Assembly: GCA_009787485.1 (NCBI GenBank)
Contig: WQWP01000002.1
Location: 1 to 50,321 of the forward strand
Origin: Lentimicrobiaceae bacterium
GTDB lineage: Bacteria; Bacteroidota; Bacteroidia; Bacteroidales; WCHB1-69
Direction: 5' to 3'
Length of the DNA stretch: 50,321 nt
A program made the translations under genes and the position numbers. This document shows, one piece after another, positions 1-50,321 of the stretch. Each line of letters starts with the position of its first letter. Position 1 is the stretch's first letter. The notes below the pieces were generated by a model. That model was not told the DNA's origin and did not search any database. It saw only the letters and a program-made list of their open reading frames with translations.

Positions 1-198
1 CAATTCTATTTCCGTACCACTGACGTTACAGGAGAAGTTTTCCTTCCCGCAGGTGTAGAAATGGTAATGCCCGGTGACAACTTAACTATTACCGTTAAAT
101 TGTTATCAGAAATCGCTATCAACCTGAATCTTCGTTTTGCTATCCGCGAAGGTGGACGTACCGTTGGTGCAGGACAGGTAACGAAAATATTGGATTAA
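1..198 (+). CDS. tuf: Elongation factor Tu, C-terminal 65 codons (5' end cut by the window edge)
   Basis: Frame 1 reads [34 protein letters not shown]...[20 protein letters not shown], then TAA at 196-198. This is the conserved EF-Tu domain III C-terminus. Confidence 0.95.
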
Positions 199-211
199 TA
201 CCAAACACACC

Positions 212-239
212 GTAGAGACTGGGCACGCCCCGTCTCTAC
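212..239. repeat. GTAGAGAC/GTCTCTAC hairpin element, copy 1
   Basis: gtagagac-tgggcacgcccc-gtctctac. It has an 8-bp perfect stem plus 3 inner G:C pairs. It lies between the tuf stop and tRNA-Trp. Confidence 0.7.
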
Positions 240-243
240 AATT

Positions 244-314
244 AGGGGAATAGTTTAAGGGTAGAATAGCGGTCTCCAAAACCGTTGATGGGAGTTCGAA
301 TCTCTCTTCCCCTG
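244..314 (+). tRNA. tRNA-Trp (anticodon CCA)
   Basis: It folds by hand as a 71-nt cloverleaf: acceptor AGGGGAA/TTCCCCT, anticodon stem GCGGT/ACCGT with loop CTCCAAA, T-arm GGGAG-TTCGAAT-CTCTC, discriminator G. It aligns position by position with E. coli tRNA-Trp. The 3' CCA is not encoded. Confidence 0.9.
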
Positions 315-321
315 CAAATGG

Positions 322-350
322 AAAAAAGGCGCAATTTTTTGCGCCTTTTT
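322..350 (+). terminator. Rho-independent terminator after tRNA-Trp
   Basis: aaaaaaGGCGCAAttttTTGCGCCttttt: a GC-containing stem followed by a T run, flanked by an A run, so it could work in both directions. Confidence 0.6.
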
Positions 351-396
351 CATGACATTCCGAAAAACATCATATTTTCGCGAGCATTAAATCCCC

Positions 397-424
397 GTAG
401 AGACGTTACACACAACGTCTCTAC
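397..424. repeat. GTAGAGAC/GTCTCTAC hairpin element, copy 2
   Basis: gtagagacg-ttacacacaa-cgtctctac: a 9-bp perfect stem, 29 nt upstream of the dnaX ATG. Confidence 0.7.
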
Positions 425-452
425 AATATTGTATTTAAAACCATTACAAATT

Positions 453-1586
453 ATGGATCATTTTATCGTTTCCGCCCGCAAATACCGCCCATCCACGTTT
501 AACACGGTGGTGGGGCAAGATGCCATTGTTTCTACACTCAAAAATGCGATTAAAACACAGCAGGTGGCGCAAGCGTTCCTGTTTTGTGGCCCTCGGGGCG
601 TGGGCAAAACCACTTGCGCACGCATCTTTGCCAAAGCGCTCAACTGCCATCATCTCACACCCGATTTTGAGCCTTGCAACCAGTGCGAATCCTGCAAATC
701 GTTCAACGCTTCAGCATCTTTTAATGTGTATGAATTAGATGCAGCTTCCAACAACTCGGTGGAAGATATTCGCTCGTTGGTAGAGCAAGTGCGCATCAGT
801 CCGCAGGGCGCCAAATTTAAAGTGTATATCATTGATGAGGTGCACATGCTTTCTAATCAAGCGTTTAATGCTTTTTTGAAAACATTGGAAGAACCGCCGC
901 CATACGCCAAATTTATTTTGGCAACCACCGAAAAACATAAAATTATCCCTACCATTTTATCACGTTGTCAAGTGTATGATTTTAAGCGTATTGGCGACAA
1001 TGACATCATGAAACATTTGGCTTTCGTAGCAAAAAATGAAACCGTACAAGCCGAAGAAGAAGCCTTGCGTGTAGTTGCCTCAAAAGCCGACGGCGCGCTA
1101 CGAGACGCGCTCTCCATTTTTGACCAATTAGTTAGCTTCTCCGGAAAAGATATTACCTACCAAACTACCATTCAGCATTTGAATGTGTTAGATGTAGATA
1201 ATTATTTTAGAATGACCGACTTCTTGTTTAGCGAAGACAACGCCGCCGCTTTATTGCTTTTTGATGAAATTCTAAACCGCGGTTTCGATGGACAACACTT
1301 CATTTCCGGCTTAGCAGCGCATTTCCGCCAACTGTTAATGGCGCAAAACCCTTCTACTATTAAATTAATGGAGGTCTCCGATGCAGTAAAACAGCGTTTT
1401 TTCGAGCAAGCCGAAAAATCCGATAAACAGTTATTACTTCGTGGCTTAGAATTAACCAACCAATGCGATTTCAACTACAAACTATCTCAAAACAAACGCC
1501 TCAGCGTAGAAATTTGTTTAATGCAAATCAACGGAAACTACGTTTATAAATTAACCGCCCCCGTCAGGCAATCACGGGAGAAATAA
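453..1586 (+). CDS. dnaX: DNA polymerase III subunit gamma/tau, N-terminal ATPase part (domains I-III, gamma-like, 377 aa)
   Basis: MDHFIVSARKYRPSTFNTVVGQ..., Walker A GPRGVGKTT, zinc module CxxCxxC (CNQCESC), DEVHML, SRC motif (LSRCQ). I start it at ATG 453 because the ORF-track start at 285 runs through tRNA-Trp. Stop is TAA 1584-1586. Confidence 0.9.
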   Translation: MDHFIVSARKYRPSTFNTVVGQDAIVSTLKNAIKTQQVAQAFLFCGPRGVGKTTCARIFAKALNCHHLTPDFEPCNQCESCKSFNASASFNVYELDAASNNSVEDIRSLVEQVRISPQGAKFKVYIIDEVHMLSNQAFNAFLKTLEEPPPYAKFILATTEKHKIIPTILSRCQVYDFKRIGDNDIMKHLAFVAKNETVQAEEEALRVVASKADGALRDALSIFDQLVSFSGKDITYQTTIQHLNVLDVDNYFRMTDFLFSEDNAAALLLFDEILNRGFDGQHFISGLAAHFRQLLMAQNPSTIKLMEVSDAVKQRFFEQAEKSDKQLLLRGLELTNQCDFNYKLSQNKRLSVEICLMQINGNYVYKLTAPVRQSREK

Positions 1587-1620
1587 CACAGACCAACCGC
1601 CTTCCGGTGTAGGGGGCTTA

Positions 1621-2358
1621 GTGCCTTCCACTACCCCGCAGCAATCCACGCGCGGTTTCGTAGCCCCATCTTCCGCCCCCATTAAAAAAACGCCGGATAT
1701 TGGAGACATCATCGGAGAAAGGGAGAAAGGAGAAAAGGAACAGGGAGAAGGCACAAAGGCGCGAATGGGCGAAAGCACGAAAGAAGAAGACAGAATGGAA
1801 GTGGACGAAAAATCCCCTTCAAATTTTGAAGGGGTGTCCGGCGAAGCCGGACGGGGTAGTTTATATGAAAATAAACCGACTGAGGCAAAGCCTCAGCCGA
1901 ACGAGGGGATTGCGGGTCAAGCCCGCAATGACGGGGAAAAATTCCTTCTCCTCTCTGAGGAGAAGGTGGCAGACGGCGGCTCGCCGCCGGATGACGGAAG
2001 AGGTGATAATGACTTCCCCACCCACTGGCACACCATGTTCAACCACATCTTCCACTCTGTTCCAACCATCTACATCCCTCTAAAAGAAACATTACCCAAA
2101 ATAGAAAACAACATCATCAAAGTAACCGTCAAAAACGAAGTTCAAAAAGAGCATTTTGAGGCGAAAATCAGGGATGTGTTAGAGTTTTTGCGCACGCATT
2201 TTAATGAGCAAATAGAAGAAATCATTGTAGAAGCGAATGAACAATTAGAAACCAAGAAGATTATTTACGATGTAAAAGATAAGCTGCAAAATTTTAAAGA
2301 GCAAAACGCTGAATTTGAAGATTTTTTGCAAATATTAGACCTGAAAATAAAAGATTAA
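1621..2358 (+). CDS. dnaX: DnaX tau-type C-terminal region in the +1 frame relative to 453-1586. This frame is already open from 1555.
   Basis: The C-terminal about 110 aa (FPTHWHTMFNHIF...IKVTVKNEVQKEHFEAKIRDVLEFLRTHFNEQIEEIIV...) look like the C-terminal domain of full-length Bacteroidota DnaX. The N-terminal about 130 aa are low-complexity and largely encoded by palindromic repeats. There is no ATG; the track start is GTG. Confidence 0.6.
   Translation: MPSTTPQQSTRGFVAPSSAPIKKTPDIGDIIGEREKGEKEQGEGTKARMGESTKEEDRMEVDEKSPSNFEGVSGEAGRGSLYENKPTEAKPQPNEGIAGQARNDGEKFLLLSEEKVADGGSPPDDGRGDNDFPTHWHTMFNHIFHSVPTIYIPLKETLPKIENNIIKVTVKNEVQKEHFEAKIRDVLEFLRTHFNEQIEEIIVEANEQLETKKIIYDVKDKLQNFKEQNAEFEDFLQILDLKIKD
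1811..1989. repeat. Cluster of five different small palindromes inside the dnaX linker ORF
   Basis: Hairpins read directly from the sequence: ccccttcaa/ttgaagggg (1814-1834), gtccggc-gaa-gccggac (1836-1852), ctgaggc-aaa-gcctcag (1880-1896), attgcggg-tcaa-gcccgcaat (1909-1929), ccttctcctc-tct-gaggagaagg (1944-1966), cggcgg-ctcg-ccgccg (1974-1989). Confidence 0.8.
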
Positions 2359-4605
2359 ATGGAAATTTATATCCCCAATCTGACCTTAGAGAGGAAGATC
2401 ATTTTAAAGAAATATAAAGAGTTGTTGCATTTGCTTCCGCCGAAAGCGAGCAAGAAACAACGCAACCTTTTTCACAAAGCATTCGCCTTGGCAGTAGATG
2501 CGCACAAGGATATGCGGCGAAAAAGCGGGGAACCCTACATTTATCATCCCATCGCCGTGGCGCAAGTGGTTGGAAAAGAAATCAATTTGGGCGTTACTTC
2601 GATGATTGCCGCACTCCTGCACGATGTGGTGGAAGATACAGATTACACGTTAAAAGACGTGAAAGATATGTTTGGCGAAACAGTCGCAAAAATTGTAGAT
2701 GGTCTTACTAAAATTGAAGACATTGTAATAGACGGCGACCAATCGGTGCAAGCCGAAAACTTTAAAAAGATTTTGCTCTCCACTGTGGAAGATGTGCGCG
2801 TTATTTTAATTAAGTTGGCGGACAGGTTGCACAATATGAGAACGTTGGGCTCTTTACCGCAAGAAAAACAATGGAAAATATCTTCCGAAACCTCCTTCTT
2901 CTTCGTGCCCATTGCGCATCGGTTGGGGCTATATTCTATTAAAAGCGAACTGGAAGATTTGGCAATGAAATACAACGATCCGGTAGAGTACAACAAGATT
3001 TCTCATGCCCTTGAAACTACAGCGCAAGAAAGAAACACCCTTATTGAAGATTTTACCAAGCCTATCGTTGAGAAACTGAAAGAAACAGGCATTGAAGCCA
3101 AAGTGTCTAGCAGATCAAAATCTATTTATTCCATTCATCAAAAAATGATTCGGAAAAAAATAAACTTTGAAGATATTTACGACATTTTTGCGGTGCGCTT
3201 TGTGTTTGATTCACCGCCCGAAGAAGAAAAAATTATTTGCTGGCGCATTCACACCATTATTACAGAACTTTATAAATCCAACCAGGCGCGGGAAAGGAAT
3301 TTTATTACAAATCCTAAATCCAACGGGTATCAGTCGTTGCACATTACTGCCATGAGCAAAACCGGCAAGTGGGTTGAAGTTCAAATCCGTTCTCAACGTA
3401 TGGATGAGATTGCGGAAAAGGGAGTTGCCGCGCACTTCAAATATAAGGAGGAAAGTAAAAGCCCGCAAGAATACGAAAACCGTGTGGAAGAATGGCTTGA
3501 AAAAATTCGGAGCATGCTCAAAAGCGAAGATACTACCGCTTTGGAATTTTTGAACGAGGTAAAGCTCAATCTTAATCTCAAAGAAGTGATCGTGTTTACG
3601 CCCGCCGGCGAAAGGAAGGTGTTGCCTGCCGGAGCTACCGTGCTTGATTTTGCATACGACCTGCACACCAATCTCGGCAATCATTGCATCGGCGCCAAGG
3701 TGAATTATAACATTGTTCCCATTGACTATGTGCTGCGCAACGGCGATCAACTTCAAATTATCACCTCAAAAAAACAGAGTCCTAAACCGGAATGGATCAA
3801 TTATGTAAAAACCGCCCATTCGCGCGAAAAAATTAAGGAAGCTTTTCGCGAAGAACACAAAAAGAAAGAAGAGAAAGGCAAAAAAATATTAGCCGAAATT
3901 TTCGATTCATTAAAAATTGAACATAATGCTTCTAATGTAGGCCGCGTGCAAGCCGACGCCAGAATTTTATCGCCTTACGAATTTTGGAATCATATTGCAG
4001 AAGGTACGATTACCAAAGATCGTATCCGTAAAATTTTTAGAAGAAAAACCTCCTCTAAAAGCGCTATGGATGATTTCAGAAAAAAAATTGCAGATCAGTC
4101 GCGAGATAAAGAGATTGACACATTGATAGATGAACAATTGGAGAAAAAACCGGAGGTGTTTTTATTGGATGAAACCTCCGATGTGATCCGTTACGTGCTC
4201 GCCGAGTGTTGCAATCCCATTCCGGGCGATCAGGTAATGGGTTTCCAAATTACCAACGACACGATAGAGGTACACCAAACACAGTGCCCGTATGCCATTG
4301 AACAAATGTCGAAATTTGGCAATCGTATTATCAAAGCAAAATGGCGCAAAGAATCGAATGTGGCATTCCTGTCCGGTATTCTCATTTCCGGCTTCGACAG
4401 AAAAGGAATCATCAAAGAGATTATTGATGTTATATCTTCCCAAATGGAATTGAATATCAAATCGCTTGACTTTTGGACAAAGAGCAATACCTTTACGGGA
4501 AAACTAATGATATACATCCAAAACGTTAAGGCGCTGAACGAGTTAATTGAAAATCTAATTAAAATAGATCAAGTAGAAAAAGTAGAGCGCATTGCGCCGG
4601 AATAG
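2359..4605 (+). CDS. rel: Bifunctional (p)ppGpp synthetase/hydrolase, RelA/SpoT family
   Basis: HD hydrolase motif (HPIAVA...LLHDVVEDT), synthetase region (RSKSIYSIHQKM...FAVRFV...GYQSLH), a TGS-like segment (VFTPAGERKVLPAGATVLDFAY) and an ACT-like C-terminus. The ATG directly follows the upstream stop (TAAATG). Confidence 0.9.
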   Translation: MEIYIPNLTLERKIILKKYKELLHLLPPKASKKQRNLFHKAFALAVDAHKDMRRKSGEPYIYHPIAVAQVVGKEINLGVTSMIAALLHDVVEDTDYTLKDVKDMFGETVAKIVDGLTKIEDIVIDGDQSVQAENFKKILLSTVEDVRVILIKLADRLHNMRTLGSLPQEKQWKISSETSFFFVPIAHRLGLYSIKSELEDLAMKYNDPVEYNKISHALETTAQERNTLIEDFTKPIVEKLKETGIEAKVSSRSKSIYSIHQKMIRKKINFEDIYDIFAVRFVFDSPPEEEKIICWRIHTIITELYKSNQARERNFITNPKSNGYQSLHITAMSKTGKWVEVQIRSQRMDEIAEKGVAAHFKYKEESKSPQEYENRVEEWLEKIRSMLKSEDTTALEFLNEVKLNLNLKEVIVFTPAGERKVLPAGATVLDFAYDLHTNLGNHCIGAKVNYNIVPIDYVLRNGDQLQIITSKKQSPKPEWINYVKTAHSREKIKEAFREEHKKKEEKGKKILAEIFDSLKIEHNASNVGRVQADARILSPYEFWNHIAEGTITKDRIRKIFRRKTSSKSAMDDFRKKIADQSRDKEIDTLIDEQLEKKPEVFLLDETSDVIRYVLAECCNPIPGDQVMGFQITNDTIEVHQTQCPYAIEQMSKFGNRIIKAKWRKESNVAFLSGILISGFDRKGIIKEIIDVISSQMELNIKSLDFWTKSNTFTGKLMIYIQNVKALNELIENLIKIDQVEKVERIAPE

Positions 4606-4613
4606 TTTTCCTT

Positions 4614-5825
4614 TCAATCTCTCACACACCTCACACTTATCGCATCCGTCAGGTTAATTTTAACCGTTTCAACCCGATTACAGTAATAGGTAAATTGTGC
4701 GGCAAGAGAACCAGTAGCCGTTGGCTCATCTGAAGACCAAAAGGCGGTGTAGCCGTACAGATTTTCGAAACGTTGCGTGTTGCTGTTGTAGAGACCTGCC
4801 CCGCGAACGTCTAAGCCTGCAATATTGGTGTTGCTGTTGGGATGTAGCCAAAAATCAGGATTTTTCAAATCGTTCGCTGCATACATGTTGAGCGTTGCCA
4901 ATTCGGCGGGGGTGGGCAAACGCCAGCCGGCAGGACAGATGAGATTGCCCTCAATGCCCATACCCGTTGCAGCATACCAATTGTACAGCAATCCAAAATT
5001 ACTTTCGTTTTGGGCAATATCAGCATAGCGGCTGCTGTAGTACGTTACAAACGGAATATCTTCGCCGCTTTGATACAGTTTGGCGTGCAAATTCTTTGCT
5101 GTCCAGCAAATTCCCTGCAAATCACGCACGTTGTAGAGGAGGTTGTTTACGGCATCGTACATCTCATTAATTATTGTAATGGTAATAGTAGCCGTAGTGG
5201 CGCACTCTCCCGGATCGGGGGTGAAGGTGTATTCGGTGGTTTCCGTATTGTCTATTTCCGGCAACCATGTGCCTTTAATGCCCTCATCGGAGATGCGCGG
5301 CAGCGGAATAACGGCGCCGGTACAGCGCGTAGTCTGCACTCCCGCAAACGTTGGAGGCTCTACATTCGGAACTATCGTAATGGTAATAGTAGCCGGCGTG
5401 GTACACTCGTCGGAAGTGGCTGTAAAGAGATACTCGGTGGTTTCCGTATTGTTTATTTCCGGCGACCATGTTCCCAAAATTCCATTGTTGGAAGTGGTGG
5501 GCAGCGCGGGAATGTCGGAATCTGCACAATACACGTCACGTATTCCCGTAAAGATGGGTATCAGCGATGTAAAGTTTGCCGTTAAAGCGCTGTCGGAGGT
5601 TGCGTTAAAAGTGAAGGTGGGAAGCGTAGAGAGTACAGTTGCCCCACTTGTCCAGCTTACAAACCTGTAACACTCTTCGGGAGTTGCGGTTACGGTTACG
5701 CTCTCATTTTCCTTGTAGGTACCGCCACCGTTTACCACACCGCCATTATACGGATTTGCCCATACCACGATGTCGTAAGTTATAATCAAATAGGTATTTA
5801 TAATCAACTCGAAAGGCGCATCCAA
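4614..5825 (-). CDS. FISUMP-domain (Fibrobacter succinogenes major paralogous domain) surface protein, probably N-terminally truncated
   Basis: The C-terminal half has FGLLYNWYAATG...CPAGWRLPTPAELATL...GYTAFWSSDE, typical of FISUMP. It is preceded by two tandem domains of about 53 aa each (GILGTWSPEINNTETTEYLFT / GIKGTWLPEIDNTETTEYTFT, nt 5169-5528). There is no ATG and no signal peptide. The frame opens just after a TAG, and the track start is TTG. Confidence 0.6.
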   Translation of the reverse strand: MDAPFELIINTYLIITYDIVVWANPYNGGVVNGGGTYKENESVTVTATPEECYRFVSWTSGATVLSTLPTFTFNATSDSALTANFTSLIPIFTGIRDVYCADSDIPALPTTSNNGILGTWSPEINNTETTEYLFTATSDECTTPATITITIVPNVEPPTFAGVQTTRCTGAVIPLPRISDEGIKGTWLPEIDNTETTEYTFTPDPGECATTATITITIINEMYDAVNNLLYNVRDLQGICWTAKNLHAKLYQSGEDIPFVTYYSSRYADIAQNESNFGLLYNWYAATGMGIEGNLICPAGWRLPTPAELATLNMYAANDLKNPDFWLHPNSNTNIAGLDVRGAGLYNSNTQRFENLYGYTAFWSSDEPTATGSLAAQFTYYCNRVETVKINLTDAISVRCVRD

Positions 5826-6169
5826 AGTGCCGATCTCGCCATCTTTAATATAAACAATACACGCGCAACCACAAAAAATAGTGGGGGGAGACTATAAGAA
5901 ATGGTGGGGGAGCCCACAAGAAACGGTTGACCCCACTGGCGGAGGTTGGAGAGGGGATGCTTGTTCGCTACAGCAATGATCAATCATGTAACGTTTTTTC
6001 TGCATTATTGGCATATTAATGTACATTCCTCCCCAAAATCGGCACCGTTTTTTCTTTTTTGCAGTTTTTAACTCATTGATTTTTAGAAAAATAATCTCAT
6101 AAAATTGATTTTTGTATGAAAATTATTTTATTTTCGCGGCGTGAAACGAAGAACATAAAATATTAATCT

Positions 6170-6685
6170 ATGAGAAATGAAACCTCCCCCCCAAAAGCCA
6201 CATTTGAAAGCGCATGGGCATTAATTCAGGAAAATGCTCAAGCCATTAAAGCCATGCAGAAAGAGCTTGGCGGAATCTCAAACTCCAATGGCGCCATAGC
6301 TGAATCGTACTTTGTGAACAGCTTTGCAAACGCTATGCAGTTTGCCGGACAGGAGTATGATGAGATTGATTATCATATTAGAAAAAAAAATAAAAAACTT
6401 AACCTTCAAGGTGAGTACGACCTGGTGTTATATAATTGCACCTCTGTTGTAATCATTGAAGTAAAGTATAAAGCAGACCTGGAAGATATTGGTGAGCTGC
6501 TGGAAAAAGCGCCCATTTTCAAACAATTGTTTCCACAATACGCAAATTTTGATCTGTATCTCGGTTTAGCTGCCCTCCACTTCAACAAAAAGGTGGAGAA
6601 AGAATCCATAAAGCAAGGCGTTGCGGTGATTAAACAGATAGGCGATGCTATGGTAATTAATGATGCGCATTTGAAAGTGTTTTAA
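6170..6685 (+). CDS. Hypothetical protein with a possible PD-(D/E)xK nuclease-fold core
   Basis: 171 aa. A helical N-terminus is followed by GEYDLVLYNCTSVVIIEVKYK, which fits a D...(D/E)xK beta-strand pattern. I recognise no named family. Confidence 0.4.
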   Translation: MRNETSPPKATFESAWALIQENAQAIKAMQKELGGISNSNGAIAESYFVNSFANAMQFAGQEYDEIDYHIRKKNKKLNLQGEYDLVLYNCTSVVIIEVKYKADLEDIGELLEKAPIFKQLFPQYANFDLYLGLAALHFNKKVEKESIKQGVAVIKQIGDAMVINDAHLKVF

Positions 6686-6825
6686 GGCAAAGAGTTAGGA
6701 TTATGGCTGAAAGCCATAACCACATTCCTTAGTAAAATAATTTTCTAATGATACTTAATATATAGCCATTATTTTTAAAATTTTATGTTTCTTTGCACCA
6801 TTCAATTAAAGAAACACGTATCACT

Positions 6826-7482
6826 ATGACCACAACAAATCTAATTATAGTTGATGATCACGAGTTGTTTCGTATTGGCATTCAATCGGTAATTAAAAGC
6901 AGGTATCCTGATATTAATATTGTTGGGGAAGCTCAATCGGGGGCGGAGTTTTTCGCCTTACTGAAAATTACTCCCGTTGATATTGTGCTGCTCGATATTG
7001 CCCTACCCGACACCAGCGGTGTGGATATTGCCCGCCAATTGAAAAGGGAATACCCCAACGTGAAAATCCTTGCCATTTCTGCCGACAATTCCGCCTCTAT
7101 CATAGACGAAATGCTCGCTATCGGCATTGACGGTTTTATCAGTAAACTCAACAGCGATCCCGACACGCTTGTAGAAGCAATACGCTCTGTTATGCAAGGA
7201 ATTGAATATTTTGGAAGCGACATTTCCAGTATTATTCGCCAGATTTATGTCGCCAAAAAGAAAACAACACAAATAACTTCCGAGTTTTCGGAACAGGAAA
7301 GGCGTATTATAGAATGTAGCCACGAAGGGCTTTCTGTGAAACTGATTGCCGACCGGCTCGGCATCTCTATCAATACCGTGAATTGGCATAAAAACAATAT
7401 TTTCCATAAACTCGGTATCAACAATTCTCTCGAAATGGTACGCTTTGCCATAAAAAACGGGATAATCAAAGCTAAAAATTAA
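6826..7482 (+). CDS. Response regulator, NarL/FixJ (REC + LuxR-type HTH)
   Basis: LIIVDDHELFR...VLLDIALPDTSG...KILAIS receiver motifs and a C-terminal HTH (LSVKLIADRLGISINTVNWHKNNIFHKLG). I start it at ATG 6826 rather than TTG 6793. No adjacent kinase gene. Confidence 0.85.
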   Translation: MTTTNLIIVDDHELFRIGIQSVIKSRYPDINIVGEAQSGAEFFALLKITPVDIVLLDIALPDTSGVDIARQLKREYPNVKILAISADNSASIIDEMLAIGIDGFISKLNSDPDTLVEAIRSVMQGIEYFGSDISSIIRQIYVAKKKTTQITSEFSEQERRIIECSHEGLSVKLIADRLGISINTVNWHKNNIFHKLGINNSLEMVRFAIKNGIIKAKN

Positions 7483-7500
7483 GAATTAAAATTATTCAAT

Positions 7501-8256
7501 ATGAAAAAAATCGTTTTTCTCGTCGTAGCTTTAAGCTGTTGTAGCTTTGTTTTTGCGCAAAAAGGTAAAAATTCAGGCGCTTCAAATCATGAAAACCGCC
7601 CGTTGTACTTCGGCGTGAGTGTAGGACCTACAGTGGATTGGTTTGCCCCCACGACCAAAGATTTTAAATTGGTTAGGGAAAGACCAAAAGCCGGATTTAT
7701 TGCCGGAATTAATGTGGACGTTAATTTAACCAAAGGGAAATGGCTTTATTTTTCTACAGGTTTATTAATGAGATATTTGCAAGGGGAGCTTGCGTTTGAG
7801 AATCAGTATATTTTTAGTAAATTTGTGATGATTACAGACACGTTAGTTTTATCTACTGTAAGAACTTTCCAGGCGAGTTATTTGGTTATTCCTACGGGAG
7901 TTAAGTTTAGAACACCGCCTTCAAGAGGATGCGTTTTTGTGGGGAAGGTAGGATTATATCATCAATTCAAATTGGGAGGGGATAAATTTGATAGCTTTTC
8001 GTTTCCCGATCTACCGGGCTATTTTATCACAACTCCAAAAGTGAAAAATGATGCTGCGGCGCTGTTTGCCGAAACCGGATACGCCGGAATAGGGTTTGAG
8101 TATATCTTCAAAAGCAACATTCGCGTGTTTATGAATGCGGATTATGCTTGTCAGTTTAATTACTTCAGTTCTAAGGCCGTAAGCAATGTGGTGGCCGATG
8201 CACGGTTTAGAGCGATTGTGCATTCGTTGCATGTTACTTTTGGGATTTTGTTTTGA
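7501..8256 (+). CDS. Outer-membrane beta-barrel protein (porin-family-like)
   Basis: Signal peptide MKKIVFLVVALSCCSFVFAQ, an alternating-hydrophobic strand pattern, and a C-terminal aromatic residue (...FGILF). Confidence 0.6.
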   Translation: MKKIVFLVVALSCCSFVFAQKGKNSGASNHENRPLYFGVSVGPTVDWFAPTTKDFKLVRERPKAGFIAGINVDVNLTKGKWLYFSTGLLMRYLQGELAFENQYIFSKFVMITDTLVLSTVRTFQASYLVIPTGVKFRTPPSRGCVFVGKVGLYHQFKLGGDKFDSFSFPDLPGYFITTPKVKNDAAALFAETGYAGIGFEYIFKSNIRVFMNADYACQFNYFSSKAVSNVVADARFRAIVHSLHVTFGILF

Positions 8257-8257
8257 G

Positions 8258-8284
8258 CTCGCAAAGGCGCAGAGATGCGAAGAG
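8258..8284. repeat. Half-copy of the cgcaaaggcgcagag repeat family
   Basis: ctcgcaaaggcgcagagatgcgaagag fills the gap between two convergent stops. It is related to the arms of the long palindrome at 43520-43580. Confidence 0.55.
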
Positions 8285-8287
8285 GTT

Positions 8288-9481
8288 CTATTGAAGGATC
8301 TTTGTTAATTCTTCGGTAATAATTTCTTTTGCGTATTTGGTTTCTATTAATTTTCGGGCGTTTTTACCTATTTCTGTACATTTTGTTGTATTATTTACAC
8401 AAAAATCTATGATTTGGATCATGGTTTCGGGCGTGTCGGCAATGAGGATGTTTTCTTTATGGGAAATACCGATGCCTTCTGCGCCGATGGTGGTGGTAAT
8501 GACCGGCTTGCCCAAAGCTAATCCTTCCATAATTTTTATGCGCATGCCGCTTCCCGACAGTAATGGAACGATCATAATGTCGTGCGCTTTGATAAAGTGT
8601 TGTGCATTTTCTACAAAATCGAAAATCTGCACATTTTGGAGGTTTTTATTATCAAAAACAGCTTTATTTCCTTTGCCGGCAAGAACTAATGTTAATTTGG
8701 GATGTTTTTCCACCACTTTTTTCCAAACATTTTCTAAAAACCATATCATACCTTCAATATTGGGCTGCCAATTCATACTTCCTATATGAAATAATGAAAT
8801 GTTGCTCTCATCAATTTGCTGATCTTCATATTGATAAGTTGACAGATCTATTCCATAAGGAATCACTTTGCTGCTGAGATTGGGGAATTGCTTTTGGAAG
8901 AAAATATGATCCACCTCGGTGATAGGCATATAGCCGTCTATTTTGTGAAATAGGGATAATTCAAAACGTTTTAATGAAGTGGCAAGATAGCGATAAGTGG
9001 CCTTTTTTAAAGGATTTTTTGCCTGTTTGGATAATCTTTCCCAAATTAAGTATTCAATATTATGCAAACGTAACAAAATGCGAGCCTGAGAGTATTTTTT
9101 TATGGTTTCGATGTAATTTCCTACAAAAATAGACTCTAAAATAACTACATCGAACCTTTCTTGTAAAAATAGTGCTTTTAATTTTTTATCCATTTTTTTT
9201 GAGAAGAAACGGTCGGCTTGCAAGGAAGTGCGTTTTATTAGCGAAGTAATAGCTTTAGTTATAGTTGTTTTCGTGTTAACAGAAATCGACTCAAATCGAG
9301 TTTTGTCGAAATGGGGGATAAATTCTTCAGCGTGCACTGCCGGATGTTTAGCAGTAGCTATAGAAACCACCTTTACTTCAACGCCTGCATCTAACAAACA
9401 GGTGGTAATTTGGTGCATTGCCAAACAACCTCCATCCACACAGGGAACCGGCGGTTTATGAGTGAGTTGCAGGACTTTCAT
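8288..9481 (-). CDS. Glycosyltransferase, family 4 (GT-B, Glycos_transf_1 type)
   Basis: 397 aa with a C-terminal GT1 signature ...LLSGSGMRIKIMEGLALGKPVITTTIGAEGI. It overlaps the upstream permease gene by 26 nt. Confidence 0.8.
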   Translation of the reverse strand: MKVLQLTHKPPVPCVDGGCLAMHQITTCLLDAGVEVKVVSIATAKHPAVHAEEFIPHFDKTRFESISVNTKTTITKAITSLIKRTSLQADRFFSKKMDKKLKALFLQERFDVVILESIFVGNYIETIKKYSQARILLRLHNIEYLIWERLSKQAKNPLKKATYRYLATSLKRFELSLFHKIDGYMPITEVDHIFFQKQFPNLSSKVIPYGIDLSTYQYEDQQIDESNISLFHIGSMNWQPNIEGMIWFLENVWKKVVEKHPKLTLVLAGKGNKAVFDNKNLQNVQIFDFVENAQHFIKAHDIMIVPLLSGSGMRIKIMEGLALGKPVITTTIGAEGIGISHKENILIADTPETMIQIIDFCVNNTTKCTEIGKNARKLIETKYAKEIITEELTKILQ

Positions 9482-10913
9482 GCTTTTTTCTTGTAAATAA
9501 TTTTTTCAGATTAAGTTGCTGTATTCTTTTGCTAATTTCTTCAGAAGATAATAATGCGGAATCTACAGAGGCCTGGTAAGTGAGGAATGCACAAATAGGA
9601 ACGAGTATAAGAGTGGAGAGCCACATGCCAAACCAAACGGGAACGGCATCTCCTTTGGCCAATTTTTCTCCAAAAATAGAAAGCATAAAATAAGAAGAAA
9701 AAAAGACTACCGTAATCACCAAAGGCACTCCTATGCCTCCCTTACGGATAATAGAGCCTAACGGAGCCCCAATAAAAAAGAATAAAATACATGCCACAGC
9801 AAATACATATTTTTTATACCATTCTGTCATATAAGAAGTTATATTGAAATAAAGATGCCCTTTATACTCTTTATGCATATTTGATGAGTTTTTAAAATCA
9901 TTTTTCAACACCACCACTCTATCCAGAACTTCTTTTTTTTCTTTGGCGCTTAACTCGCTATATGGAATGTTGGAACAATTGGTAGGATTCGGTGTTTCAT
10001 TGTTGGGATAGACGAAGTGTTGAAATGCATGACAAGAAGCCATAAAAGCTGCCAAAATATCATCGTTTGTTTTTTCCACAGAAACCATCACGGTATCTAT
10101 CATTTTTGTAAGTTCTTTATTAGAAAGAGCCTCGTTTCGTTTTACATAAAAATCATTATCAGATTTTTCAAATTTAAAGGAAGATATGTCAAATCTTTTG
10201 TACTGTTCTGCAAAAGTGGTGCGCACCAAAGCGTTTTTTTCAACCGGTCCGGCATCGGAGCTTTCGTCCCAGGAAAAGCCATCGTATAAATAGAAAAGCA
10301 TATATTCCTGATCATCGGTCATTTGCATTTTGCCTCTTTTCGCGTAAATAAATGTACTATTTCCTTGATATTTTGTGTGGTCGAACAATAAAACATCGAA
10401 AATATCTCTATTATTGCGATGTTTTTTTCCTACACGGATAGTGTAATTATCGAAGCCGTCGTAAAAAACGCCTTCTTCAATGCTTAATGTTGGTTTTTGA
10501 TTTTGAATATTTTTCAACAATGACCGCATTTTGAAATATGCTTTTGGCGCTACATTATCAGAAAACCAAAAAGAGCCGCAGGCAATGAAGAAAACAAAAA
10601 GGGACAGCGCAAAAATGAGTTTTTTAATGGGTATTCCGGCCGCTTTCATGGCAATGATTTCATATCGTTCTCCCAGCGACCCGAAGGTCATAAGCGAAGA
10701 TAACAGTATTGCCAAAGGAGCAGCTAAAGAAACAAAGGTGGCGGAAGCATAAAAGAGAAACTCTAAAACTATGGCGATTTCCAATCCTTTTCCTACCAAA
10801 TCATCCACGTACTTCCATAAAAATTGCATTAACAAAATGAATAATGCAAAGAAAAAAGTGAGGGCAAAAGGTCCTAAAAATTTTTTAAAGAGGTATCTAT
10901 AAATTATTTTCAT
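9456..10913 (-). CDS. LptF/LptG (YjgP/YjgQ) family LPS export permease, long Bacteroidota form
   Basis: MKIIYRYLFKKFLGPFALTFFFALFILLMQFLW... is the typical N-terminus. Transmembrane segments lie at both ends around a large periplasmic insert. Confidence 0.8.
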   Translation of the reverse strand: MKIIYRYLFKKFLGPFALTFFFALFILLMQFLWKYVDDLVGKGLEIAIVLEFLFYASATFVSLAAPLAILLSSLMTFGSLGERYEIIAMKAAGIPIKKLIFALSLFVFFIACGSFWFSDNVAPKAYFKMRSLLKNIQNQKPTLSIEEGVFYDGFDNYTIRVGKKHRNNRDIFDVLLFDHTKYQGNSTFIYAKRGKMQMTDDQEYMLFYLYDGFSWDESSDAGPVEKNALVRTTFAEQYKRFDISSFKFEKSDNDFYVKRNEALSNKELTKMIDTVMVSVEKTNDDILAAFMASCHAFQHFVYPNNETPNPTNCSNIPYSELSAKEKKEVLDRVVVLKNDFKNSSNMHKEYKGHLYFNITSYMTEWYKKYVFAVACILFFFIGAPLGSIIRKGGIGVPLVITVVFFSSYFMLSIFGEKLAKGDAVPVWFGMWLSTLILVPICAFLTYQASVDSALLSSEEISKRIQQLNLKKLFTRKKHESPATHS

Positions 10914-10928
10914 GACCTATTAACGAAA

Positions 10929-11771
10929 TTAATAATCGCCAATTGTTTCGGGGAGCTGATTTAATGCTATTTGTGCTTGTTCCTCATTTGGGGGTGAGCC
11001 GTGCCATTTGTGCGTTCCCATCATAAAATCCACACCCATACCCATTTCCGTGTGCATGATGACTACTACCGGCTTTGATTTTTGGGCAAGTTTTTTGGCT
11101 TCTTCCATTTGTTTTACTACATTTTCCATGATATTTCCCTGCATTTCTATCACTTTCCAGTCGAATGCTTCAAATTTGGCGTGCAAATTGCCCAAGCTGC
11201 ACACATCGTCGAGCGCACCGTCAATTTGTTTTTGGTTGTAGTCTATAATGAGGATGAGGTTATCTACTTTATTTGCTGCGGCAAACATTATGGCTTCCCA
11301 ATTTTGTCCTTCTTGCAGTTCACCATCGCCACACAGCACGTACACCAAATTGGGGTCGTGGTTTGCTTTTTTGGATAGCGCGGCGCCGATAGCTACGGAA
11401 ATTCCTTGCCCCAACGATCCGGAAGCTACTCTGATGCCCGGTAGATCGTAATTTGGAGAAGGATGTCCTTGCAAGCGTGATCCCAGCAACCGGAATGTTG
11501 CCAACTCTTTTACGGGGAAATAGCCTCGTCGCGCCATCACGCTGTACAACACCGGCGAAATGTGCCCGTTGGAAAGGAAGAACATCTCTTCACCGGCTCC
11601 GTTTTGGGAAATATTTTCGGGAGCGCTGTTTAAGATGTTAAAAAACAGGGCGGTCATAAAATCGGCGCAACCGAGCGAGCCGCCGGGGTGCCCTGATTTT
11701 GCGGCGCAAACCATGCGGACGATGTCGCGGCGCACTTGGGTGGCGATTTGTTCTAATTCAAAAATGTGCAT
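10929..11771 (-). CDS. Transketolase, N-terminal (thiamine-diphosphate binding) subunit of a split enzyme
   Basis: 280 aa with SGHPGGSLG, GDGELQEGQNWEA and HGSPP motifs. Confidence 0.85.
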   Translation of the reverse strand: MHIFELEQIATQVRRDIVRMVCAAKSGHPGGSLGCADFMTALFFNILNSAPENISQNGAGEEMFFLSNGHISPVLYSVMARRGYFPVKELATFRLLGSRLQGHPSPNYDLPGIRVASGSLGQGISVAIGAALSKKANHDPNLVYVLCGDGELQEGQNWEAIMFAAANKVDNLILIIDYNQKQIDGALDDVCSLGNLHAKFEAFDWKVIEMQGNIMENVVKQMEEAKKLAQKSKPVVVIMHTEMGMGVDFMMGTHKWHGSPPNEEQAQIALNQLPETIGDY

Positions 11772-12148
11772 ATTGTTTTGGCAATTTCTTTAAACTCTTC
11801 TTCCGTAAATTTTAAGATTTCTTTCCCGTGGTTCATGTCGCCTTCTACTTTAATGGGGATTAAATGAATGTGCGTGTGCGGCACTTCCAAGCCGATTACT
11901 TTGATGCCTATTCTTTCGCAGGGGATTGCTTTTTTCAGCGCGGTGGCAATTTTTTTAGAAAACAGCATCAAGCCGGTAAGTTGTTCATCGGATAAATCGA
12001 AGATATAATCGTTTTGTATTTTAGGAATGACCAACGTGTGTCCTTTCGACGTGGGACGGATATCTAAAAATGCGAAATAATCGTCGTTTTCTGCAATTTT
12101 ATAACAAGGAATATCGCCTTTAATAATTTTTGTGAAAATTGTTTCCAT
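11753..12148 (-). CDS. HIT-family nucleotide hydrolase
   Basis: METIFTKIIKGDIPCYKIAEND...GHTLVIP...HTHIHLIP histidine triad. I start it at ATG 12148 because the longer ORF-track start overlaps greA. Confidence 0.85.
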   Translation of the reverse strand: METIFTKIIKGDIPCYKIAENDDYFAFLDIRPTSKGHTLVIPKIQNDYIFDLSDEQLTGLMLFSKKIATALKKAIPCERIGIKVIGLEVPHTHIHLIPIKVEGDMNHGKEILKFTEEEFKEIAKTICTFLN

Positions 12149-12149
12149 C

Positions 12150-12623
12150 TTATCTTGATATTTTGATGATTTTGAATTGCATGGTTCCTGCCGGCGCCTG
12201 AATGGTGGCAACGGCATTTTTCGCTTTGCCAATTAAGCCTTTGGCGATGGGGGAGGCAACGGAAATTTTTCCGGCTTTAAAATCAGCTTCCGATTCCGGC
12301 ACTATGGTGTAGGTCATCTCCATATTATTTGCCAAATTTTGGATAGTTACAATGGAGTAAATCAATACTTTAGAAGTGTCAATTTTTGTTTCGTCCAAAA
12401 TACGCGCATTGGCAATCAAATTTTTTAATTTTCCAATTCTAAGTTCCAACAAACCTTGTGCTTCTTTTGCAGCGTCGTACTCTGCATTTTCAGATAAATC
12501 GCCTTTATCTCTTGCTTCGGCAATGGCTGCGGAGGCTTTTTGACGTTCAACGGTTTCCAAGAGTTTTAATTCGCATCTTAGCGCGGAGAGGCTCTCTTCG
12601 GAATAGTATTTAAATTCGTTCAT
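12150..12623 (-). CDS. greA: Transcription elongation factor GreA
   Basis: 157 aa with ...ARDKGDLSENAEYDAAKEAQ... coiled-coil finger motifs and a C-terminal globular domain. Confidence 0.9.
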   Translation of the reverse strand: MNEFKYYSEESLSALRCELKLLETVERQKASAAIAEARDKGDLSENAEYDAAKEAQGLLELRIGKLKNLIANARILDETKIDTSKVLIYSIVTIQNLANNMEMTYTIVPESEADFKAGKISVASPIAKGLIGKAKNAVATIQAPAGTMQFKIIKISR

Positions 12624-12647
12624 AGTTGGTTAATTGTTTATTTAATA

Positions 12648-12690
12648 CCGGTAAAAAAAGAAATTAAAGAGGCTTACTATAAGCCTCTTT
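12648..12690 (-). terminator. Rho-independent terminator closing the 23235-12720 operon
   Basis: On the minus strand: AAAGAGGCTTA-tag-TAAGCCTCTTT (11-bp perfect stem, 12666-12690), followed by aatttcttttttt. Confidence 0.7.
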
Positions 12691-12719
12691 AAGTTGTAGT
12701 TATAAAAGGGAGAAAAATC

Positions 12720-13907
12720 TTACAAGCAGATTTTCAATCCAATATAGTGATTTCCTTTCCAGAAATTAGTAAAGCGATAAGCATAATCTAACAAGAGTTG
12801 TTGATTTCCTCTTCCTTTTTTAGCTAAAGGCACCCCAACCGTAACGCCGGCGCTTGGTCCTAAGTAAAAACTATCTGCGTTCGCAAAAATTTGATTTTTT
12901 CCATCAATATTTCTTGTTTGAAAACTTTGCAACATGTAGCCTGCACGTACTTGAAAGAATTGCATAAATCCGTACTCAATACCTAAGTTGAAGTTATCGC
13001 GCGAATAAGCATTGGCAGTGAAAGATCCGGCTAATGTAATACGGTGCATAGCGTCGGTACGTGTTAATCCTTCGGCTTTTCTGTCTTCTTTGTCCATAGC
13101 TTGATATGCTTCACTGAAGATGAGAAAGTCGTAAGATAAACCGATGGTAAGTAATGCAGGAAGTTCATACTGAGCTTGCCGGAATTCCACAGTAGAGATA
13201 TGGTTGGTACCTTCCAACACTCCTCTGGTTGAAATACCGTCTCCTTTATAGCTCATGGGTACTCCCAGGTTTTGCAACACTACACCAATTTTAAAGTTTT
13301 CGTAGGGTCCTGAGAGGTATTGTACGCCCACATCAATCGCGATACCATTAGCGCGGAGGTCTGAAATACTTTCATTTACAATTTTAAATGAAACACCTCC
13401 GTGAATAAATCTGTTAAATGATTTCGCATAATGGATGCCGATGTAGTTCAATCGGGGAGAAAAGATAGCTCCATTGCCGTCGGGTTGATCTACGGTAGTC
13501 ATGGAAATATCTCCGAATCCCATGGCAAATATGGAAACTGCTACTGTTCCCAGGTCAATTCTGCGGCCGGTTTCTTTATTTTTAGCCGACAGCCCTTGTC
13601 CAACGCCGAAAGCATTGATATTAATACCGCCGAATGATCCGGCGAGGTATTGTGTGTGTGTGAAAGCCACTTCTGTTCTTTTAGTAAAAGCGAGTCCGGC
13701 AATATTACTGAATACGGATTCTAATCCGCGTGTTTCTGCTACGCCGCACGAACTCCAACCGGAAGAACGCGCCCACGGGTCAATAAGAAGATGCTGTGCT
13801 CCGGACTGACCTGAACGGTCTCTGTTTCCTGCCATTGCGGTAAATGTAACGACACAAAAACCGAGCATGATACAGATGATTAGTAAGGTTCTATATATTT
13901 TTTTCAT
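12720..13907 (-). CDS. PorV/PorQ-family (FadL-like) outer-membrane beta-barrel, second PorV paralogue
   Basis: It has a signal peptide. The segment ...AQHLLIDPWARSSGWSSCGVAETRGLESVFSNIAGLAF parallels the FLMIAPDSRAGGMGDMGVATS...NPA segment of the porV at 30541-31785. Size is similar (395 vs 414 aa), with beta-barrel periodicity. Confidence 0.6.
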   Translation of the reverse strand: MKKIYRTLLIICIMLGFCVVTFTAMAGNRDRSGQSGAQHLLIDPWARSSGWSSCGVAETRGLESVFSNIAGLAFTKRTEVAFTHTQYLAGSFGGININAFGVGQGLSAKNKETGRRIDLGTVAVSIFAMGFGDISMTTVDQPDGNGAIFSPRLNYIGIHYAKSFNRFIHGGVSFKIVNESISDLRANGIAIDVGVQYLSGPYENFKIGVVLQNLGVPMSYKGDGISTRGVLEGTNHISTVEFRQAQYELPALLTIGLSYDFLIFSEAYQAMDKEDRKAEGLTRTDAMHRITLAGSFTANAYSRDNFNLGIEYGFMQFFQVRAGYMLQSFQTRNIDGKNQIFANADSFYLGPSAGVTVGVPLAKKGRGNQQLLLDYAYRFTNFWKGNHYIGLKICL

Positions 13908-13944
13908 AATCTAAAATTTTTAAGGTTACTAATTAACAATATGG

Positions 13945-16900
13945 TTAGAATGTATTCAAGTCGGTTGGACGCATCGTGCAGAAGAATTTCAACATTCTTT
14001 CGCCGATCCCCGGACAGTTAACATGAATTATATATACACCGCCTGCAATGGGGATATTGGCAAAGTTTTTCAAATCCCAGTTTACAAAAGACGTTTCGGT
14101 ATCCCCTTTGGTTAGTGTACGCACTAAAATTCCACTTACCGTGAAAATATTGATAGTTACGGGCGCATCATTTTTCAAACCTGTGGGTAGATTAGTGATT
14201 TTAACCATGGTTTCCAGCGCATTTCCTTCATACAAGGAGGCGCCATAATAAGGATTAGGCACAATGTTGATTTGATCGAGCACGGTTTGATATACCCGCG
14301 TATCATTGAATGTAGGCGCCAATTCTTTGGTAGAGACTTTATACACGGGATAACCCAGGTGGTCGAGATCTGCCGGAACGGTATATTGTCTTTGTGCCGG
14401 AGAGTTATACCATCTTGAAATGTATCGCATGTAAGGACGCGTAACCCGTATTTTATAAGTAACCTCGCTACTCAGCCATTGTCTTCGGAGTTCCGGATCT
14501 TCAGGCTGCATGGGAATATGCGTGTACATTACGTTGTTGAATAATTGCATTTTAATAGTTCGCTCCCATATTATAGTGAGGGGTAATCTCGGCCTGGTCG
14601 GGTGATTCGGAATCATAAATTGATTAAATTTTTGAACCAACCATTCTCCCTGGTCATAAGACGGACATTCATAAGCAGGATACTTTTTTGTTTCGGGGTC
14701 AATAAAGCTTTCATACGCAACACTCGGCGCCATGTTACCTCCGCTTGGCGTTCTTATTAAAGTATCCATAAGGTTAAAGTTACGTTTTGCATTGTTTAGA
14801 AAATCATTTTCCGGAAAATGATAACCATAGTGGTTAGGGTTATGATTAGGCGGACTGTCACTTGGTTTTGCTACACCACCATACAATCCATCCGAATTAA
14901 AAAAGAGTCCGGCGGTATTTCCTGCACTATTACAAATATAAACATAATGCATTCCACCCCAAATTCTTTCTATTCCAAGATCTGTTAATCTAACCCGCTG
15001 ATTTATTTGTACAAATTCAAACAACATATCGTACTGCCATTGAGGAATGGGAGTTCCTGCTCTTATAAAAGGAATATCCAACGTATCAACATCTTTTGTG
15101 GCGAGTGCATATACATAAGTGGGGTTGAATATCATATCGTTTCCATTGATAAGGTTACCATATTTTGCCAGGGTGGTGTCAGAATTTTCACCGAACATGA
15201 TATTCAAACGCTCACCTGTTTCAAGATTTACGGCATATCCGGGGAACCAGCCCATGCCTTGATTTCCAGTGGGGCCAAAACCATCTGTGGCATCGGGAGT
15301 AGGATTACCATCTTTATCAACGGATATTGCTTTTCTCGGTTCATTTTTCAATGCTCCTCCTTCTGCTTTAGTACGATCTGAGCACGATTCTAATACCACA
15401 CATCTTGTCCATTTATCCCGATCCGGTGTAAGTACAATATCCACTGAATAGAGATTGGTCATCGTTTGATTATAACCGGGCTGTCTGGTGGGTAGTTGTA
15501 TATCTTGAAAGCTGTAATAAGCAGGGAGGGGTTCCTGAGCTTGAATAGTGGTAGTACCGGGACCGGGGCGAGGAAAAGTATTTTCATCAGGGTTAACATA
15601 TTTTGCTTGCGGCCCACCGTCGTATGGGGAAGCTAACACATATGGCGCCCATGTTCCGTTGCAAAGGGTTCGAAATTCACCTGTATAATCTTTAAAAGCA
15701 CGATCTTGTATCCAATTTGGCGCTCCTGTTTGCTGATCAACACGGAACGACAGGCGGTTCGTAATAAAAAATGCATCTTCCAATCTCCATCTTTCATATT
15801 CATTTTTAACAGGAGGGTTACCTGCATAAGCAGCAGGATCCTCCCATTTACCTTTGTCGCGATTTCCGGCACGAATCCAATTTGAAGGAACATCCACGGA
15901 AGCGCTCATCAAGCCTGTGATCCATTGACTATTAGGTCTTTCAAAAATAACATCGCCTTGCGGAGGATCAATTTTTCGAGATTGTGCATAGTGAAGTTTT
16001 GCTTTATAGTCATTATATTTAACTATACCGAGCGTGTCACCCATAATACGCCCCCAAATTGCAATAATTTCGGGTTGGGTGTTCACAAAATCGATATTTG
16101 TAATGCCCACAGAGATACCTAACGGGAAGATAATTTGTTCGTTATGTTGCCCGATTGATGTTTGAGAAGTAAACACACGCATTGCGTTGCCATAATTATC
16201 TATTAAACCGGCTTCTATTAATTCCTCATCCGATACGGTTGGGTCAATAGAAAGTATCCAATACGCATCGTTAGATAGATCGGTAGTAGCATTGTTTATG
16301 ACAGAATCTCTAATAATAATCGTGTAATCGTATGGTTTTACGCGAAGCGGGTCTATTACTTTTACATTGAGGGGACCTGCATTCTTTTCATATTTAAGTT
16401 CGGCAGCTCTAAATGTACTATTGCCGGCAGCGTCTTTATCGCCACCTTTCACGATGTAGTCAATCGTTTCTTTTGTAAGTTCCAATGGCACACCGCCATT
16501 TCCTTGTCCATCCACACGAATAATGTTTGGAATGGAGCCATAATCGCTGTTTAGCGTAAGGCCTCCGCCATGAACAGATGGTGGATGCGGTATTGCGGGA
16601 ATTGCTGTAACAGACCTTCCTTCTGCTGTTTTTCGACCTCTCAGATAGGGGAGTTTTTGTCCAACTAATCCTATGGGGCTGCTATCGTCAATGAAGAAGG
16701 GCGCATATTCGTTATAAGCATAAGCGATGGCAATGAAATAGTATGTTTTGTAATTCACTAATTGCCGGTTTCCTGTAGCAAAAGCATCCTGGATAACTTC
16801 AAATGAGTGTTCGATACCGAGGTTGGCGCCATCCACCTTTTCTCGTGGAACAGGCACCTGCAAACTTTCATCAAACTCCCAATTGATAAGTCTTCCGACA

Positions 16901-19326
16901 GGACGACCATTCTTATCAAAGTTAACAACATCATATTGTCGTATTATTCGAGCCAAACTTGGATTGTCCAAATCGTTGGCGCCTACTTCAGGGCCTGCAA
17001 CCTGGAATATTTGGTATCCTTCAAAACGGTAATACCGATCATAAAATATAGTGTCGAAGGTTGTTGAAAACACCGTGGTATCCCCACCAAAATAGATCAC
17101 AGTATCCTTTGTAAAAAAGATCACCGTATCTATTCCGCCTATACTAACTATTAATGAGTCGCTTATAGTAATTTTCATTGAGTCAATACGATGTTGTATT
17201 ACGTCAATTCTAAGTTCTGGAATAGTGGGGTCCATTTCTTCATAGTCTTCCAGTTCATTATTACCTGCGGCGCTATTAGATAACAATAAGATAAGTTTTT
17301 GGTCATATTCTCTAATTGTTAAATTGGGCGCATCTGGGCCATCCAATACTTTGAAACAATTTTCGAACAGCGCCTGACATCTATCATCTGCAATAATTAA
17401 CAGACTGATAGAAGCTTGCACTCCGCCTTGTGTGGCGCGCGCCCACGGAATACCTACCGTGATATAGTTACAAGCGCCTTGTTTGAGAGTAAATGGCCCT
17501 GCAGATTGCATAAAACGGCGGTCATCCGGGGAGTTTCTTTTAGATCCTGTTCCATTCGGGTCTTCTTCCGACCAGGTTCCTGTTCTACCTCCGTTTCCAT
17601 AGATGGCTCCCGGTTGCACTCCTCTGGTGCCCCAGTTGCAATAGTCGGTGCCTCTTGGGAACATAAAATCACACTCCGCAGTATTTTTGTTATCAAAGCC
17701 ATTTCCACCGTAGGTCATTCGTTGACCATTTTTCCATATTCCTCTCAAAAGATTGTAAAATTCAACGGCATTACCGGGGTCTCCAATTTCAGAGCTACTA
17801 TTATTATGGTAAACAAAGCGTCGCATTCCGAAACGTTCATTATCTACAATTCCATCGCCAAAGTTTACACCATTGATGGCAAATTGATTGTTATATCGTA
17901 TAGGCATGGTGTCTTTAGTACCGTCATGATTTGTAATTTCAATTGTTTTCGTAGGGTGAGGTTCTGAAAGATCTTTCGGACCATTCGGATACTGATCAAT
18001 TGGCCACTGTTCAAACAAATAATCTACAAATAGCCTGCAGTATTCTCTTTGTGTCTCACTTCCGGTAGCATCAGCTAACTCTTTATGGAATTTAGGATTG
18101 TCGGAACCGTCCGGGTCAATATAGGGACCTTGAAAGAAGTCCACTCCTACTGCCGGAGGATTAGATCCATAAGCCCAAAACTGTCCGGTGCCATCAATTT
18201 CAACACCATTATAACAATACCCCATACCTCTGTTTACATCACAACCCACATAGTCGTCTTGTGCATATCCCAAGTCGGGGTCCACCCATTGTGAGAAATA
18301 AGTATTTCTGAGTGTATTTCTACCACGGTTAATGATTTCATAAGAATAGAACGTCATTTTATTCAACTCGTCATTAGTAGCAAAAGCAAATGCTTGTACC
18401 CTTATTTCAAGTCCGATAGATCTATTACTTCTTGATTCGGTATGTGCTCCCCCCCTGTCATTAAGGAACCAAAAAATGGTTTCGTCACCTTTAAGTACGT
18501 GGTCTGCATATATCATCATGTTGTCTCTGTATTCGAAGTCTTGTTGTTGGCGTGTCCATATACGTTCCGGAGGCATAGGTAAAGCTTTACTATTTTGATA
18601 TCTTCCTGTTGGGCTGGGATTTGTTCCATCAGCCGACTCGCTCCATGGCAGTTCTTTTGCTCTCTCTCTATTCACATCAGTCCATGGGCAAAGCTCATTC
18701 TCAAAGTCGTAATAAGGATAGTCGCCCAGTTGAGGCCGATACACAGTAGGGTCATTCCCTCCCCATGTTTTATACGGCGCCAAATACATTGATTCTCCAT
18801 CTACTCCATTACCGGGCCATTCTAAAATAGACTGTGGGATCACGTATTCGGGATCATTTTCTATTTGGGCTCTGATATGTCTTTCTACTTCTACACGAGA
18901 AATTGGAAAGAATCTATCATAACGGCTACAGGTAGGTTGGTCAATAGATCCGTCTTTCATTTTCAACGGGCCAGTCCAAAAGTCGTTTCCTCTTTGCCCG
19001 AATGTCATAGCAGCTACATAAAGTTGTTCTGCATCATCTTGTCCTCCAATCCAAAGCGCAGCTGAAAACATAGAGGTTTTACCGGATCCTTTAGGAACCT
19101 CATATTCTGCGATTTCTTTAAACCACATAGTTCCATTGGTTTTCAAGAAGGCTCTTACAAGGTTTAAGGAGAGTTCTGTGTTTCTTGCAGGCGCTAAACA
19201 ATCTGCAGACGCTTTGGGCGCTTTAGTTTTCACAATAGGACCCTTATATTTTTCAGCCTGCACTTGTAAAGTGCCCATCATGAAAATAAGGGATAAAACA
19301 ATTAAAAGTTTAAATTTACTATTCAT
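13945..19326 (-). CDS. 1793-aa secreted protein of unknown function with a T9SS CTD-like C-terminus
   Basis: SPase-I type signal (..LQVQA-EK). No motif I can name across about 1650 aa. The last about 100 aa (IVPNPYYGASLYE...INIFTVSGILVRTL...WDLKNFANIPIAGGVYIIHV...) have the PNP...G.Y pattern of T9SS sorting domains. Confidence 0.6.
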   Translation of the reverse strand: MNSKFKLLIVLSLIFMMGTLQVQAEKYKGPIVKTKAPKASADCLAPARNTELSLNLVRAFLKTNGTMWFKEIAEYEVPKGSGKTSMFSAALWIGGQDDAEQLYVAAMTFGQRGNDFWTGPLKMKDGSIDQPTCSRYDRFFPISRVEVERHIRAQIENDPEYVIPQSILEWPGNGVDGESMYLAPYKTWGGNDPTVYRPQLGDYPYYDFENELCPWTDVNRERAKELPWSESADGTNPSPTGRYQNSKALPMPPERIWTRQQQDFEYRDNMMIYADHVLKGDETIFWFLNDRGGAHTESRSNRSIGLEIRVQAFAFATNDELNKMTFYSYEIINRGRNTLRNTYFSQWVDPDLGYAQDDYVGCDVNRGMGYCYNGVEIDGTGQFWAYGSNPPAVGVDFFQGPYIDPDGSDNPKFHKELADATGSETQREYCRLFVDYLFEQWPIDQYPNGPKDLSEPHPTKTIEITNHDGTKDTMPIRYNNQFAINGVNFGDGIVDNERFGMRRFVYHNNSSSEIGDPGNAVEFYNLLRGIWKNGQRMTYGGNGFDNKNTAECDFMFPRGTDYCNWGTRGVQPGAIYGNGGRTGTWSEEDPNGTGSKRNSPDDRRFMQSAGPFTLKQGACNYITVGIPWARATQGGVQASISLLIIADDRCQALFENCFKVLDGPDAPNLTIREYDQKLILLLSNSAAGNNELEDYEEMDPTIPELRIDVIQHRIDSMKITISDSLIVSIGGIDTVIFFTKDTVIYFGGDTTVFSTTFDTIFYDRYYRFEGYQIFQVAGPEVGANDLDNPSLARIIRQYDVVNFDKNGRPVGRLINWEFDESLQVPVPREKVDGANLGIEHSFEVIQDAFATGNRQLVNYKTYYFIAIAYAYNEYAPFFIDDSSPIGLVGQKLPYLRGRKTAEGRSVTAIPAIPHPPSVHGGGLTLNSDYGSIPNIIRVDGQGNGGVPLELTKETIDYIVKGGDKDAAGNSTFRAAELKYEKNAGPLNVKVIDPLRVKPYDYTIIIRDSVINNATTDLSNDAYWILSIDPTVSDEELIEAGLIDNYGNAMRVFTSQTSIGQHNEQIIFPLGISVGITNIDFVNTQPEIIAIWGRIMGDTLGIVKYNDYKAKLHYAQSRKIDPPQGDVIFERPNSQWITGLMSASVDVPSNWIRAGNRDKGKWEDPAAYAGNPPVKNEYERWRLEDAFFITNRLSFRVDQQTGAPNWIQDRAFKDYTGEFRTLCNGTWAPYVLASPYDGGPQAKYVNPDENTFPRPGPGTTTIQAQEPLPAYYSFQDIQLPTRQPGYNQTMTNLYSVDIVLTPDRDKWTRCVVLESCSDRTKAEGGALKNEPRKAISVDKDGNPTPDATDGFGPTGNQGMGWFPGYAVNLETGERLNIMFGENSDTTLAKYGNLINGNDMIFNPTYVYALATKDVDTLDIPFIRAGTPIPQWQYDMLFEFVQINQRVRLTDLGIERIWGGMHYVYICNSAGNTAGLFFNSDGLYGGVAKPSDSPPNHNPNHYGYHFPENDFLNNAKRNFNLMDTLIRTPSGGNMAPSVAYESFIDPETKKYPAYECPSYDQGEWLVQKFNQFMIPNHPTRPRLPLTIIWERTIKMQLFNNVMYTHIPMQPEDPELRRQWLSSEVTYKIRVTRPYMRYISRWYNSPAQRQYTVPADLDHLGYPVYKVSTKELAPTFNDTRVYQTVLDQINIVPNPYYGASLYEGNALETMVKITNLPTGLKNDAPVTINIFTVSGILVRTLTKGDTETSFVNWDLKNFANIPIAGGVYIIHVNCPGIGERMLKFFCTMRPTDLNTF

Positions 19327-19353
19327 ATTATTTATATTTTACAAGGTGAAACA

Positions 19354-22300
19354 TTAAAAAGAAAACGATACGCCCAAGTGCACTCTAAAGGGTCGTGTAA
19401 AATTATAGGGATTTGCAATTGCCATTTCGTAGAAATTGATAGCTGAAGCTACCGGCATTCCGAAAGCAGTTCCTCTTGCTATTTGAGTTTGGAACAAGGA
19501 GGAAGACAGGTATCCGTCATCAATCGGGCTTCCTGTGTAGTCGTAAACACCTTGTACATTCTTTATATTGAAGAGGTTTTGAAAGTCTAAATATACAGTA
19601 AGCAAACCGGGTTTATTTTTGCGTTTTCCGCCTTCGGTTTCTTTTTTACTTGCTAAATTGAGGAAGAACGATTTATCAATACGCATATCACAGGTAAAGA
19701 TCCAGGGCATATTCGCTCCGTTGATAGATCCTTTTAGCTGTCCGGCTTTTCTTTCTCCCCATTGTAAAGCGGAATATACGATAGCCGAGCGTGAATAAGG
19801 CATACCGGAAGCCGCAGAGGCCATTAAGGTGACTCCTGAGTTTTCCAACCACCTAATCTCCTTTGTTCTATCAGTACCTCTCTTTTGTTTAATAGTTTTT
19901 GGCCCGTTGTACTGAGTTCCCGAGTGGAAGCGGAGGTCAATGGTTCCGGAAATATTATGCCGCTGGTCGTCCGATAAGTTAACCAATGTTCTCAAGTTCG
20001 GTTGTCCCGAAGCGATAATGGCAAGGTTTGAACCCGGGCTTGATCCGGTTCCTTTAGCAAACTGTAAGGTGTAGTTTATACGGAAAGATAAATTCTTAGT
20101 ACCCCTCATGTCAAGTCCTAACACATATCCTTGTACTGTACCAAAGTCTTGGTTTTCGAAAGAGTAATAAGTGTTTGGATAAGCGCCTGTGAAACGGTAA
20201 GATTGAATCATGTCTCTTTTTTCGGAGTAGTAAGCCGCAATACGAAGCGCTGCATTTTCTCCTACTTTTTGCCGGAATCCGATTTCATAGTCCACACTTC
20301 GCTGTGCGCGCAGTTTCGGGTTATTAATAATGTCGTTAGCAGATTGATTGTTTGTAATAAACAAATAGGAAACGGGGTCAATGAGCAAATTCGTAGCGCG
20401 GTAAGTAATAATGTTATAGTGCGCATAAAACAGTGAGTTGGTAGATACCGGGAAAGAGAATGAAATCCGTGGCATCAAACTCCATTGAGGGTTATACCTT
20501 TCAAACGCATCGCTTGAAACTTTAGAAGGAGCGTCGGGATCGAGCGCCTCTCTTAAAATGGGTCCACCTGTTCCCAAAACGCCGGTGGGGTCAGTAATTT
20601 CTTGTCCTCTGTTATTATACCATGTTTTTCCCTCTCTATAGGCTACCACTCCCGATGTTGGTGCGCCTCCCAAATCATTATCAGCAGTAGATATATAAGG
20701 AACCCAGTCTCCGGTAGCGTTATTGGGGAAGCTGAAATTTCTCCAGGCTTCGGGAACGTTTGGATTGTTTCGGAGTTGTCCTACCGTCCAGGCATCTCTC
20801 AATAAGAACGGGTCTCTTAATACCCATTGGTTGGCATTAAAATAGTCTAAACGTAATCCTACATTGAAAAGGAGGTTAGAAATAGAGAACTTATCTTGTA
20901 AGAAAATCGCCAAATAAACCGGTTCAAAAGCGCCGATAGCATATTTATCTTTTTCGTGCAAATCTCCTCCGCTGAAAAAGTTAGTTAAGCTTATTTTTTT
21001 ATTTGAGATGGCGCCGGTATAGTCGTATCCGCTATAGTTAACCAACGGATTAATACCATTTCTGAGCAACTCGAAATTAGAGAATAAATCTAAACTGAAA
21101 TCATTGGGGTCATAGCTGTCAATATCAAGAAATATTTGATTATTGTCAATGCCTCTGCGTGCTCTAAGATTTCTGTCAAAATTAGAAAGATTGGTCAAAA
21201 TAGGATACATAAGTGTATCTATAATGGCTCCTGTGGTGGGATCGAACACGGGGTTGTTACCACCAAGTTGCCAGTATGGGTTTGCAAAATCGAAGGGGAA
21301 CTGGCCGTCGTCGTAAGTCAACTCTCTCATACGACTCCACAAGCCTATAGCGTTCACAGAATAATTTCTGGTGGTAAGTTTTTCAAATTCAAATCCAAAC
21401 TTCACATCGTGGTCTTTAATATTAAGAGATAAACTGGCTCTTGCGCCAATGGCGTCTTGTCTCGCTTTGGAATACCCTCCTGCATTGCGCCCCGGTGAGG
21501 TATATAATCCGTTGGCAATATTGTTGGGAATATCTCCATTTAAAAGCGCTTGATAGTTTCCATATACTTCATTAGTTAAGTTGAAACCTCCCAGAAACTG
21601 CCAAACTAAAGCGCGGTCAACGTCAGAAGCGTTGTTAATATCTACCCCTGTTTTTTCTTTTATAAAATCAATGAAATTTTGAGTATAAGGTAATAATTCG
21701 GGATTATAATAGTTTCCGTTATTGAGATATCCGTCTTTTTCAAATGTTACCCAGTTTGCAGCCTGATAGTTTACCAATTTCATAGCCCTCATCATACTAT
21801 CTCTTCCGGTAAAGGGGTTATATACCTGCATCATTTCCGGCATATACAAGTCGCTTCTTTCGGTAGTAAACTTACCGATATAGCCATATCCGAAGAGGTT
21901 ATCTTTAAGAACTCTGTCTTGAGATTTTCCATTATATAATGTATAATTAACATTAATGTCATACATTACATTTTTTAGGATAGCATTTGCGGCGGTATCT
22001 GTTTTTACGCGGTGGTTTATTCTGGCGCTTAAACGCAGTGTATTATTTACCCCCATTCCGCTATTGTTTGCATTAAAGAGTGCATTGAATCTTCCCCAGT
22101 TAAGCCATTCCATGTATTCATACGATCCGGTGAAAGAGATGCGGAGATTGTTTTTGGATCTTCCTCGTGCATCTTTTCCACCTCCCATAATATCAATTTT
22201 TCCGGTAGCAATAAAGCCCCAGTCTTGAGCTTGCTGACGTACTCTTACTTGTTTAAAAGCGTCGCTTCCCAAATCATTCGCTCTGTAATAAGGCACGTAT

Positions 22301-23235
22301 CTTCCGGTAGCGAATCTGTATTCGATGGGGTTGTTAATAATATCTTGCGTAACCTCTGGTTTAGCCATCCATGATCCGCCTCGGAGTGGTCGGCTGTCCA
22401 TGTTATAAGTACCTTCGGCAGCGATGAAGAATCCCATACGTGGTGGGTCTTGGGGGGTTTTACCTCTAAGAATAGGACCGGAGATGTTAGCTGCAGCCAA
22501 CATTTGTCCATATCCTTCCACAGAGCTTCGGAGTTCTACGCTTCCGTGGTAGTCTTTCGCTACGCCACGGGTGGTGATCACGGTGAAGCTCGTACCGTCT
22601 CCAAATTCAGCGGGGATACCGCCTTGAATAAGTTCGGCGCCTTCCACCGCTTGCATGGGCACGCCGGCATTTCCACGCACCCGCACGCCGTCGATCATGG
22701 TTTGTTGACCATCACTACGGTTACCGCGCACGGCTGCGATATTGCCGTCCACAGAGGCAACACCGTCTAAGTTTGAGAGGGCGGCCGTAATAGAACGTCC
22801 GGGCGTTTTACGCACTTCATCTCCGGTTAATTTTGAAGAGGAGGTCGTGTTGTCTTGCGAGAAGATGGGTGGTACCCATTCCACTATTACCTCTTCCAAT
22901 TCGGTAGAAGCGCAATCAACCACAAGGTTAACAAACTTCACTTCCGAAGCTGACACATAAATACCCGTTTGGGTGTAGGTAATCGGGCAAGTTGCTCCAC
23001 CGGCAGTAATGTCGTACGTACCTGCTGCAATACCAAAGATTGAGTATTCGCCGCGGTCATCGGTGTATCCACCGTTGAGCACCTTACCATCCTGTTTTAA
23101 AAGAATTTGCAGGAATGGTACCGGAGATCCGTCAGGACTTTTTACTACCCCTTTAATGGTACTTTGGGCGTAAAGCACGCTCCCAGCCAACATACACAAA
23201 GAAAGTGTAAAGAGTAATTTTTTAATCATAGCCAT
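19354..23235 (-). CDS. TonB-dependent receptor-type outer-membrane protein, oversized (1293 aa), with N-terminal carboxypeptidase-regulatory-like domain
   Basis: Signal peptide, then STIKGVVKSPDGSPVPFLQILL...GTYDI (CarboxypepD_reg-like). A plug-like region follows (AAVRGNRSDGQQTMIDGVRV...ELIQGGIPAEFGD), then a long beta-rich region ending ...HLGVSFSF. Confidence 0.7.
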   Translation of the reverse strand: MAMIKKLLFTLSLCMLAGSVLYAQSTIKGVVKSPDGSPVPFLQILLKQDGKVLNGGYTDDRGEYSIFGIAAGTYDITAGGATCPITYTQTGIYVSASEVKFVNLVVDCASTELEEVIVEWVPPIFSQDNTTSSSKLTGDEVRKTPGRSITAALSNLDGVASVDGNIAAVRGNRSDGQQTMIDGVRVRGNAGVPMQAVEGAELIQGGIPAEFGDGTSFTVITTRGVAKDYHGSVELRSSVEGYGQMLAAANISGPILRGKTPQDPPRMGFFIAAEGTYNMDSRPLRGGSWMAKPEVTQDIINNPIEYRFATGRYVPYYRANDLGSDAFKQVRVRQQAQDWGFIATGKIDIMGGGKDARGRSKNNLRISFTGSYEYMEWLNWGRFNALFNANNSGMGVNNTLRLSARINHRVKTDTAANAILKNVMYDINVNYTLYNGKSQDRVLKDNLFGYGYIGKFTTERSDLYMPEMMQVYNPFTGRDSMMRAMKLVNYQAANWVTFEKDGYLNNGNYYNPELLPYTQNFIDFIKEKTGVDINNASDVDRALVWQFLGGFNLTNEVYGNYQALLNGDIPNNIANGLYTSPGRNAGGYSKARQDAIGARASLSLNIKDHDVKFGFEFEKLTTRNYSVNAIGLWSRMRELTYDDGQFPFDFANPYWQLGGNNPVFDPTTGAIIDTLMYPILTNLSNFDRNLRARRGIDNNQIFLDIDSYDPNDFSLDLFSNFELLRNGINPLVNYSGYDYTGAISNKKISLTNFFSGGDLHEKDKYAIGAFEPVYLAIFLQDKFSISNLLFNVGLRLDYFNANQWVLRDPFLLRDAWTVGQLRNNPNVPEAWRNFSFPNNATGDWVPYISTADNDLGGAPTSGVVAYREGKTWYNNRGQEITDPTGVLGTGGPILREALDPDAPSKVSSDAFERYNPQWSLMPRISFSFPVSTNSLFYAHYNIITYRATNLLIDPVSYLFITNNQSANDIINNPKLRAQRSVDYEIGFRQKVGENAALRIAAYYSEKRDMIQSYRFTGAYPNTYYSFENQDFGTVQGYVLGLDMRGTKNLSFRINYTLQFAKGTGSSPGSNLAIIASGQPNLRTLVNLSDDQRHNISGTIDLRFHSGTQYNGPKTIKQKRGTDRTKEIRWLENSGVTLMASAASGMPYSRSAIVYSALQWGERKAGQLKGSINGANMPWIFTCDMRIDKSFFLNLASKKETEGGKRKNKPGLLTVYLDFQNLFNIKNVQGVYDYTGSPIDDGYLSSSLFQTQIARGTAFGMPVASAINFYEMAIANPYNFTRPFRVHLGVSFSF

Positions 23236-23343
23236 TAAATTATATTAAACATAAAATTAGAATTTTCAGGAATGCGAAAATATGAATTATTTCTTTTCGG
23301 TTACAAAGAAATAAAAAAAAATCATAAAAAAAGCAGTAATTAA

Positions 23344-23751
23344 TTAGCTTTTAGTGTTTTTAAAAATCTCACTAAACAAGAAAGCTCTTTGAAGCTCTGT
23401 GCCTTCAAAACCTTCTAATAATACAATATTATTTTCTGAATCAATATTTTGTGAAATGTTTTCAGAAGTTTTTACGGGAGGACTCACTGTTCCTGTATTT
23501 TGTGTTTTTTTATTTTTTTTGTTCGTTTTTGTATAAAAATCGGCATTTTGTGGTGAATTATGAACATCATATTGTCGAAAAATGACTACCGGATCGAGGG
23601 GATTATACGAGTCTGCTTCCTGTGGAAAATCATGATAAGACTCTTCCGCTCTTTCCGGCGAAGATTGCTTTTTCTTTTTCGATTTTATATACAAGCTAAA
23701 AATTGAAATAGCGATTGCGAAGAGTAAAAATATGATTTGTTCGGTGTCCAT
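23344..23751 (-). CDS. Hypothetical single-pass membrane protein
   Basis: 135 aa with an N-terminal TM helix (IIFLLFAIAISIFSLYI), a lysine-rich stretch and a low-complexity tail. It lies 20 nt downstream of the exonuclease gene. Confidence 0.45.
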   Translation of the reverse strand: MDTEQIIFLLFAIAISIFSLYIKSKKKKQSSPERAEESYHDFPQEADSYNPLDPVVIFRQYDVHNSPQNADFYTKTNKKNKKTQNTGTVSPPVKTSENISQNIDSENNIVLLEGFEGTELQRAFLFSEIFKNTKS

Positions 23752-23771
23752 AATTATTGATTTAAATTTTC

Positions 23772-24581
23772 TTACCTCACACCCCTTACCTCTCTGTAAA
23801 TTCTTGATATTATTTTTTTCGTATAAAGCGGAAAGTCGGCTTTCATCATCCAGTCGTAGTAAGGAGGTTCTATCATGAAAACTTTTTTAACCGGCACGCC
23901 TTTATACTTTCCAAAGTTGAAGACTTCTTCGTCGTTTTCATTGAAAATAACGTGTCCGGCAAAATCAACGGTGCGGTTCTCACGAGAAAAATTGCTGAGC
24001 ATTTTTACGTTGTTTTCTAAAGTGGTAACTTTTCCGGTTTTGGCGTCTTCGTGTGTTTGTCCTTCATACTTAGCTAATTGTCCTTTTAAAATTTCAAAAG
24101 TAGCGCGCGTATCTGCGAGAGCTTGGTGTGCATTGGTTAATTCTTTTTGGCAGTAAAAACGATAAGCGGCGCTTAAATTCCGCGGCTCCATTTTATGAAA
24201 GATGTTTTGCACGTCAATGCAATTTTTGTCTCTTAAATCAAGGTCTTTGTCTATTCTCAAAAACTCTTCTACCAACAAAGGCAGGTCAAACTTATTGGAA
24301 TTGTAACCCGCCAAGTCGCAACTTTCTAAAAACAAGAGAATTTCGTTTGCTACTTCTGCAAAAACGGGCTCGTTTTTCAAGTCGGCGCTGCTAATGCCGT
24401 GCACCGCTTCCGCTTCTTTAGCAATAGGCATTTCGGGGTTTATGCGCCATACTTTTTCTTCCTCACTGCCGTTGGGATTTATTTTGAGCAAGGCTAACTC
24501 TATAATTTTATCTTTTCCAATATTTAAACCGGTTGTTTCTACGTCGAAGAAGACAATGGGGCGGGAGAGGGTTAAAGTCAT
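23772..24581 (-). CDS. DEDDh 3'-5' exonuclease (DnaQ/Pol III epsilon-like) with a C-terminal extension
   Basis: ExoI FFDVETTGL, ExoII GYNSNKFDLPLL, ExoIII HQALADTRAT. Confidence 0.85.
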   Translation of the reverse strand: MTLTLSRPIVFFDVETTGLNIGKDKIIELALLKINPNGSEEEKVWRINPEMPIAKEAEAVHGISSADLKNEPVFAEVANEILLFLESCDLAGYNSNKFDLPLLVEEFLRIDKDLDLRDKNCIDVQNIFHKMEPRNLSAAYRFYCQKELTNAHQALADTRATFEILKGQLAKYEGQTHEDAKTGKVTTLENNVKMLSNFSRENRTVDFAGHVIFNENDEEVFNFGKYKGVPVKKVFMIEPPYYDWMMKADFPLYTKKIISRIYREVRGVR

Positions 24582-24664
24582 TAGTGGTTAGTGGTTAGTG
24601 GTTAACGGTTAGTGATTAGTGGTTAGTGGTTAGTGGTTAGTGGTATGAGGTATGTGGTATGTGG
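24581..24664. repeat. 7-nt microsatellite, 12 units (TTAGTGG x9 with variants, then TATGTGG-type x3)
   Basis: Read directly: ttagtgg ttagtgg ttagtgg ttaacgg ttagtga ttagtgg x4 tatgagg tatgtgg tatgtgg. The first unit overlaps the last base of the exonuclease ATG (minus strand ...CCACTAATG). Confidence 0.9.
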
Positions 24665-24725
24665 TATTATTCAATATTCAGTCCTGTCTTGAATTAAATT
24701 CAGGATAATTCAGGACAATAAACTT

Positions 24726-26729
24726 TTAATTCTTAATCAATTTGAGTGTTTCAAACGTATTATTTTCTTTATGTATCCTTACGAAATATATGCCTGTTGG
24801 CAACTGAGAAATATTTATCTTAATTCCACTGTTTTCCGTTCTGCCTTCTGCCTTCTGCTTTCTGCCCATCATATCATAAATCTCAATATTCGTGATTCGT
24901 GATTTAACATTTATAATTTCAATCCAATCATTTGCCGGATTTGGCTTTAACATAGCAGGGACTGGCGACGGTTCGCAACAATTTGGAGATGAAGTGATTT
25001 CACCGAAAACAGGCCTTAACATTGGAGTGCCTTTGAAGACAGATTCTTCCCATATTCCACGCGTGTTAAATCTGAAAAACTCCCGCGAGTCGGTATTTTG
25101 GTCGAAACCGATATTCAACTGTACGTTGCCGTGTTGCTGAAAGCCTACCCAAAAAGTTCCCGATACCGGAACTTTCTTATTAAACGGATATTCTACAAAG
25201 TCCAAAAAATCTTCTTCAAAACCAGGCCGGTTTCCTTCCAAAGTATAGAGTGTGTCACCGGGTACCCCATTGTTATCTTTCCAAACAAAGATAGAGAATA
25301 GGGCGTTTTCGTTTGCAGAATTTCTTGTTTGGTTGAACCACATACGCACTGCACTTAAGTCATCGGGCTCCTTCAACGAAAATTTCATCGCCAAATAAGC
25401 TACATTAAATTGATTATTAATACAATATCCATACTCTGCCGTGCCGTCGTCATACGCATAATAATCGTAAAATTTTTGTTCAAACACACAAGTATCATTG
25501 GCAAGAGCAAAATCTTCAGCCTCAGCAATTCGAAAAATATGGGTGATCGTAAAAACAGTAGTATCCTTTAAAACCGGCGTAAATCCAATTGCCGGAAAAG
25601 CTTGATCCGGTTGGCTCTGAATGCCTTTCTCGAAATAGTGCATAATCTGAAAAGCATGCATTAAAATATTATATTCATAGACCACATTTCCATGTTGAGT
25701 AATGTTATATTGATAAATTGAAGTACGCGCTGCATCACTAAGGTTGGTAAGTTGATTAGTAAAATTAGATTTCATATTTGAGGGTTGAAACTGCTTCCAC
25801 GGCATCGCCTGATAATTGTTTAAGAAAGAGGTGGTAGGACTTACAAAAGCCAGGTCGTTCGTAAAAATATCGTTAGAGTTTCTATTCACATCCAAACGGA
25901 TATAATCAATATGCCATTGATCTACATTGCCTTCCCAGCCCGCAATGCCTTGTTGCGGCTCGAGGCTTGCAAAGTTTCTAAATCGAAACTGAAAATTATC
26001 ACAGAGATACTTAGGGTCGGTAATGGGGATTAACACCTGCCTAAAATATTCGAGGGGATTTTCGGCAAGCCATTCATCAATATTAAACCCGTGCGAAAAC
26101 CAAACTTGATCCCAATAAGTGACATAAACAGTGTCTTCCAATACGGTATAACCAAATTCAAGTATCAGTAAGTCGTTATGTTCGGGCTGGTTTCCAATAG
26201 TTGCTTCCACGCCTGCACCTGCTACCCCTCCGCCTCCGGGTTGAAAGTAAAAACTGAAATAGATAGAGTCTGCCGGCGTAATTCTCCGAATCGTATCTGC
26301 CAAAAACAACGAATCCAATCTGATATAGCGCGAGGTCAGCGTGTCGGCGCCTCTGGGAGTAGTGGTCAAATGAGGATAAAGTTCTCCGTGTTCGTTCAGG
26401 GCATCTAAGGTAACCACACCAATAGTGGGCGGAAAAACCGGAAATGTATGATTTACAAAAGCCTGTTTGTCCATAAAAAGTTTTTCATTAGGATAACCGG
26501 TATAATTAGAAAAGTCTTCAAAAAAAGGCAATAACAGCGGAGCGTGTTCAGCGGTAGATTTCTGTTTAAAAATTTCTCTATGTTGCTGATTTTCTTTGAT
26601 AATTTGAGGGTTTGTTCGGAGGCCCGTTAAAAATTCCTGAGCTCCTAAGGGAGCGCACAAGCCCAACAAGAAGAACAAGAGTAGTATTTTACTAACAAGA
26701 GGTCGTATAAAATTGTAATAAGTATTCAT
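24726..26729 (-). CDS. Secreted protein of unknown function with a T9SS type-A C-terminal sorting domain
   Basis: Signal peptide (LLLFFLLGLCAPLGAQ) and a C-terminus ...KPNPANDWIEI...IEIYDMMGRK...QLPTGIYFVRI...LKLIKN. Its start overlaps the upstream stop (TAATG). Confidence 0.7.
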   Translation of the reverse strand: MNTYYNFIRPLVSKILLLFFLLGLCAPLGAQEFLTGLRTNPQIIKENQQHREIFKQKSTAEHAPLLLPFFEDFSNYTGYPNEKLFMDKQAFVNHTFPVFPPTIGVVTLDALNEHGELYPHLTTTPRGADTLTSRYIRLDSLFLADTIRRITPADSIYFSFYFQPGGGGVAGAGVEATIGNQPEHNDLLILEFGYTVLEDTVYVTYWDQVWFSHGFNIDEWLAENPLEYFRQVLIPITDPKYLCDNFQFRFRNFASLEPQQGIAGWEGNVDQWHIDYIRLDVNRNSNDIFTNDLAFVSPTTSFLNNYQAMPWKQFQPSNMKSNFTNQLTNLSDAARTSIYQYNITQHGNVVYEYNILMHAFQIMHYFEKGIQSQPDQAFPAIGFTPVLKDTTVFTITHIFRIAEAEDFALANDTCVFEQKFYDYYAYDDGTAEYGYCINNQFNVAYLAMKFSLKEPDDLSAVRMWFNQTRNSANENALFSIFVWKDNNGVPGDTLYTLEGNRPGFEEDFLDFVEYPFNKKVPVSGTFWVGFQQHGNVQLNIGFDQNTDSREFFRFNTRGIWEESVFKGTPMLRPVFGEITSSPNCCEPSPVPAMLKPNPANDWIEIINVKSRITNIEIYDMMGRKQKAEGRTENSGIKINISQLPTGIYFVRIHKENNTFETLKLIKN

Positions 26730-27343
26730 TATTCTATGGTTTCGTTTTCATTTTCAAAAGGTAAATCGTCCGTATTTTTTCCAACCACTAAGGTGATAGT
26801 TTCCCCTGCGCTGATTTCGGTTCCCGGCGCAATCGCCCGTCCTCTGTAAAGCTGCTCTAACACAGCATTTTCATAATGATCCGGTTTAAAAATAACCGGT
26901 CCGCACTCCAACCCGATGGACTTTAACATAATTTCTGCCTGCCGCAAAGAGATATCTTGCAATTGCGGCATAATTACTTTCGGAGGCTCGCTCGAAGCCA
27001 CCGTAACATACACTTTTCTTCCCTTTTTCACCATCTCGCCCACGTGCGGGTCTTGCTTCAACACAGTTCCGGGCGGCACACTTCTATCATATATATAATC
27101 TGAAATAACAATAACGTAGTCTTTAGCCCCTCCTTCATTATTCATTATTCCATATTCAATATTCAATAACTCCTGCGAATCCATCCCTATAAAATCGGGC
27201 ATCACCACTTCTGTTCCATGCCGCGTATAAGAAGACAAAGCAAAAAGAGCGATCATACAAATGATAACGAACGCACCAATAGCCAATAAGATATGAAATC
27301 CCAATTTTCGAGGTGAAGAAAAAAAAGTTCGCAATCCGGACAT
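26729..27343 (-). CDS. Membrane-anchored PASTA-domain protein
   Basis: An N-terminal TM helix and two PASTA-like units (VVMPDFIGMDSQEL..., VIMPQLQDISLRQAEIMLKSIGLE...). I start it at ATG 27343; the track start is TTG 27373. Confidence 0.65.
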   Translation of the reverse strand: MSGLRTFFSSPRKLGFHILLAIGAFVIICMIALFALSSYTRHGTEVVMPDFIGMDSQELLNIEYGIMNNEGGAKDYVIVISDYIYDRSVPPGTVLKQDPHVGEMVKKGRKVYVTVASSEPPKVIMPQLQDISLRQAEIMLKSIGLECGPVIFKPDHYENAVLEQLYRGRAIAPGTEISAGETITLVVGKNTDDLPFENENETIE

Positions 27344-27430
27344 TAGAGCATAAGTATTGTTTATAAACAACAAAAATATAATTTTATTATAATTGAAGGT
27401 GTAATAAAAATTAGGTATAAATTATTTTAA

Positions 27431-27438
27431 TAGTTTTG
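27431..27438 (+). promoter_or_regulatory. Candidate Bacteroidota -7 box (TAnnTTTG)
   Basis: TAGTTTTG lies 27 nt upstream of the ATG at 27465. No clear -33 TTTG. Confidence 0.35.
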
Positions 27439-27464
27439 CAGCGATGTTTTAACTTTTTTTCAAC

Positions 27465-28813
27465 ATGAAAAATTATCTTATATTTTTTTTAACTGTCATA
27501 ACCATTTCGGCGCAAGCGCAGGATCTCGACAGTTTGTATAATGTTTTCAGTAATGCAAGAGGGGCAAAGCGCATCGCTACCGCGAATGAAATTGCAAAAT
27601 TTGCTTACGAAAACGAGTATCTTGACCATTTGATCACACTGAAAAATTCTGATGAAGAATCATTGGTTAAAGCAATCATTTACAATGCGATGGGGAATTA
27701 TTTTTTGTCAACAAAAGTAAATTACGAAAAAAGTCTTGGTTTTTTCAAATTGTCGCTCGATAATTATGAAAAAGTAGGAAATGATACCGTTATAAACATA
27801 TTAAATTCTGACATTGGAACTATTTATGCCCGACTTGGTGATTACGAAAACGCCATAGCATATTATTTGATCGGAACGAAACAATTATGTGCTTTTTCAA
27901 CGTAACGCTTACGATTTATTGAGTGAAGCATACGACAAACTCGAAAACGCCAAATCCTATTATTATCATGTAAAATTTACCAATCTCAACGATTCAATTT
28001 TTAAGGAAGCAACTCACAAACAGCTCAACGATTTTCAGATAAAATACGAAACTGCCGAAAAACAACTTCAAATAGAGCAGCAACAAACGCAACCGCGAAC
28101 TTGCCGAAATAAATGCCATCAAAGATAAATTTTTCAGCATCATTTCGCACGATCTGCAAAACCCTGCTCTGGCTCAACGCAATGCGCTGCAAGTAGTAGC
28201 AGAGAATTTGAATGTTTGGGATACCGGAACATTGTCCAATTCTATCCGGCATCTGCTCAAATCGGCAAACGGAATACTCGAACTGCTTCATAACCTGCTC
28301 ACATGGGCGCAGATACAAACGGGAAGGAGAAGTTTTATACCTCTGTCGTTTAATCTCGTTTCCGAACTGCACCCCGACTTGGAGATTATACGGAATATGG
28401 CAATTCAAAAAGATATTGCATTCGAGGCACTGATGCCCGAAGATGCCGTGATTACCGGCGACAAAGATATGCTGATTACCGTGGTGCGCAACCTGTTGAC
28501 CAATGCCGTTAAATTTACCGCGCAGGGAGGAATGGTAACGTTGGATATTTCCCCGTGTAGAGATGGGGCGCGCCCCGTCTCCACAACAAGATATATCGTT
28601 TCTGTAAGCGACACCGGAGCAGGCATCGCCACAGAGCAAATTCCAAATTTGTTTCGCATTGATAATCAACGTTCTGCGTACAGTGCTACCAACGAAACCG
28701 GAGCCGGATTAGGCTTGATTGTTTGCAGTGAATTTCTAAAAAAACATGGCAGCAAACTTCATATAGAAAGTGAAGAAGGGAAAGGAAGTAAGTTTTGGTT
28801 TGAATTGTCTTAA
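27465..28813 (+). pseudogene. TPR-containing sensor histidine kinase broken by two frameshifts
   Basis: It spans three consecutive ORFs in frames 0, 1 and 2: TPR-like N-terminus (27465-27905), coiled coil (27889-28128), and a third frame open from 28076. The third reads ...NAIKDKFFSIISHDLQNPA (H-box), then the HATPase N and G boxes (VVRNLLTNAVKFT, DTGAGI, GAGLGL). No TM segment is visible. Confidence 0.65.
28557..28584. repeat. GTAGAGA/TCTCCAC hairpin element, copy 3, in frame inside the kinase ATPase domain
   Basis: gtagagatggggcg-cgccccgtctccac: a 12-13 bp stem with one mismatch and one G:T pair. It is translated as ...SPCRDGARPVSTT... between the N-box and the DTGAGI G1 box. Confidence 0.7.
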
Positions 28814-28862
28814 TCCTATTTTGAATATCTTTCATTGCTCTTTGCCAATACGTTTTTTTCTT

Positions 28863-28894
28863 TTTGCTGAAAGAAATTTATTTTAATATTTTTG
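28863..28894 (+). promoter_or_regulatory. Candidate Bacteroidota promoter for prfA (-33 TTTG / -7 TATTTTTG)
   Basis: TTTG at 28863-28866 and TATTTTTG at 28887-28894 with a 20-nt spacer. The ATG is 21 nt downstream. Confidence 0.45.
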
Positions 28895-28914
28895 CCGCCC
28901 AGTAAAGAGAAACA

Positions 28915-29997
28915 ATGAACAACCTGTTAGAAAAATTAGAAGCTATTTACCAACGCTGGATATCTATTGGCGAGGAGATTACGCAACCCGATGTGATGTC
29001 GGATATGAAACGGTACATCAAACTGAATAAGGATTATAAGGATTTGACCGCCGTTGTGGAAGCGTATAAAGAGTATAAAAATGTACTCGAAAATATTGAG
29101 AATACGAAGGAAGTTCTTGTTAATGAGAAAGATGAGGAGTTTCGTGAAATGGCAAAAATAGAGTTTGATGCCTTTTTAATGCGCCGCGATCACTTGGAAG
29201 AAGAGATCCGGCTGTTGCTGCTCCCTTCCGATCCGCAAGACAGCAAGAGCGCGCAAGTGGAAATCCGTGCGGGCACAGGCGGCGACGAAGCGAGCATTTT
29301 TGCCGGCGACCTGTTCCGGATGTACCAACATTATTGCGACAAAAAAGGATGGAAATTGGAAGTGATCTCTATGACCGAAGGCACAGTAGGCGGTTTTAAA
29401 GAAATTGTATTTGAAGTAATCGGCGAAGGCGTTTACGGGTTGATGAAGTACGAATCGGGTGTGCACCGCGTGCAACGGGTGCCTCAAACCGAATCGCAAG
29501 GGCGCGTGCACACCTCTGCCGCCTCGGTGGTGGTGCTTCCCGAAGCCGATGAGTTTGATGTGGAACTAAAACAGAGCGACATTCGGAAAGATACGTATTG
29601 TTCTTCCGGCCCGGGAGGGCAATCTGTAAATACTACATACTCTGCGGTTCGCCTCACGCACATTCCTACCGGCATTGTGGTGGCCATTCAGGATGAAAAA
29701 TCGCAATTGAAAAACTTGGAGAAAGCGATGCGCGTGTTGCGCAACCGGCTGTTTGAGCGCGAGTATCAAAAGTGGTTGGATGAGGTCGCTTCAAAACGCA
29801 AAACCATGGTTTCTACCGGCGACCGCTCTGCAAAAATCAGAACGTATAACTATCCGCAAAATCGTGTTACCGACCACCGGATCAACTTAACGATGTATAA
29901 TTTGACGGGTTTTATGGATGGGGACATTCAGGATACGATTGAGGCGTTGCAGGTGGCGGAGAATGCGGAACGATTGAAAGAGGCGGTGGAGGTCTAA
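28915..29997 (+). CDS. prfA: Peptide chain release factor 1
   Basis: 360 aa with the GGQ motif ([11 protein letters not shown]) and RF1-type [14 protein letters not shown]. Confidence 0.92.
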
Positions 29998-30467
29998 ACA
30001 ACCAATACCACTGCTTGCGCAGCAATCGCCTCTCCCCTACCCACAGCATCCAATCCCTCATTGGTTTTAGCCTTAACCGATATTCTACCACGGTCTATTT
30101 TCAATATCTCAGCCAACCTATCTCGCATCGCAGAAATATAAGGCGCCAATTTCGGCTGCTCCGTAATAATAGTAATATCTACATTCTCAATCTCATTGCC
30201 GTTGCTTTCAAGCAACGGCAAACAATAGGCAAGCAACTCCGCGCTGTCAGCATTTTTGTATGTTGGGTCGGTATCCGGAAAATGCGTGCCAATATCTCCC
30301 AGCGCGGCGGCGCCGAGCAGCGCATCTATTAAAGCATGGATGGCGACATCTCCGTCGGAGTGCGCCACACATCTTTTGCTGAACGGGATGGAAATTCCGG
30401 CTAATTTAAAATCTGATTCGGTGGAAGGGATTAATTTGTGGATGTCGTAGCCTGTTCCGATGCGCAT
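29994..30467 (-). CDS. ispF: 2-C-methyl-D-erythritol 2,4-cyclodiphosphate synthase
   Basis: [12 protein letters not shown]...[34 protein letters not shown] start it at ATG 30467 because the longer track ORF only translates a repeat element. Its stop overlaps the prfA stop (convergent). Confidence 0.9.
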
Positions 30468-30486
30468 GGTTTTGATTTTGATATTA

Positions 30487-30538
30487 ACTACCCCGTCTCG
30501 CTTCGCGAGACACCCCTTCAAAAATTGAAGGGGATTTT
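30487..30538. repeat. Double-hairpin element, inverted copy of the one at 1811-1860
   Basis: aactaccccGTCTCGC-ttc-GCGAGACaCCCCTTCAA-aaa-TTGAAGGGGatttt. Its reverse complement aligns with 1806-1863 except for paired changes in one stem. Confidence 0.8.
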
Positions 30539-30540
30539 CG

Positions 30541-31785
30541 TTAATTTTTAATTTTTCCCTGGTCTTTAACCTGTTCTCTGTTAAATGATTTGAGCATAAA
30601 AGTCAACGAAAAACGTAAGGTATTTTCGAGGGGGTGGGTTTGGGTAAAGGGGAAGAGGTAACACACATCAATGGCGAAGATGTTGTATTTGATGCCCACG
30701 CCAACGGTGACAAATTGTCTATTCCCTTTAAAAGCATTTTCTACAAATACACCTGTTCTCACAAACAAAAGATCTCTGTATGAATACTCTATTCCGGTTG
30801 ACCAAACTACTTCTCTGAATTTTTCACCCACACCTCCGGGAGCGCCGTAAAAAGAGCGGCCAATACCTACAATGGGATTAAAATCAGACTGTGGTCTCCC
30901 TCCATTTCCGTAGTACATCCAGTCATTGTTTACGGTATCCATACGTCTAATAGAAGGCGTTGGAACCAAAAGCTTTCCGGCTTCAACGCCAATCGCTAGC
31001 TTATTATAATCATCAAACATCATGCTATAAGTCAAGCCCAAACGCATGTTGGTAGGCAAGAAGTCGCGCCGCCCATTCGCTTCATTAGAATACGACATTT
31101 TATTTCCTATGTTTGAGATATTGAAACCAAACATTAATTCAGAGCTTTTAAAGCCTTCTCTGCCGTGTGCAAATTCTTTATTTATAAAAAGAGAAATATC
31201 TACTGCGCCTGCTAATCCGGGTCTCGTCATCACCCCTTGAAGCTCAGTTCCCGTAGCAAGATTTGAATAAATAAAACGGGGCGTTACCGCCATGGAAACA
31301 ATATTGGAAAGTTTTCTTGAATAAGTAAAATCAAGCGAAAACTCATTGGGGTTTCCTTCGCCCGTTTGAATACCTTCTATATCGGTAAAGATAATATTAC
31401 CTAAAGAAAAATAGCGCAACGAAAATGCAATAGCATCATTTTCAGAAGCTTTCCAAAAAGTGGATAAATAAGCCAAATGGACATCATTGACTAACTTACT
31501 TAGCCAAGGGCTATAAGCAATTCCTATTCCGAAAATATCTTCATTAAATACATATTTTGCGGGATTGTGGTGTTGCGAGTAGTTATCTGCCGAGGTTGCC
31601 ACGCCCATATCGCCCATCCCGCCGGCGCGCGAATCCGGTGCTATCATAAGGAACGGGGCTGCTGTAGTAATGGTATTATAGAAAGGCTTAGTTGGATTTT
31701 CGGGATCAAATTCACCCGCTTGCTGCGCCGATAAAGAACACATTAAGAAGAAAAGGAAAGAAAAAAGAAGCAAATGCTTTTTCAT
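30541..31785 (-). CDS. porV: T9SS outer-membrane shuttle protein PorV (LptO)
   Basis: 414 aa with a signal peptide and TAAPFLMIAPDSRAGGMGDMGVATSADNYSQHHNPAKY. It sits immediately downstream of porU, the canonical arrangement. Confidence 0.8.
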   Translation of the reverse strand: MKKHLLLFSFLFFLMCSLSAQQAGEFDPENPTKPFYNTITTAAPFLMIAPDSRAGGMGDMGVATSADNYSQHHNPAKYVFNEDIFGIGIAYSPWLSKLVNDVHLAYLSTFWKASENDAIAFSLRYFSLGNIIFTDIEGIQTGEGNPNEFSLDFTYSRKLSNIVSMAVTPRFIYSNLATGTELQGVMTRPGLAGAVDISLFINKEFAHGREGFKSSELMFGFNISNIGNKMSYSNEANGRRDFLPTNMRLGLTYSMMFDDYNKLAIGVEAGKLLVPTPSIRRMDTVNNDWMYYGNGGRPQSDFNPIVGIGRSFYGAPGGVGEKFREVVWSTGIEYSYRDLLFVRTGVFVENAFKGNRQFVTVGVGIKYNIFAIDVCYLFPFTQTHPLENTLRFSLTFMLKSFNREQVKDQGKIKN

Positions 31786-31841
31786 GATATAAAATGGTTT
31801 ATGACTATAATCTTCAAAAACGAAACATCAATCCTATTATT

Positions 31842-34800
31842 TTACAGGATAGCAATTTTCTCAATTTTCTCTGCGGTTTCGCCTTGTGAATTTCGCACGG
31901 TTAAACGATATAAGTAAACGCCTTTGCCGATTTTGTCTCCGTATTCGTCGCGCCCGTCCCATTCAATAGGATAGCTTCGGTTGCCTTCTAAAAACTGCGT
32001 GGTTTGGATCGTTCTGACCAATTTTCCGGAAACGGTAAAAATGTGCACTAAAATATCGAATGATTCCAACGGCTGGTTGTGCTCAAAATAGAATGATGTT
32101 TTGGTGGTAAAAGGATTCGGGTAATTCAAGACATGCGCCAGTTCCAATTTTTGATCCGATTTTACTACAAAATCAATGGAGGCTTCCGAGGGGTTGTTGC
32201 AAATATCCCAGGCACGAACTTTTATGGTGTGCGTTCCGGGACTTAAGTTTTGCAGCGGATAGCGCACCGTGCCGGAGTTATAACTGTCTTGATCCGCTAA
32301 ATAATAATCATTCAAAATGATCTGTTTTTCAATATTATTATCTAAAATAGCCACTAGGTCGTGCCCAATGCCGTTTCCGGTGGTGTTGATGCCGTATTCA
32401 TCTTTTAGTTTCAAAAATAACACAGGATCCGGGTTGGTAATGCCGCCCGGAACAAATTTTTCATCGTTCAGGAAAATTCCGATCTCGGGACCTTTATCAT
32501 CGGCAATGGGTTTGTTACTTATTCCTCCAATAATAAAATTGCTATAAGAATCTCCGGCATCATCATTTTCCGAAGCGGCGTAGTAGCTTATCTTTCCGGC
32601 TCCGTACTCATAATTAATATCTTTGGGCACAATAAATGAAAATTCAAATTGCCCGTTTGTTACGGTGGCATTCCCTTTAAAAATTACATTTTTTTGCAGA
32701 TCGAACTCCATAATGCCGGCGGAAGTAGTTTCTAATGTTTTCTGTTTAACTACTTTGTCAAAAATAGAAGGATAAATATTTCCGGTAAATCCGGTAAGCG
32801 TATTTCCGGTATCATCGGTTACTCTACCTTTCACGGTTACTTTGGTTAAGGCTTTCAGGGTATCTAATTTTTGCAGGTCTTCGCCGAGAATTTCATCGGT
32901 TTGCACACGCTGCCCGGGAACATTCATTCTCATAGCGGGGTCTCCTATCAAATAAATCATATTGGTAAGGTTATTGTCAATTCCACCGGCTCTGTTTTTT
33001 GCAAGCCTGTGAACCTCCCCTACTGTTTTATATCTTCCGTTTTCCTGGTGTTCTTGCCACGGGCTTCCTATTTCATCGAAGAGAAATTTGCCGAGATTGT
33101 TATTCGAGTAACTTACCCGCGAAGTCGTGATGAGTGAACTAGCGCCACCGTTTTCATTTAAGAAAACTAATTCGGCAGGCGAAACCGCCGGTCGGTCGTA
33201 CCAGCCGAAAGAGCAGGTGAGCGTGATCATAAGTGGCTGGTTATATTTATTTTTCCAGTTGTTAATATCCGATTTTTCTAAGATTCTTGCATGCGACCAA
33301 CCATTCTCACCGCCATGTCCGAAGTAAGCAATTACCAGCGTGCCACGTTCCATTCTCATATTGATAGCCTTGGTGGCATCCGGAAAACGTTTTCCTCCGG
33401 CATAAGAAACAGCCGGAAGCGCGTTGCAATATATTTTATCCAAATTAAAAGCAGGATATTTTTCTGCCACCTCTTGTGCCGACTCGTCCGCATGTTTTGC
33501 ATGGGCAAGTCCATCAACATCCCTATTATCGGCAACAAAAGTCATCACATTGCGCCAATCTCCAAAGTTTGGAATTTGAGAGGCATTTTGCACAGGTATC
33601 TTAGATCTCTTTGAGGCATTGATGGTTTTATCCACTACGGTTTTAGCCTGTGCCAGGTTGGACACCGGAAAACGTCCTACCGCCACATTGATCGTCGAAC
33701 TTCCACCGGCGCCTAACACGCCAAAGAAATCATCACCCGATCTTAATGCGTTTTCAAAAAGCCCGGTAGCCACCTGATAATTCGGAACAAACAGGCGCGT
33801 GCCGGCTGCCCGTCCCCTGTAATCATAAGAAGGACGTCCAAAAAGAAGCAAATATTTTATGGTTTGCGCATCATTCTCATATAAATATCTCATAAAGTGG
33901 CGCATCGCCAGAGGGTCTTGCGCGCCCGACGAAAACTCATTATATACTTGTTCCGGGGTAACCACCGTAACGTTTAGTCCGTCGTTTTCAGTTCTGAATT
34001 TCGCCAAGCGGTTGGCTTCCGACAAAAAATCGGGATGGGAAACAATGACCATATCCACATTTTTCAATCCGTGCAAGTTTTGATTGTTTACTTTCCCTTC
34101 CGTAGCAACAGATTTATAAGTAGTTCCGTCAAAGGCAATAAAGTTGCGCTGTTTATTGGTGGGCGTTTTGAATGACAATTGGTTTCCGGACAAATTTCCC
34201 TGCACAGCATACACGGCATTATGTTCCGTAACGTCCCAAATCATCGTTTGTGAATGAGCTGCTTCCAGTTGCACCAAGGAGAGCCTGCCTACCCCCATGT
34301 TTTCCGTGATGGCAAACGGCATCGCACCATTTGTGATTTTTAAACTGCATCGTGCCTGAATTTCAATGTAATCCAAATGTGTACCCGCAGAGCTTTGAGA
34401 AGAATTATATTTTAATGTTAACGATATATTTCCGGAAGGAAATGGTTTAAGCTCTTCATCTTTAATTGAAATAGCCGCATAATCCGCATTGGCAACTCTG
34501 TTTACAACAAGCCCCGTGCTGCCACTACCCCACGATATTTCCATCGTATTGCCCGTGGCGGTACTTGTAGAAGCTACTCTGATTTTAATTCTTGCCGCAT
34601 CATTAAACAACTCAGGCAAGGTAAACGGATATGTTCTGGTTTGACCTGCGTAGAAAGCGTCATCAAACCATTCTCTTCCGGATTCTCCGAAATTCACGGC
34701 ATCTTTTTCATAAAAATCGTAGTGCATAAAAGAAGTGATCACCCCGTTTTCTGTTTCGTTCATAAAGTTCTTGGATTCCACTCTTTTCTTTTCTCCTATG

Positions 34801-35669
34801 CCGGCATCTACATTAATAAAATAATAAGCATTATCGGAATAGACATTGTATTTGTGCGTAAATCTGTTCGCACTATATTCCCATGTATGAGGTCCTTGCG
34901 CGTAGAAAACGAAGTAACTGTTTTCGTCAAAAATGCCGTTTCCATTATCCACTACCATAATCGGACACTCGAGGAGGTCGTCTGTCTGCATGTCAGGGTT
35001 TTTGTCGGGAAGCATGCCGCCGCCGTTTCCGAATAGTGCAATAGCGGTGGAACGTAACCCCGACACGGGCACGCCCAACGTTTTGAGGTCATTATAGGTA
35101 ACTTTATGTAATCCTGTACTGTTCACGGCTATTTTATACCATGTTCCTTTTTCGAGCACGGAATTTGTTAAACTTGTTGTTCTATAAGCCATGATCGGGT
35201 GGGCGCCTTCTAAAAGAAGATCGCAGGAAACCAAGCGCTGATACTGCCCGTTTGCGTTTTTTATCACAGGCAGAATATATACCGTGGCGTAGAATTTATT
35301 TCTATCTGTTGAAGTATGAATCCGTATTTGTGGCTCGGCAAAAGTATATTCGGCAGGAATTAATGCGCTTTCTTCCGCTGTAAGCGATTGATATTTTGCA
35401 TTAGATAATGTATGACGATAAGAAGTATATAGTTGATTGACCTCCGTTTGATCCCAAAAAACAGGCAGCGAGGCGTATTCATTGAGCGTAATGTATCCAT
35501 CAAATGTAAGGAGCCGGATTTGTTGGTCATTATACTCAAACTGAAGAATTTCTAACTTCGGAAATTGGTAAGATTTCGTTAGGGATTGCGCCGCTAAATT
35601 GTTTTGGAATAAAAATAATGCCGTAAAGAGCAAAAAATAACGATAAAAATAAGATATTTGCCTGTTCAT
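31842..35669 (-). CDS. porU: T9SS C-terminal signal peptidase/sortase PorU (C25-like)
   Basis: 1275 aa with a signal peptide and its own retained CTD (LNYPNPFTTKTSFYFEHNQ...IFTVSGKLVRTI...WDGRDEYGDKIGKGVYLYRL...). Size and the porV pairing fit PorU. Confidence 0.8.
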   Translation of the reverse strand: MNRQISYFYRYFLLFTALFLFQNNLAAQSLTKSYQFPKLEILQFEYNDQQIRLLTFDGYITLNEYASLPVFWDQTEVNQLYTSYRHTLSNAKYQSLTAEESALIPAEYTFAEPQIRIHTSTDRNKFYATVYILPVIKNANGQYQRLVSCDLLLEGAHPIMAYRTTSLTNSVLEKGTWYKIAVNSTGLHKVTYNDLKTLGVPVSGLRSTAIALFGNGGGMLPDKNPDMQTDDLLECPIMVVDNGNGIFDENSYFVFYAQGPHTWEYSANRFTHKYNVYSDNAYYFINVDAGIGEKKRVESKNFMNETENGVITSFMHYDFYEKDAVNFGESGREWFDDAFYAGQTRTYPFTLPELFNDAARIKIRVASTSTATGNTMEISWGSGSTGLVVNRVANADYAAISIKDEELKPFPSGNISLTLKYNSSQSSAGTHLDYIEIQARCSLKITNGAMPFAITENMGVGRLSLVQLEAAHSQTMIWDVTEHNAVYAVQGNLSGNQLSFKTPTNKQRNFIAFDGTTYKSVATEGKVNNQNLHGLKNVDMVIVSHPDFLSEANRLAKFRTENDGLNVTVVTPEQVYNEFSSGAQDPLAMRHFMRYLYENDAQTIKYLLLFGRPSYDYRGRAAGTRLFVPNYQVATGLFENALRSGDDFFGVLGAGGSSTINVAVGRFPVSNLAQAKTVVDKTINASKRSKIPVQNASQIPNFGDWRNVMTFVADNRDVDGLAHAKHADESAQEVAEKYPAFNLDKIYCNALPAVSYAGGKRFPDATKAINMRMERGTLVIAYFGHGGENGWSHARILEKSDINNWKNKYNQPLMITLTCSFGWYDRPAVSPAELVFLNENGGASSLITTSRVSYSNNNLGKFLFDEIGSPWQEHQENGRYKTVGEVHRLAKNRAGGIDNNLTNMIYLIGDPAMRMNVPGQRVQTDEILGEDLQKLDTLKALTKVTVKGRVTDDTGNTLTGFTGNIYPSIFDKVVKQKTLETTSAGIMEFDLQKNVIFKGNATVTNGQFEFSFIVPKDINYEYGAGKISYYAASENDDAGDSYSNFIIGGISNKPIADDKGPEIGIFLNDEKFVPGGITNPDPVLFLKLKDEYGINTTGNGIGHDLVAILDNNIEKQIILNDYYLADQDSYNSGTVRYPLQNLSPGTHTIKVRAWDICNNPSEASIDFVVKSDQKLELAHVLNYPNPFTTKTSFYFEHNQPLESFDILVHIFTVSGKLVRTIQTTQFLEGNRSYPIEWDGRDEYGDKIGKGVYLYRLTVRNSQGETAEKIEKIAIL

Positions 35670-35758
35670 TATGTACTATAAATATGGAGAGTTACGTTAA
35701 TTCAAGAAATTATTTTACAGCATATAACGTCAATTCGTCTAAAAAATATATATCCTTG

Positions 35759-36817
35759 ATGATTTTGTATAAACGGAAATTTTCTTTATTGCTTATTCTC
35801 TTTTTCTTCACTACCTTACAAACATTTGGGCAAGATCCTCATTTTTCGCAATTTTATGCGAATCCGCTTTATTTGAATCCGGCATTTGCGGGAACGGTGA
35901 ATGGCGCTCGCTTTTCTCTCAATTTTCGGGATCAGTGGCCTACCATTCCCAGCAACTTTGTTACTTTTTCTGCAAGCTACGATCAACATATTAATGCCAT
36001 GCACGGAGGTATCGGCGTTTTGCTCACGGCCGATGTTGAGGGAAAGAAACTTATACAAACTTATGATGCAGGCGCCATCTATAATTTCAGAGCGCAGGTA
36101 ACCAGAGAGTTTAATTTGCAATTTGCCGTGCAAGCCGGCTGTAAGTACACCACTATCAATTGGGATAAGTTGACGTTTGCCGACGGTTCTTCCGGAATAC
36201 CCACACACTATGATAATACCATAAAGCCGCAATTCAATGTAGCTGTGGGCATGGTGGGCTACACGCCTTATCTGTACTTCGGGCTAGCGGTGCACCATTT
36301 AGCGCCCATACAAATAAATTTTAGAGATTCAATAGTAAATTCAACCACATTAGAAATAGAAAAATACCGCTACAATTTGGGGCTGAAATGGACGGCGCAC
36401 TTAGGTGGAAAAATTACCATTAAACAAAAAGTGAAAGATGAAATTCATTTTGGAGACATCTTTTTCTATCCCAACATTGTCTTTATCTCTCAAGGACTTA
36501 AGGACACCACGAGCCGGTTGCCAAACGGAACTTTTCATTACTTGCATGAAGGATTTTATTTCAATTTCTACCCGTTTACCATGGGCGCCTGGATCAGGCA
36601 TAATTTTAAAAACCTTGATGCTTTTATTGTAACTTGCGGCATTGAATATAAAATTTTCAGAATAGGGTATTCCTACGACTTTAATCTCTCTAAGTTAGAA
36701 GGCACGGGGGGCGCTCATGAGGTTTCTTTGCAGTTCTTTATTCCTTATTCGCCAAAAGCTAAATCTGCACGTAAAAAGTACCAGCATATTGCGCCAGTGG
36801 ATTGCCCGAGGTTTTAA
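35759..36817 (+). CDS. PorP/SprF-family T9SS membrane protein
   Basis: It has a signal peptide, then the hallmark QDPHFSQFYANPLYLNPAFAG. It is divergent from porU. I start it at ATG 35759. Confidence 0.8.
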   Translation: MILYKRKFSLLLILFFFTTLQTFGQDPHFSQFYANPLYLNPAFAGTVNGARFSLNFRDQWPTIPSNFVTFSASYDQHINAMHGGIGVLLTADVEGKKLIQTYDAGAIYNFRAQVTREFNLQFAVQAGCKYTTINWDKLTFADGSSGIPTHYDNTIKPQFNVAVGMVGYTPYLYFGLAVHHLAPIQINFRDSIVNSTTLEIEKYRYNLGLKWTAHLGGKITIKQKVKDEIHFGDIFFYPNIVFISQGLKDTTSRLPNGTFHYLHEGFYFNFYPFTMGAWIRHNFKNLDAFIVTCGIEYKIFRIGYSYDFNLSKLEGTGGAHEVSLQFFIPYSPKAKSARKKYQHIAPVDCPRF

Positions 36818-36897
36818 GGTTTATTATCCCATTTTATCGCATTCGCTCCTCAAAACGTACCTGGGGTCGCCCTTTTTTGAATAACGACAAAAAAAAA

Positions 36898-36905
36898 TAT
36901 ATTTG
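36898..36905 (+). promoter_or_regulatory. Candidate -7 box (TATATTTG) upstream of rsmD
   Basis: It matches TAnnTTTG and lies 19 nt upstream of ATG 36924. Confidence 0.35.
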
Positions 36906-36923
36906 CCGGCTCAAAGTATCCCC

Positions 36924-37463
36924 ATGCGCATCATCCAAGGCAAAAACAAAGGCAGACAAATTCAGGCGCCGGCATCACTGCCGGTAAGACCTACTACCGA
37001 TTTGGGAAAAGAGAGCCTGTTCAACATTTTGAACAACTATTTCTTTTTCGACCGGATATCCGTGCTCGATCTGTTTGCAGGCACCGGAAATATTTCATAC
37101 GAGTTTGCCTCGCGGGGCGCCATTTCGGTAACCGCCGTGGATCACTACCAGGGGTGCACCGATTTTATAAGAAAAACCGCCGAGAAACTGAAGTTCGACA
37201 ACCTTTCGGTAATCCGGGGCGATGCTTTCGCTTATGTGGAACGGTCGCGACAAAAGTTCGACATTATTTTCGCCGACCCGCCTTATGAGTTACAAGGGTT
37301 AGAGAAATTAGTAGAACATGTTTTTACCAACCTACTGTTAAACCCCAGCGGCTGGCTCATCTTAGAACACCCTCGCGAGTACGATTTTTCGCAACATCCT
37401 AGTTTTTTTGAGCATCGGAAGTATGGGAAATTGAATTTTTCGTTTTTGGTAAATTTTGAATAA
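36924..37463 (+). CDS. rsmD: 16S rRNA (guanine966-N2)-methyltransferase RsmD
   Basis: MRIIQGKNKGRQIQAP...RPTTDLGKESLFNIL...LDLFAGTGNISYEFASRGA...DPPY. Confidence 0.85.
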   Translation: MRIIQGKNKGRQIQAPASLPVRPTTDLGKESLFNILNNYFFFDRISVLDLFAGTGNISYEFASRGAISVTAVDHYQGCTDFIRKTAEKLKFDNLSVIRGDAFAYVERSRQKFDIIFADPPYELQGLEKLVEHVFTNLLLNPSGWLILEHPREYDFSQHPSFFEHRKYGKLNFSFLVNFE

Positions 37464-37464
37464 C

Positions 37465-37965
37465 ATGAACCTCATCACCCCCTCCTTCGGAATGATCTTT
37501 TGGATGCTCATCGGTTTTGGGATCCTGTTTTTTATTTTGGCAAAATTTGGATGGCCTGTCATTCTCATAATACTCGCCAATCGTGAAAAGTTCATTCAAA
37601 ACCAACTCGAAGAAGCAGAACAAGTGCGACAGGAAATGAAAAACTTAAAATCGGAACACCAACAGTTGCTAACGGAAGCCAAAGCAGAGCGCGACAAAAT
37701 TCTCTCCGACGCCCGAAAAATTATAGAAAAAATGAATGACGACGCAAAACTTCGCCGCGAAAAAGAAACCGATGCCATGATGGCGGAAACCCGCGAAGCC
37801 ATCGCACACGAAAAAATGAAAGCCATTACAGAAATGAAAAACGAAATTGCCGGTTTATCTATCGAAGTGGCAGAGAAGATTTTGGGGGAGGAGATGAAAG
37901 CATCTTATCGTCAAGAGGAAATCATTTATAAATGGATGGAGGAGGCAACGTTTGAAAATTCGTAG
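37465..37965 (+). CDS. atpF: F0F1 ATP synthase subunit b homologue, not next to any other atp gene
   Basis: MNLITPSFGMIFWMLIGFGILFFILAKFGWPVI..., then a long charged helix (...EAKAERDKILSDARKI...IAGLSIEVAEKILGEE). This matches the Bacteroidota AtpF layout. The ATG lies 2 nt after the rsmD stop. Confidence 0.7.
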   Translation: MNLITPSFGMIFWMLIGFGILFFILAKFGWPVILIILANREKFIQNQLEEAEQVRQEMKNLKSEHQQLLTEAKAERDKILSDARKIIEKMNDDAKLRREKETDAMMAETREAIAHEKMKAITEMKNEIAGLSIEVAEKILGEEMKASYRQEEIIYKWMEEATFENS

Positions 37966-38012
37966 AGGCGTTGCCCGTGTCTCCCCCGCTGGCAGGGGCT
38001 AAGGGGTGGGTT
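37962..38012. repeat. Composite repeat between convergent genes (GTAGAG-type element plus a CCCC..GGGG G-rich module)
   Basis: gTAGaggcgttgcccgtgtctc ccccgctggcaggggctaaggggtgggt. The atpF stop codon TAG (37963-37965) lies inside the GTAGAG arm. Confidence 0.55.
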
Positions 38013-38017
38013 TACCA

Positions 38018-39943
38018 TTACATCTTCTCGCTCAATTCTAACCAGCGCATAGTTTTGGTATCAATCTCTTCTGAAAGATTTTGGTAGGCGATTGCCCAAT
38101 TATTAAGATCTTGCGGGGTGCCGGCGCCGGTGTCCATTTTTTGCAGGAAGAGTTCTTTTTCTTGTTCTAATATTGGGATTTCGGTTTCTAAGCGAGTAAG
38201 TTCCTGGGTTTCCTTCCAGGTGAGTTTCTTTTCGGATCTTCCCCCGTCATTGCGAGCTTGCCTTCCCCCGTCATTGCGGGCTTGGCTCGCAATCCCGTTC
38301 CTATCGCCTATCTTTGGGCAACTATGAAGGTCGCCCCTACGGTGTTCTTTTTGTTTTTCTATTCGGTACTCCGTATAATTCCCATAAAAATCCTTTACCT
38401 TCCCATTCCCTTCAAATACGAAAAGGTGATCTACTAATTTATTCATAAACCAACGGTCGTGCGAAACAACTAAGAAGCAGCCTTGGTAGTGGGTGAGGAA
38501 ATCTTCGAGCAGATTTAAGGTATCTATGTCGAAATCGTTGGTGGGTTCATCGAGAATGAGGAAGTTCGGATTTTTCAACAGGGTGATTAACAGGCTTAGT
38601 TTGCGTTTTTCGCCGCCGCTTAAATCTTCGTAGTAGGTGTATTGTTGTTCGTATTTGAATCCGAAATAGTTCAGGAATTGGGAGGCGCCTACATAGTTTC
38701 CGTTTTCTAAGCGAATCACTTCGGCGTGCTCCTTTACAATGTCAATCACGCGCTTGTTGCCTTTTACGGGCAGTCCGTCTTGCGCAAAATATCCAAATTG
38801 GATGGTTTGACCAGGGATAATTCTTCCTGCATTGGGCAAAATTTCTCCAACTAACAGTTTTAATAATGTAGTTTTTCCGGTTCCGTTTTTGCCTACGATG
38901 CCACATTTTTCGCCTTTTTTAAAGATGTAGGAAAAATCATCCAATATCAGTTTATCCGGATACGAGAAATCTATATTGTTAATTTCTAAAATTTTATTTC
39001 CCAGCCGCTCGGTGCGCACATGAAAAGCATCGGCTTGTTTTTCCACCTTGCGTGTGGCGCTCTCTTTCAGCTCTACAAACGCATTGATGCGCGCTTTAGC
39101 TTTGGTGGTGCGCGCCGAAGGAGACGTGTGCACCCACTCCAACTCCTTGCGATACAGTTGTTTAATTTTTTCTAACTCTGCCGTTTCATTGGCAATGCGC
39201 TCCGCTTTTTTCTCCAAATAATAACCATATTTGCCCTTGTACTGATACAGTTTTTGGTTATCTATCTCAATAATATTGTTGCAAACCTGATCTAAAAAAT
39301 ACCGGTCGTGGGTAACCATGAGCAGCGTGGTGTTAGAGGTAGATAAATAGGCTTCCAACCACTCAATCATGTCAATATCCAAGTGGTTGGTAGGCTCATC
39401 CAAAATGAGCAGGTCGCTATCGGCGATGAGTGTTTTGGCAAGTGCGGTTTTTTTGCGTTGCCCGCCAGATAACTCACTAATATTTTTGAAGATATCATCA
39501 ATGCCGAAACGTGACAGGATCTCTTTTACTCTGCTCTCCAAATCCCAGGCGTGCAAGCGTTCCATTTCCGACAAGGCATGCTCGAACCGCGCTACGTTAT
39601 TAGGCGTTTCATTTCGTTTTACCCACAACAGCGCCGTTTCGTATTCTTTAACCGCTTTTATCACGGGCGAACCGGAGTCGAAAATCACATCCATCACCGA
39701 ATAGTTTTCCATAACTGTTTCCAACTGAGGAAGATATGAAACAGTAATATCGTTTCGCGGTGTAACTTTTCCCGAATCGGGCGTATCCACCCCTGCAATG
39801 ATATTGAGCAGTGAAGATTTTCCGGTGCCGTTTTTCGCAATCAGCGCAATTTTTTGCCCTTTCTCAATGCCAAATGTAATGTCCTCGAAAAGTAATTTTT
39901 CGCCGAATGATTTTGTTAATTTTTCGATGGTAAGGTAGTTCAC
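38018..39943 (-). CDS. ABC-F family ATPase (Uup/EttA-like translation factor type)
   Basis: Two ABC cassettes (GKNGTGKSS / LSGGQRKK / LILDEPTNHLD and GKNGTGKTT / LSGGEKRK / LILDEPTNDFD) and a C-terminal coiled coil. It appears to start at GTG (39943). Confidence 0.9.
   Translation of the reverse strand: MNYLTIEKLTKSFGEKLLFEDITFGIEKGQKIALIAKNGTGKSSLLNIIAGVDTPDSGKVTPRNDITVSYLPQLETVMENYSVMDVIFDSGSPVIKAVKEYETALLWVKRNETPNNVARFEHALSEMERLHAWDLESRVKEILSRFGIDDIFKNISELSGGQRKKTALAKTLIADSDLLILDEPTNHLDIDMIEWLEAYLSTSNTTLLMVTHDRYFLDQVCNNIIEIDNQKLYQYKGKYGYYLEKKAERIANETAELEKIKQLYRKELEWVHTSPSARTTKAKARINAFVELKESATRKVEKQADAFHVRTERLGNKILEINNIDFSYPDKLILDDFSYIFKKGEKCGIVGKNGTGKTTLLKLLVGEILPNAGRIIPGQTIQFGYFAQDGLPVKGNKRVIDIVKEHAEVIRLENGNYVGASQFLNYFGFKYEQQYTYYEDLSGGEKRKLSLLITLLKNPNFLILDEPTNDFDIDTLNLLEDFLTHYQGCFLVVSHDRWFMNKLVDHLFVFEGNGKVKDFYGNYTEYRIEKQKEHRRGDLHSCPKIGDRNGIASQARNDGGRQARNDGGRSEKKLTWKETQELTRLETEIPILEQEKELFLQKMDTGAGTPQDLNNWAIAYQNLSEEIDTKTMRWLELSEKM
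38236..38345. repeat. Palindromic repeat insertion inside the ABC-F linker
   Basis: cttcccccgtcattgcgagcttg and cttcccccgtcattgcgggcttg (tandem), then gctcgcaatcccgttcc, then gggcaactatgaaggtcgccc (38318-38340). Translated on the minus strand as RRGDLHSCPKIGDRNGIASQARNDGGRQARNDGGRS. Confidence 0.8.
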
Positions 39944-39944
39944 G

Positions 39945-39965
39945 GGAATTAGGAATTAGGAATTT
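39945..39965. repeat. 7-nt microsatellite (GGAATTA x3) abutting the ABC-F start codon
   Basis: cac|g ggaatta ggaatta ggaattt. The start codon complement is at 39941-39943. Confidence 0.8.
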
Positions 39966-39977
39966 ATAACAATATTC

Positions 39978-40607
39978 TCACTTCCGTCCAAAATCCGCCG
40001 GAATATCCCCCCATTGTTTCGTATTCCATTTAATAATCGGCGTTTGAAACGAATTATTTTGCAACCACAATTCTGCGCGAATTAACAAATTGAAAATCAC
40101 CTCGTTCTCTTCCGTAGGCAACACGATGGATTTATGTTTTTTTTGCCGCACCCACGCAATTGCAGTAATGCTATCGGAATAGATGGGAATGTGGATGTTT
40201 TTTTGTTTTAATAAGGCCAACCCGTGTACTAAAGCCAAAAATTCCCCGATGTTGTTGCTGGCTTTCGGAAACGGTCCTTGTTTAAACCACAGTTCTTTGG
40301 TTCCGGTGTGCACACCCTGGTATTCCATTTGGCCGGTTACCATGTTGCAGGCGGCGTCAACGGAGAGGCTGTTTAAAATGGGGGTAATACCAGTAGAGAT
40401 GTTGCGCGCAACGTCTCTCCAATGGCCATGGGTTTTGTAATAATTTTGATACCCATCCGCGTATGCCTTTTCGGCTTCTGCCTTGGTTTCAAACGATTTA
40501 TATTTCGCCTCTTCAAATCTGTCCACCTGCGCTTTGCAGTCGTTCCAATTATCGAATACGCCGCAGGTGCGGCCTTGCCAAACTACATAGAATTTATTCT
40601 TGGGCAT
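39978..40607 (-). CDS. rnhA: Ribonuclease HI with an N-terminal hybrid-binding (viroplasmin-like) domain
   Basis: The N-terminus KFYVVWQGRTCGVFDNWNDCKAQVDRFEEAKYKSFETKAEAEKAY is followed by an RNase H core (SVDAAC...GEFLALVHGL...IYSDS). Confidence 0.8.
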   Translation of the reverse strand: MPKNKFYVVWQGRTCGVFDNWNDCKAQVDRFEEAKYKSFETKAEAEKAYADGYQNYYKTHGHWRDVARNISTGITPILNSLSVDAACNMVTGQMEYQGVHTGTKELWFKQGPFPKASNNIGEFLALVHGLALLKQKNIHIPIYSDSITAIAWVRQKKHKSIVLPTEENEVIFNLLIRAELWLQNNSFQTPIIKWNTKQWGDIPADFGRK

Positions 40608-40646
40608 TACTATCTTTGTGAGTTATACATTTTAAATTACCCTGTT

Positions 40647-41552
40647 TCAGCATTTATGTTTTTCTAAAATCTTGCTAATTTCCTCAACCGATAAGCCTGT
40701 AATCGTTGCTATCATTTCCAAAGATAAACCTGCTTGATGGCTATTAATAACTATAATTTCCTGTTTTTCGGCTCTTCCTTCGGCTCTTCCTTCGGCTAAA
40801 CCTTTTTCTGTTCCTTCTCTTTTTGCAGTGGCTAAACAATTATCCCAATCGCTGTAGGTATAGAAAGTAGTAAGATATTTCATGTATTCTTCAGGCGTTA
40901 ATTTTGCTACTTCTGCGGCAGCAAACATTTTTTCAAAAATAGAGTTTCGCAATTTATCGGGGACATCATCTAACCGCTTGAGATTTTTTATGACGTACAT
41001 CCATTTATCAAAATGGGTCTTTAATTCATCCACTTCTTTAGTAAACTTGGGCATTTCTAAATAAGTAAAAGTCAGTTTATCATAAAAAACTTTGTGAGTT
41101 TCAATATCGCTCAGCATGATGTCATACCGGTATTTGTGCGGTTTTTTTTTGTCTTCTTCGAACACAAAATTCAGAATAGCAACAATATATATCGACTTCA
41201 GTTTAAAATCCCACTTGCCTGCCGGAGCTTGCTCAATAATAGGAAAAGTAGAGTAAAACAGCGTTCGGTCTTTAAAGAAATCTTGTTTAGCTTTTTGAAG
41301 TTCTACGATGAACTTTTCACCTTTTTCATTTTCGCAGAAGAGGTCAAGCACTGCTTTTCGCGTGTCTTCAACAATTCCTAACTTTTCAGTGTTAAGATAG
41401 GAGATAGAAACAATGCGTCCTTCTTTTTTGTGAAAGAGTTCGTTCAGAAAATCAAGCAACAAATCTTTATTACATTCTTGCCCGAATAATTTCTTAAAAC
41501 CAAAGTCGGTAAATGGATCAATATACTTGTCTTCAATTTTTCTGTAAAACAT
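40647..41552 (-). CDS. Rpn/YhgA-like PD-(D/E)xK recombination-promoting nuclease / putative transposase family protein
   Basis: MFYRKIEDKYIDPFTDFGFKKLFGQECNKDLLLDFLNELF... is the typical N-terminus of this family. The C-terminus has an in-frame 12-nt tandem (AEGRAEGRAE, 40769-40797). An alternative start is at 41603. Confidence 0.65.
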   Translation of the reverse strand: MFYRKIEDKYIDPFTDFGFKKLFGQECNKDLLLDFLNELFHKKEGRIVSISYLNTEKLGIVEDTRKAVLDLFCENEKGEKFIVELQKAKQDFFKDRTLFYSTFPIIEQAPAGKWDFKLKSIYIVAILNFVFEEDKKKPHKYRYDIMLSDIETHKVFYDKLTFTYLEMPKFTKEVDELKTHFDKWMYVIKNLKRLDDVPDKLRNSIFEKMFAAAEVAKLTPEEYMKYLTTFYTYSDWDNCLATAKREGTEKGLAEGRAEGRAEKQEIIVINSHQAGLSLEMIATITGLSVEEISKILEKHKC

Positions 41553-41736
41553 TTTTTTATTTCGTTTTGTGTGAACAGGTTTTTGGTTTCTTTTAGGTTT
41601 CATATAGAGTTAATTTAGTTAATGTTAGCACGTTCAGTGTTGAAATTTTATTCGTTACCTAAAGCGATAAAATCAGGTTGCAAATATACATGACATTTGC
41701 GCGTTTTCTTACAATGTTAATAACTTTTTTTAAAAT

Positions 41737-42645
41737 TCAAACAATCTCCAGTTCATTCACCTCAATCAAATACTCCGGCTGATAAGAAAGTTTCGCTTTC
41801 CTCAGCCCCTCCACGCCGGCATCTTCCGCTCGGTTAATGTAAGTGTATTTTTTCGATATTTCATTGGCAAACAGCTTGTTTACCATGGTGTAGGCGCCCT
41901 TGTAGGTTCTGTCTGCTTTTTCAAAAAGAATTAAAAAAGTTTCCTTATTTAAAGGAAATCCAATGGAAAACGCTACTATTTTATCTTCCACTTGTAATAA
42001 AATACCTTGCAAATTCAATTCAAAAAAATAGGTAAAAGCTTCTTCTAAAGCGATGATTTCTTCTGTTAATGAGATGGACCTTGAAGAGTTTTTTTGCGCA
42101 TCCCATAAAGCATTGAAATGTTTTACTTTTTCTATGTTTTCTTGGGTGATCTGCGCAAAACTCCAAAGGTTGTGCTGGGTAAAAGCATTGATCTGGTTTC
42201 TTTTAGGCTTGAAAAGATGTCCTTCTAAAGCTGCTAATTTTTTTGCAGCATATATATACTCAAAATCAGCTCGCACCGGAATGGTTTTAAATTGGGTGCC
42301 TGTTCTTTGGCAAAATTCTTCTGCCCATAGTAGCAATATCGGCGCTATATAGTTGCAGAACTGATAGAATCGTACAGGTTGTCCTGCATTAAGGGTTTCG
42401 GTTGCTATTATGTCTAAGAGTTCCGGGAGATTGCCTTCGCCCATGGGAAACATGAAGTAGTCTTCGTGGTTGTGGGTGGCTTTTATGAGTAGAAAATTAT
42501 TGAATATGGAATATTGAATATGGAATATGTTTCTGTAGAGGAAGAGTACTGCGAAACTGTAATTCATTAATTGGCAGTTGAATTTGTGGGTGAAAGAGGA
42601 TATTAACGGTTGGCCTTTAATATCAAGCGGTTGAAAGTGAAACAT
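41737..42645 (-). CDS. DUF2156-like (LysX/MprF C-terminal, GNAT-like) protein
   Basis: About 300 aa. The overall pattern (FQPLDIKGQPLISSF...NYSFAVLFLYR...) resembles DUF2156 proteins. I start it at ATG 42645; the track start is TTG 42669. Confidence 0.45.
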   Translation of the reverse strand: MFHFQPLDIKGQPLISSFTHKFNCQLMNYSFAVLFLYRNIFHIQYSIFNNFLLIKATHNHEDYFMFPMGEGNLPELLDIIATETLNAGQPVRFYQFCNYIAPILLLWAEEFCQRTGTQFKTIPVRADFEYIYAAKKLAALEGHLFKPKRNQINAFTQHNLWSFAQITQENIEKVKHFNALWDAQKNSSRSISLTEEIIALEEAFTYFFELNLQGILLQVEDKIVAFSIGFPLNKETFLILFEKADRTYKGAYTMVNKLFANEISKKYTYINRAEDAGVEGLRKAKLSYQPEYLIEVNELEIV

Positions 42646-42707
42646 GGCATTTGTTAAAAAAGTTGGCAAAAGTAATATTTATAGAAATGAGCGTTACAAT
42701 TAAAAAT

Positions 42708-42715
42708 TATTTTTG
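42708..42715 (+). promoter_or_regulatory. Candidate -7 box (TATTTTTG)
   Basis: It matches TAnnTTTG and ends 12 nt upstream of ATG 42728. Confidence 0.3.
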
Positions 42716-42727
42716 CAATAAAAAATT

Positions 42728-43516
42728 ATGACCCTTCCCATCAAATCGCAATTTACTTTTATCTCTTTTATCCTTTTTATCTTTTTATCCTTTTCATCAT
42801 CAGGCAATTCGCTGAAAGATACCGCCGTTCTGTATCTGCAACAAGCCAACGAAGCCTACCAATTGAACAACTTTGAAAATGCCGTTGCATTATATACGAA
42901 AGTAGTTGATTTGCAATATGAAAGCGCTATCCTGTACTATAATCTCGGCAATGCGTATTTTAAAAGCGGGGATAACGCGCGGGCGCTGCTCTGGCTTGAA
43001 AGAGCGCTTAGGTTAGATCCTAATAATGAGGATATTATTCACAACATCACCTACGTTCAACAAAAATTGATTGATAGAATTGAACATTTGCCGGAGTTGT
43101 TTATAGTGAAATTATGGAACAGCGTTTCTCATTTTTTAACAGGCAATCAATGGGCAATTCTGAGTATTATTGCCTGTGCCGTATTTGCGTTATGTTTGTT
43201 GCTTATTTTGTTAATTCGTATTTCGTGGGTACGCTCGCTGTCGGTTTTTATCGCCATTCTTGCATTGTTTTTTACAATATTCTCCATGATTTTTGCGAAG
43301 AAAGAAAGTGCACGCTATATTCAACATCCTGAGGGCATTGTGATGGGCTATGTGGTGCACGTAAAAAGTACGCCCAACGAAAAAGGCTCCGATTTGTTTG
43401 TGATTCACTCCGGGTTAAAAGTAGGTATTACCGACCAATTGAATGAGTGGGTGGAAATTAGGCTGCCGAATGGGGAGAAAGGGTGGGTGCTATCTGCCCA
43501 AATCGAAAAGATTTAA
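42728..43516 (+). CDS. TPR plus SH3b membrane protein (BatE-like)
   Basis: Signal/TM segment, TPR repeats (AVALYTKVVDL...YYNLGNAYFKSGDNARALLWLERALRLDPNN), two TM helices, and a C-terminal SH3-like segment (WVEIRLPNGEKGWV). Confidence 0.6.
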   Translation: MTLPIKSQFTFISFILFIFLSFSSSGNSLKDTAVLYLQQANEAYQLNNFENAVALYTKVVDLQYESAILYYNLGNAYFKSGDNARALLWLERALRLDPNNEDIIHNITYVQQKLIDRIEHLPELFIVKLWNSVSHFLTGNQWAILSIIACAVFALCLLLILLIRISWVRSLSVFIAILALFFTIFSMIFAKKESARYIQHPEGIVMGYVVHVKSTPNEKGSDLFVIHSGLKVGITDQLNEWVEIRLPNGEKGWVLSAQIEKI

Positions 43517-43519
43517 TTT

Positions 43520-43580
43520 TTCACGCAAAGACGCGAAGGCGCAAAGAAAAAAAACTTTGCGCCTCTGCGCCTTTGCGTGA
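43520..43580. terminator. Long imperfect palindrome between convergent genes (likely bidirectional terminator, repeat family cgcaaaggcgcagag)
   Basis: tcacgcaaagacgcgaaggcgcaaag-aaaaaaaaa-ctttgcgcctctgcgcctttgcgtga. The arms match at 23 of 26 positions. Confidence 0.6.
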
Positions 43581-43586
43581 AATTAA

Positions 43587-45896
43587 TTACTGTACAAACA
43601 AAAACTTCGCCACCTTCTTCTCTTTCCCGCTTTTACTTGAAGCCATCACAAAATAAACCCCTGTAGCAGGCCGGTTGCCATAAAAATCCTTACCATTCCA
43701 AATGAGTTGCCCGCCGTAGGCAATGCCTTGCCATATCAAATTTCCGGCGGCATCGGTAATTTTACAAAAGGCATCTTCCATTAAGCCTCTCACGGCAACG
43801 GGTCCGAAATAATTTTCACGCACCGGGTTCGGATACACCAGCACTTCTTTAAAGTCCGGTTTTCCTATAGTGGCAGTGCCTTTGTACGAAAGAAGTCCTT
43901 CTGCGGTAGCGATAAACACTTCTCCACTTTCATGATTAATCTTAATATCATTAATTTGATTAGAGAATAACGGCGAGTTGTCGGTCGTAAAATGAAAAAG
44001 CTCCTGCGTTCCGGCTGGAGAAACTAAAAATACGCCGGCGCTCTGTGTTCCAATCCATTTTCTGTCGGCAGCATCTACCGCGATACAGGTAATATATTCC
44101 GATTCCAAAAGATACTGCCAATAGCCTTCTTCGTTCGATGAAATATCTTGTTTTATCAAAATATTTTTTGCATAAACGGTTCTGCTAAAAACAGATCCTG
44201 CATCATAAATTACTTTTACGCCCTGGTCGGCGCCAATCCAAATACGCCCTTCTCTGTCCTCCGCAATGCAGTTAATACGATTGGCATTCACCAATGCCTG
44301 CGTTGTAATGTCAACCCTTTTTACCTCCACATTATTCGGCGCACCCCGCAATACATACAAATGGTTTTGCCTTGGAGCTGTAACCCATCTATAATTGCGC
44401 GAATCAATGATCAGGTGTTCCGTAAAATTCACACTGCTGGGCAAAACCACAGAGTGCCATTCTTCTGCTATGGTATTGAGATTTTTAACTTTTATTTGAT
44501 GGGTGGATCCCGATTGCGCCATCCACAGATAGTTTTGTTTATCAATTGCCAATCCAGATAACAAGACTCTTCCGTCGTCGAGATTCGTAGCGGCCAACGG
44601 AGAGTTGCTGTTATCATAATAGTTTATTTCATTTGTAGTTTTGTTAATTTTATAAAGGCCCCCTACCCAGGAAGCCATATAGCATTCGTTTGTATTTAAC
44701 GGGTTTATTACCACCGAATTAAATGCCACTCCTTTTGAAAACTGCCTATAATCTACGGTGTACGACCACCATTGGTCGTTATGTAATGTACTAACTGCAC
44801 CGAGACTCCAATTTGGACTAAGGTCGTTATTGCGCGCACCAGGCACCATAGCTAAAGTGCCTCCGTTAAAAAATAATTCGTAGGCGTCGCCGCTAGCAGG
44901 TCCTTCCGCTGTAATTATTTCAAATTCTTCGGTTTCTGTGTCTATCTTAATCAATCCTAAGTTATTGTTCGCCAGCCAAATATTAGTTTTTCCATCCCAT
45001 ATAGCCCAACGTTCCTGATAGTCATTCGGAAGCGTTGGTTCCCAAGTATATCGCGCGTATGTATTTCCTGAAAAGAGTTTAACGTGATCCCAGGTAGAAA
45101 CAACCATTTTCTCATCCATTACATCAATACTTCTAAAATAAGTGGTTCTCAGCAAATTATCGGGTTTCCAATGAGCATTTTCAAACACGAACGCCAGATC
45201 CGGTATTGTACTTCCGCCACCATCTTGCACGGCAAATAATCTGTTTTGGTAGCTGCATAGTAGTTTAAAAGATGCTTCCGGAAGTTCGCGCTCTAATGTC
45301 CATATAGAAAAATCGGCAGCATTGGAAGTGGTTACAGGCAGTGAAAAAACACCTTTGTCGGTAGCCAAATAATAACGCTGATTGTGTATGGTTAAATAAC
45401 GTGCACGGTAAGGTTCATTTTGACGTATTGTAAACCAGGAATCCTTTACTAATAAAGTATTTAAGTCTAAAACGACCACTCCAAAATCGCAAGAAAAATA
45501 AGCCAAATCTCCGGAAGTAAAAATTTGATTAATGGTTTTAGAACCTGTAATTTGTTTGTTCAAAATATCGCGAATATTATGCACTTTGTAATCATTAATT
45601 ACATCAATATTCGCATTTCTATAAGCAATAATTAAGTTTTTTTTGTTGGCATGGAGGGTTTGAATGCCTATTTCCGACAAACCGTTTAATTTAGACCACT
45701 TCTCTAACGACCCGTCGCGCTTGTCCACTACTAATATGCTTTGGCTTGTTGCCGCATAAATATTTTCATTGTCTTGCGCTACGCAATGAAATCGGTTGTA
45801 GGGTAAGTATTCTTTAAATTGACCAATGGGAACCTCCTGAGCCCAAAGGAAAAAAGATAAACAATGAAGGAGAACGAGAAATATTTTTTTATACAT
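43587..45896 (-). CDS. Beta-propeller protein with a T9SS CTD, PorZ-like
   Basis: 769 aa with a signal peptide, repeated propeller-like segments, and a C-terminal CTD (VYPNPVRENYF...ATGVYFVMASS...). Size and architecture fit PorZ. I did not verify this by search. Confidence 0.5.
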   Translation of the reverse strand: MYKKIFLVLLHCLSFFLWAQEVPIGQFKEYLPYNRFHCVAQDNENIYAATSQSILVVDKRDGSLEKWSKLNGLSEIGIQTLHANKKNLIIAYRNANIDVINDYKVHNIRDILNKQITGSKTINQIFTSGDLAYFSCDFGVVVLDLNTLLVKDSWFTIRQNEPYRARYLTIHNQRYYLATDKGVFSLPVTTSNAADFSIWTLERELPEASFKLLCSYQNRLFAVQDGGGSTIPDLAFVFENAHWKPDNLLRTTYFRSIDVMDEKMVVSTWDHVKLFSGNTYARYTWEPTLPNDYQERWAIWDGKTNIWLANNNLGLIKIDTETEEFEIITAEGPASGDAYELFFNGGTLAMVPGARNNDLSPNWSLGAVSTLHNDQWWSYTVDYRQFSKGVAFNSVVINPLNTNECYMASWVGGLYKINKTTNEINYYDNSNSPLAATNLDDGRVLLSGLAIDKQNYLWMAQSGSTHQIKVKNLNTIAEEWHSVVLPSSVNFTEHLIIDSRNYRWVTAPRQNHLYVLRGAPNNVEVKRVDITTQALVNANRINCIAEDREGRIWIGADQGVKVIYDAGSVFSRTVYAKNILIKQDISSNEEGYWQYLLESEYITCIAVDAADRKWIGTQSAGVFLVSPAGTQELFHFTTDNSPLFSNQINDIKINHESGEVFIATAEGLLSYKGTATIGKPDFKEVLVYPNPVRENYFGPVAVRGLMEDAFCKITDAAGNLIWQGIAYGGQLIWNGKDFYGNRPATGVYFVMASSKSGKEKKVAKFLFVQ

Positions 45897-45902
45897 AAAG
45901 CA

Positions 45903-47138
45903 TTAGTATTTGTTTTTTAAATAATTGGTTTTCAGTCCTTGTAAAGACAGCCACGAAGTGAGTAAACTGACGCCGGCGACTAAGCAAAATACGACCGCAA
46001 AATCTTTGAAAACTATCGCCACCGGATAGGCAGTAATGATGTAAGATTCCGCATTACCCAGCATAATAAATTCAAAGTATTGTTGTAATAAACAAGCAAC
46101 TAGCCCGATGCACATGCCCAGAAATCCACCGAAAATTCCAATCATAGCGCCTACCATTAAAAATACTTTTTTTAGTAACGCCTTAGATGCGCCCAAAGTG
46201 TACAAAATAGAAATATCTTGTTTTTTTTCTATGATGAGCATGCCCAAAATGCCGATGATGTTAAAAGCGGCAATGATAAATATAAAAGCAAGTATGAGAT
46301 AAACGATTAAGTTTTCGGCTTTTATAGTTTTAAACAGTAGCGGTTCCTGTTGCATTTGATTAAGCACGGTAAAATCATCTCCCACTATTTGCGCTATTTT
46401 CTTTTGCACTTTTTCAAACGGCGCCTGTTCCTCAAGATAAATGGCGATGTAGGAGATTTCAGCGTCATAATCAAACAGTGCTTTCGCGAGGGTCATCGGA
46501 ACAAATACGGAATGTTCATCATAAGGTGTGTAGCTTGCAAAAACTCCAACAGGAACAGCATAATCTATTTGAAACGCGTCCATTGGGTTGATGAAGTTTT
46601 TTTTGGTGCGTTTTGGATAATAGAGTTTTGCCGGAACATAGTCGTAAAGGTCAATGCCTATAAATCCGGCAATTCCGGCGCCAAAAACGATATGGTTTGG
46701 GGTAGAGAGGTCAAAATCGCCATCAATGGTCATGGCGGCTAAACCTGATAGGTCGGGATAATTATCAGAAACTCCGTATAGTGTGGTTAGCATTTGTTTT
46801 TCATCGTATGTAACTAAAACCAAATCGCTTAATACCGGCTCTGCCGTTTTTACGCCTGCTATATTTTTTAAATCTGATATTGAAAACAGTTGATTTTCTA
46901 ATGAAAAAACTTTCCCTTCTTTTATTTCAATTTTTATGGGTGGGTTAAAGCGGTTGAAATTACTGACCACCAAGTCCTGCATTCCGTTAAACACCGAAAG
47001 CACAATGATTAACGCGGCAGTACTTGCCATAATGCCCAGCACGGAAATGCCGGAAATAATATTAATAATATTGTGTTTTTTGGGCGAAAACAGATACCGG
47101 AGCGCTATAAAAAAGGCAGTGTGGAATGAATTTCTCAC
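45903..47138 (-). CDS. FtsX-family ABC transporter permease (LolC/E-like)
   Basis: FIALRYLFSPKKHNIINIISGISVLGIMASTAALIIVLSVFNG N-terminus, a large periplasmic loop, and three C-terminal TM helices. Confidence 0.8.
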   Translation of the reverse strand: MRNSFHTAFFIALRYLFSPKKHNIINIISGISVLGIMASTAALIIVLSVFNGMQDLVVSNFNRFNPPIKIEIKEGKVFSLENQLFSISDLKNIAGVKTAEPVLSDLVLVTYDEKQMLTTLYGVSDNYPDLSGLAAMTIDGDFDLSTPNHIVFGAGIAGFIGIDLYDYVPAKLYYPKRTKKNFINPMDAFQIDYAVPVGVFASYTPYDEHSVFVPMTLAKALFDYDAEISYIAIYLEEQAPFEKVQKKIAQIVGDDFTVLNQMQQEPLLFKTIKAENLIVYLILAFIFIIAAFNIIGILGMLIIEKKQDISILYTLGASKALLKKVFLMVGAMIGIFGGFLGMCIGLVACLLQQYFEFIMLGNAESYIITAYPVAIVFKDFAVVFCLVAGVSLLTSWLSLQGLKTNYLKNKY

Positions 47139-47141
47139 GGT

Positions 47142-47477
47142 TTACGATTTCAACAGGTTTTCAATGTTTTCGAGGTAGTCTAACGAGTCATCAATAAAAA
47201 AGTCGAGCTGCGGAATGACACGCAATTGGTGCTTCACCTTTTGCGCCAAACGATACCGGATGTCTTTTGTGTTTTTTCTGATGGCTTTCATGACCTTATT
47301 GTTATCTTCTGAATTAAAGATACTTAAGTAGGAGCGCGCCAGCGACAAATCGGGAGTTACTTTGGTTTGCGTTACCGTAATCATGCAGTCATACACGGGA
47401 ATTCCGTCTCCCAAAAAAATCTCAGCAAGTTCTTTCTGAATCAGTTTGGCTATTTTGCTTTGGCGGGTGCTGTCCAT
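47142..47477 (-). CDS. rbfA: Ribosome-binding factor A
   Basis: 111 aa: RQSKIAKLIQKELAEIF...ITVTQTKVTPDLSLARSYLSIF. Confidence 0.85.
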   Translation of the reverse strand: MDSTRQSKIAKLIQKELAEIFLGDGIPVYDCMITVTQTKVTPDLSLARSYLSIFNSEDNNKVMKAIRKNTKDIRYRLAQKVKHQLRVIPQLDFFIDDSLDYLENIENLLKS

Positions 47478-47547
47478 AATGTTCGTTTCAAATTGTATTT
47501 ATAACGATGGCAATATGTTTTTCGTACTACAAACTTGATTTTATCCC

Positions 47548-47575
47548 GTAGAGACATGGCTCGCAATGCCTCTCC
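47548..47575. repeat. GTAGAGAC-type hairpin element, copy 5 (chimeric with a gctcgcaat module)
   Basis: gtagagacat-ggctcgca-atgcctctcc. The arms pair at 8 of 10 positions. Confidence 0.55.
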
Positions 47576-47590
47576 TAATTGTTGTGTATG

Positions 47591-48352
47591 TCACGATAAA
47601 AACGCCAAATATTCCTCCGTCAAATACAAATTATCCGCTATAGTATCATTTTCCAACCTTATTGGAATAGGAAACTGCAAGTTTTGATGAGGAATTTGTT
47701 GAACCGGAGCTAAAAGCGCCATGTTTCGCCTTTTAGAAAAAATATTGGCTTTGACTTCGTGTTTGCAATAAAAATCTCTTAAAAAAGAAACCATTTTTGC
47801 CCCTACTGAGGTTTGCTCATTTTCTAGTAAGTATGAAATATCTTTTATTTTGAAAGAAGATATGTTTGTTAAAAACTGCGAAAACATCTCATTTTCAATG
47901 TTTTTTTTTGCAAATAATAGCAACAAATAATCCATATTGGCAAACTCCAGGTCAAAAAAACGCAATCCTTGGTTGTTAAACAGGTACAGCCACTCATCGA
48001 ATAAAAAACCGGTTTGAAAAGTGAGTTTTTTTTCTGTTTTTGAAACAATTCGTTCTTCCGGATTCAATAATGTTTTATTTTCTAAAAGCAAACAATGGAT
48101 AGGCTCTTTTTGAAAGTATTCTGCATAAAAGACAGCAAATCGGGCAGAAAATTGATCTGAAACATGCTCAAAATCGGGCAAAATAGTAAATGTGATTTGT
48201 TCGGCTTGCCCTAATTGGTTGGCAAAAGGAAACGCAGAAAGGTCAGATTGCAAGGCAAATATCCGATATGTATTATATGTGCCGAAAAAATCATGAATTT
48301 TTAATGAGGGCGTTTTTTTCGGTTTTGTCGTTGTTTTTTTTGCCATTTTCAC
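47591..48352 (-). CDS. Hypothetical protein downstream of rnc
   Basis: 253 aa with no recognisable catalytic motif. It has a weak resemblance (DLEFANMDYLLLL) to the IPExxxVDY-type proteins that I recall near rnc in Bacteroidota; this is tentative. It overlaps the rnc 3' end by 62 nt. Confidence 0.4.
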   Translation of the reverse strand: MKMAKKTTTKPKKTPSLKIHDFFGTYNTYRIFALQSDLSAFPFANQLGQAEQITFTILPDFEHVSDQFSARFAVFYAEYFQKEPIHCLLLENKTLLNPEERIVSKTEKKLTFQTGFLFDEWLYLFNNQGLRFFDLEFANMDYLLLLFAKKNIENEMFSQFLTNISSFKIKDISYLLENEQTSVGAKMVSFLRDFYCKHEVKANIFSKRRNMALLAPVQQIPHQNLQFPIPIRLENDTIADNLYLTEEYLAFLS

Positions 48353-49064
48353 TGTCTTTTTGTAGTTGTTCCCATGCCTTTTCTGCCGCTAACTGATCGG
48401 CTTTTTTTACTGTAAAGTCTTCTGCTTCGGCAATAAAGCTGTTATTCAAATAACATCGCGAAATAAACAATTTTCTTCCTTTAGGATTACCTGCTGTGCT
48501 ATTTTCGAATCGAATTTTATGATGATTTTTTTGCGCCCAATTCAAAATTTTACTTTTATAGTTGTGTTCTTCCTGTAATACGGAATCCAAATCCATAAAT
48601 GTAAGAAGTAATTTGTTGATAATAATGTCTTTAGTTTTTTCATATCCTTTATCTAAATAAAGTGCACCGATAAGCGCTTCAAAAACATCTCCGTGAATAG
48701 ATTTCGGCTCCGTATGTGGCTCTACCACTACAAATTTCTCCAATCCCATTTTTCTGGATAATTTATTCAAATGGTCTCGGCATACAATTTTAGAGCGCAT
48801 TTCCGTTAGCGGACCTTCCGGGTGCAGCGGAAATTTTTTAAACAAGTAATCTGCAACAACAGCGCTTAGTACCGCATCGCCAAGATACTCCAATCGCTCA
48901 TTATTAATAGTATTACACATCGCATCTTTTGAAGATGCTGAGCTATGAATGAATGCTATTTTGTAAACATCTAAATTTCGAGGTTTGAAACCCAACACAT
49001 TTTTAAGAAATTTTGCAATTTCTTTTTCAGTAACGGTCTCTTTTCCAAAAATATTCAAACTCAA
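48291..49064 (-). CDS. rnc: Ribonuclease III
   Basis: The ERLEYLGDAVL signature and a dsRBD-like C-terminus. It lies 5 nt downstream of fabF. Confidence 0.9.
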   Translation of the reverse strand: MSLNIFGKETVTEKEIAKFLKNVLGFKPRNLDVYKIAFIHSSASSKDAMCNTINNERLEYLGDAVLSAVVADYLFKKFPLHPEGPLTEMRSKIVCRDHLNKLSRKMGLEKFVVVEPHTEPKSIHGDVFEALIGALYLDKGYEKTKDIIINKLLLTFMDLDSVLQEEHNYKSKILNWAQKNHHKIRFENSTAGNPKGRKLFISRCYLNNSFIAEAEDFTVKKADQLAAEKAWEQLQKDSENGKKNNDKTEKNALIKNS

Positions 49065-49069
49065 TATGA

Positions 49070-50317
49070 TTAATCAAATTTAGAAAAAACAAGAGATGCA
49101 TTATGTCCACCAAAGCCAAACGAGTTTGAAATTGCTGCATAAAAATTGTGCGTTATCGCATGATTGGGCACAAAATTAAAGTCAGGAATTTCCGGATCTT
49201 TTTCTTTTAAGTTGATGGTAGGCGGCACTTTTCCGGTTTGCAGTGCAAGAATGGTAGCAATTGCCTCTATTGCCCCTGCGGCGCCCAGCGTGTGTCCCGT
49301 CATAGATTTGGTCGCATTGATCGCCATGTTATAAGCGTGTGCGCCAAAAAGCTCCTGAATTGCTAAACATTCTGAAATATCTCCGAGCGGCGTTGAGGTT
49401 CCATGTGTGTTAATATGCCCAATATCGGTAATACTTAATTTGGCATCTTCAATTGCTATTTTCATTGCCAATTTTGCTGCCTCTCCTTCCGGATGTGGCG
49501 CTGTAATATGGTGAGTATCTGTAACTAGACTCACTCCTGCCAATTCTGCGTAGATTTTAGCGCCCCGTGCTTTGGCATGTTCATAATCTTCCACCACTAA
49601 AGTTCCGGAACCTTCTCCAATAACAAAACCGTCGCGCGTAATGTCGAACGGACGTGAGGCGGTTTCAAACTCATCATTTCGGGTAGAGAGCGCATTCATG
49701 GCATTAAACCCGCCAATTGCTAATGGATTAATACAACCTTCTGCGCCACCGGAGATCACCACATCTACTTTTCCCAATTGTATGGCATGATAGGCATCGG
49801 CTAAAGCATTTGCAGAAGATGCGCATGCTGAGGTAGTTACGCAATTAACACCTGAAAATCCATAATGCAAAGCGATATTACCTGAAATCATATCACTTAA
49901 TGTGCGAGGAAGTAAAAACGGGCTAAACCGGGGAATTCCTCCGTTTTCATTGAGGCTATTTACTGCTTCAACCACTGCGTTTAACCCACCGATTGCCGTT
50001 CCCAAAATGACACCTACGCGTTGTTTGTTAATTTTTTCAAGCTCCAATCCACTGTCTTTAATGGCTTCCATTGCCGTAACAAAAGCATATTGTCCGCATC
50101 TATCCATAGCGCGGGCGGCTTTTCTATCTATAAACTGCGTGGGATCAAAGTTTTTTACCTCGCAAGCGAACTTTGTTTTAAAATTTTCCGCATCAAAATA
50201 AGTAACAGGATTTGCCCCACTTACTCCTTTCAGCAAACTGTTCCAATATTCAGAAACCGTATTACCAATAGGAGTAAGTGCACCTAATCCGGTAATAACA
50301 ATCCTTTTAACTTTCAT
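49070..50317 (-). CDS. fabF: Beta-ketoacyl-ACP synthase II
   Basis: 415 aa with the active-site context TACASS, HITAPHPEG, INTHGTSTPLGD and GFGGHNASLVFSK. Confidence 0.92.
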   Translation of the reverse strand: MKVKRIVITGLGALTPIGNTVSEYWNSLLKGVSGANPVTYFDAENFKTKFACEVKNFDPTQFIDRKAARAMDRCGQYAFVTAMEAIKDSGLELEKINKQRVGVILGTAIGGLNAVVEAVNSLNENGGIPRFSPFLLPRTLSDMISGNIALHYGFSGVNCVTTSACASSANALADAYHAIQLGKVDVVISGGAEGCINPLAIGGFNAMNALSTRNDEFETASRPFDITRDGFVIGEGSGTLVVEDYEHAKARGAKIYAELAGVSLVTDTHHITAPHPEGEAAKLAMKIAIEDAKLSITDIGHINTHGTSTPLGDISECLAIQELFGAHAYNMAINATKSMTGHTLGAAGAIEAIATILALQTGKVPPTINLKEKDPEIPDFNFVPNHAITHNFYAAISNSFGFGGHNASLVFSKFD

Positions 50318-50321
50318 TAAA

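Follow-up and report, generated by a model that had tools for sequence, protein, structure and literature searches.

A three-gene operon conserved across distant Bacteroidota points to an undescribed cell-surface machine

A conserved three-gene operon, found here on the minus strand of a 50,321-nucleotide window (the whole stretch of DNA analysed, from contig WQWP01000002.1 of a Lentimicrobiaceae bacterium) and recurring across distant Bacteroidota, points to an undescribed cell-surface machine. Its genes encode a predicted TonB-dependent transporter (g1), a giant protein predicted to be a type IX secretion system (T9SS) cargo (g2) and a barrel of the PorV/PorQ family (g3). The individual kinds of protein (TonB-dependent transporter, PorV/PorQ-family barrel, cargo with a C-terminal domain, or CTD) are known; the core of the giant is structurally unmatched. 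The trio may build a conserved outer-membrane (OM) surface complex in which the giant, exported by the T9SS and tethered by g3, serves import through g1, a reading to which somewhat less than an even chance is given.

Operon structure and conservation of the trio

The three minus-strand open reading frames of the initial annotation were recovered at the same coordinates in the ORF list (Table 1). Because the ORFs end where listed, g1 and g2 are separated by 27 nt (19327-19353) and g2 and g3 by 37 nt (13908-13944), as previously stated. Across 74-75 species loci, the g1-g2 gap has a median of 25.5 nt (range 5 to 41) and the g2-g3 gap a median of 30 nt (range -11 to 37). The true start of g1 may be at 23229, giving a protein of 1291 aa, since its orthologues start at the second ATG (MIKKLLF).

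Table 1. Coordinates of the operon genes, their protein features and flanking signals in the window
Feature	Position	Strand	Basis or description
Candidate Bacteroidota-type promoter 5' of g1	23275..23307	minus	sequence reading
g1 ORF	19354-23235	minus	1293 aa; ORF list
g1 CarboxypepD_reg, residues 26-100	22936..23160	minus	Pfam PF13620, 36.1 bits vs cut-off 32.3
g1 candidate TonB box, residues 113-121 LEEVIVEWV	22873..22899	minus	position and pattern only
g1 Plug, residues 127-215	22591..22857	minus	Pfam PF07715, 27.7 bits vs gathering 23.9
g2 ORF	13945-19326	minus	1793 aa; ORF list
g2 signal peptide, residues 1-24	19255..19326	minus	Sec-type; predicted cleavage after VQA; read from sequence
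g2 T9SS type-A-like CTD (Ig-like sandwich), residues 1683-1782	13981..14280	minus	Foldseek, BLASTP, profiles
g2 family-specific tail, residues 1783-1793 CTMRPTDLNTF	13948..13980	minus	beyond last CTD strand
g3 ORF	12720-13907	minus	395 aa; ORF list
Intrinsic-terminator-like hairpin	12664-12692	minus	13-bp stem, 3-nt loop, T-rich tail; between g3 and greA

The single strong hairpin that had been placed 3' of g3 at 12666-12690 was found there with the slightly wider bounds of Table 1. The overall number of terminator-like matches is at the level of shuffled sequence, and on the minus strand within the three genes there is just one more, a weak 6-pair match at 21433-21450. In 59 of 75 related loci, g3 is likewise trailed by a hairpin with a T run; such a hairpin comes after g1 in 1/74 and after g2 in 1/74. 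The candidate promoter of g1 consists of TTTG (23307-23304), a 21-nt spacer and TAttTTCG (23282-23275), which has one mismatch to TAnnTTTG. In exact form, this -7 promoter motif lies no more than 145 nt upstream of g1 in 23/72 related loci, against a background of 6.4%; it is found upstream of g2 in 13/72 and of g3 in 0/72. These counts are no more than suggestive of a promoter 5' of g1. Upstream of g1, neither a riboswitch nor any other regulatory RNA of a known kind was found, so the leader gives no hint of a ligand. The tight gaps, the hairpin located mainly after g3 and the synteny of the trio support the earlier proposal that g1, g2 and g3 act as a single unit of transcription, which is conserved.

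All 80 related Bacteroidales loci whose contig reaches the flanks have the trio in synteny, as do 7 of the 11 loci that are much more distant: that of Luteibaculum oceani (Flavobacteriales; WP_147014336.1), a cultured carrier, and L082, L085, L086, L087, L090 and L091. Profiles of g1 and g3 built from Bacteroidales only score 822-1092 bits and 258-375 bits, respectively, on the distant partners, whereas the g3 profile scores 21.6 bits on another PorV-family gene. L085 keeps the trio and has its downstream greA neighbour swapped for another gene; in L088 the gene order is rearranged and a g1 homologue is still adjacent. A giant gene need not lie beside g1 and g3, since it stands without these partners at three sampled loci: L083 and L084 carry tandem pairs of giants, and L089 carries an orphan giant in a genome that also encodes the full cassette. 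Nearly all carriers are uncultured Bacteroidota from rumen, termite and horse gut, digesters, and marine and freshwater habitats, and non-gliding anaerobic gut Bacteroidales are among them. The initial annotation had named two findings that would count against it together, a giant belonging to a characterised enzyme or adhesin family and a trio that is not syntenic elsewhere; the giant belongs to no such family and the synteny is extensive.

The cassette adjoins greA-HIT across Bacteroidia and Flavobacteriia, and in several lineages 2-Hacid_dh and ruvC as well. With greA and HIT as housekeeping neighbours, a housekeeping role in the envelope is no worse a fit than nutrient capture.

It is very improbable that the three genes are neighbours by inherited gene order alone, with no shared function. 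Long-lived order without co-function does occur at this locus, since greA and HIT are also syntenic across classes though a terminator separates them from the cassette. However, the genes of the trio are tightly spaced and free of the terminators that so often follow g3, the trio is kept with differing flanks (L085), and the link persists where the order has changed (L088). In addition, all of the products are OM or surface proteins, and the pairing of a cargo with a PorV-family barrel has a mechanistic rationale (PMC5562754). The fixed association of the trio across Bacteroidia and Flavobacteriia implies an important, conserved surface function.

Features of the three proteins

By its domains, g1 is a predicted TonB-dependent transporter that is divergent, oversized and not of the SusC type. 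It has a signal peptide, a CarboxypepD_reg domain, a TonB-box-like motif, a plug, a long barrel and a terminal phenylalanine (F1293) that is invariant in the orthologue alignments. The earlier description of a receptor-type protein with a CarboxypepD_reg domain and a plug but no SusD is upheld by Pfam matches above the gathering scores; the barrel matches of the window protein are weak, consisting of sub-threshold NCBIfam TonB-barrel matches of 17-18.5 bits over residues 968-1117. Among 15 g1 orthologues, CarboxypepD_reg is matched by all 15, Plug by 14 (best E 8.8e-15) and TonB_dep_Rec_b-barrel (PF00593) by seven (best E 1.8e-14). An hhalign comparison of g1 with one ordinary transporter was insignificant. 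The TonB-box-like pattern L-x-E/D-V-E/x-I/V-V is kept in an alignment of distant orthologues just before the plug, and L113 is invariant (alignment A4). Assignment to SusC/RagA was rejected for lack of a match to SusC (TIGR04056) at E<=0.01, and a SusD partner was rejected because the downstream gene, g2, has no match to SusD or to any other Pfam family. A non-import role for g1 is possible because its barrel is very divergent.

The N-terminus of the giant reads as a signal peptide, MNSKFKLLIVLSLIFMMGTLQVQA, followed by EK, with A24 invariant (alignment A1). The g2 family comprises 6558 matching clusters at 50% identity, 1528 of them at E<=1e-30. At E<=0.01 the giant has no match in Pfam or NCBIfam. 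AlphaFold2 models of residues 25-1200 (pLDDT 74.4, pTM 0.69) and 600-1793 (pLDDT 80.5, pTM 0.77) depict a mostly beta-rich, multi-domain protein that matches no known fold up to residue ~1680; in Foldseek searches, neither model matches anything in the PDB at E<=0.001 except through the CTD, and the N-terminal model, the only one compared with BFVD, matches nothing there at E<=0.001. Weak Ig/FN3-like structural matches were seen with Foldseek. This agrees with the earlier remark that no catalytic or binding motif can be named in the giant. No Pfam or NCBIfam model of the family itself, no solved relative and no literature were found, an obscurity most likely due to the fact that nearly all carriers are uncultured.

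The family has more than 100 invariant positions despite 35-41% identity, with invariant polar and aromatic residues distributed along the entire length and no internal repeats noted. Adhesins and coats are usually fast-evolving and repeat-bearing. The conservation of the giant therefore argues that it may be more than an adhesin, and a role as a gliding-type protein, an adhesin or a surface coat, with g3 as shuttle or anchor and g1 as a mere neighbour or passive platform, is quite unlikely. Such a role would suit a large, beta-rich, multi-domain cargo with weak Ig/FN3-like matches, and orphan and tandem paralogues like those of the giant are common for adhesins; cargo with its own barrel also has precedents in SprB-SprF and other type-B pairs (PMC9143113, PMC12618676). 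It would account less well for a g1 that stays adjacent even where the order changes, and for the presence of the cassette in Bacteroidales that do not glide.

In sequence and in the model, the CTD of the giant appears to resemble most the retained CTDs of PorZ and PorU, rather than a generic cargo CTD. Foldseek matches it to PorZ (5m11, E 4.7e-5) and to the translocon-bound substrate CTDs 8glk_D and 8gl8_D (probability ~1), and BLASTP to the CTD of the PorU encoded in the window (E 1.4e-5); with the reading of the N-terminus, the PorZ and PorU matches bear out the signal peptide and T9SS-CTD-like end of the initial annotation. Among 15 diverse members of the family, ten match the C-terminus of the PorZ model, nine match TIGR04183 (best E in the family 9.2e-5) and six match the C-terminus of the PorU model. 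The window protein itself falls below the thresholds tried for TIGR04183 and PF18962, with only FlgD_ig at 17.1 bits; NCBI names g2 homologues "T9SS type A sorting domain". The CTD averages 56% pairwise identity versus 41% for the whole protein, and the surfaces of ordinary type-A CTDs are poorly conserved (PMC10994853). K1780 in the final CTD strand is invariant in the 15 diverse members; a role has been described for the conserved lysine of that strand (PMC10994853). The tail beyond it has the family consensus G-x-M-R-P-x-D-L-x-x-F, is 59% identical in a diverse set, and is absent from PorU, PorZ and the ordinary cargo CTDs of the window. An orthologue of PorZ or PorU was rejected for g2, which matches them only in the last ~85 residues and has no Peptidase_C25 or PorZ_N match. 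A type-B cargo was likewise rejected, there being no type-B CTD match, as was a type-B cargo with a PorP/SprF shuttle, PorP being weakly matched by only 3/14 g3 orthologues.

On profile matches, g3 is a barrel of a distinct PorV/PorQ subfamily, apparently dedicated to the cassette. It scores 111.8 bits against the NCBIfam PorV/PorQ family NF033709 (cut-off 90), and was rejected as an orthologue of PorV (47.7 vs 250 bits) or PorQ (46.1 vs 220 bits) at the equivalog cut-offs. The g3 profile matches F. johnsoniae PorV (6h3i_F) with E 6.4e-8. The earlier description of g3 as a PorV paralogue holds at the profile level, where hhalign aligns it with the PorV of the window (82%, E 1e-5, 270 columns), but the relationship is only distant, with BLASTP giving only E 0.076. 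All 14 g3 orthologues match PorV_fam, nine weakly match PorV2 and three weakly match PorP (TIGR03519); NCBIfam has models named "PorU2" and "PorV2". The canonical pair was located ~17 kb from the cassette, as annotated, with PorV at 30541-31785 (437.5 bits) adjoining PorU at 31842-35669 (1187.8 bits). The window also encodes PorZ and a PorP/SprF-family gene, and all of these T9SS matches are above the NCBIfam cut-offs, so the host does have a T9SS.

Comparison with known systems and proposed function

No named system or paper describing the trio was found in the literature, in line with the initial annotation. Its view of the combination as unmatched stands for the trio as a whole but not for the pairing of a cargo with its own barrel, which has precedents in PorZ-PorQ, PorU-PorV and SprB-SprF. 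In Porphyromonas gingivalis, PorZ-PorQ and PorU-PorV, which are sub-complexes within the T9SS attachment complex, likewise unite a T9SS-exported protein with a PorV/PorQ-family barrel (PMC5562754, PMC10202324), and porU and porV are adjacent genes, as are g2 and g3. In contrast to PorZ and PorU, the giant has neither the PorZ propellers nor the PorU C25 peptidase domain, and its CTD bears the extra conserved 11-residue tail; the cassette operon adds a TonB-dependent transporter, and the window has its canonical PorV, PorU and PorZ genes at other positions. SprB-SprF of type B (PMC9143113, PMC12618676) follows the same logic, with a large cargo beside a dedicated barrel that decides its surface fate, but the CTD of g2 is type-A-like, g3 is of the PorV/PorQ family, and the cassette includes a TonB-dependent transporter.

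The cassette resembles the SusC/SusD "pedal-bin" pairs of polysaccharide-utilisation loci and other transporter-lipoprotein complexes of Bacteroidota, with which it shares a surface partner encoded immediately downstream of a transporter that has a plug, a barrel of enlarged size and, at its N-terminus, a CarboxypepD_reg-like extension. The cassette, however, has no SusD and no SusC/RagA match in g1, its partner is a 1793-aa T9SS cargo rather than a lipoprotein, it adds a PorV-family barrel, and it sits among housekeeping genes rather than in a regulated glycan-utilisation locus. By description, g1 also resembles PG0534 (PorF), a TonB-receptor-like OM barrel that P. gingivalis needs for its T9SS to function (PMC5445135); PG0534 is ~92 kDa and is not known to share a locus with a PorV-like gene and a giant cargo.

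As a rule, PorU cleaves type-A cargo, and the product is then joined to anionic LPS. The CTDs of PorU and PorZ are not removed, and the two proteins have PorV and PorQ as their anchors (PMC5562754); a review proposes that cognate PorV-like barrels shield CTDs from cleavage (PMC10202324). We infer for the giant secretion by the T9SS, retention of the CTD, contacts with g3 and with g1, and a function in import. After Sec export, the giant would cross the OM by the general T9SS via its CTD, which it would keep; the CTD and the 11-residue tail would be bound by the dedicated g3 barrel, tethering the giant non-covalently at the surface as PorQ does PorZ and PorV does PorU. Beside g1, the tethered giant may act as an extracellular capture or processing partner, as SusD and surface lipoproteins do for SusC-type transporters, and may pass a ligand to g1 for TonB-powered uptake. 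The cassette would not be "self-contained", as had been suggested, because the giant needs the general T9SS.

Alternatively, the trio may be a housekeeping envelope module, a T9SS accessory or a device for surface or OM biogenesis such as a second attachment-type complex, with g1 as a structural or export barrel like PG0534; this is rather unlikely. It would explain the deep conservation beside greA-HIT (with 2-Hacid_dh and ruvC in several lineages), the strong conservation of sequence over the whole length, and a g2 CTD that is like those of the machine parts PorZ and PorU and unlike that of ordinary cargo. Paralogous sorting modules exist, as the PorU2/PorV2 models and the weak PorV2 matches of 9/14 g3 orthologues indicate, and with PG0534 the T9SS already offers an example of a TonB-receptor-like barrel (PMC5445135). 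On the other hand, a plug and a motif like a TonB box are conserved in g1, as is usual for import, and outside the CTD the giant is unlike PorZ propellers, the PorU C25 peptidase and known T9SS parts. No well-studied T9SS model organism is among the named matches listed (the best 120 per search), which is weak evidence against the module being a universal requirement of the T9SS.

Surface capture by a tethered giant coupled to import through g1 has a bolder form, possible but on balance doubtful: an undescribed, ancient OM machine of Bacteroidota in which a giant with a novel fold, delivered by the T9SS, stays docked for good on its own PorV-like barrel and gates or feeds a specialised TonB-dependent transporter. 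If true, it would be a third route by which TonB transporters obtain an extracellular partner, besides SusD-type lipoproteins and free siderophores or haemophores, and the first case in which type IX secretion is coupled directly, in function, to TonB-dependent transport. From the family of the giant, with its thousands of clusters and no Pfam entry, new domains would then be defined, perhaps along with an enzymatic or binding activity that is also new. If the model holds, the principle that a cognate barrel keeps its cargo would extend from PorZ-PorQ, PorU-PorV and the type-B adhesins to cargo with a type-A-like CTD.

Layout and conservation of the cassette

Three minus-strand genes, for a TonB-type transporter (g1), a giant protein (g2) and a PorV-like barrel (g3), occupy exactly the coordinates assigned to them by the initial annotation, and the ORF listing of the window also returns the claimed intergenic distances of 27 nt and 37 nt; downstream of g3, the single strong terminator-like hairpin of the neighbourhood closes the trio. 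Intergenic medians in closely related loci are 25.5 and 30 nt, and a hairpin with a T run lies 3' of g3 in 59 of 75 loci, whereas such a structure follows g1 and g2 in 1 of 74 loci each. The claim of a single transcript is supported by the tight gaps, the hairpin after g3 and the conservation of the trio, which almost certainly forms a conserved operon.

Cassette features and T9SS (type IX secretion system) genes of the window
Feature	Position	Strand	Size	Remark
g1	19354-23235	-	1293 aa	ORF listing
g2	13945-19326	-	1793 aa	ORF listing
g3	12720-13907	-	395 aa	ORF listing
Terminator-like hairpin	12664-12692	-	13 pairs + T-rich tail	g3/greA interval
Candidate Bacteroidota-type promoter 5' of g1	TTTG 23307-23304, TAttTTCG 23282-23275	-		motif reading
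PorV, canonical	30541-31785	-		in window
PorU	31842-35669	-		in window
PorP/SprF-family gene	35684-36817	+		divergently transcribed
PorZ	43587-45896	-		in window

A gene-neighbourhood search found the three families syntenic elsewhere: among uncultured Bacteroidales (80 species-level genomes), the order g1-g2-g3-greA is kept wherever the contig permits. Because these close loci also share greA synteny, 11 far more remote giants (35-41% identity) were sampled, and seven of their loci contain the complete trio (L081 of Luteibaculum, L082, L085, L086, L087, L090 and L091). The greA neighbour is missing in L085, and L088 has an altered order, with a g1 homologue nonetheless adjacent. Bacteroidales-only profiles give scores of 822-1092 bits for the distant g1 partners and 258-375 bits for those of g3, versus 21.6 bits for the g3 profile on the other PorV-family gene of L090. 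Therefore, the trio is an old, specifically co-inherited unit, beyond mere local gene order, and it is very improbable that its adjacency is merely inherited. The other PorV-family gene of L090 (13062-14114) lies directly past greA and a HIT-family gene, and its score assigns it to a subfamily other than that of g3. Two bins titled 'Oscillospiraceae bacterium' (L008 and L069) contain the typical Bacteroidales cassette with greA, and are probably mis-binned or mislabelled.

Genes for greA and a HIT-family protein lie downstream of the cassette in Bacteroidales, Flavobacteriales and other Bacteroidia (L081, L082, L086, L087, L090 and L091; 11753-12623 in the window), 2-Hacid_dh is often found on the 5' side, and ruvC follows shortly after the HIT gene in L086, L087 and L091. 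The greA-HIT gene-order block is unusually long-lived though a terminator parts g3 from greA. This housekeeping neighbourhood favours an alternative in which the trio is a housekeeping envelope or T9SS-accessory module, for which PG0534 is a precedent (PMC5445135); such a role is rather unlikely.

Orthologues of g1 align from the second ATG of the window gene, so its true start may be 23229. A strict two-box Bacteroidota promoter scan gave 5 matches versus 3.98 expected, which is chance level. Among 72 loci, 23 have the exact motif TAnnTTTG upstream of g1, 13 have it upstream of g2 and none upstream of g3, against a background of 6.4%; within the 145 nt before g2 it falls inside the 3' end of g1, and g2 and g3 possibly have an internal promoter in some lineages. 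A search of the window and of seven distant loci found neither a riboswitch nor any other known RNA 5' of g1, and hence no riboswitch clue to the ligand; the TPP riboswitch of L086 is that of an unrelated transporter. Upstream of g1, an ORF (23344-23751, minus strand) encodes 135 aa with one N-terminal hydrophobic helix and a Lys/Asn-rich low-complexity middle; it is kept in the three closest loci alone (40-45% identity), outside the wider cassette.

Elsewhere in the window, the listed start of the DNA polymerase III clamp-loader subunit ORF (285-1586) falls within a tRNA gene (244-314, plus strand; Rfam 64.4 bits), so that the real start of this ORF must be further downstream. Two minus-strand genes are unrelated to the trio: a Fibrobacter succinogenes major-domain protein with an InlB B-repeat-like domain (4614-5825) and a PD-(D/E)XK family transposase-like gene (40647-41603).

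The giant protein family

At 90% clustering, over 5000 relatives of the giant were found. When 1.84 billion representatives clustered at 50% identity were searched exhaustively with residues 25-1200 of g2, a stretch that leaves out the C-terminal domain (CTD), 6558 clusters matched at E<=0.001 and 1528 at E<=1e-30. The usual length is 1300-1500 aa, and annotations are solely 'hypothetical' or 'T9SS sorting domain protein'. Carriers are almost all metagenome-assembled Bacteroidota; among the matches listed, one cultured species, Luteibaculum oceani, was found.

The N-terminus of g2 reads as a Sec signal peptide. Outside the CTD, profile searches of Pfam, NCBIfam and PDB gave no match, in agreement with the initial annotation, which could name no catalytic or binding motif. 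Two overlapping AlphaFold2 models, of residues 25-1200 (pLDDT 74.4, pTM 0.69) and 600-1793 (pLDDT 80.5, pTM 0.77), are both predicted to be chiefly beta-rich and multi-domain. Foldseek comparison of both with PDB detected no characterised fold except the CTD, with nothing significant for residues 25-1680, and the N-terminal model matched nothing in BFVD at E<=0.001. The top non-CTD matches, GH94-type phosphorylase sandwiches, were rejected as insignificant (E 0.046, TM ~0.11). A motif scan found no HExxH, HxxEH, CxxC or DxDxDG; g2 has one GxSxG and one DxDxG, neither of which is conserved as a motif. His295 and Cys362 were considered as a dyad like that of clan-CD peptidases, a reading dropped because the surrounding region is predicted to be all-beta.

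The sole significant Foldseek match is that of the last domain to PorZ (5m11, E 4.7e-5), followed by substrate CTDs inside the T9SS translocon (8glk_D and 8gl8_D); thus, by predicted structure, the C-terminal ~110 residues are a T9SS CTD, as had been claimed, and g2 is very probably T9SS cargo. Within the window, the protein most like this CTD is the CTD of PorU (BLASTP 1.4e-5; 'VTINIFTVSGILVRTL' versus 'ILVHIFTVSGKLVRTI'). Among 15 diverse giants, the C-terminus of the PorZ model matches ten, TIGR04183 nine and the C-terminus of the PorU model six. A lysine is conserved in type-A CTDs (PMC10994853), and its counterpart in g2, K1780, is invariant among the 15 diverse giants. On these three grounds, the g2 CTD is closest to those of PorZ and PorU. 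Past the last strand of the g2 CTD comes an 11-residue tail of consensus G-x-M-R-P-x-D-L-x-x-F, which is missing from PorU and PorZ and from ordinary cargo. Together with the CTD, this tail ranks with the best-kept parts of the family, with 56-59% mean pairwise identity versus 41% overall.

Invariant polar and aromatic residues are scattered along the entire giant, and because of this its sequence looks more like that of an enzyme or specific binding machine than an adhesin. The same residues argue against a surface coat, or an adhesin, served by a dedicated shuttle, an explanation that is improbable.

Some family members depart from the usual arrangement. In L085 (7001-12064), the 1687-aa giant P0263 has a Ycf48/BNR-type beta-propeller (PSII_BNR) inserted in a variable region near residue ~1010 of the window protein, which suggests a surface-exposed loop tolerating whole domains. 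Giants without a neighbouring transporter or PorV-like gene occur as tandem pairs in L083 (7001-15403) and L084 (2668-11137) and as an orphan paralogue in L089 (8001-11822), with CTD and tail still conserved. The genome of L089 also contains the full cassette L091, in which the giant is preceded by a tandem pair of g1-type transporters of 1228 and 1230 aa (258-7969); this is one complete 3.79-Mb genome.

The transporter and the PorV-like barrel

In the g1 product, residues 26-100 match CarboxypepD_reg and residues 127-215 match Plug, each above the Pfam gathering score; its barrel matches, in NCBIfam, are weak. In 15 orthologues, very distant ones included, CarboxypepD_reg is found in all, Plug in 14 and TonB_dep_Rec_b-barrel in seven; conservation extends to the terminal Phe and to a TonB-box-like motif at residues 113-121 (LEEVIVEWV). 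In a single hhalign comparison, the g1 profile and one ordinary transporter aligned insignificantly. The g1 product is not of the SusC/RagA type, and no SusD gene was found downstream, consistent with the claim that it lacks a SusD-like partner. It is classed as a TonB-dependent transporter that is both divergent and oversized, with a putative barrel in the window member.

The g3 product scores 111.8 against a cut-off of 90 for the NCBIfam PorV/PorQ family, and far under the PorV and PorQ orthologue cut-offs. Its profile matches Flavobacterium johnsoniae PorV (6h3i_F) with E 6.4e-8, and 270 columns align with the window PorV. This genuine PorV (437.5 bits) adjoins PorU (1187.8 bits) 17 kb off, as had been stated; therefore, g3 is an extra, distinct family member. 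Identification of g3 as the FadL-like BamG, or of the cassette as the newly described Bacteroidota BAM, was rejected since the BAM papers contain no matching trio and g3 belongs to the PorV/PorQ family.

The window also encodes PorZ and one PorP/SprF-family gene, which makes T9SS attachment-complex genes unusually dense in the vicinity of the cassette (30541-36817 and 43587-45896 in the same 50 kb). Another minus-strand gene (24726-26729) encodes a 667-aa T9SS type-A cargo protein with a recognisable domain in its CTD alone, its first ~590 residues having no family match; a PASTA-domain protein gene (26729-27373, minus strand) directly precedes it.

Possible function and relation to known systems

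After export by the T9SS, PorU and PorZ retain their CTDs and stay attached to the cell surface through PorV and PorQ, respectively (PMC5562754). A review puts forward that cognate PorV-like barrels shield the CTD from cleavage (PMC10202324), and type-B cargo proteins use dedicated PorP/SprF barrels encoded beside them (PMC9143113, PMC12618676). By analogy with PorU-PorV, PorZ-PorQ and type-B cargo, the giant would leave the cell through the general T9SS, g3 would bind the unusually conserved CTD and tail, and the giant would act as the extracellular partner of the g1 transporter. This full model, which presumes the protein contacts, retention of the CTD and a role in import, is quite possible, if a little short of probable.

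The trio resembles PorZ-PorQ and PorU-PorV in pairing cargo with a PorV-family barrel, but g3 is an orthologue of neither PorV nor PorQ, and g2 has neither the propeller of PorZ nor the C25 domain of PorU. Like SusC-SusD, it may join a transporter to a surface partner, but g1 is not of the SusC type and SusD is absent; unlike type-B cargo, g2 has a CTD that is not type B. No description of the trio was found in the literature searched, recent T9SS and Bacteroidota BAM structure papers included, and the combination matches no named system there. The initial interpretation is upheld in part: synteny shows the trio to be conserved, and the literature searched does not describe it, but it is not 'self-contained', and the functions suggested for it are putative. 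Whether the cassette is an outer-membrane machine of a new type, coupling type IX secretion to TonB-dependent transport, is somewhat doubtful; it combines known kinds of component around a protein family of unmatched fold.
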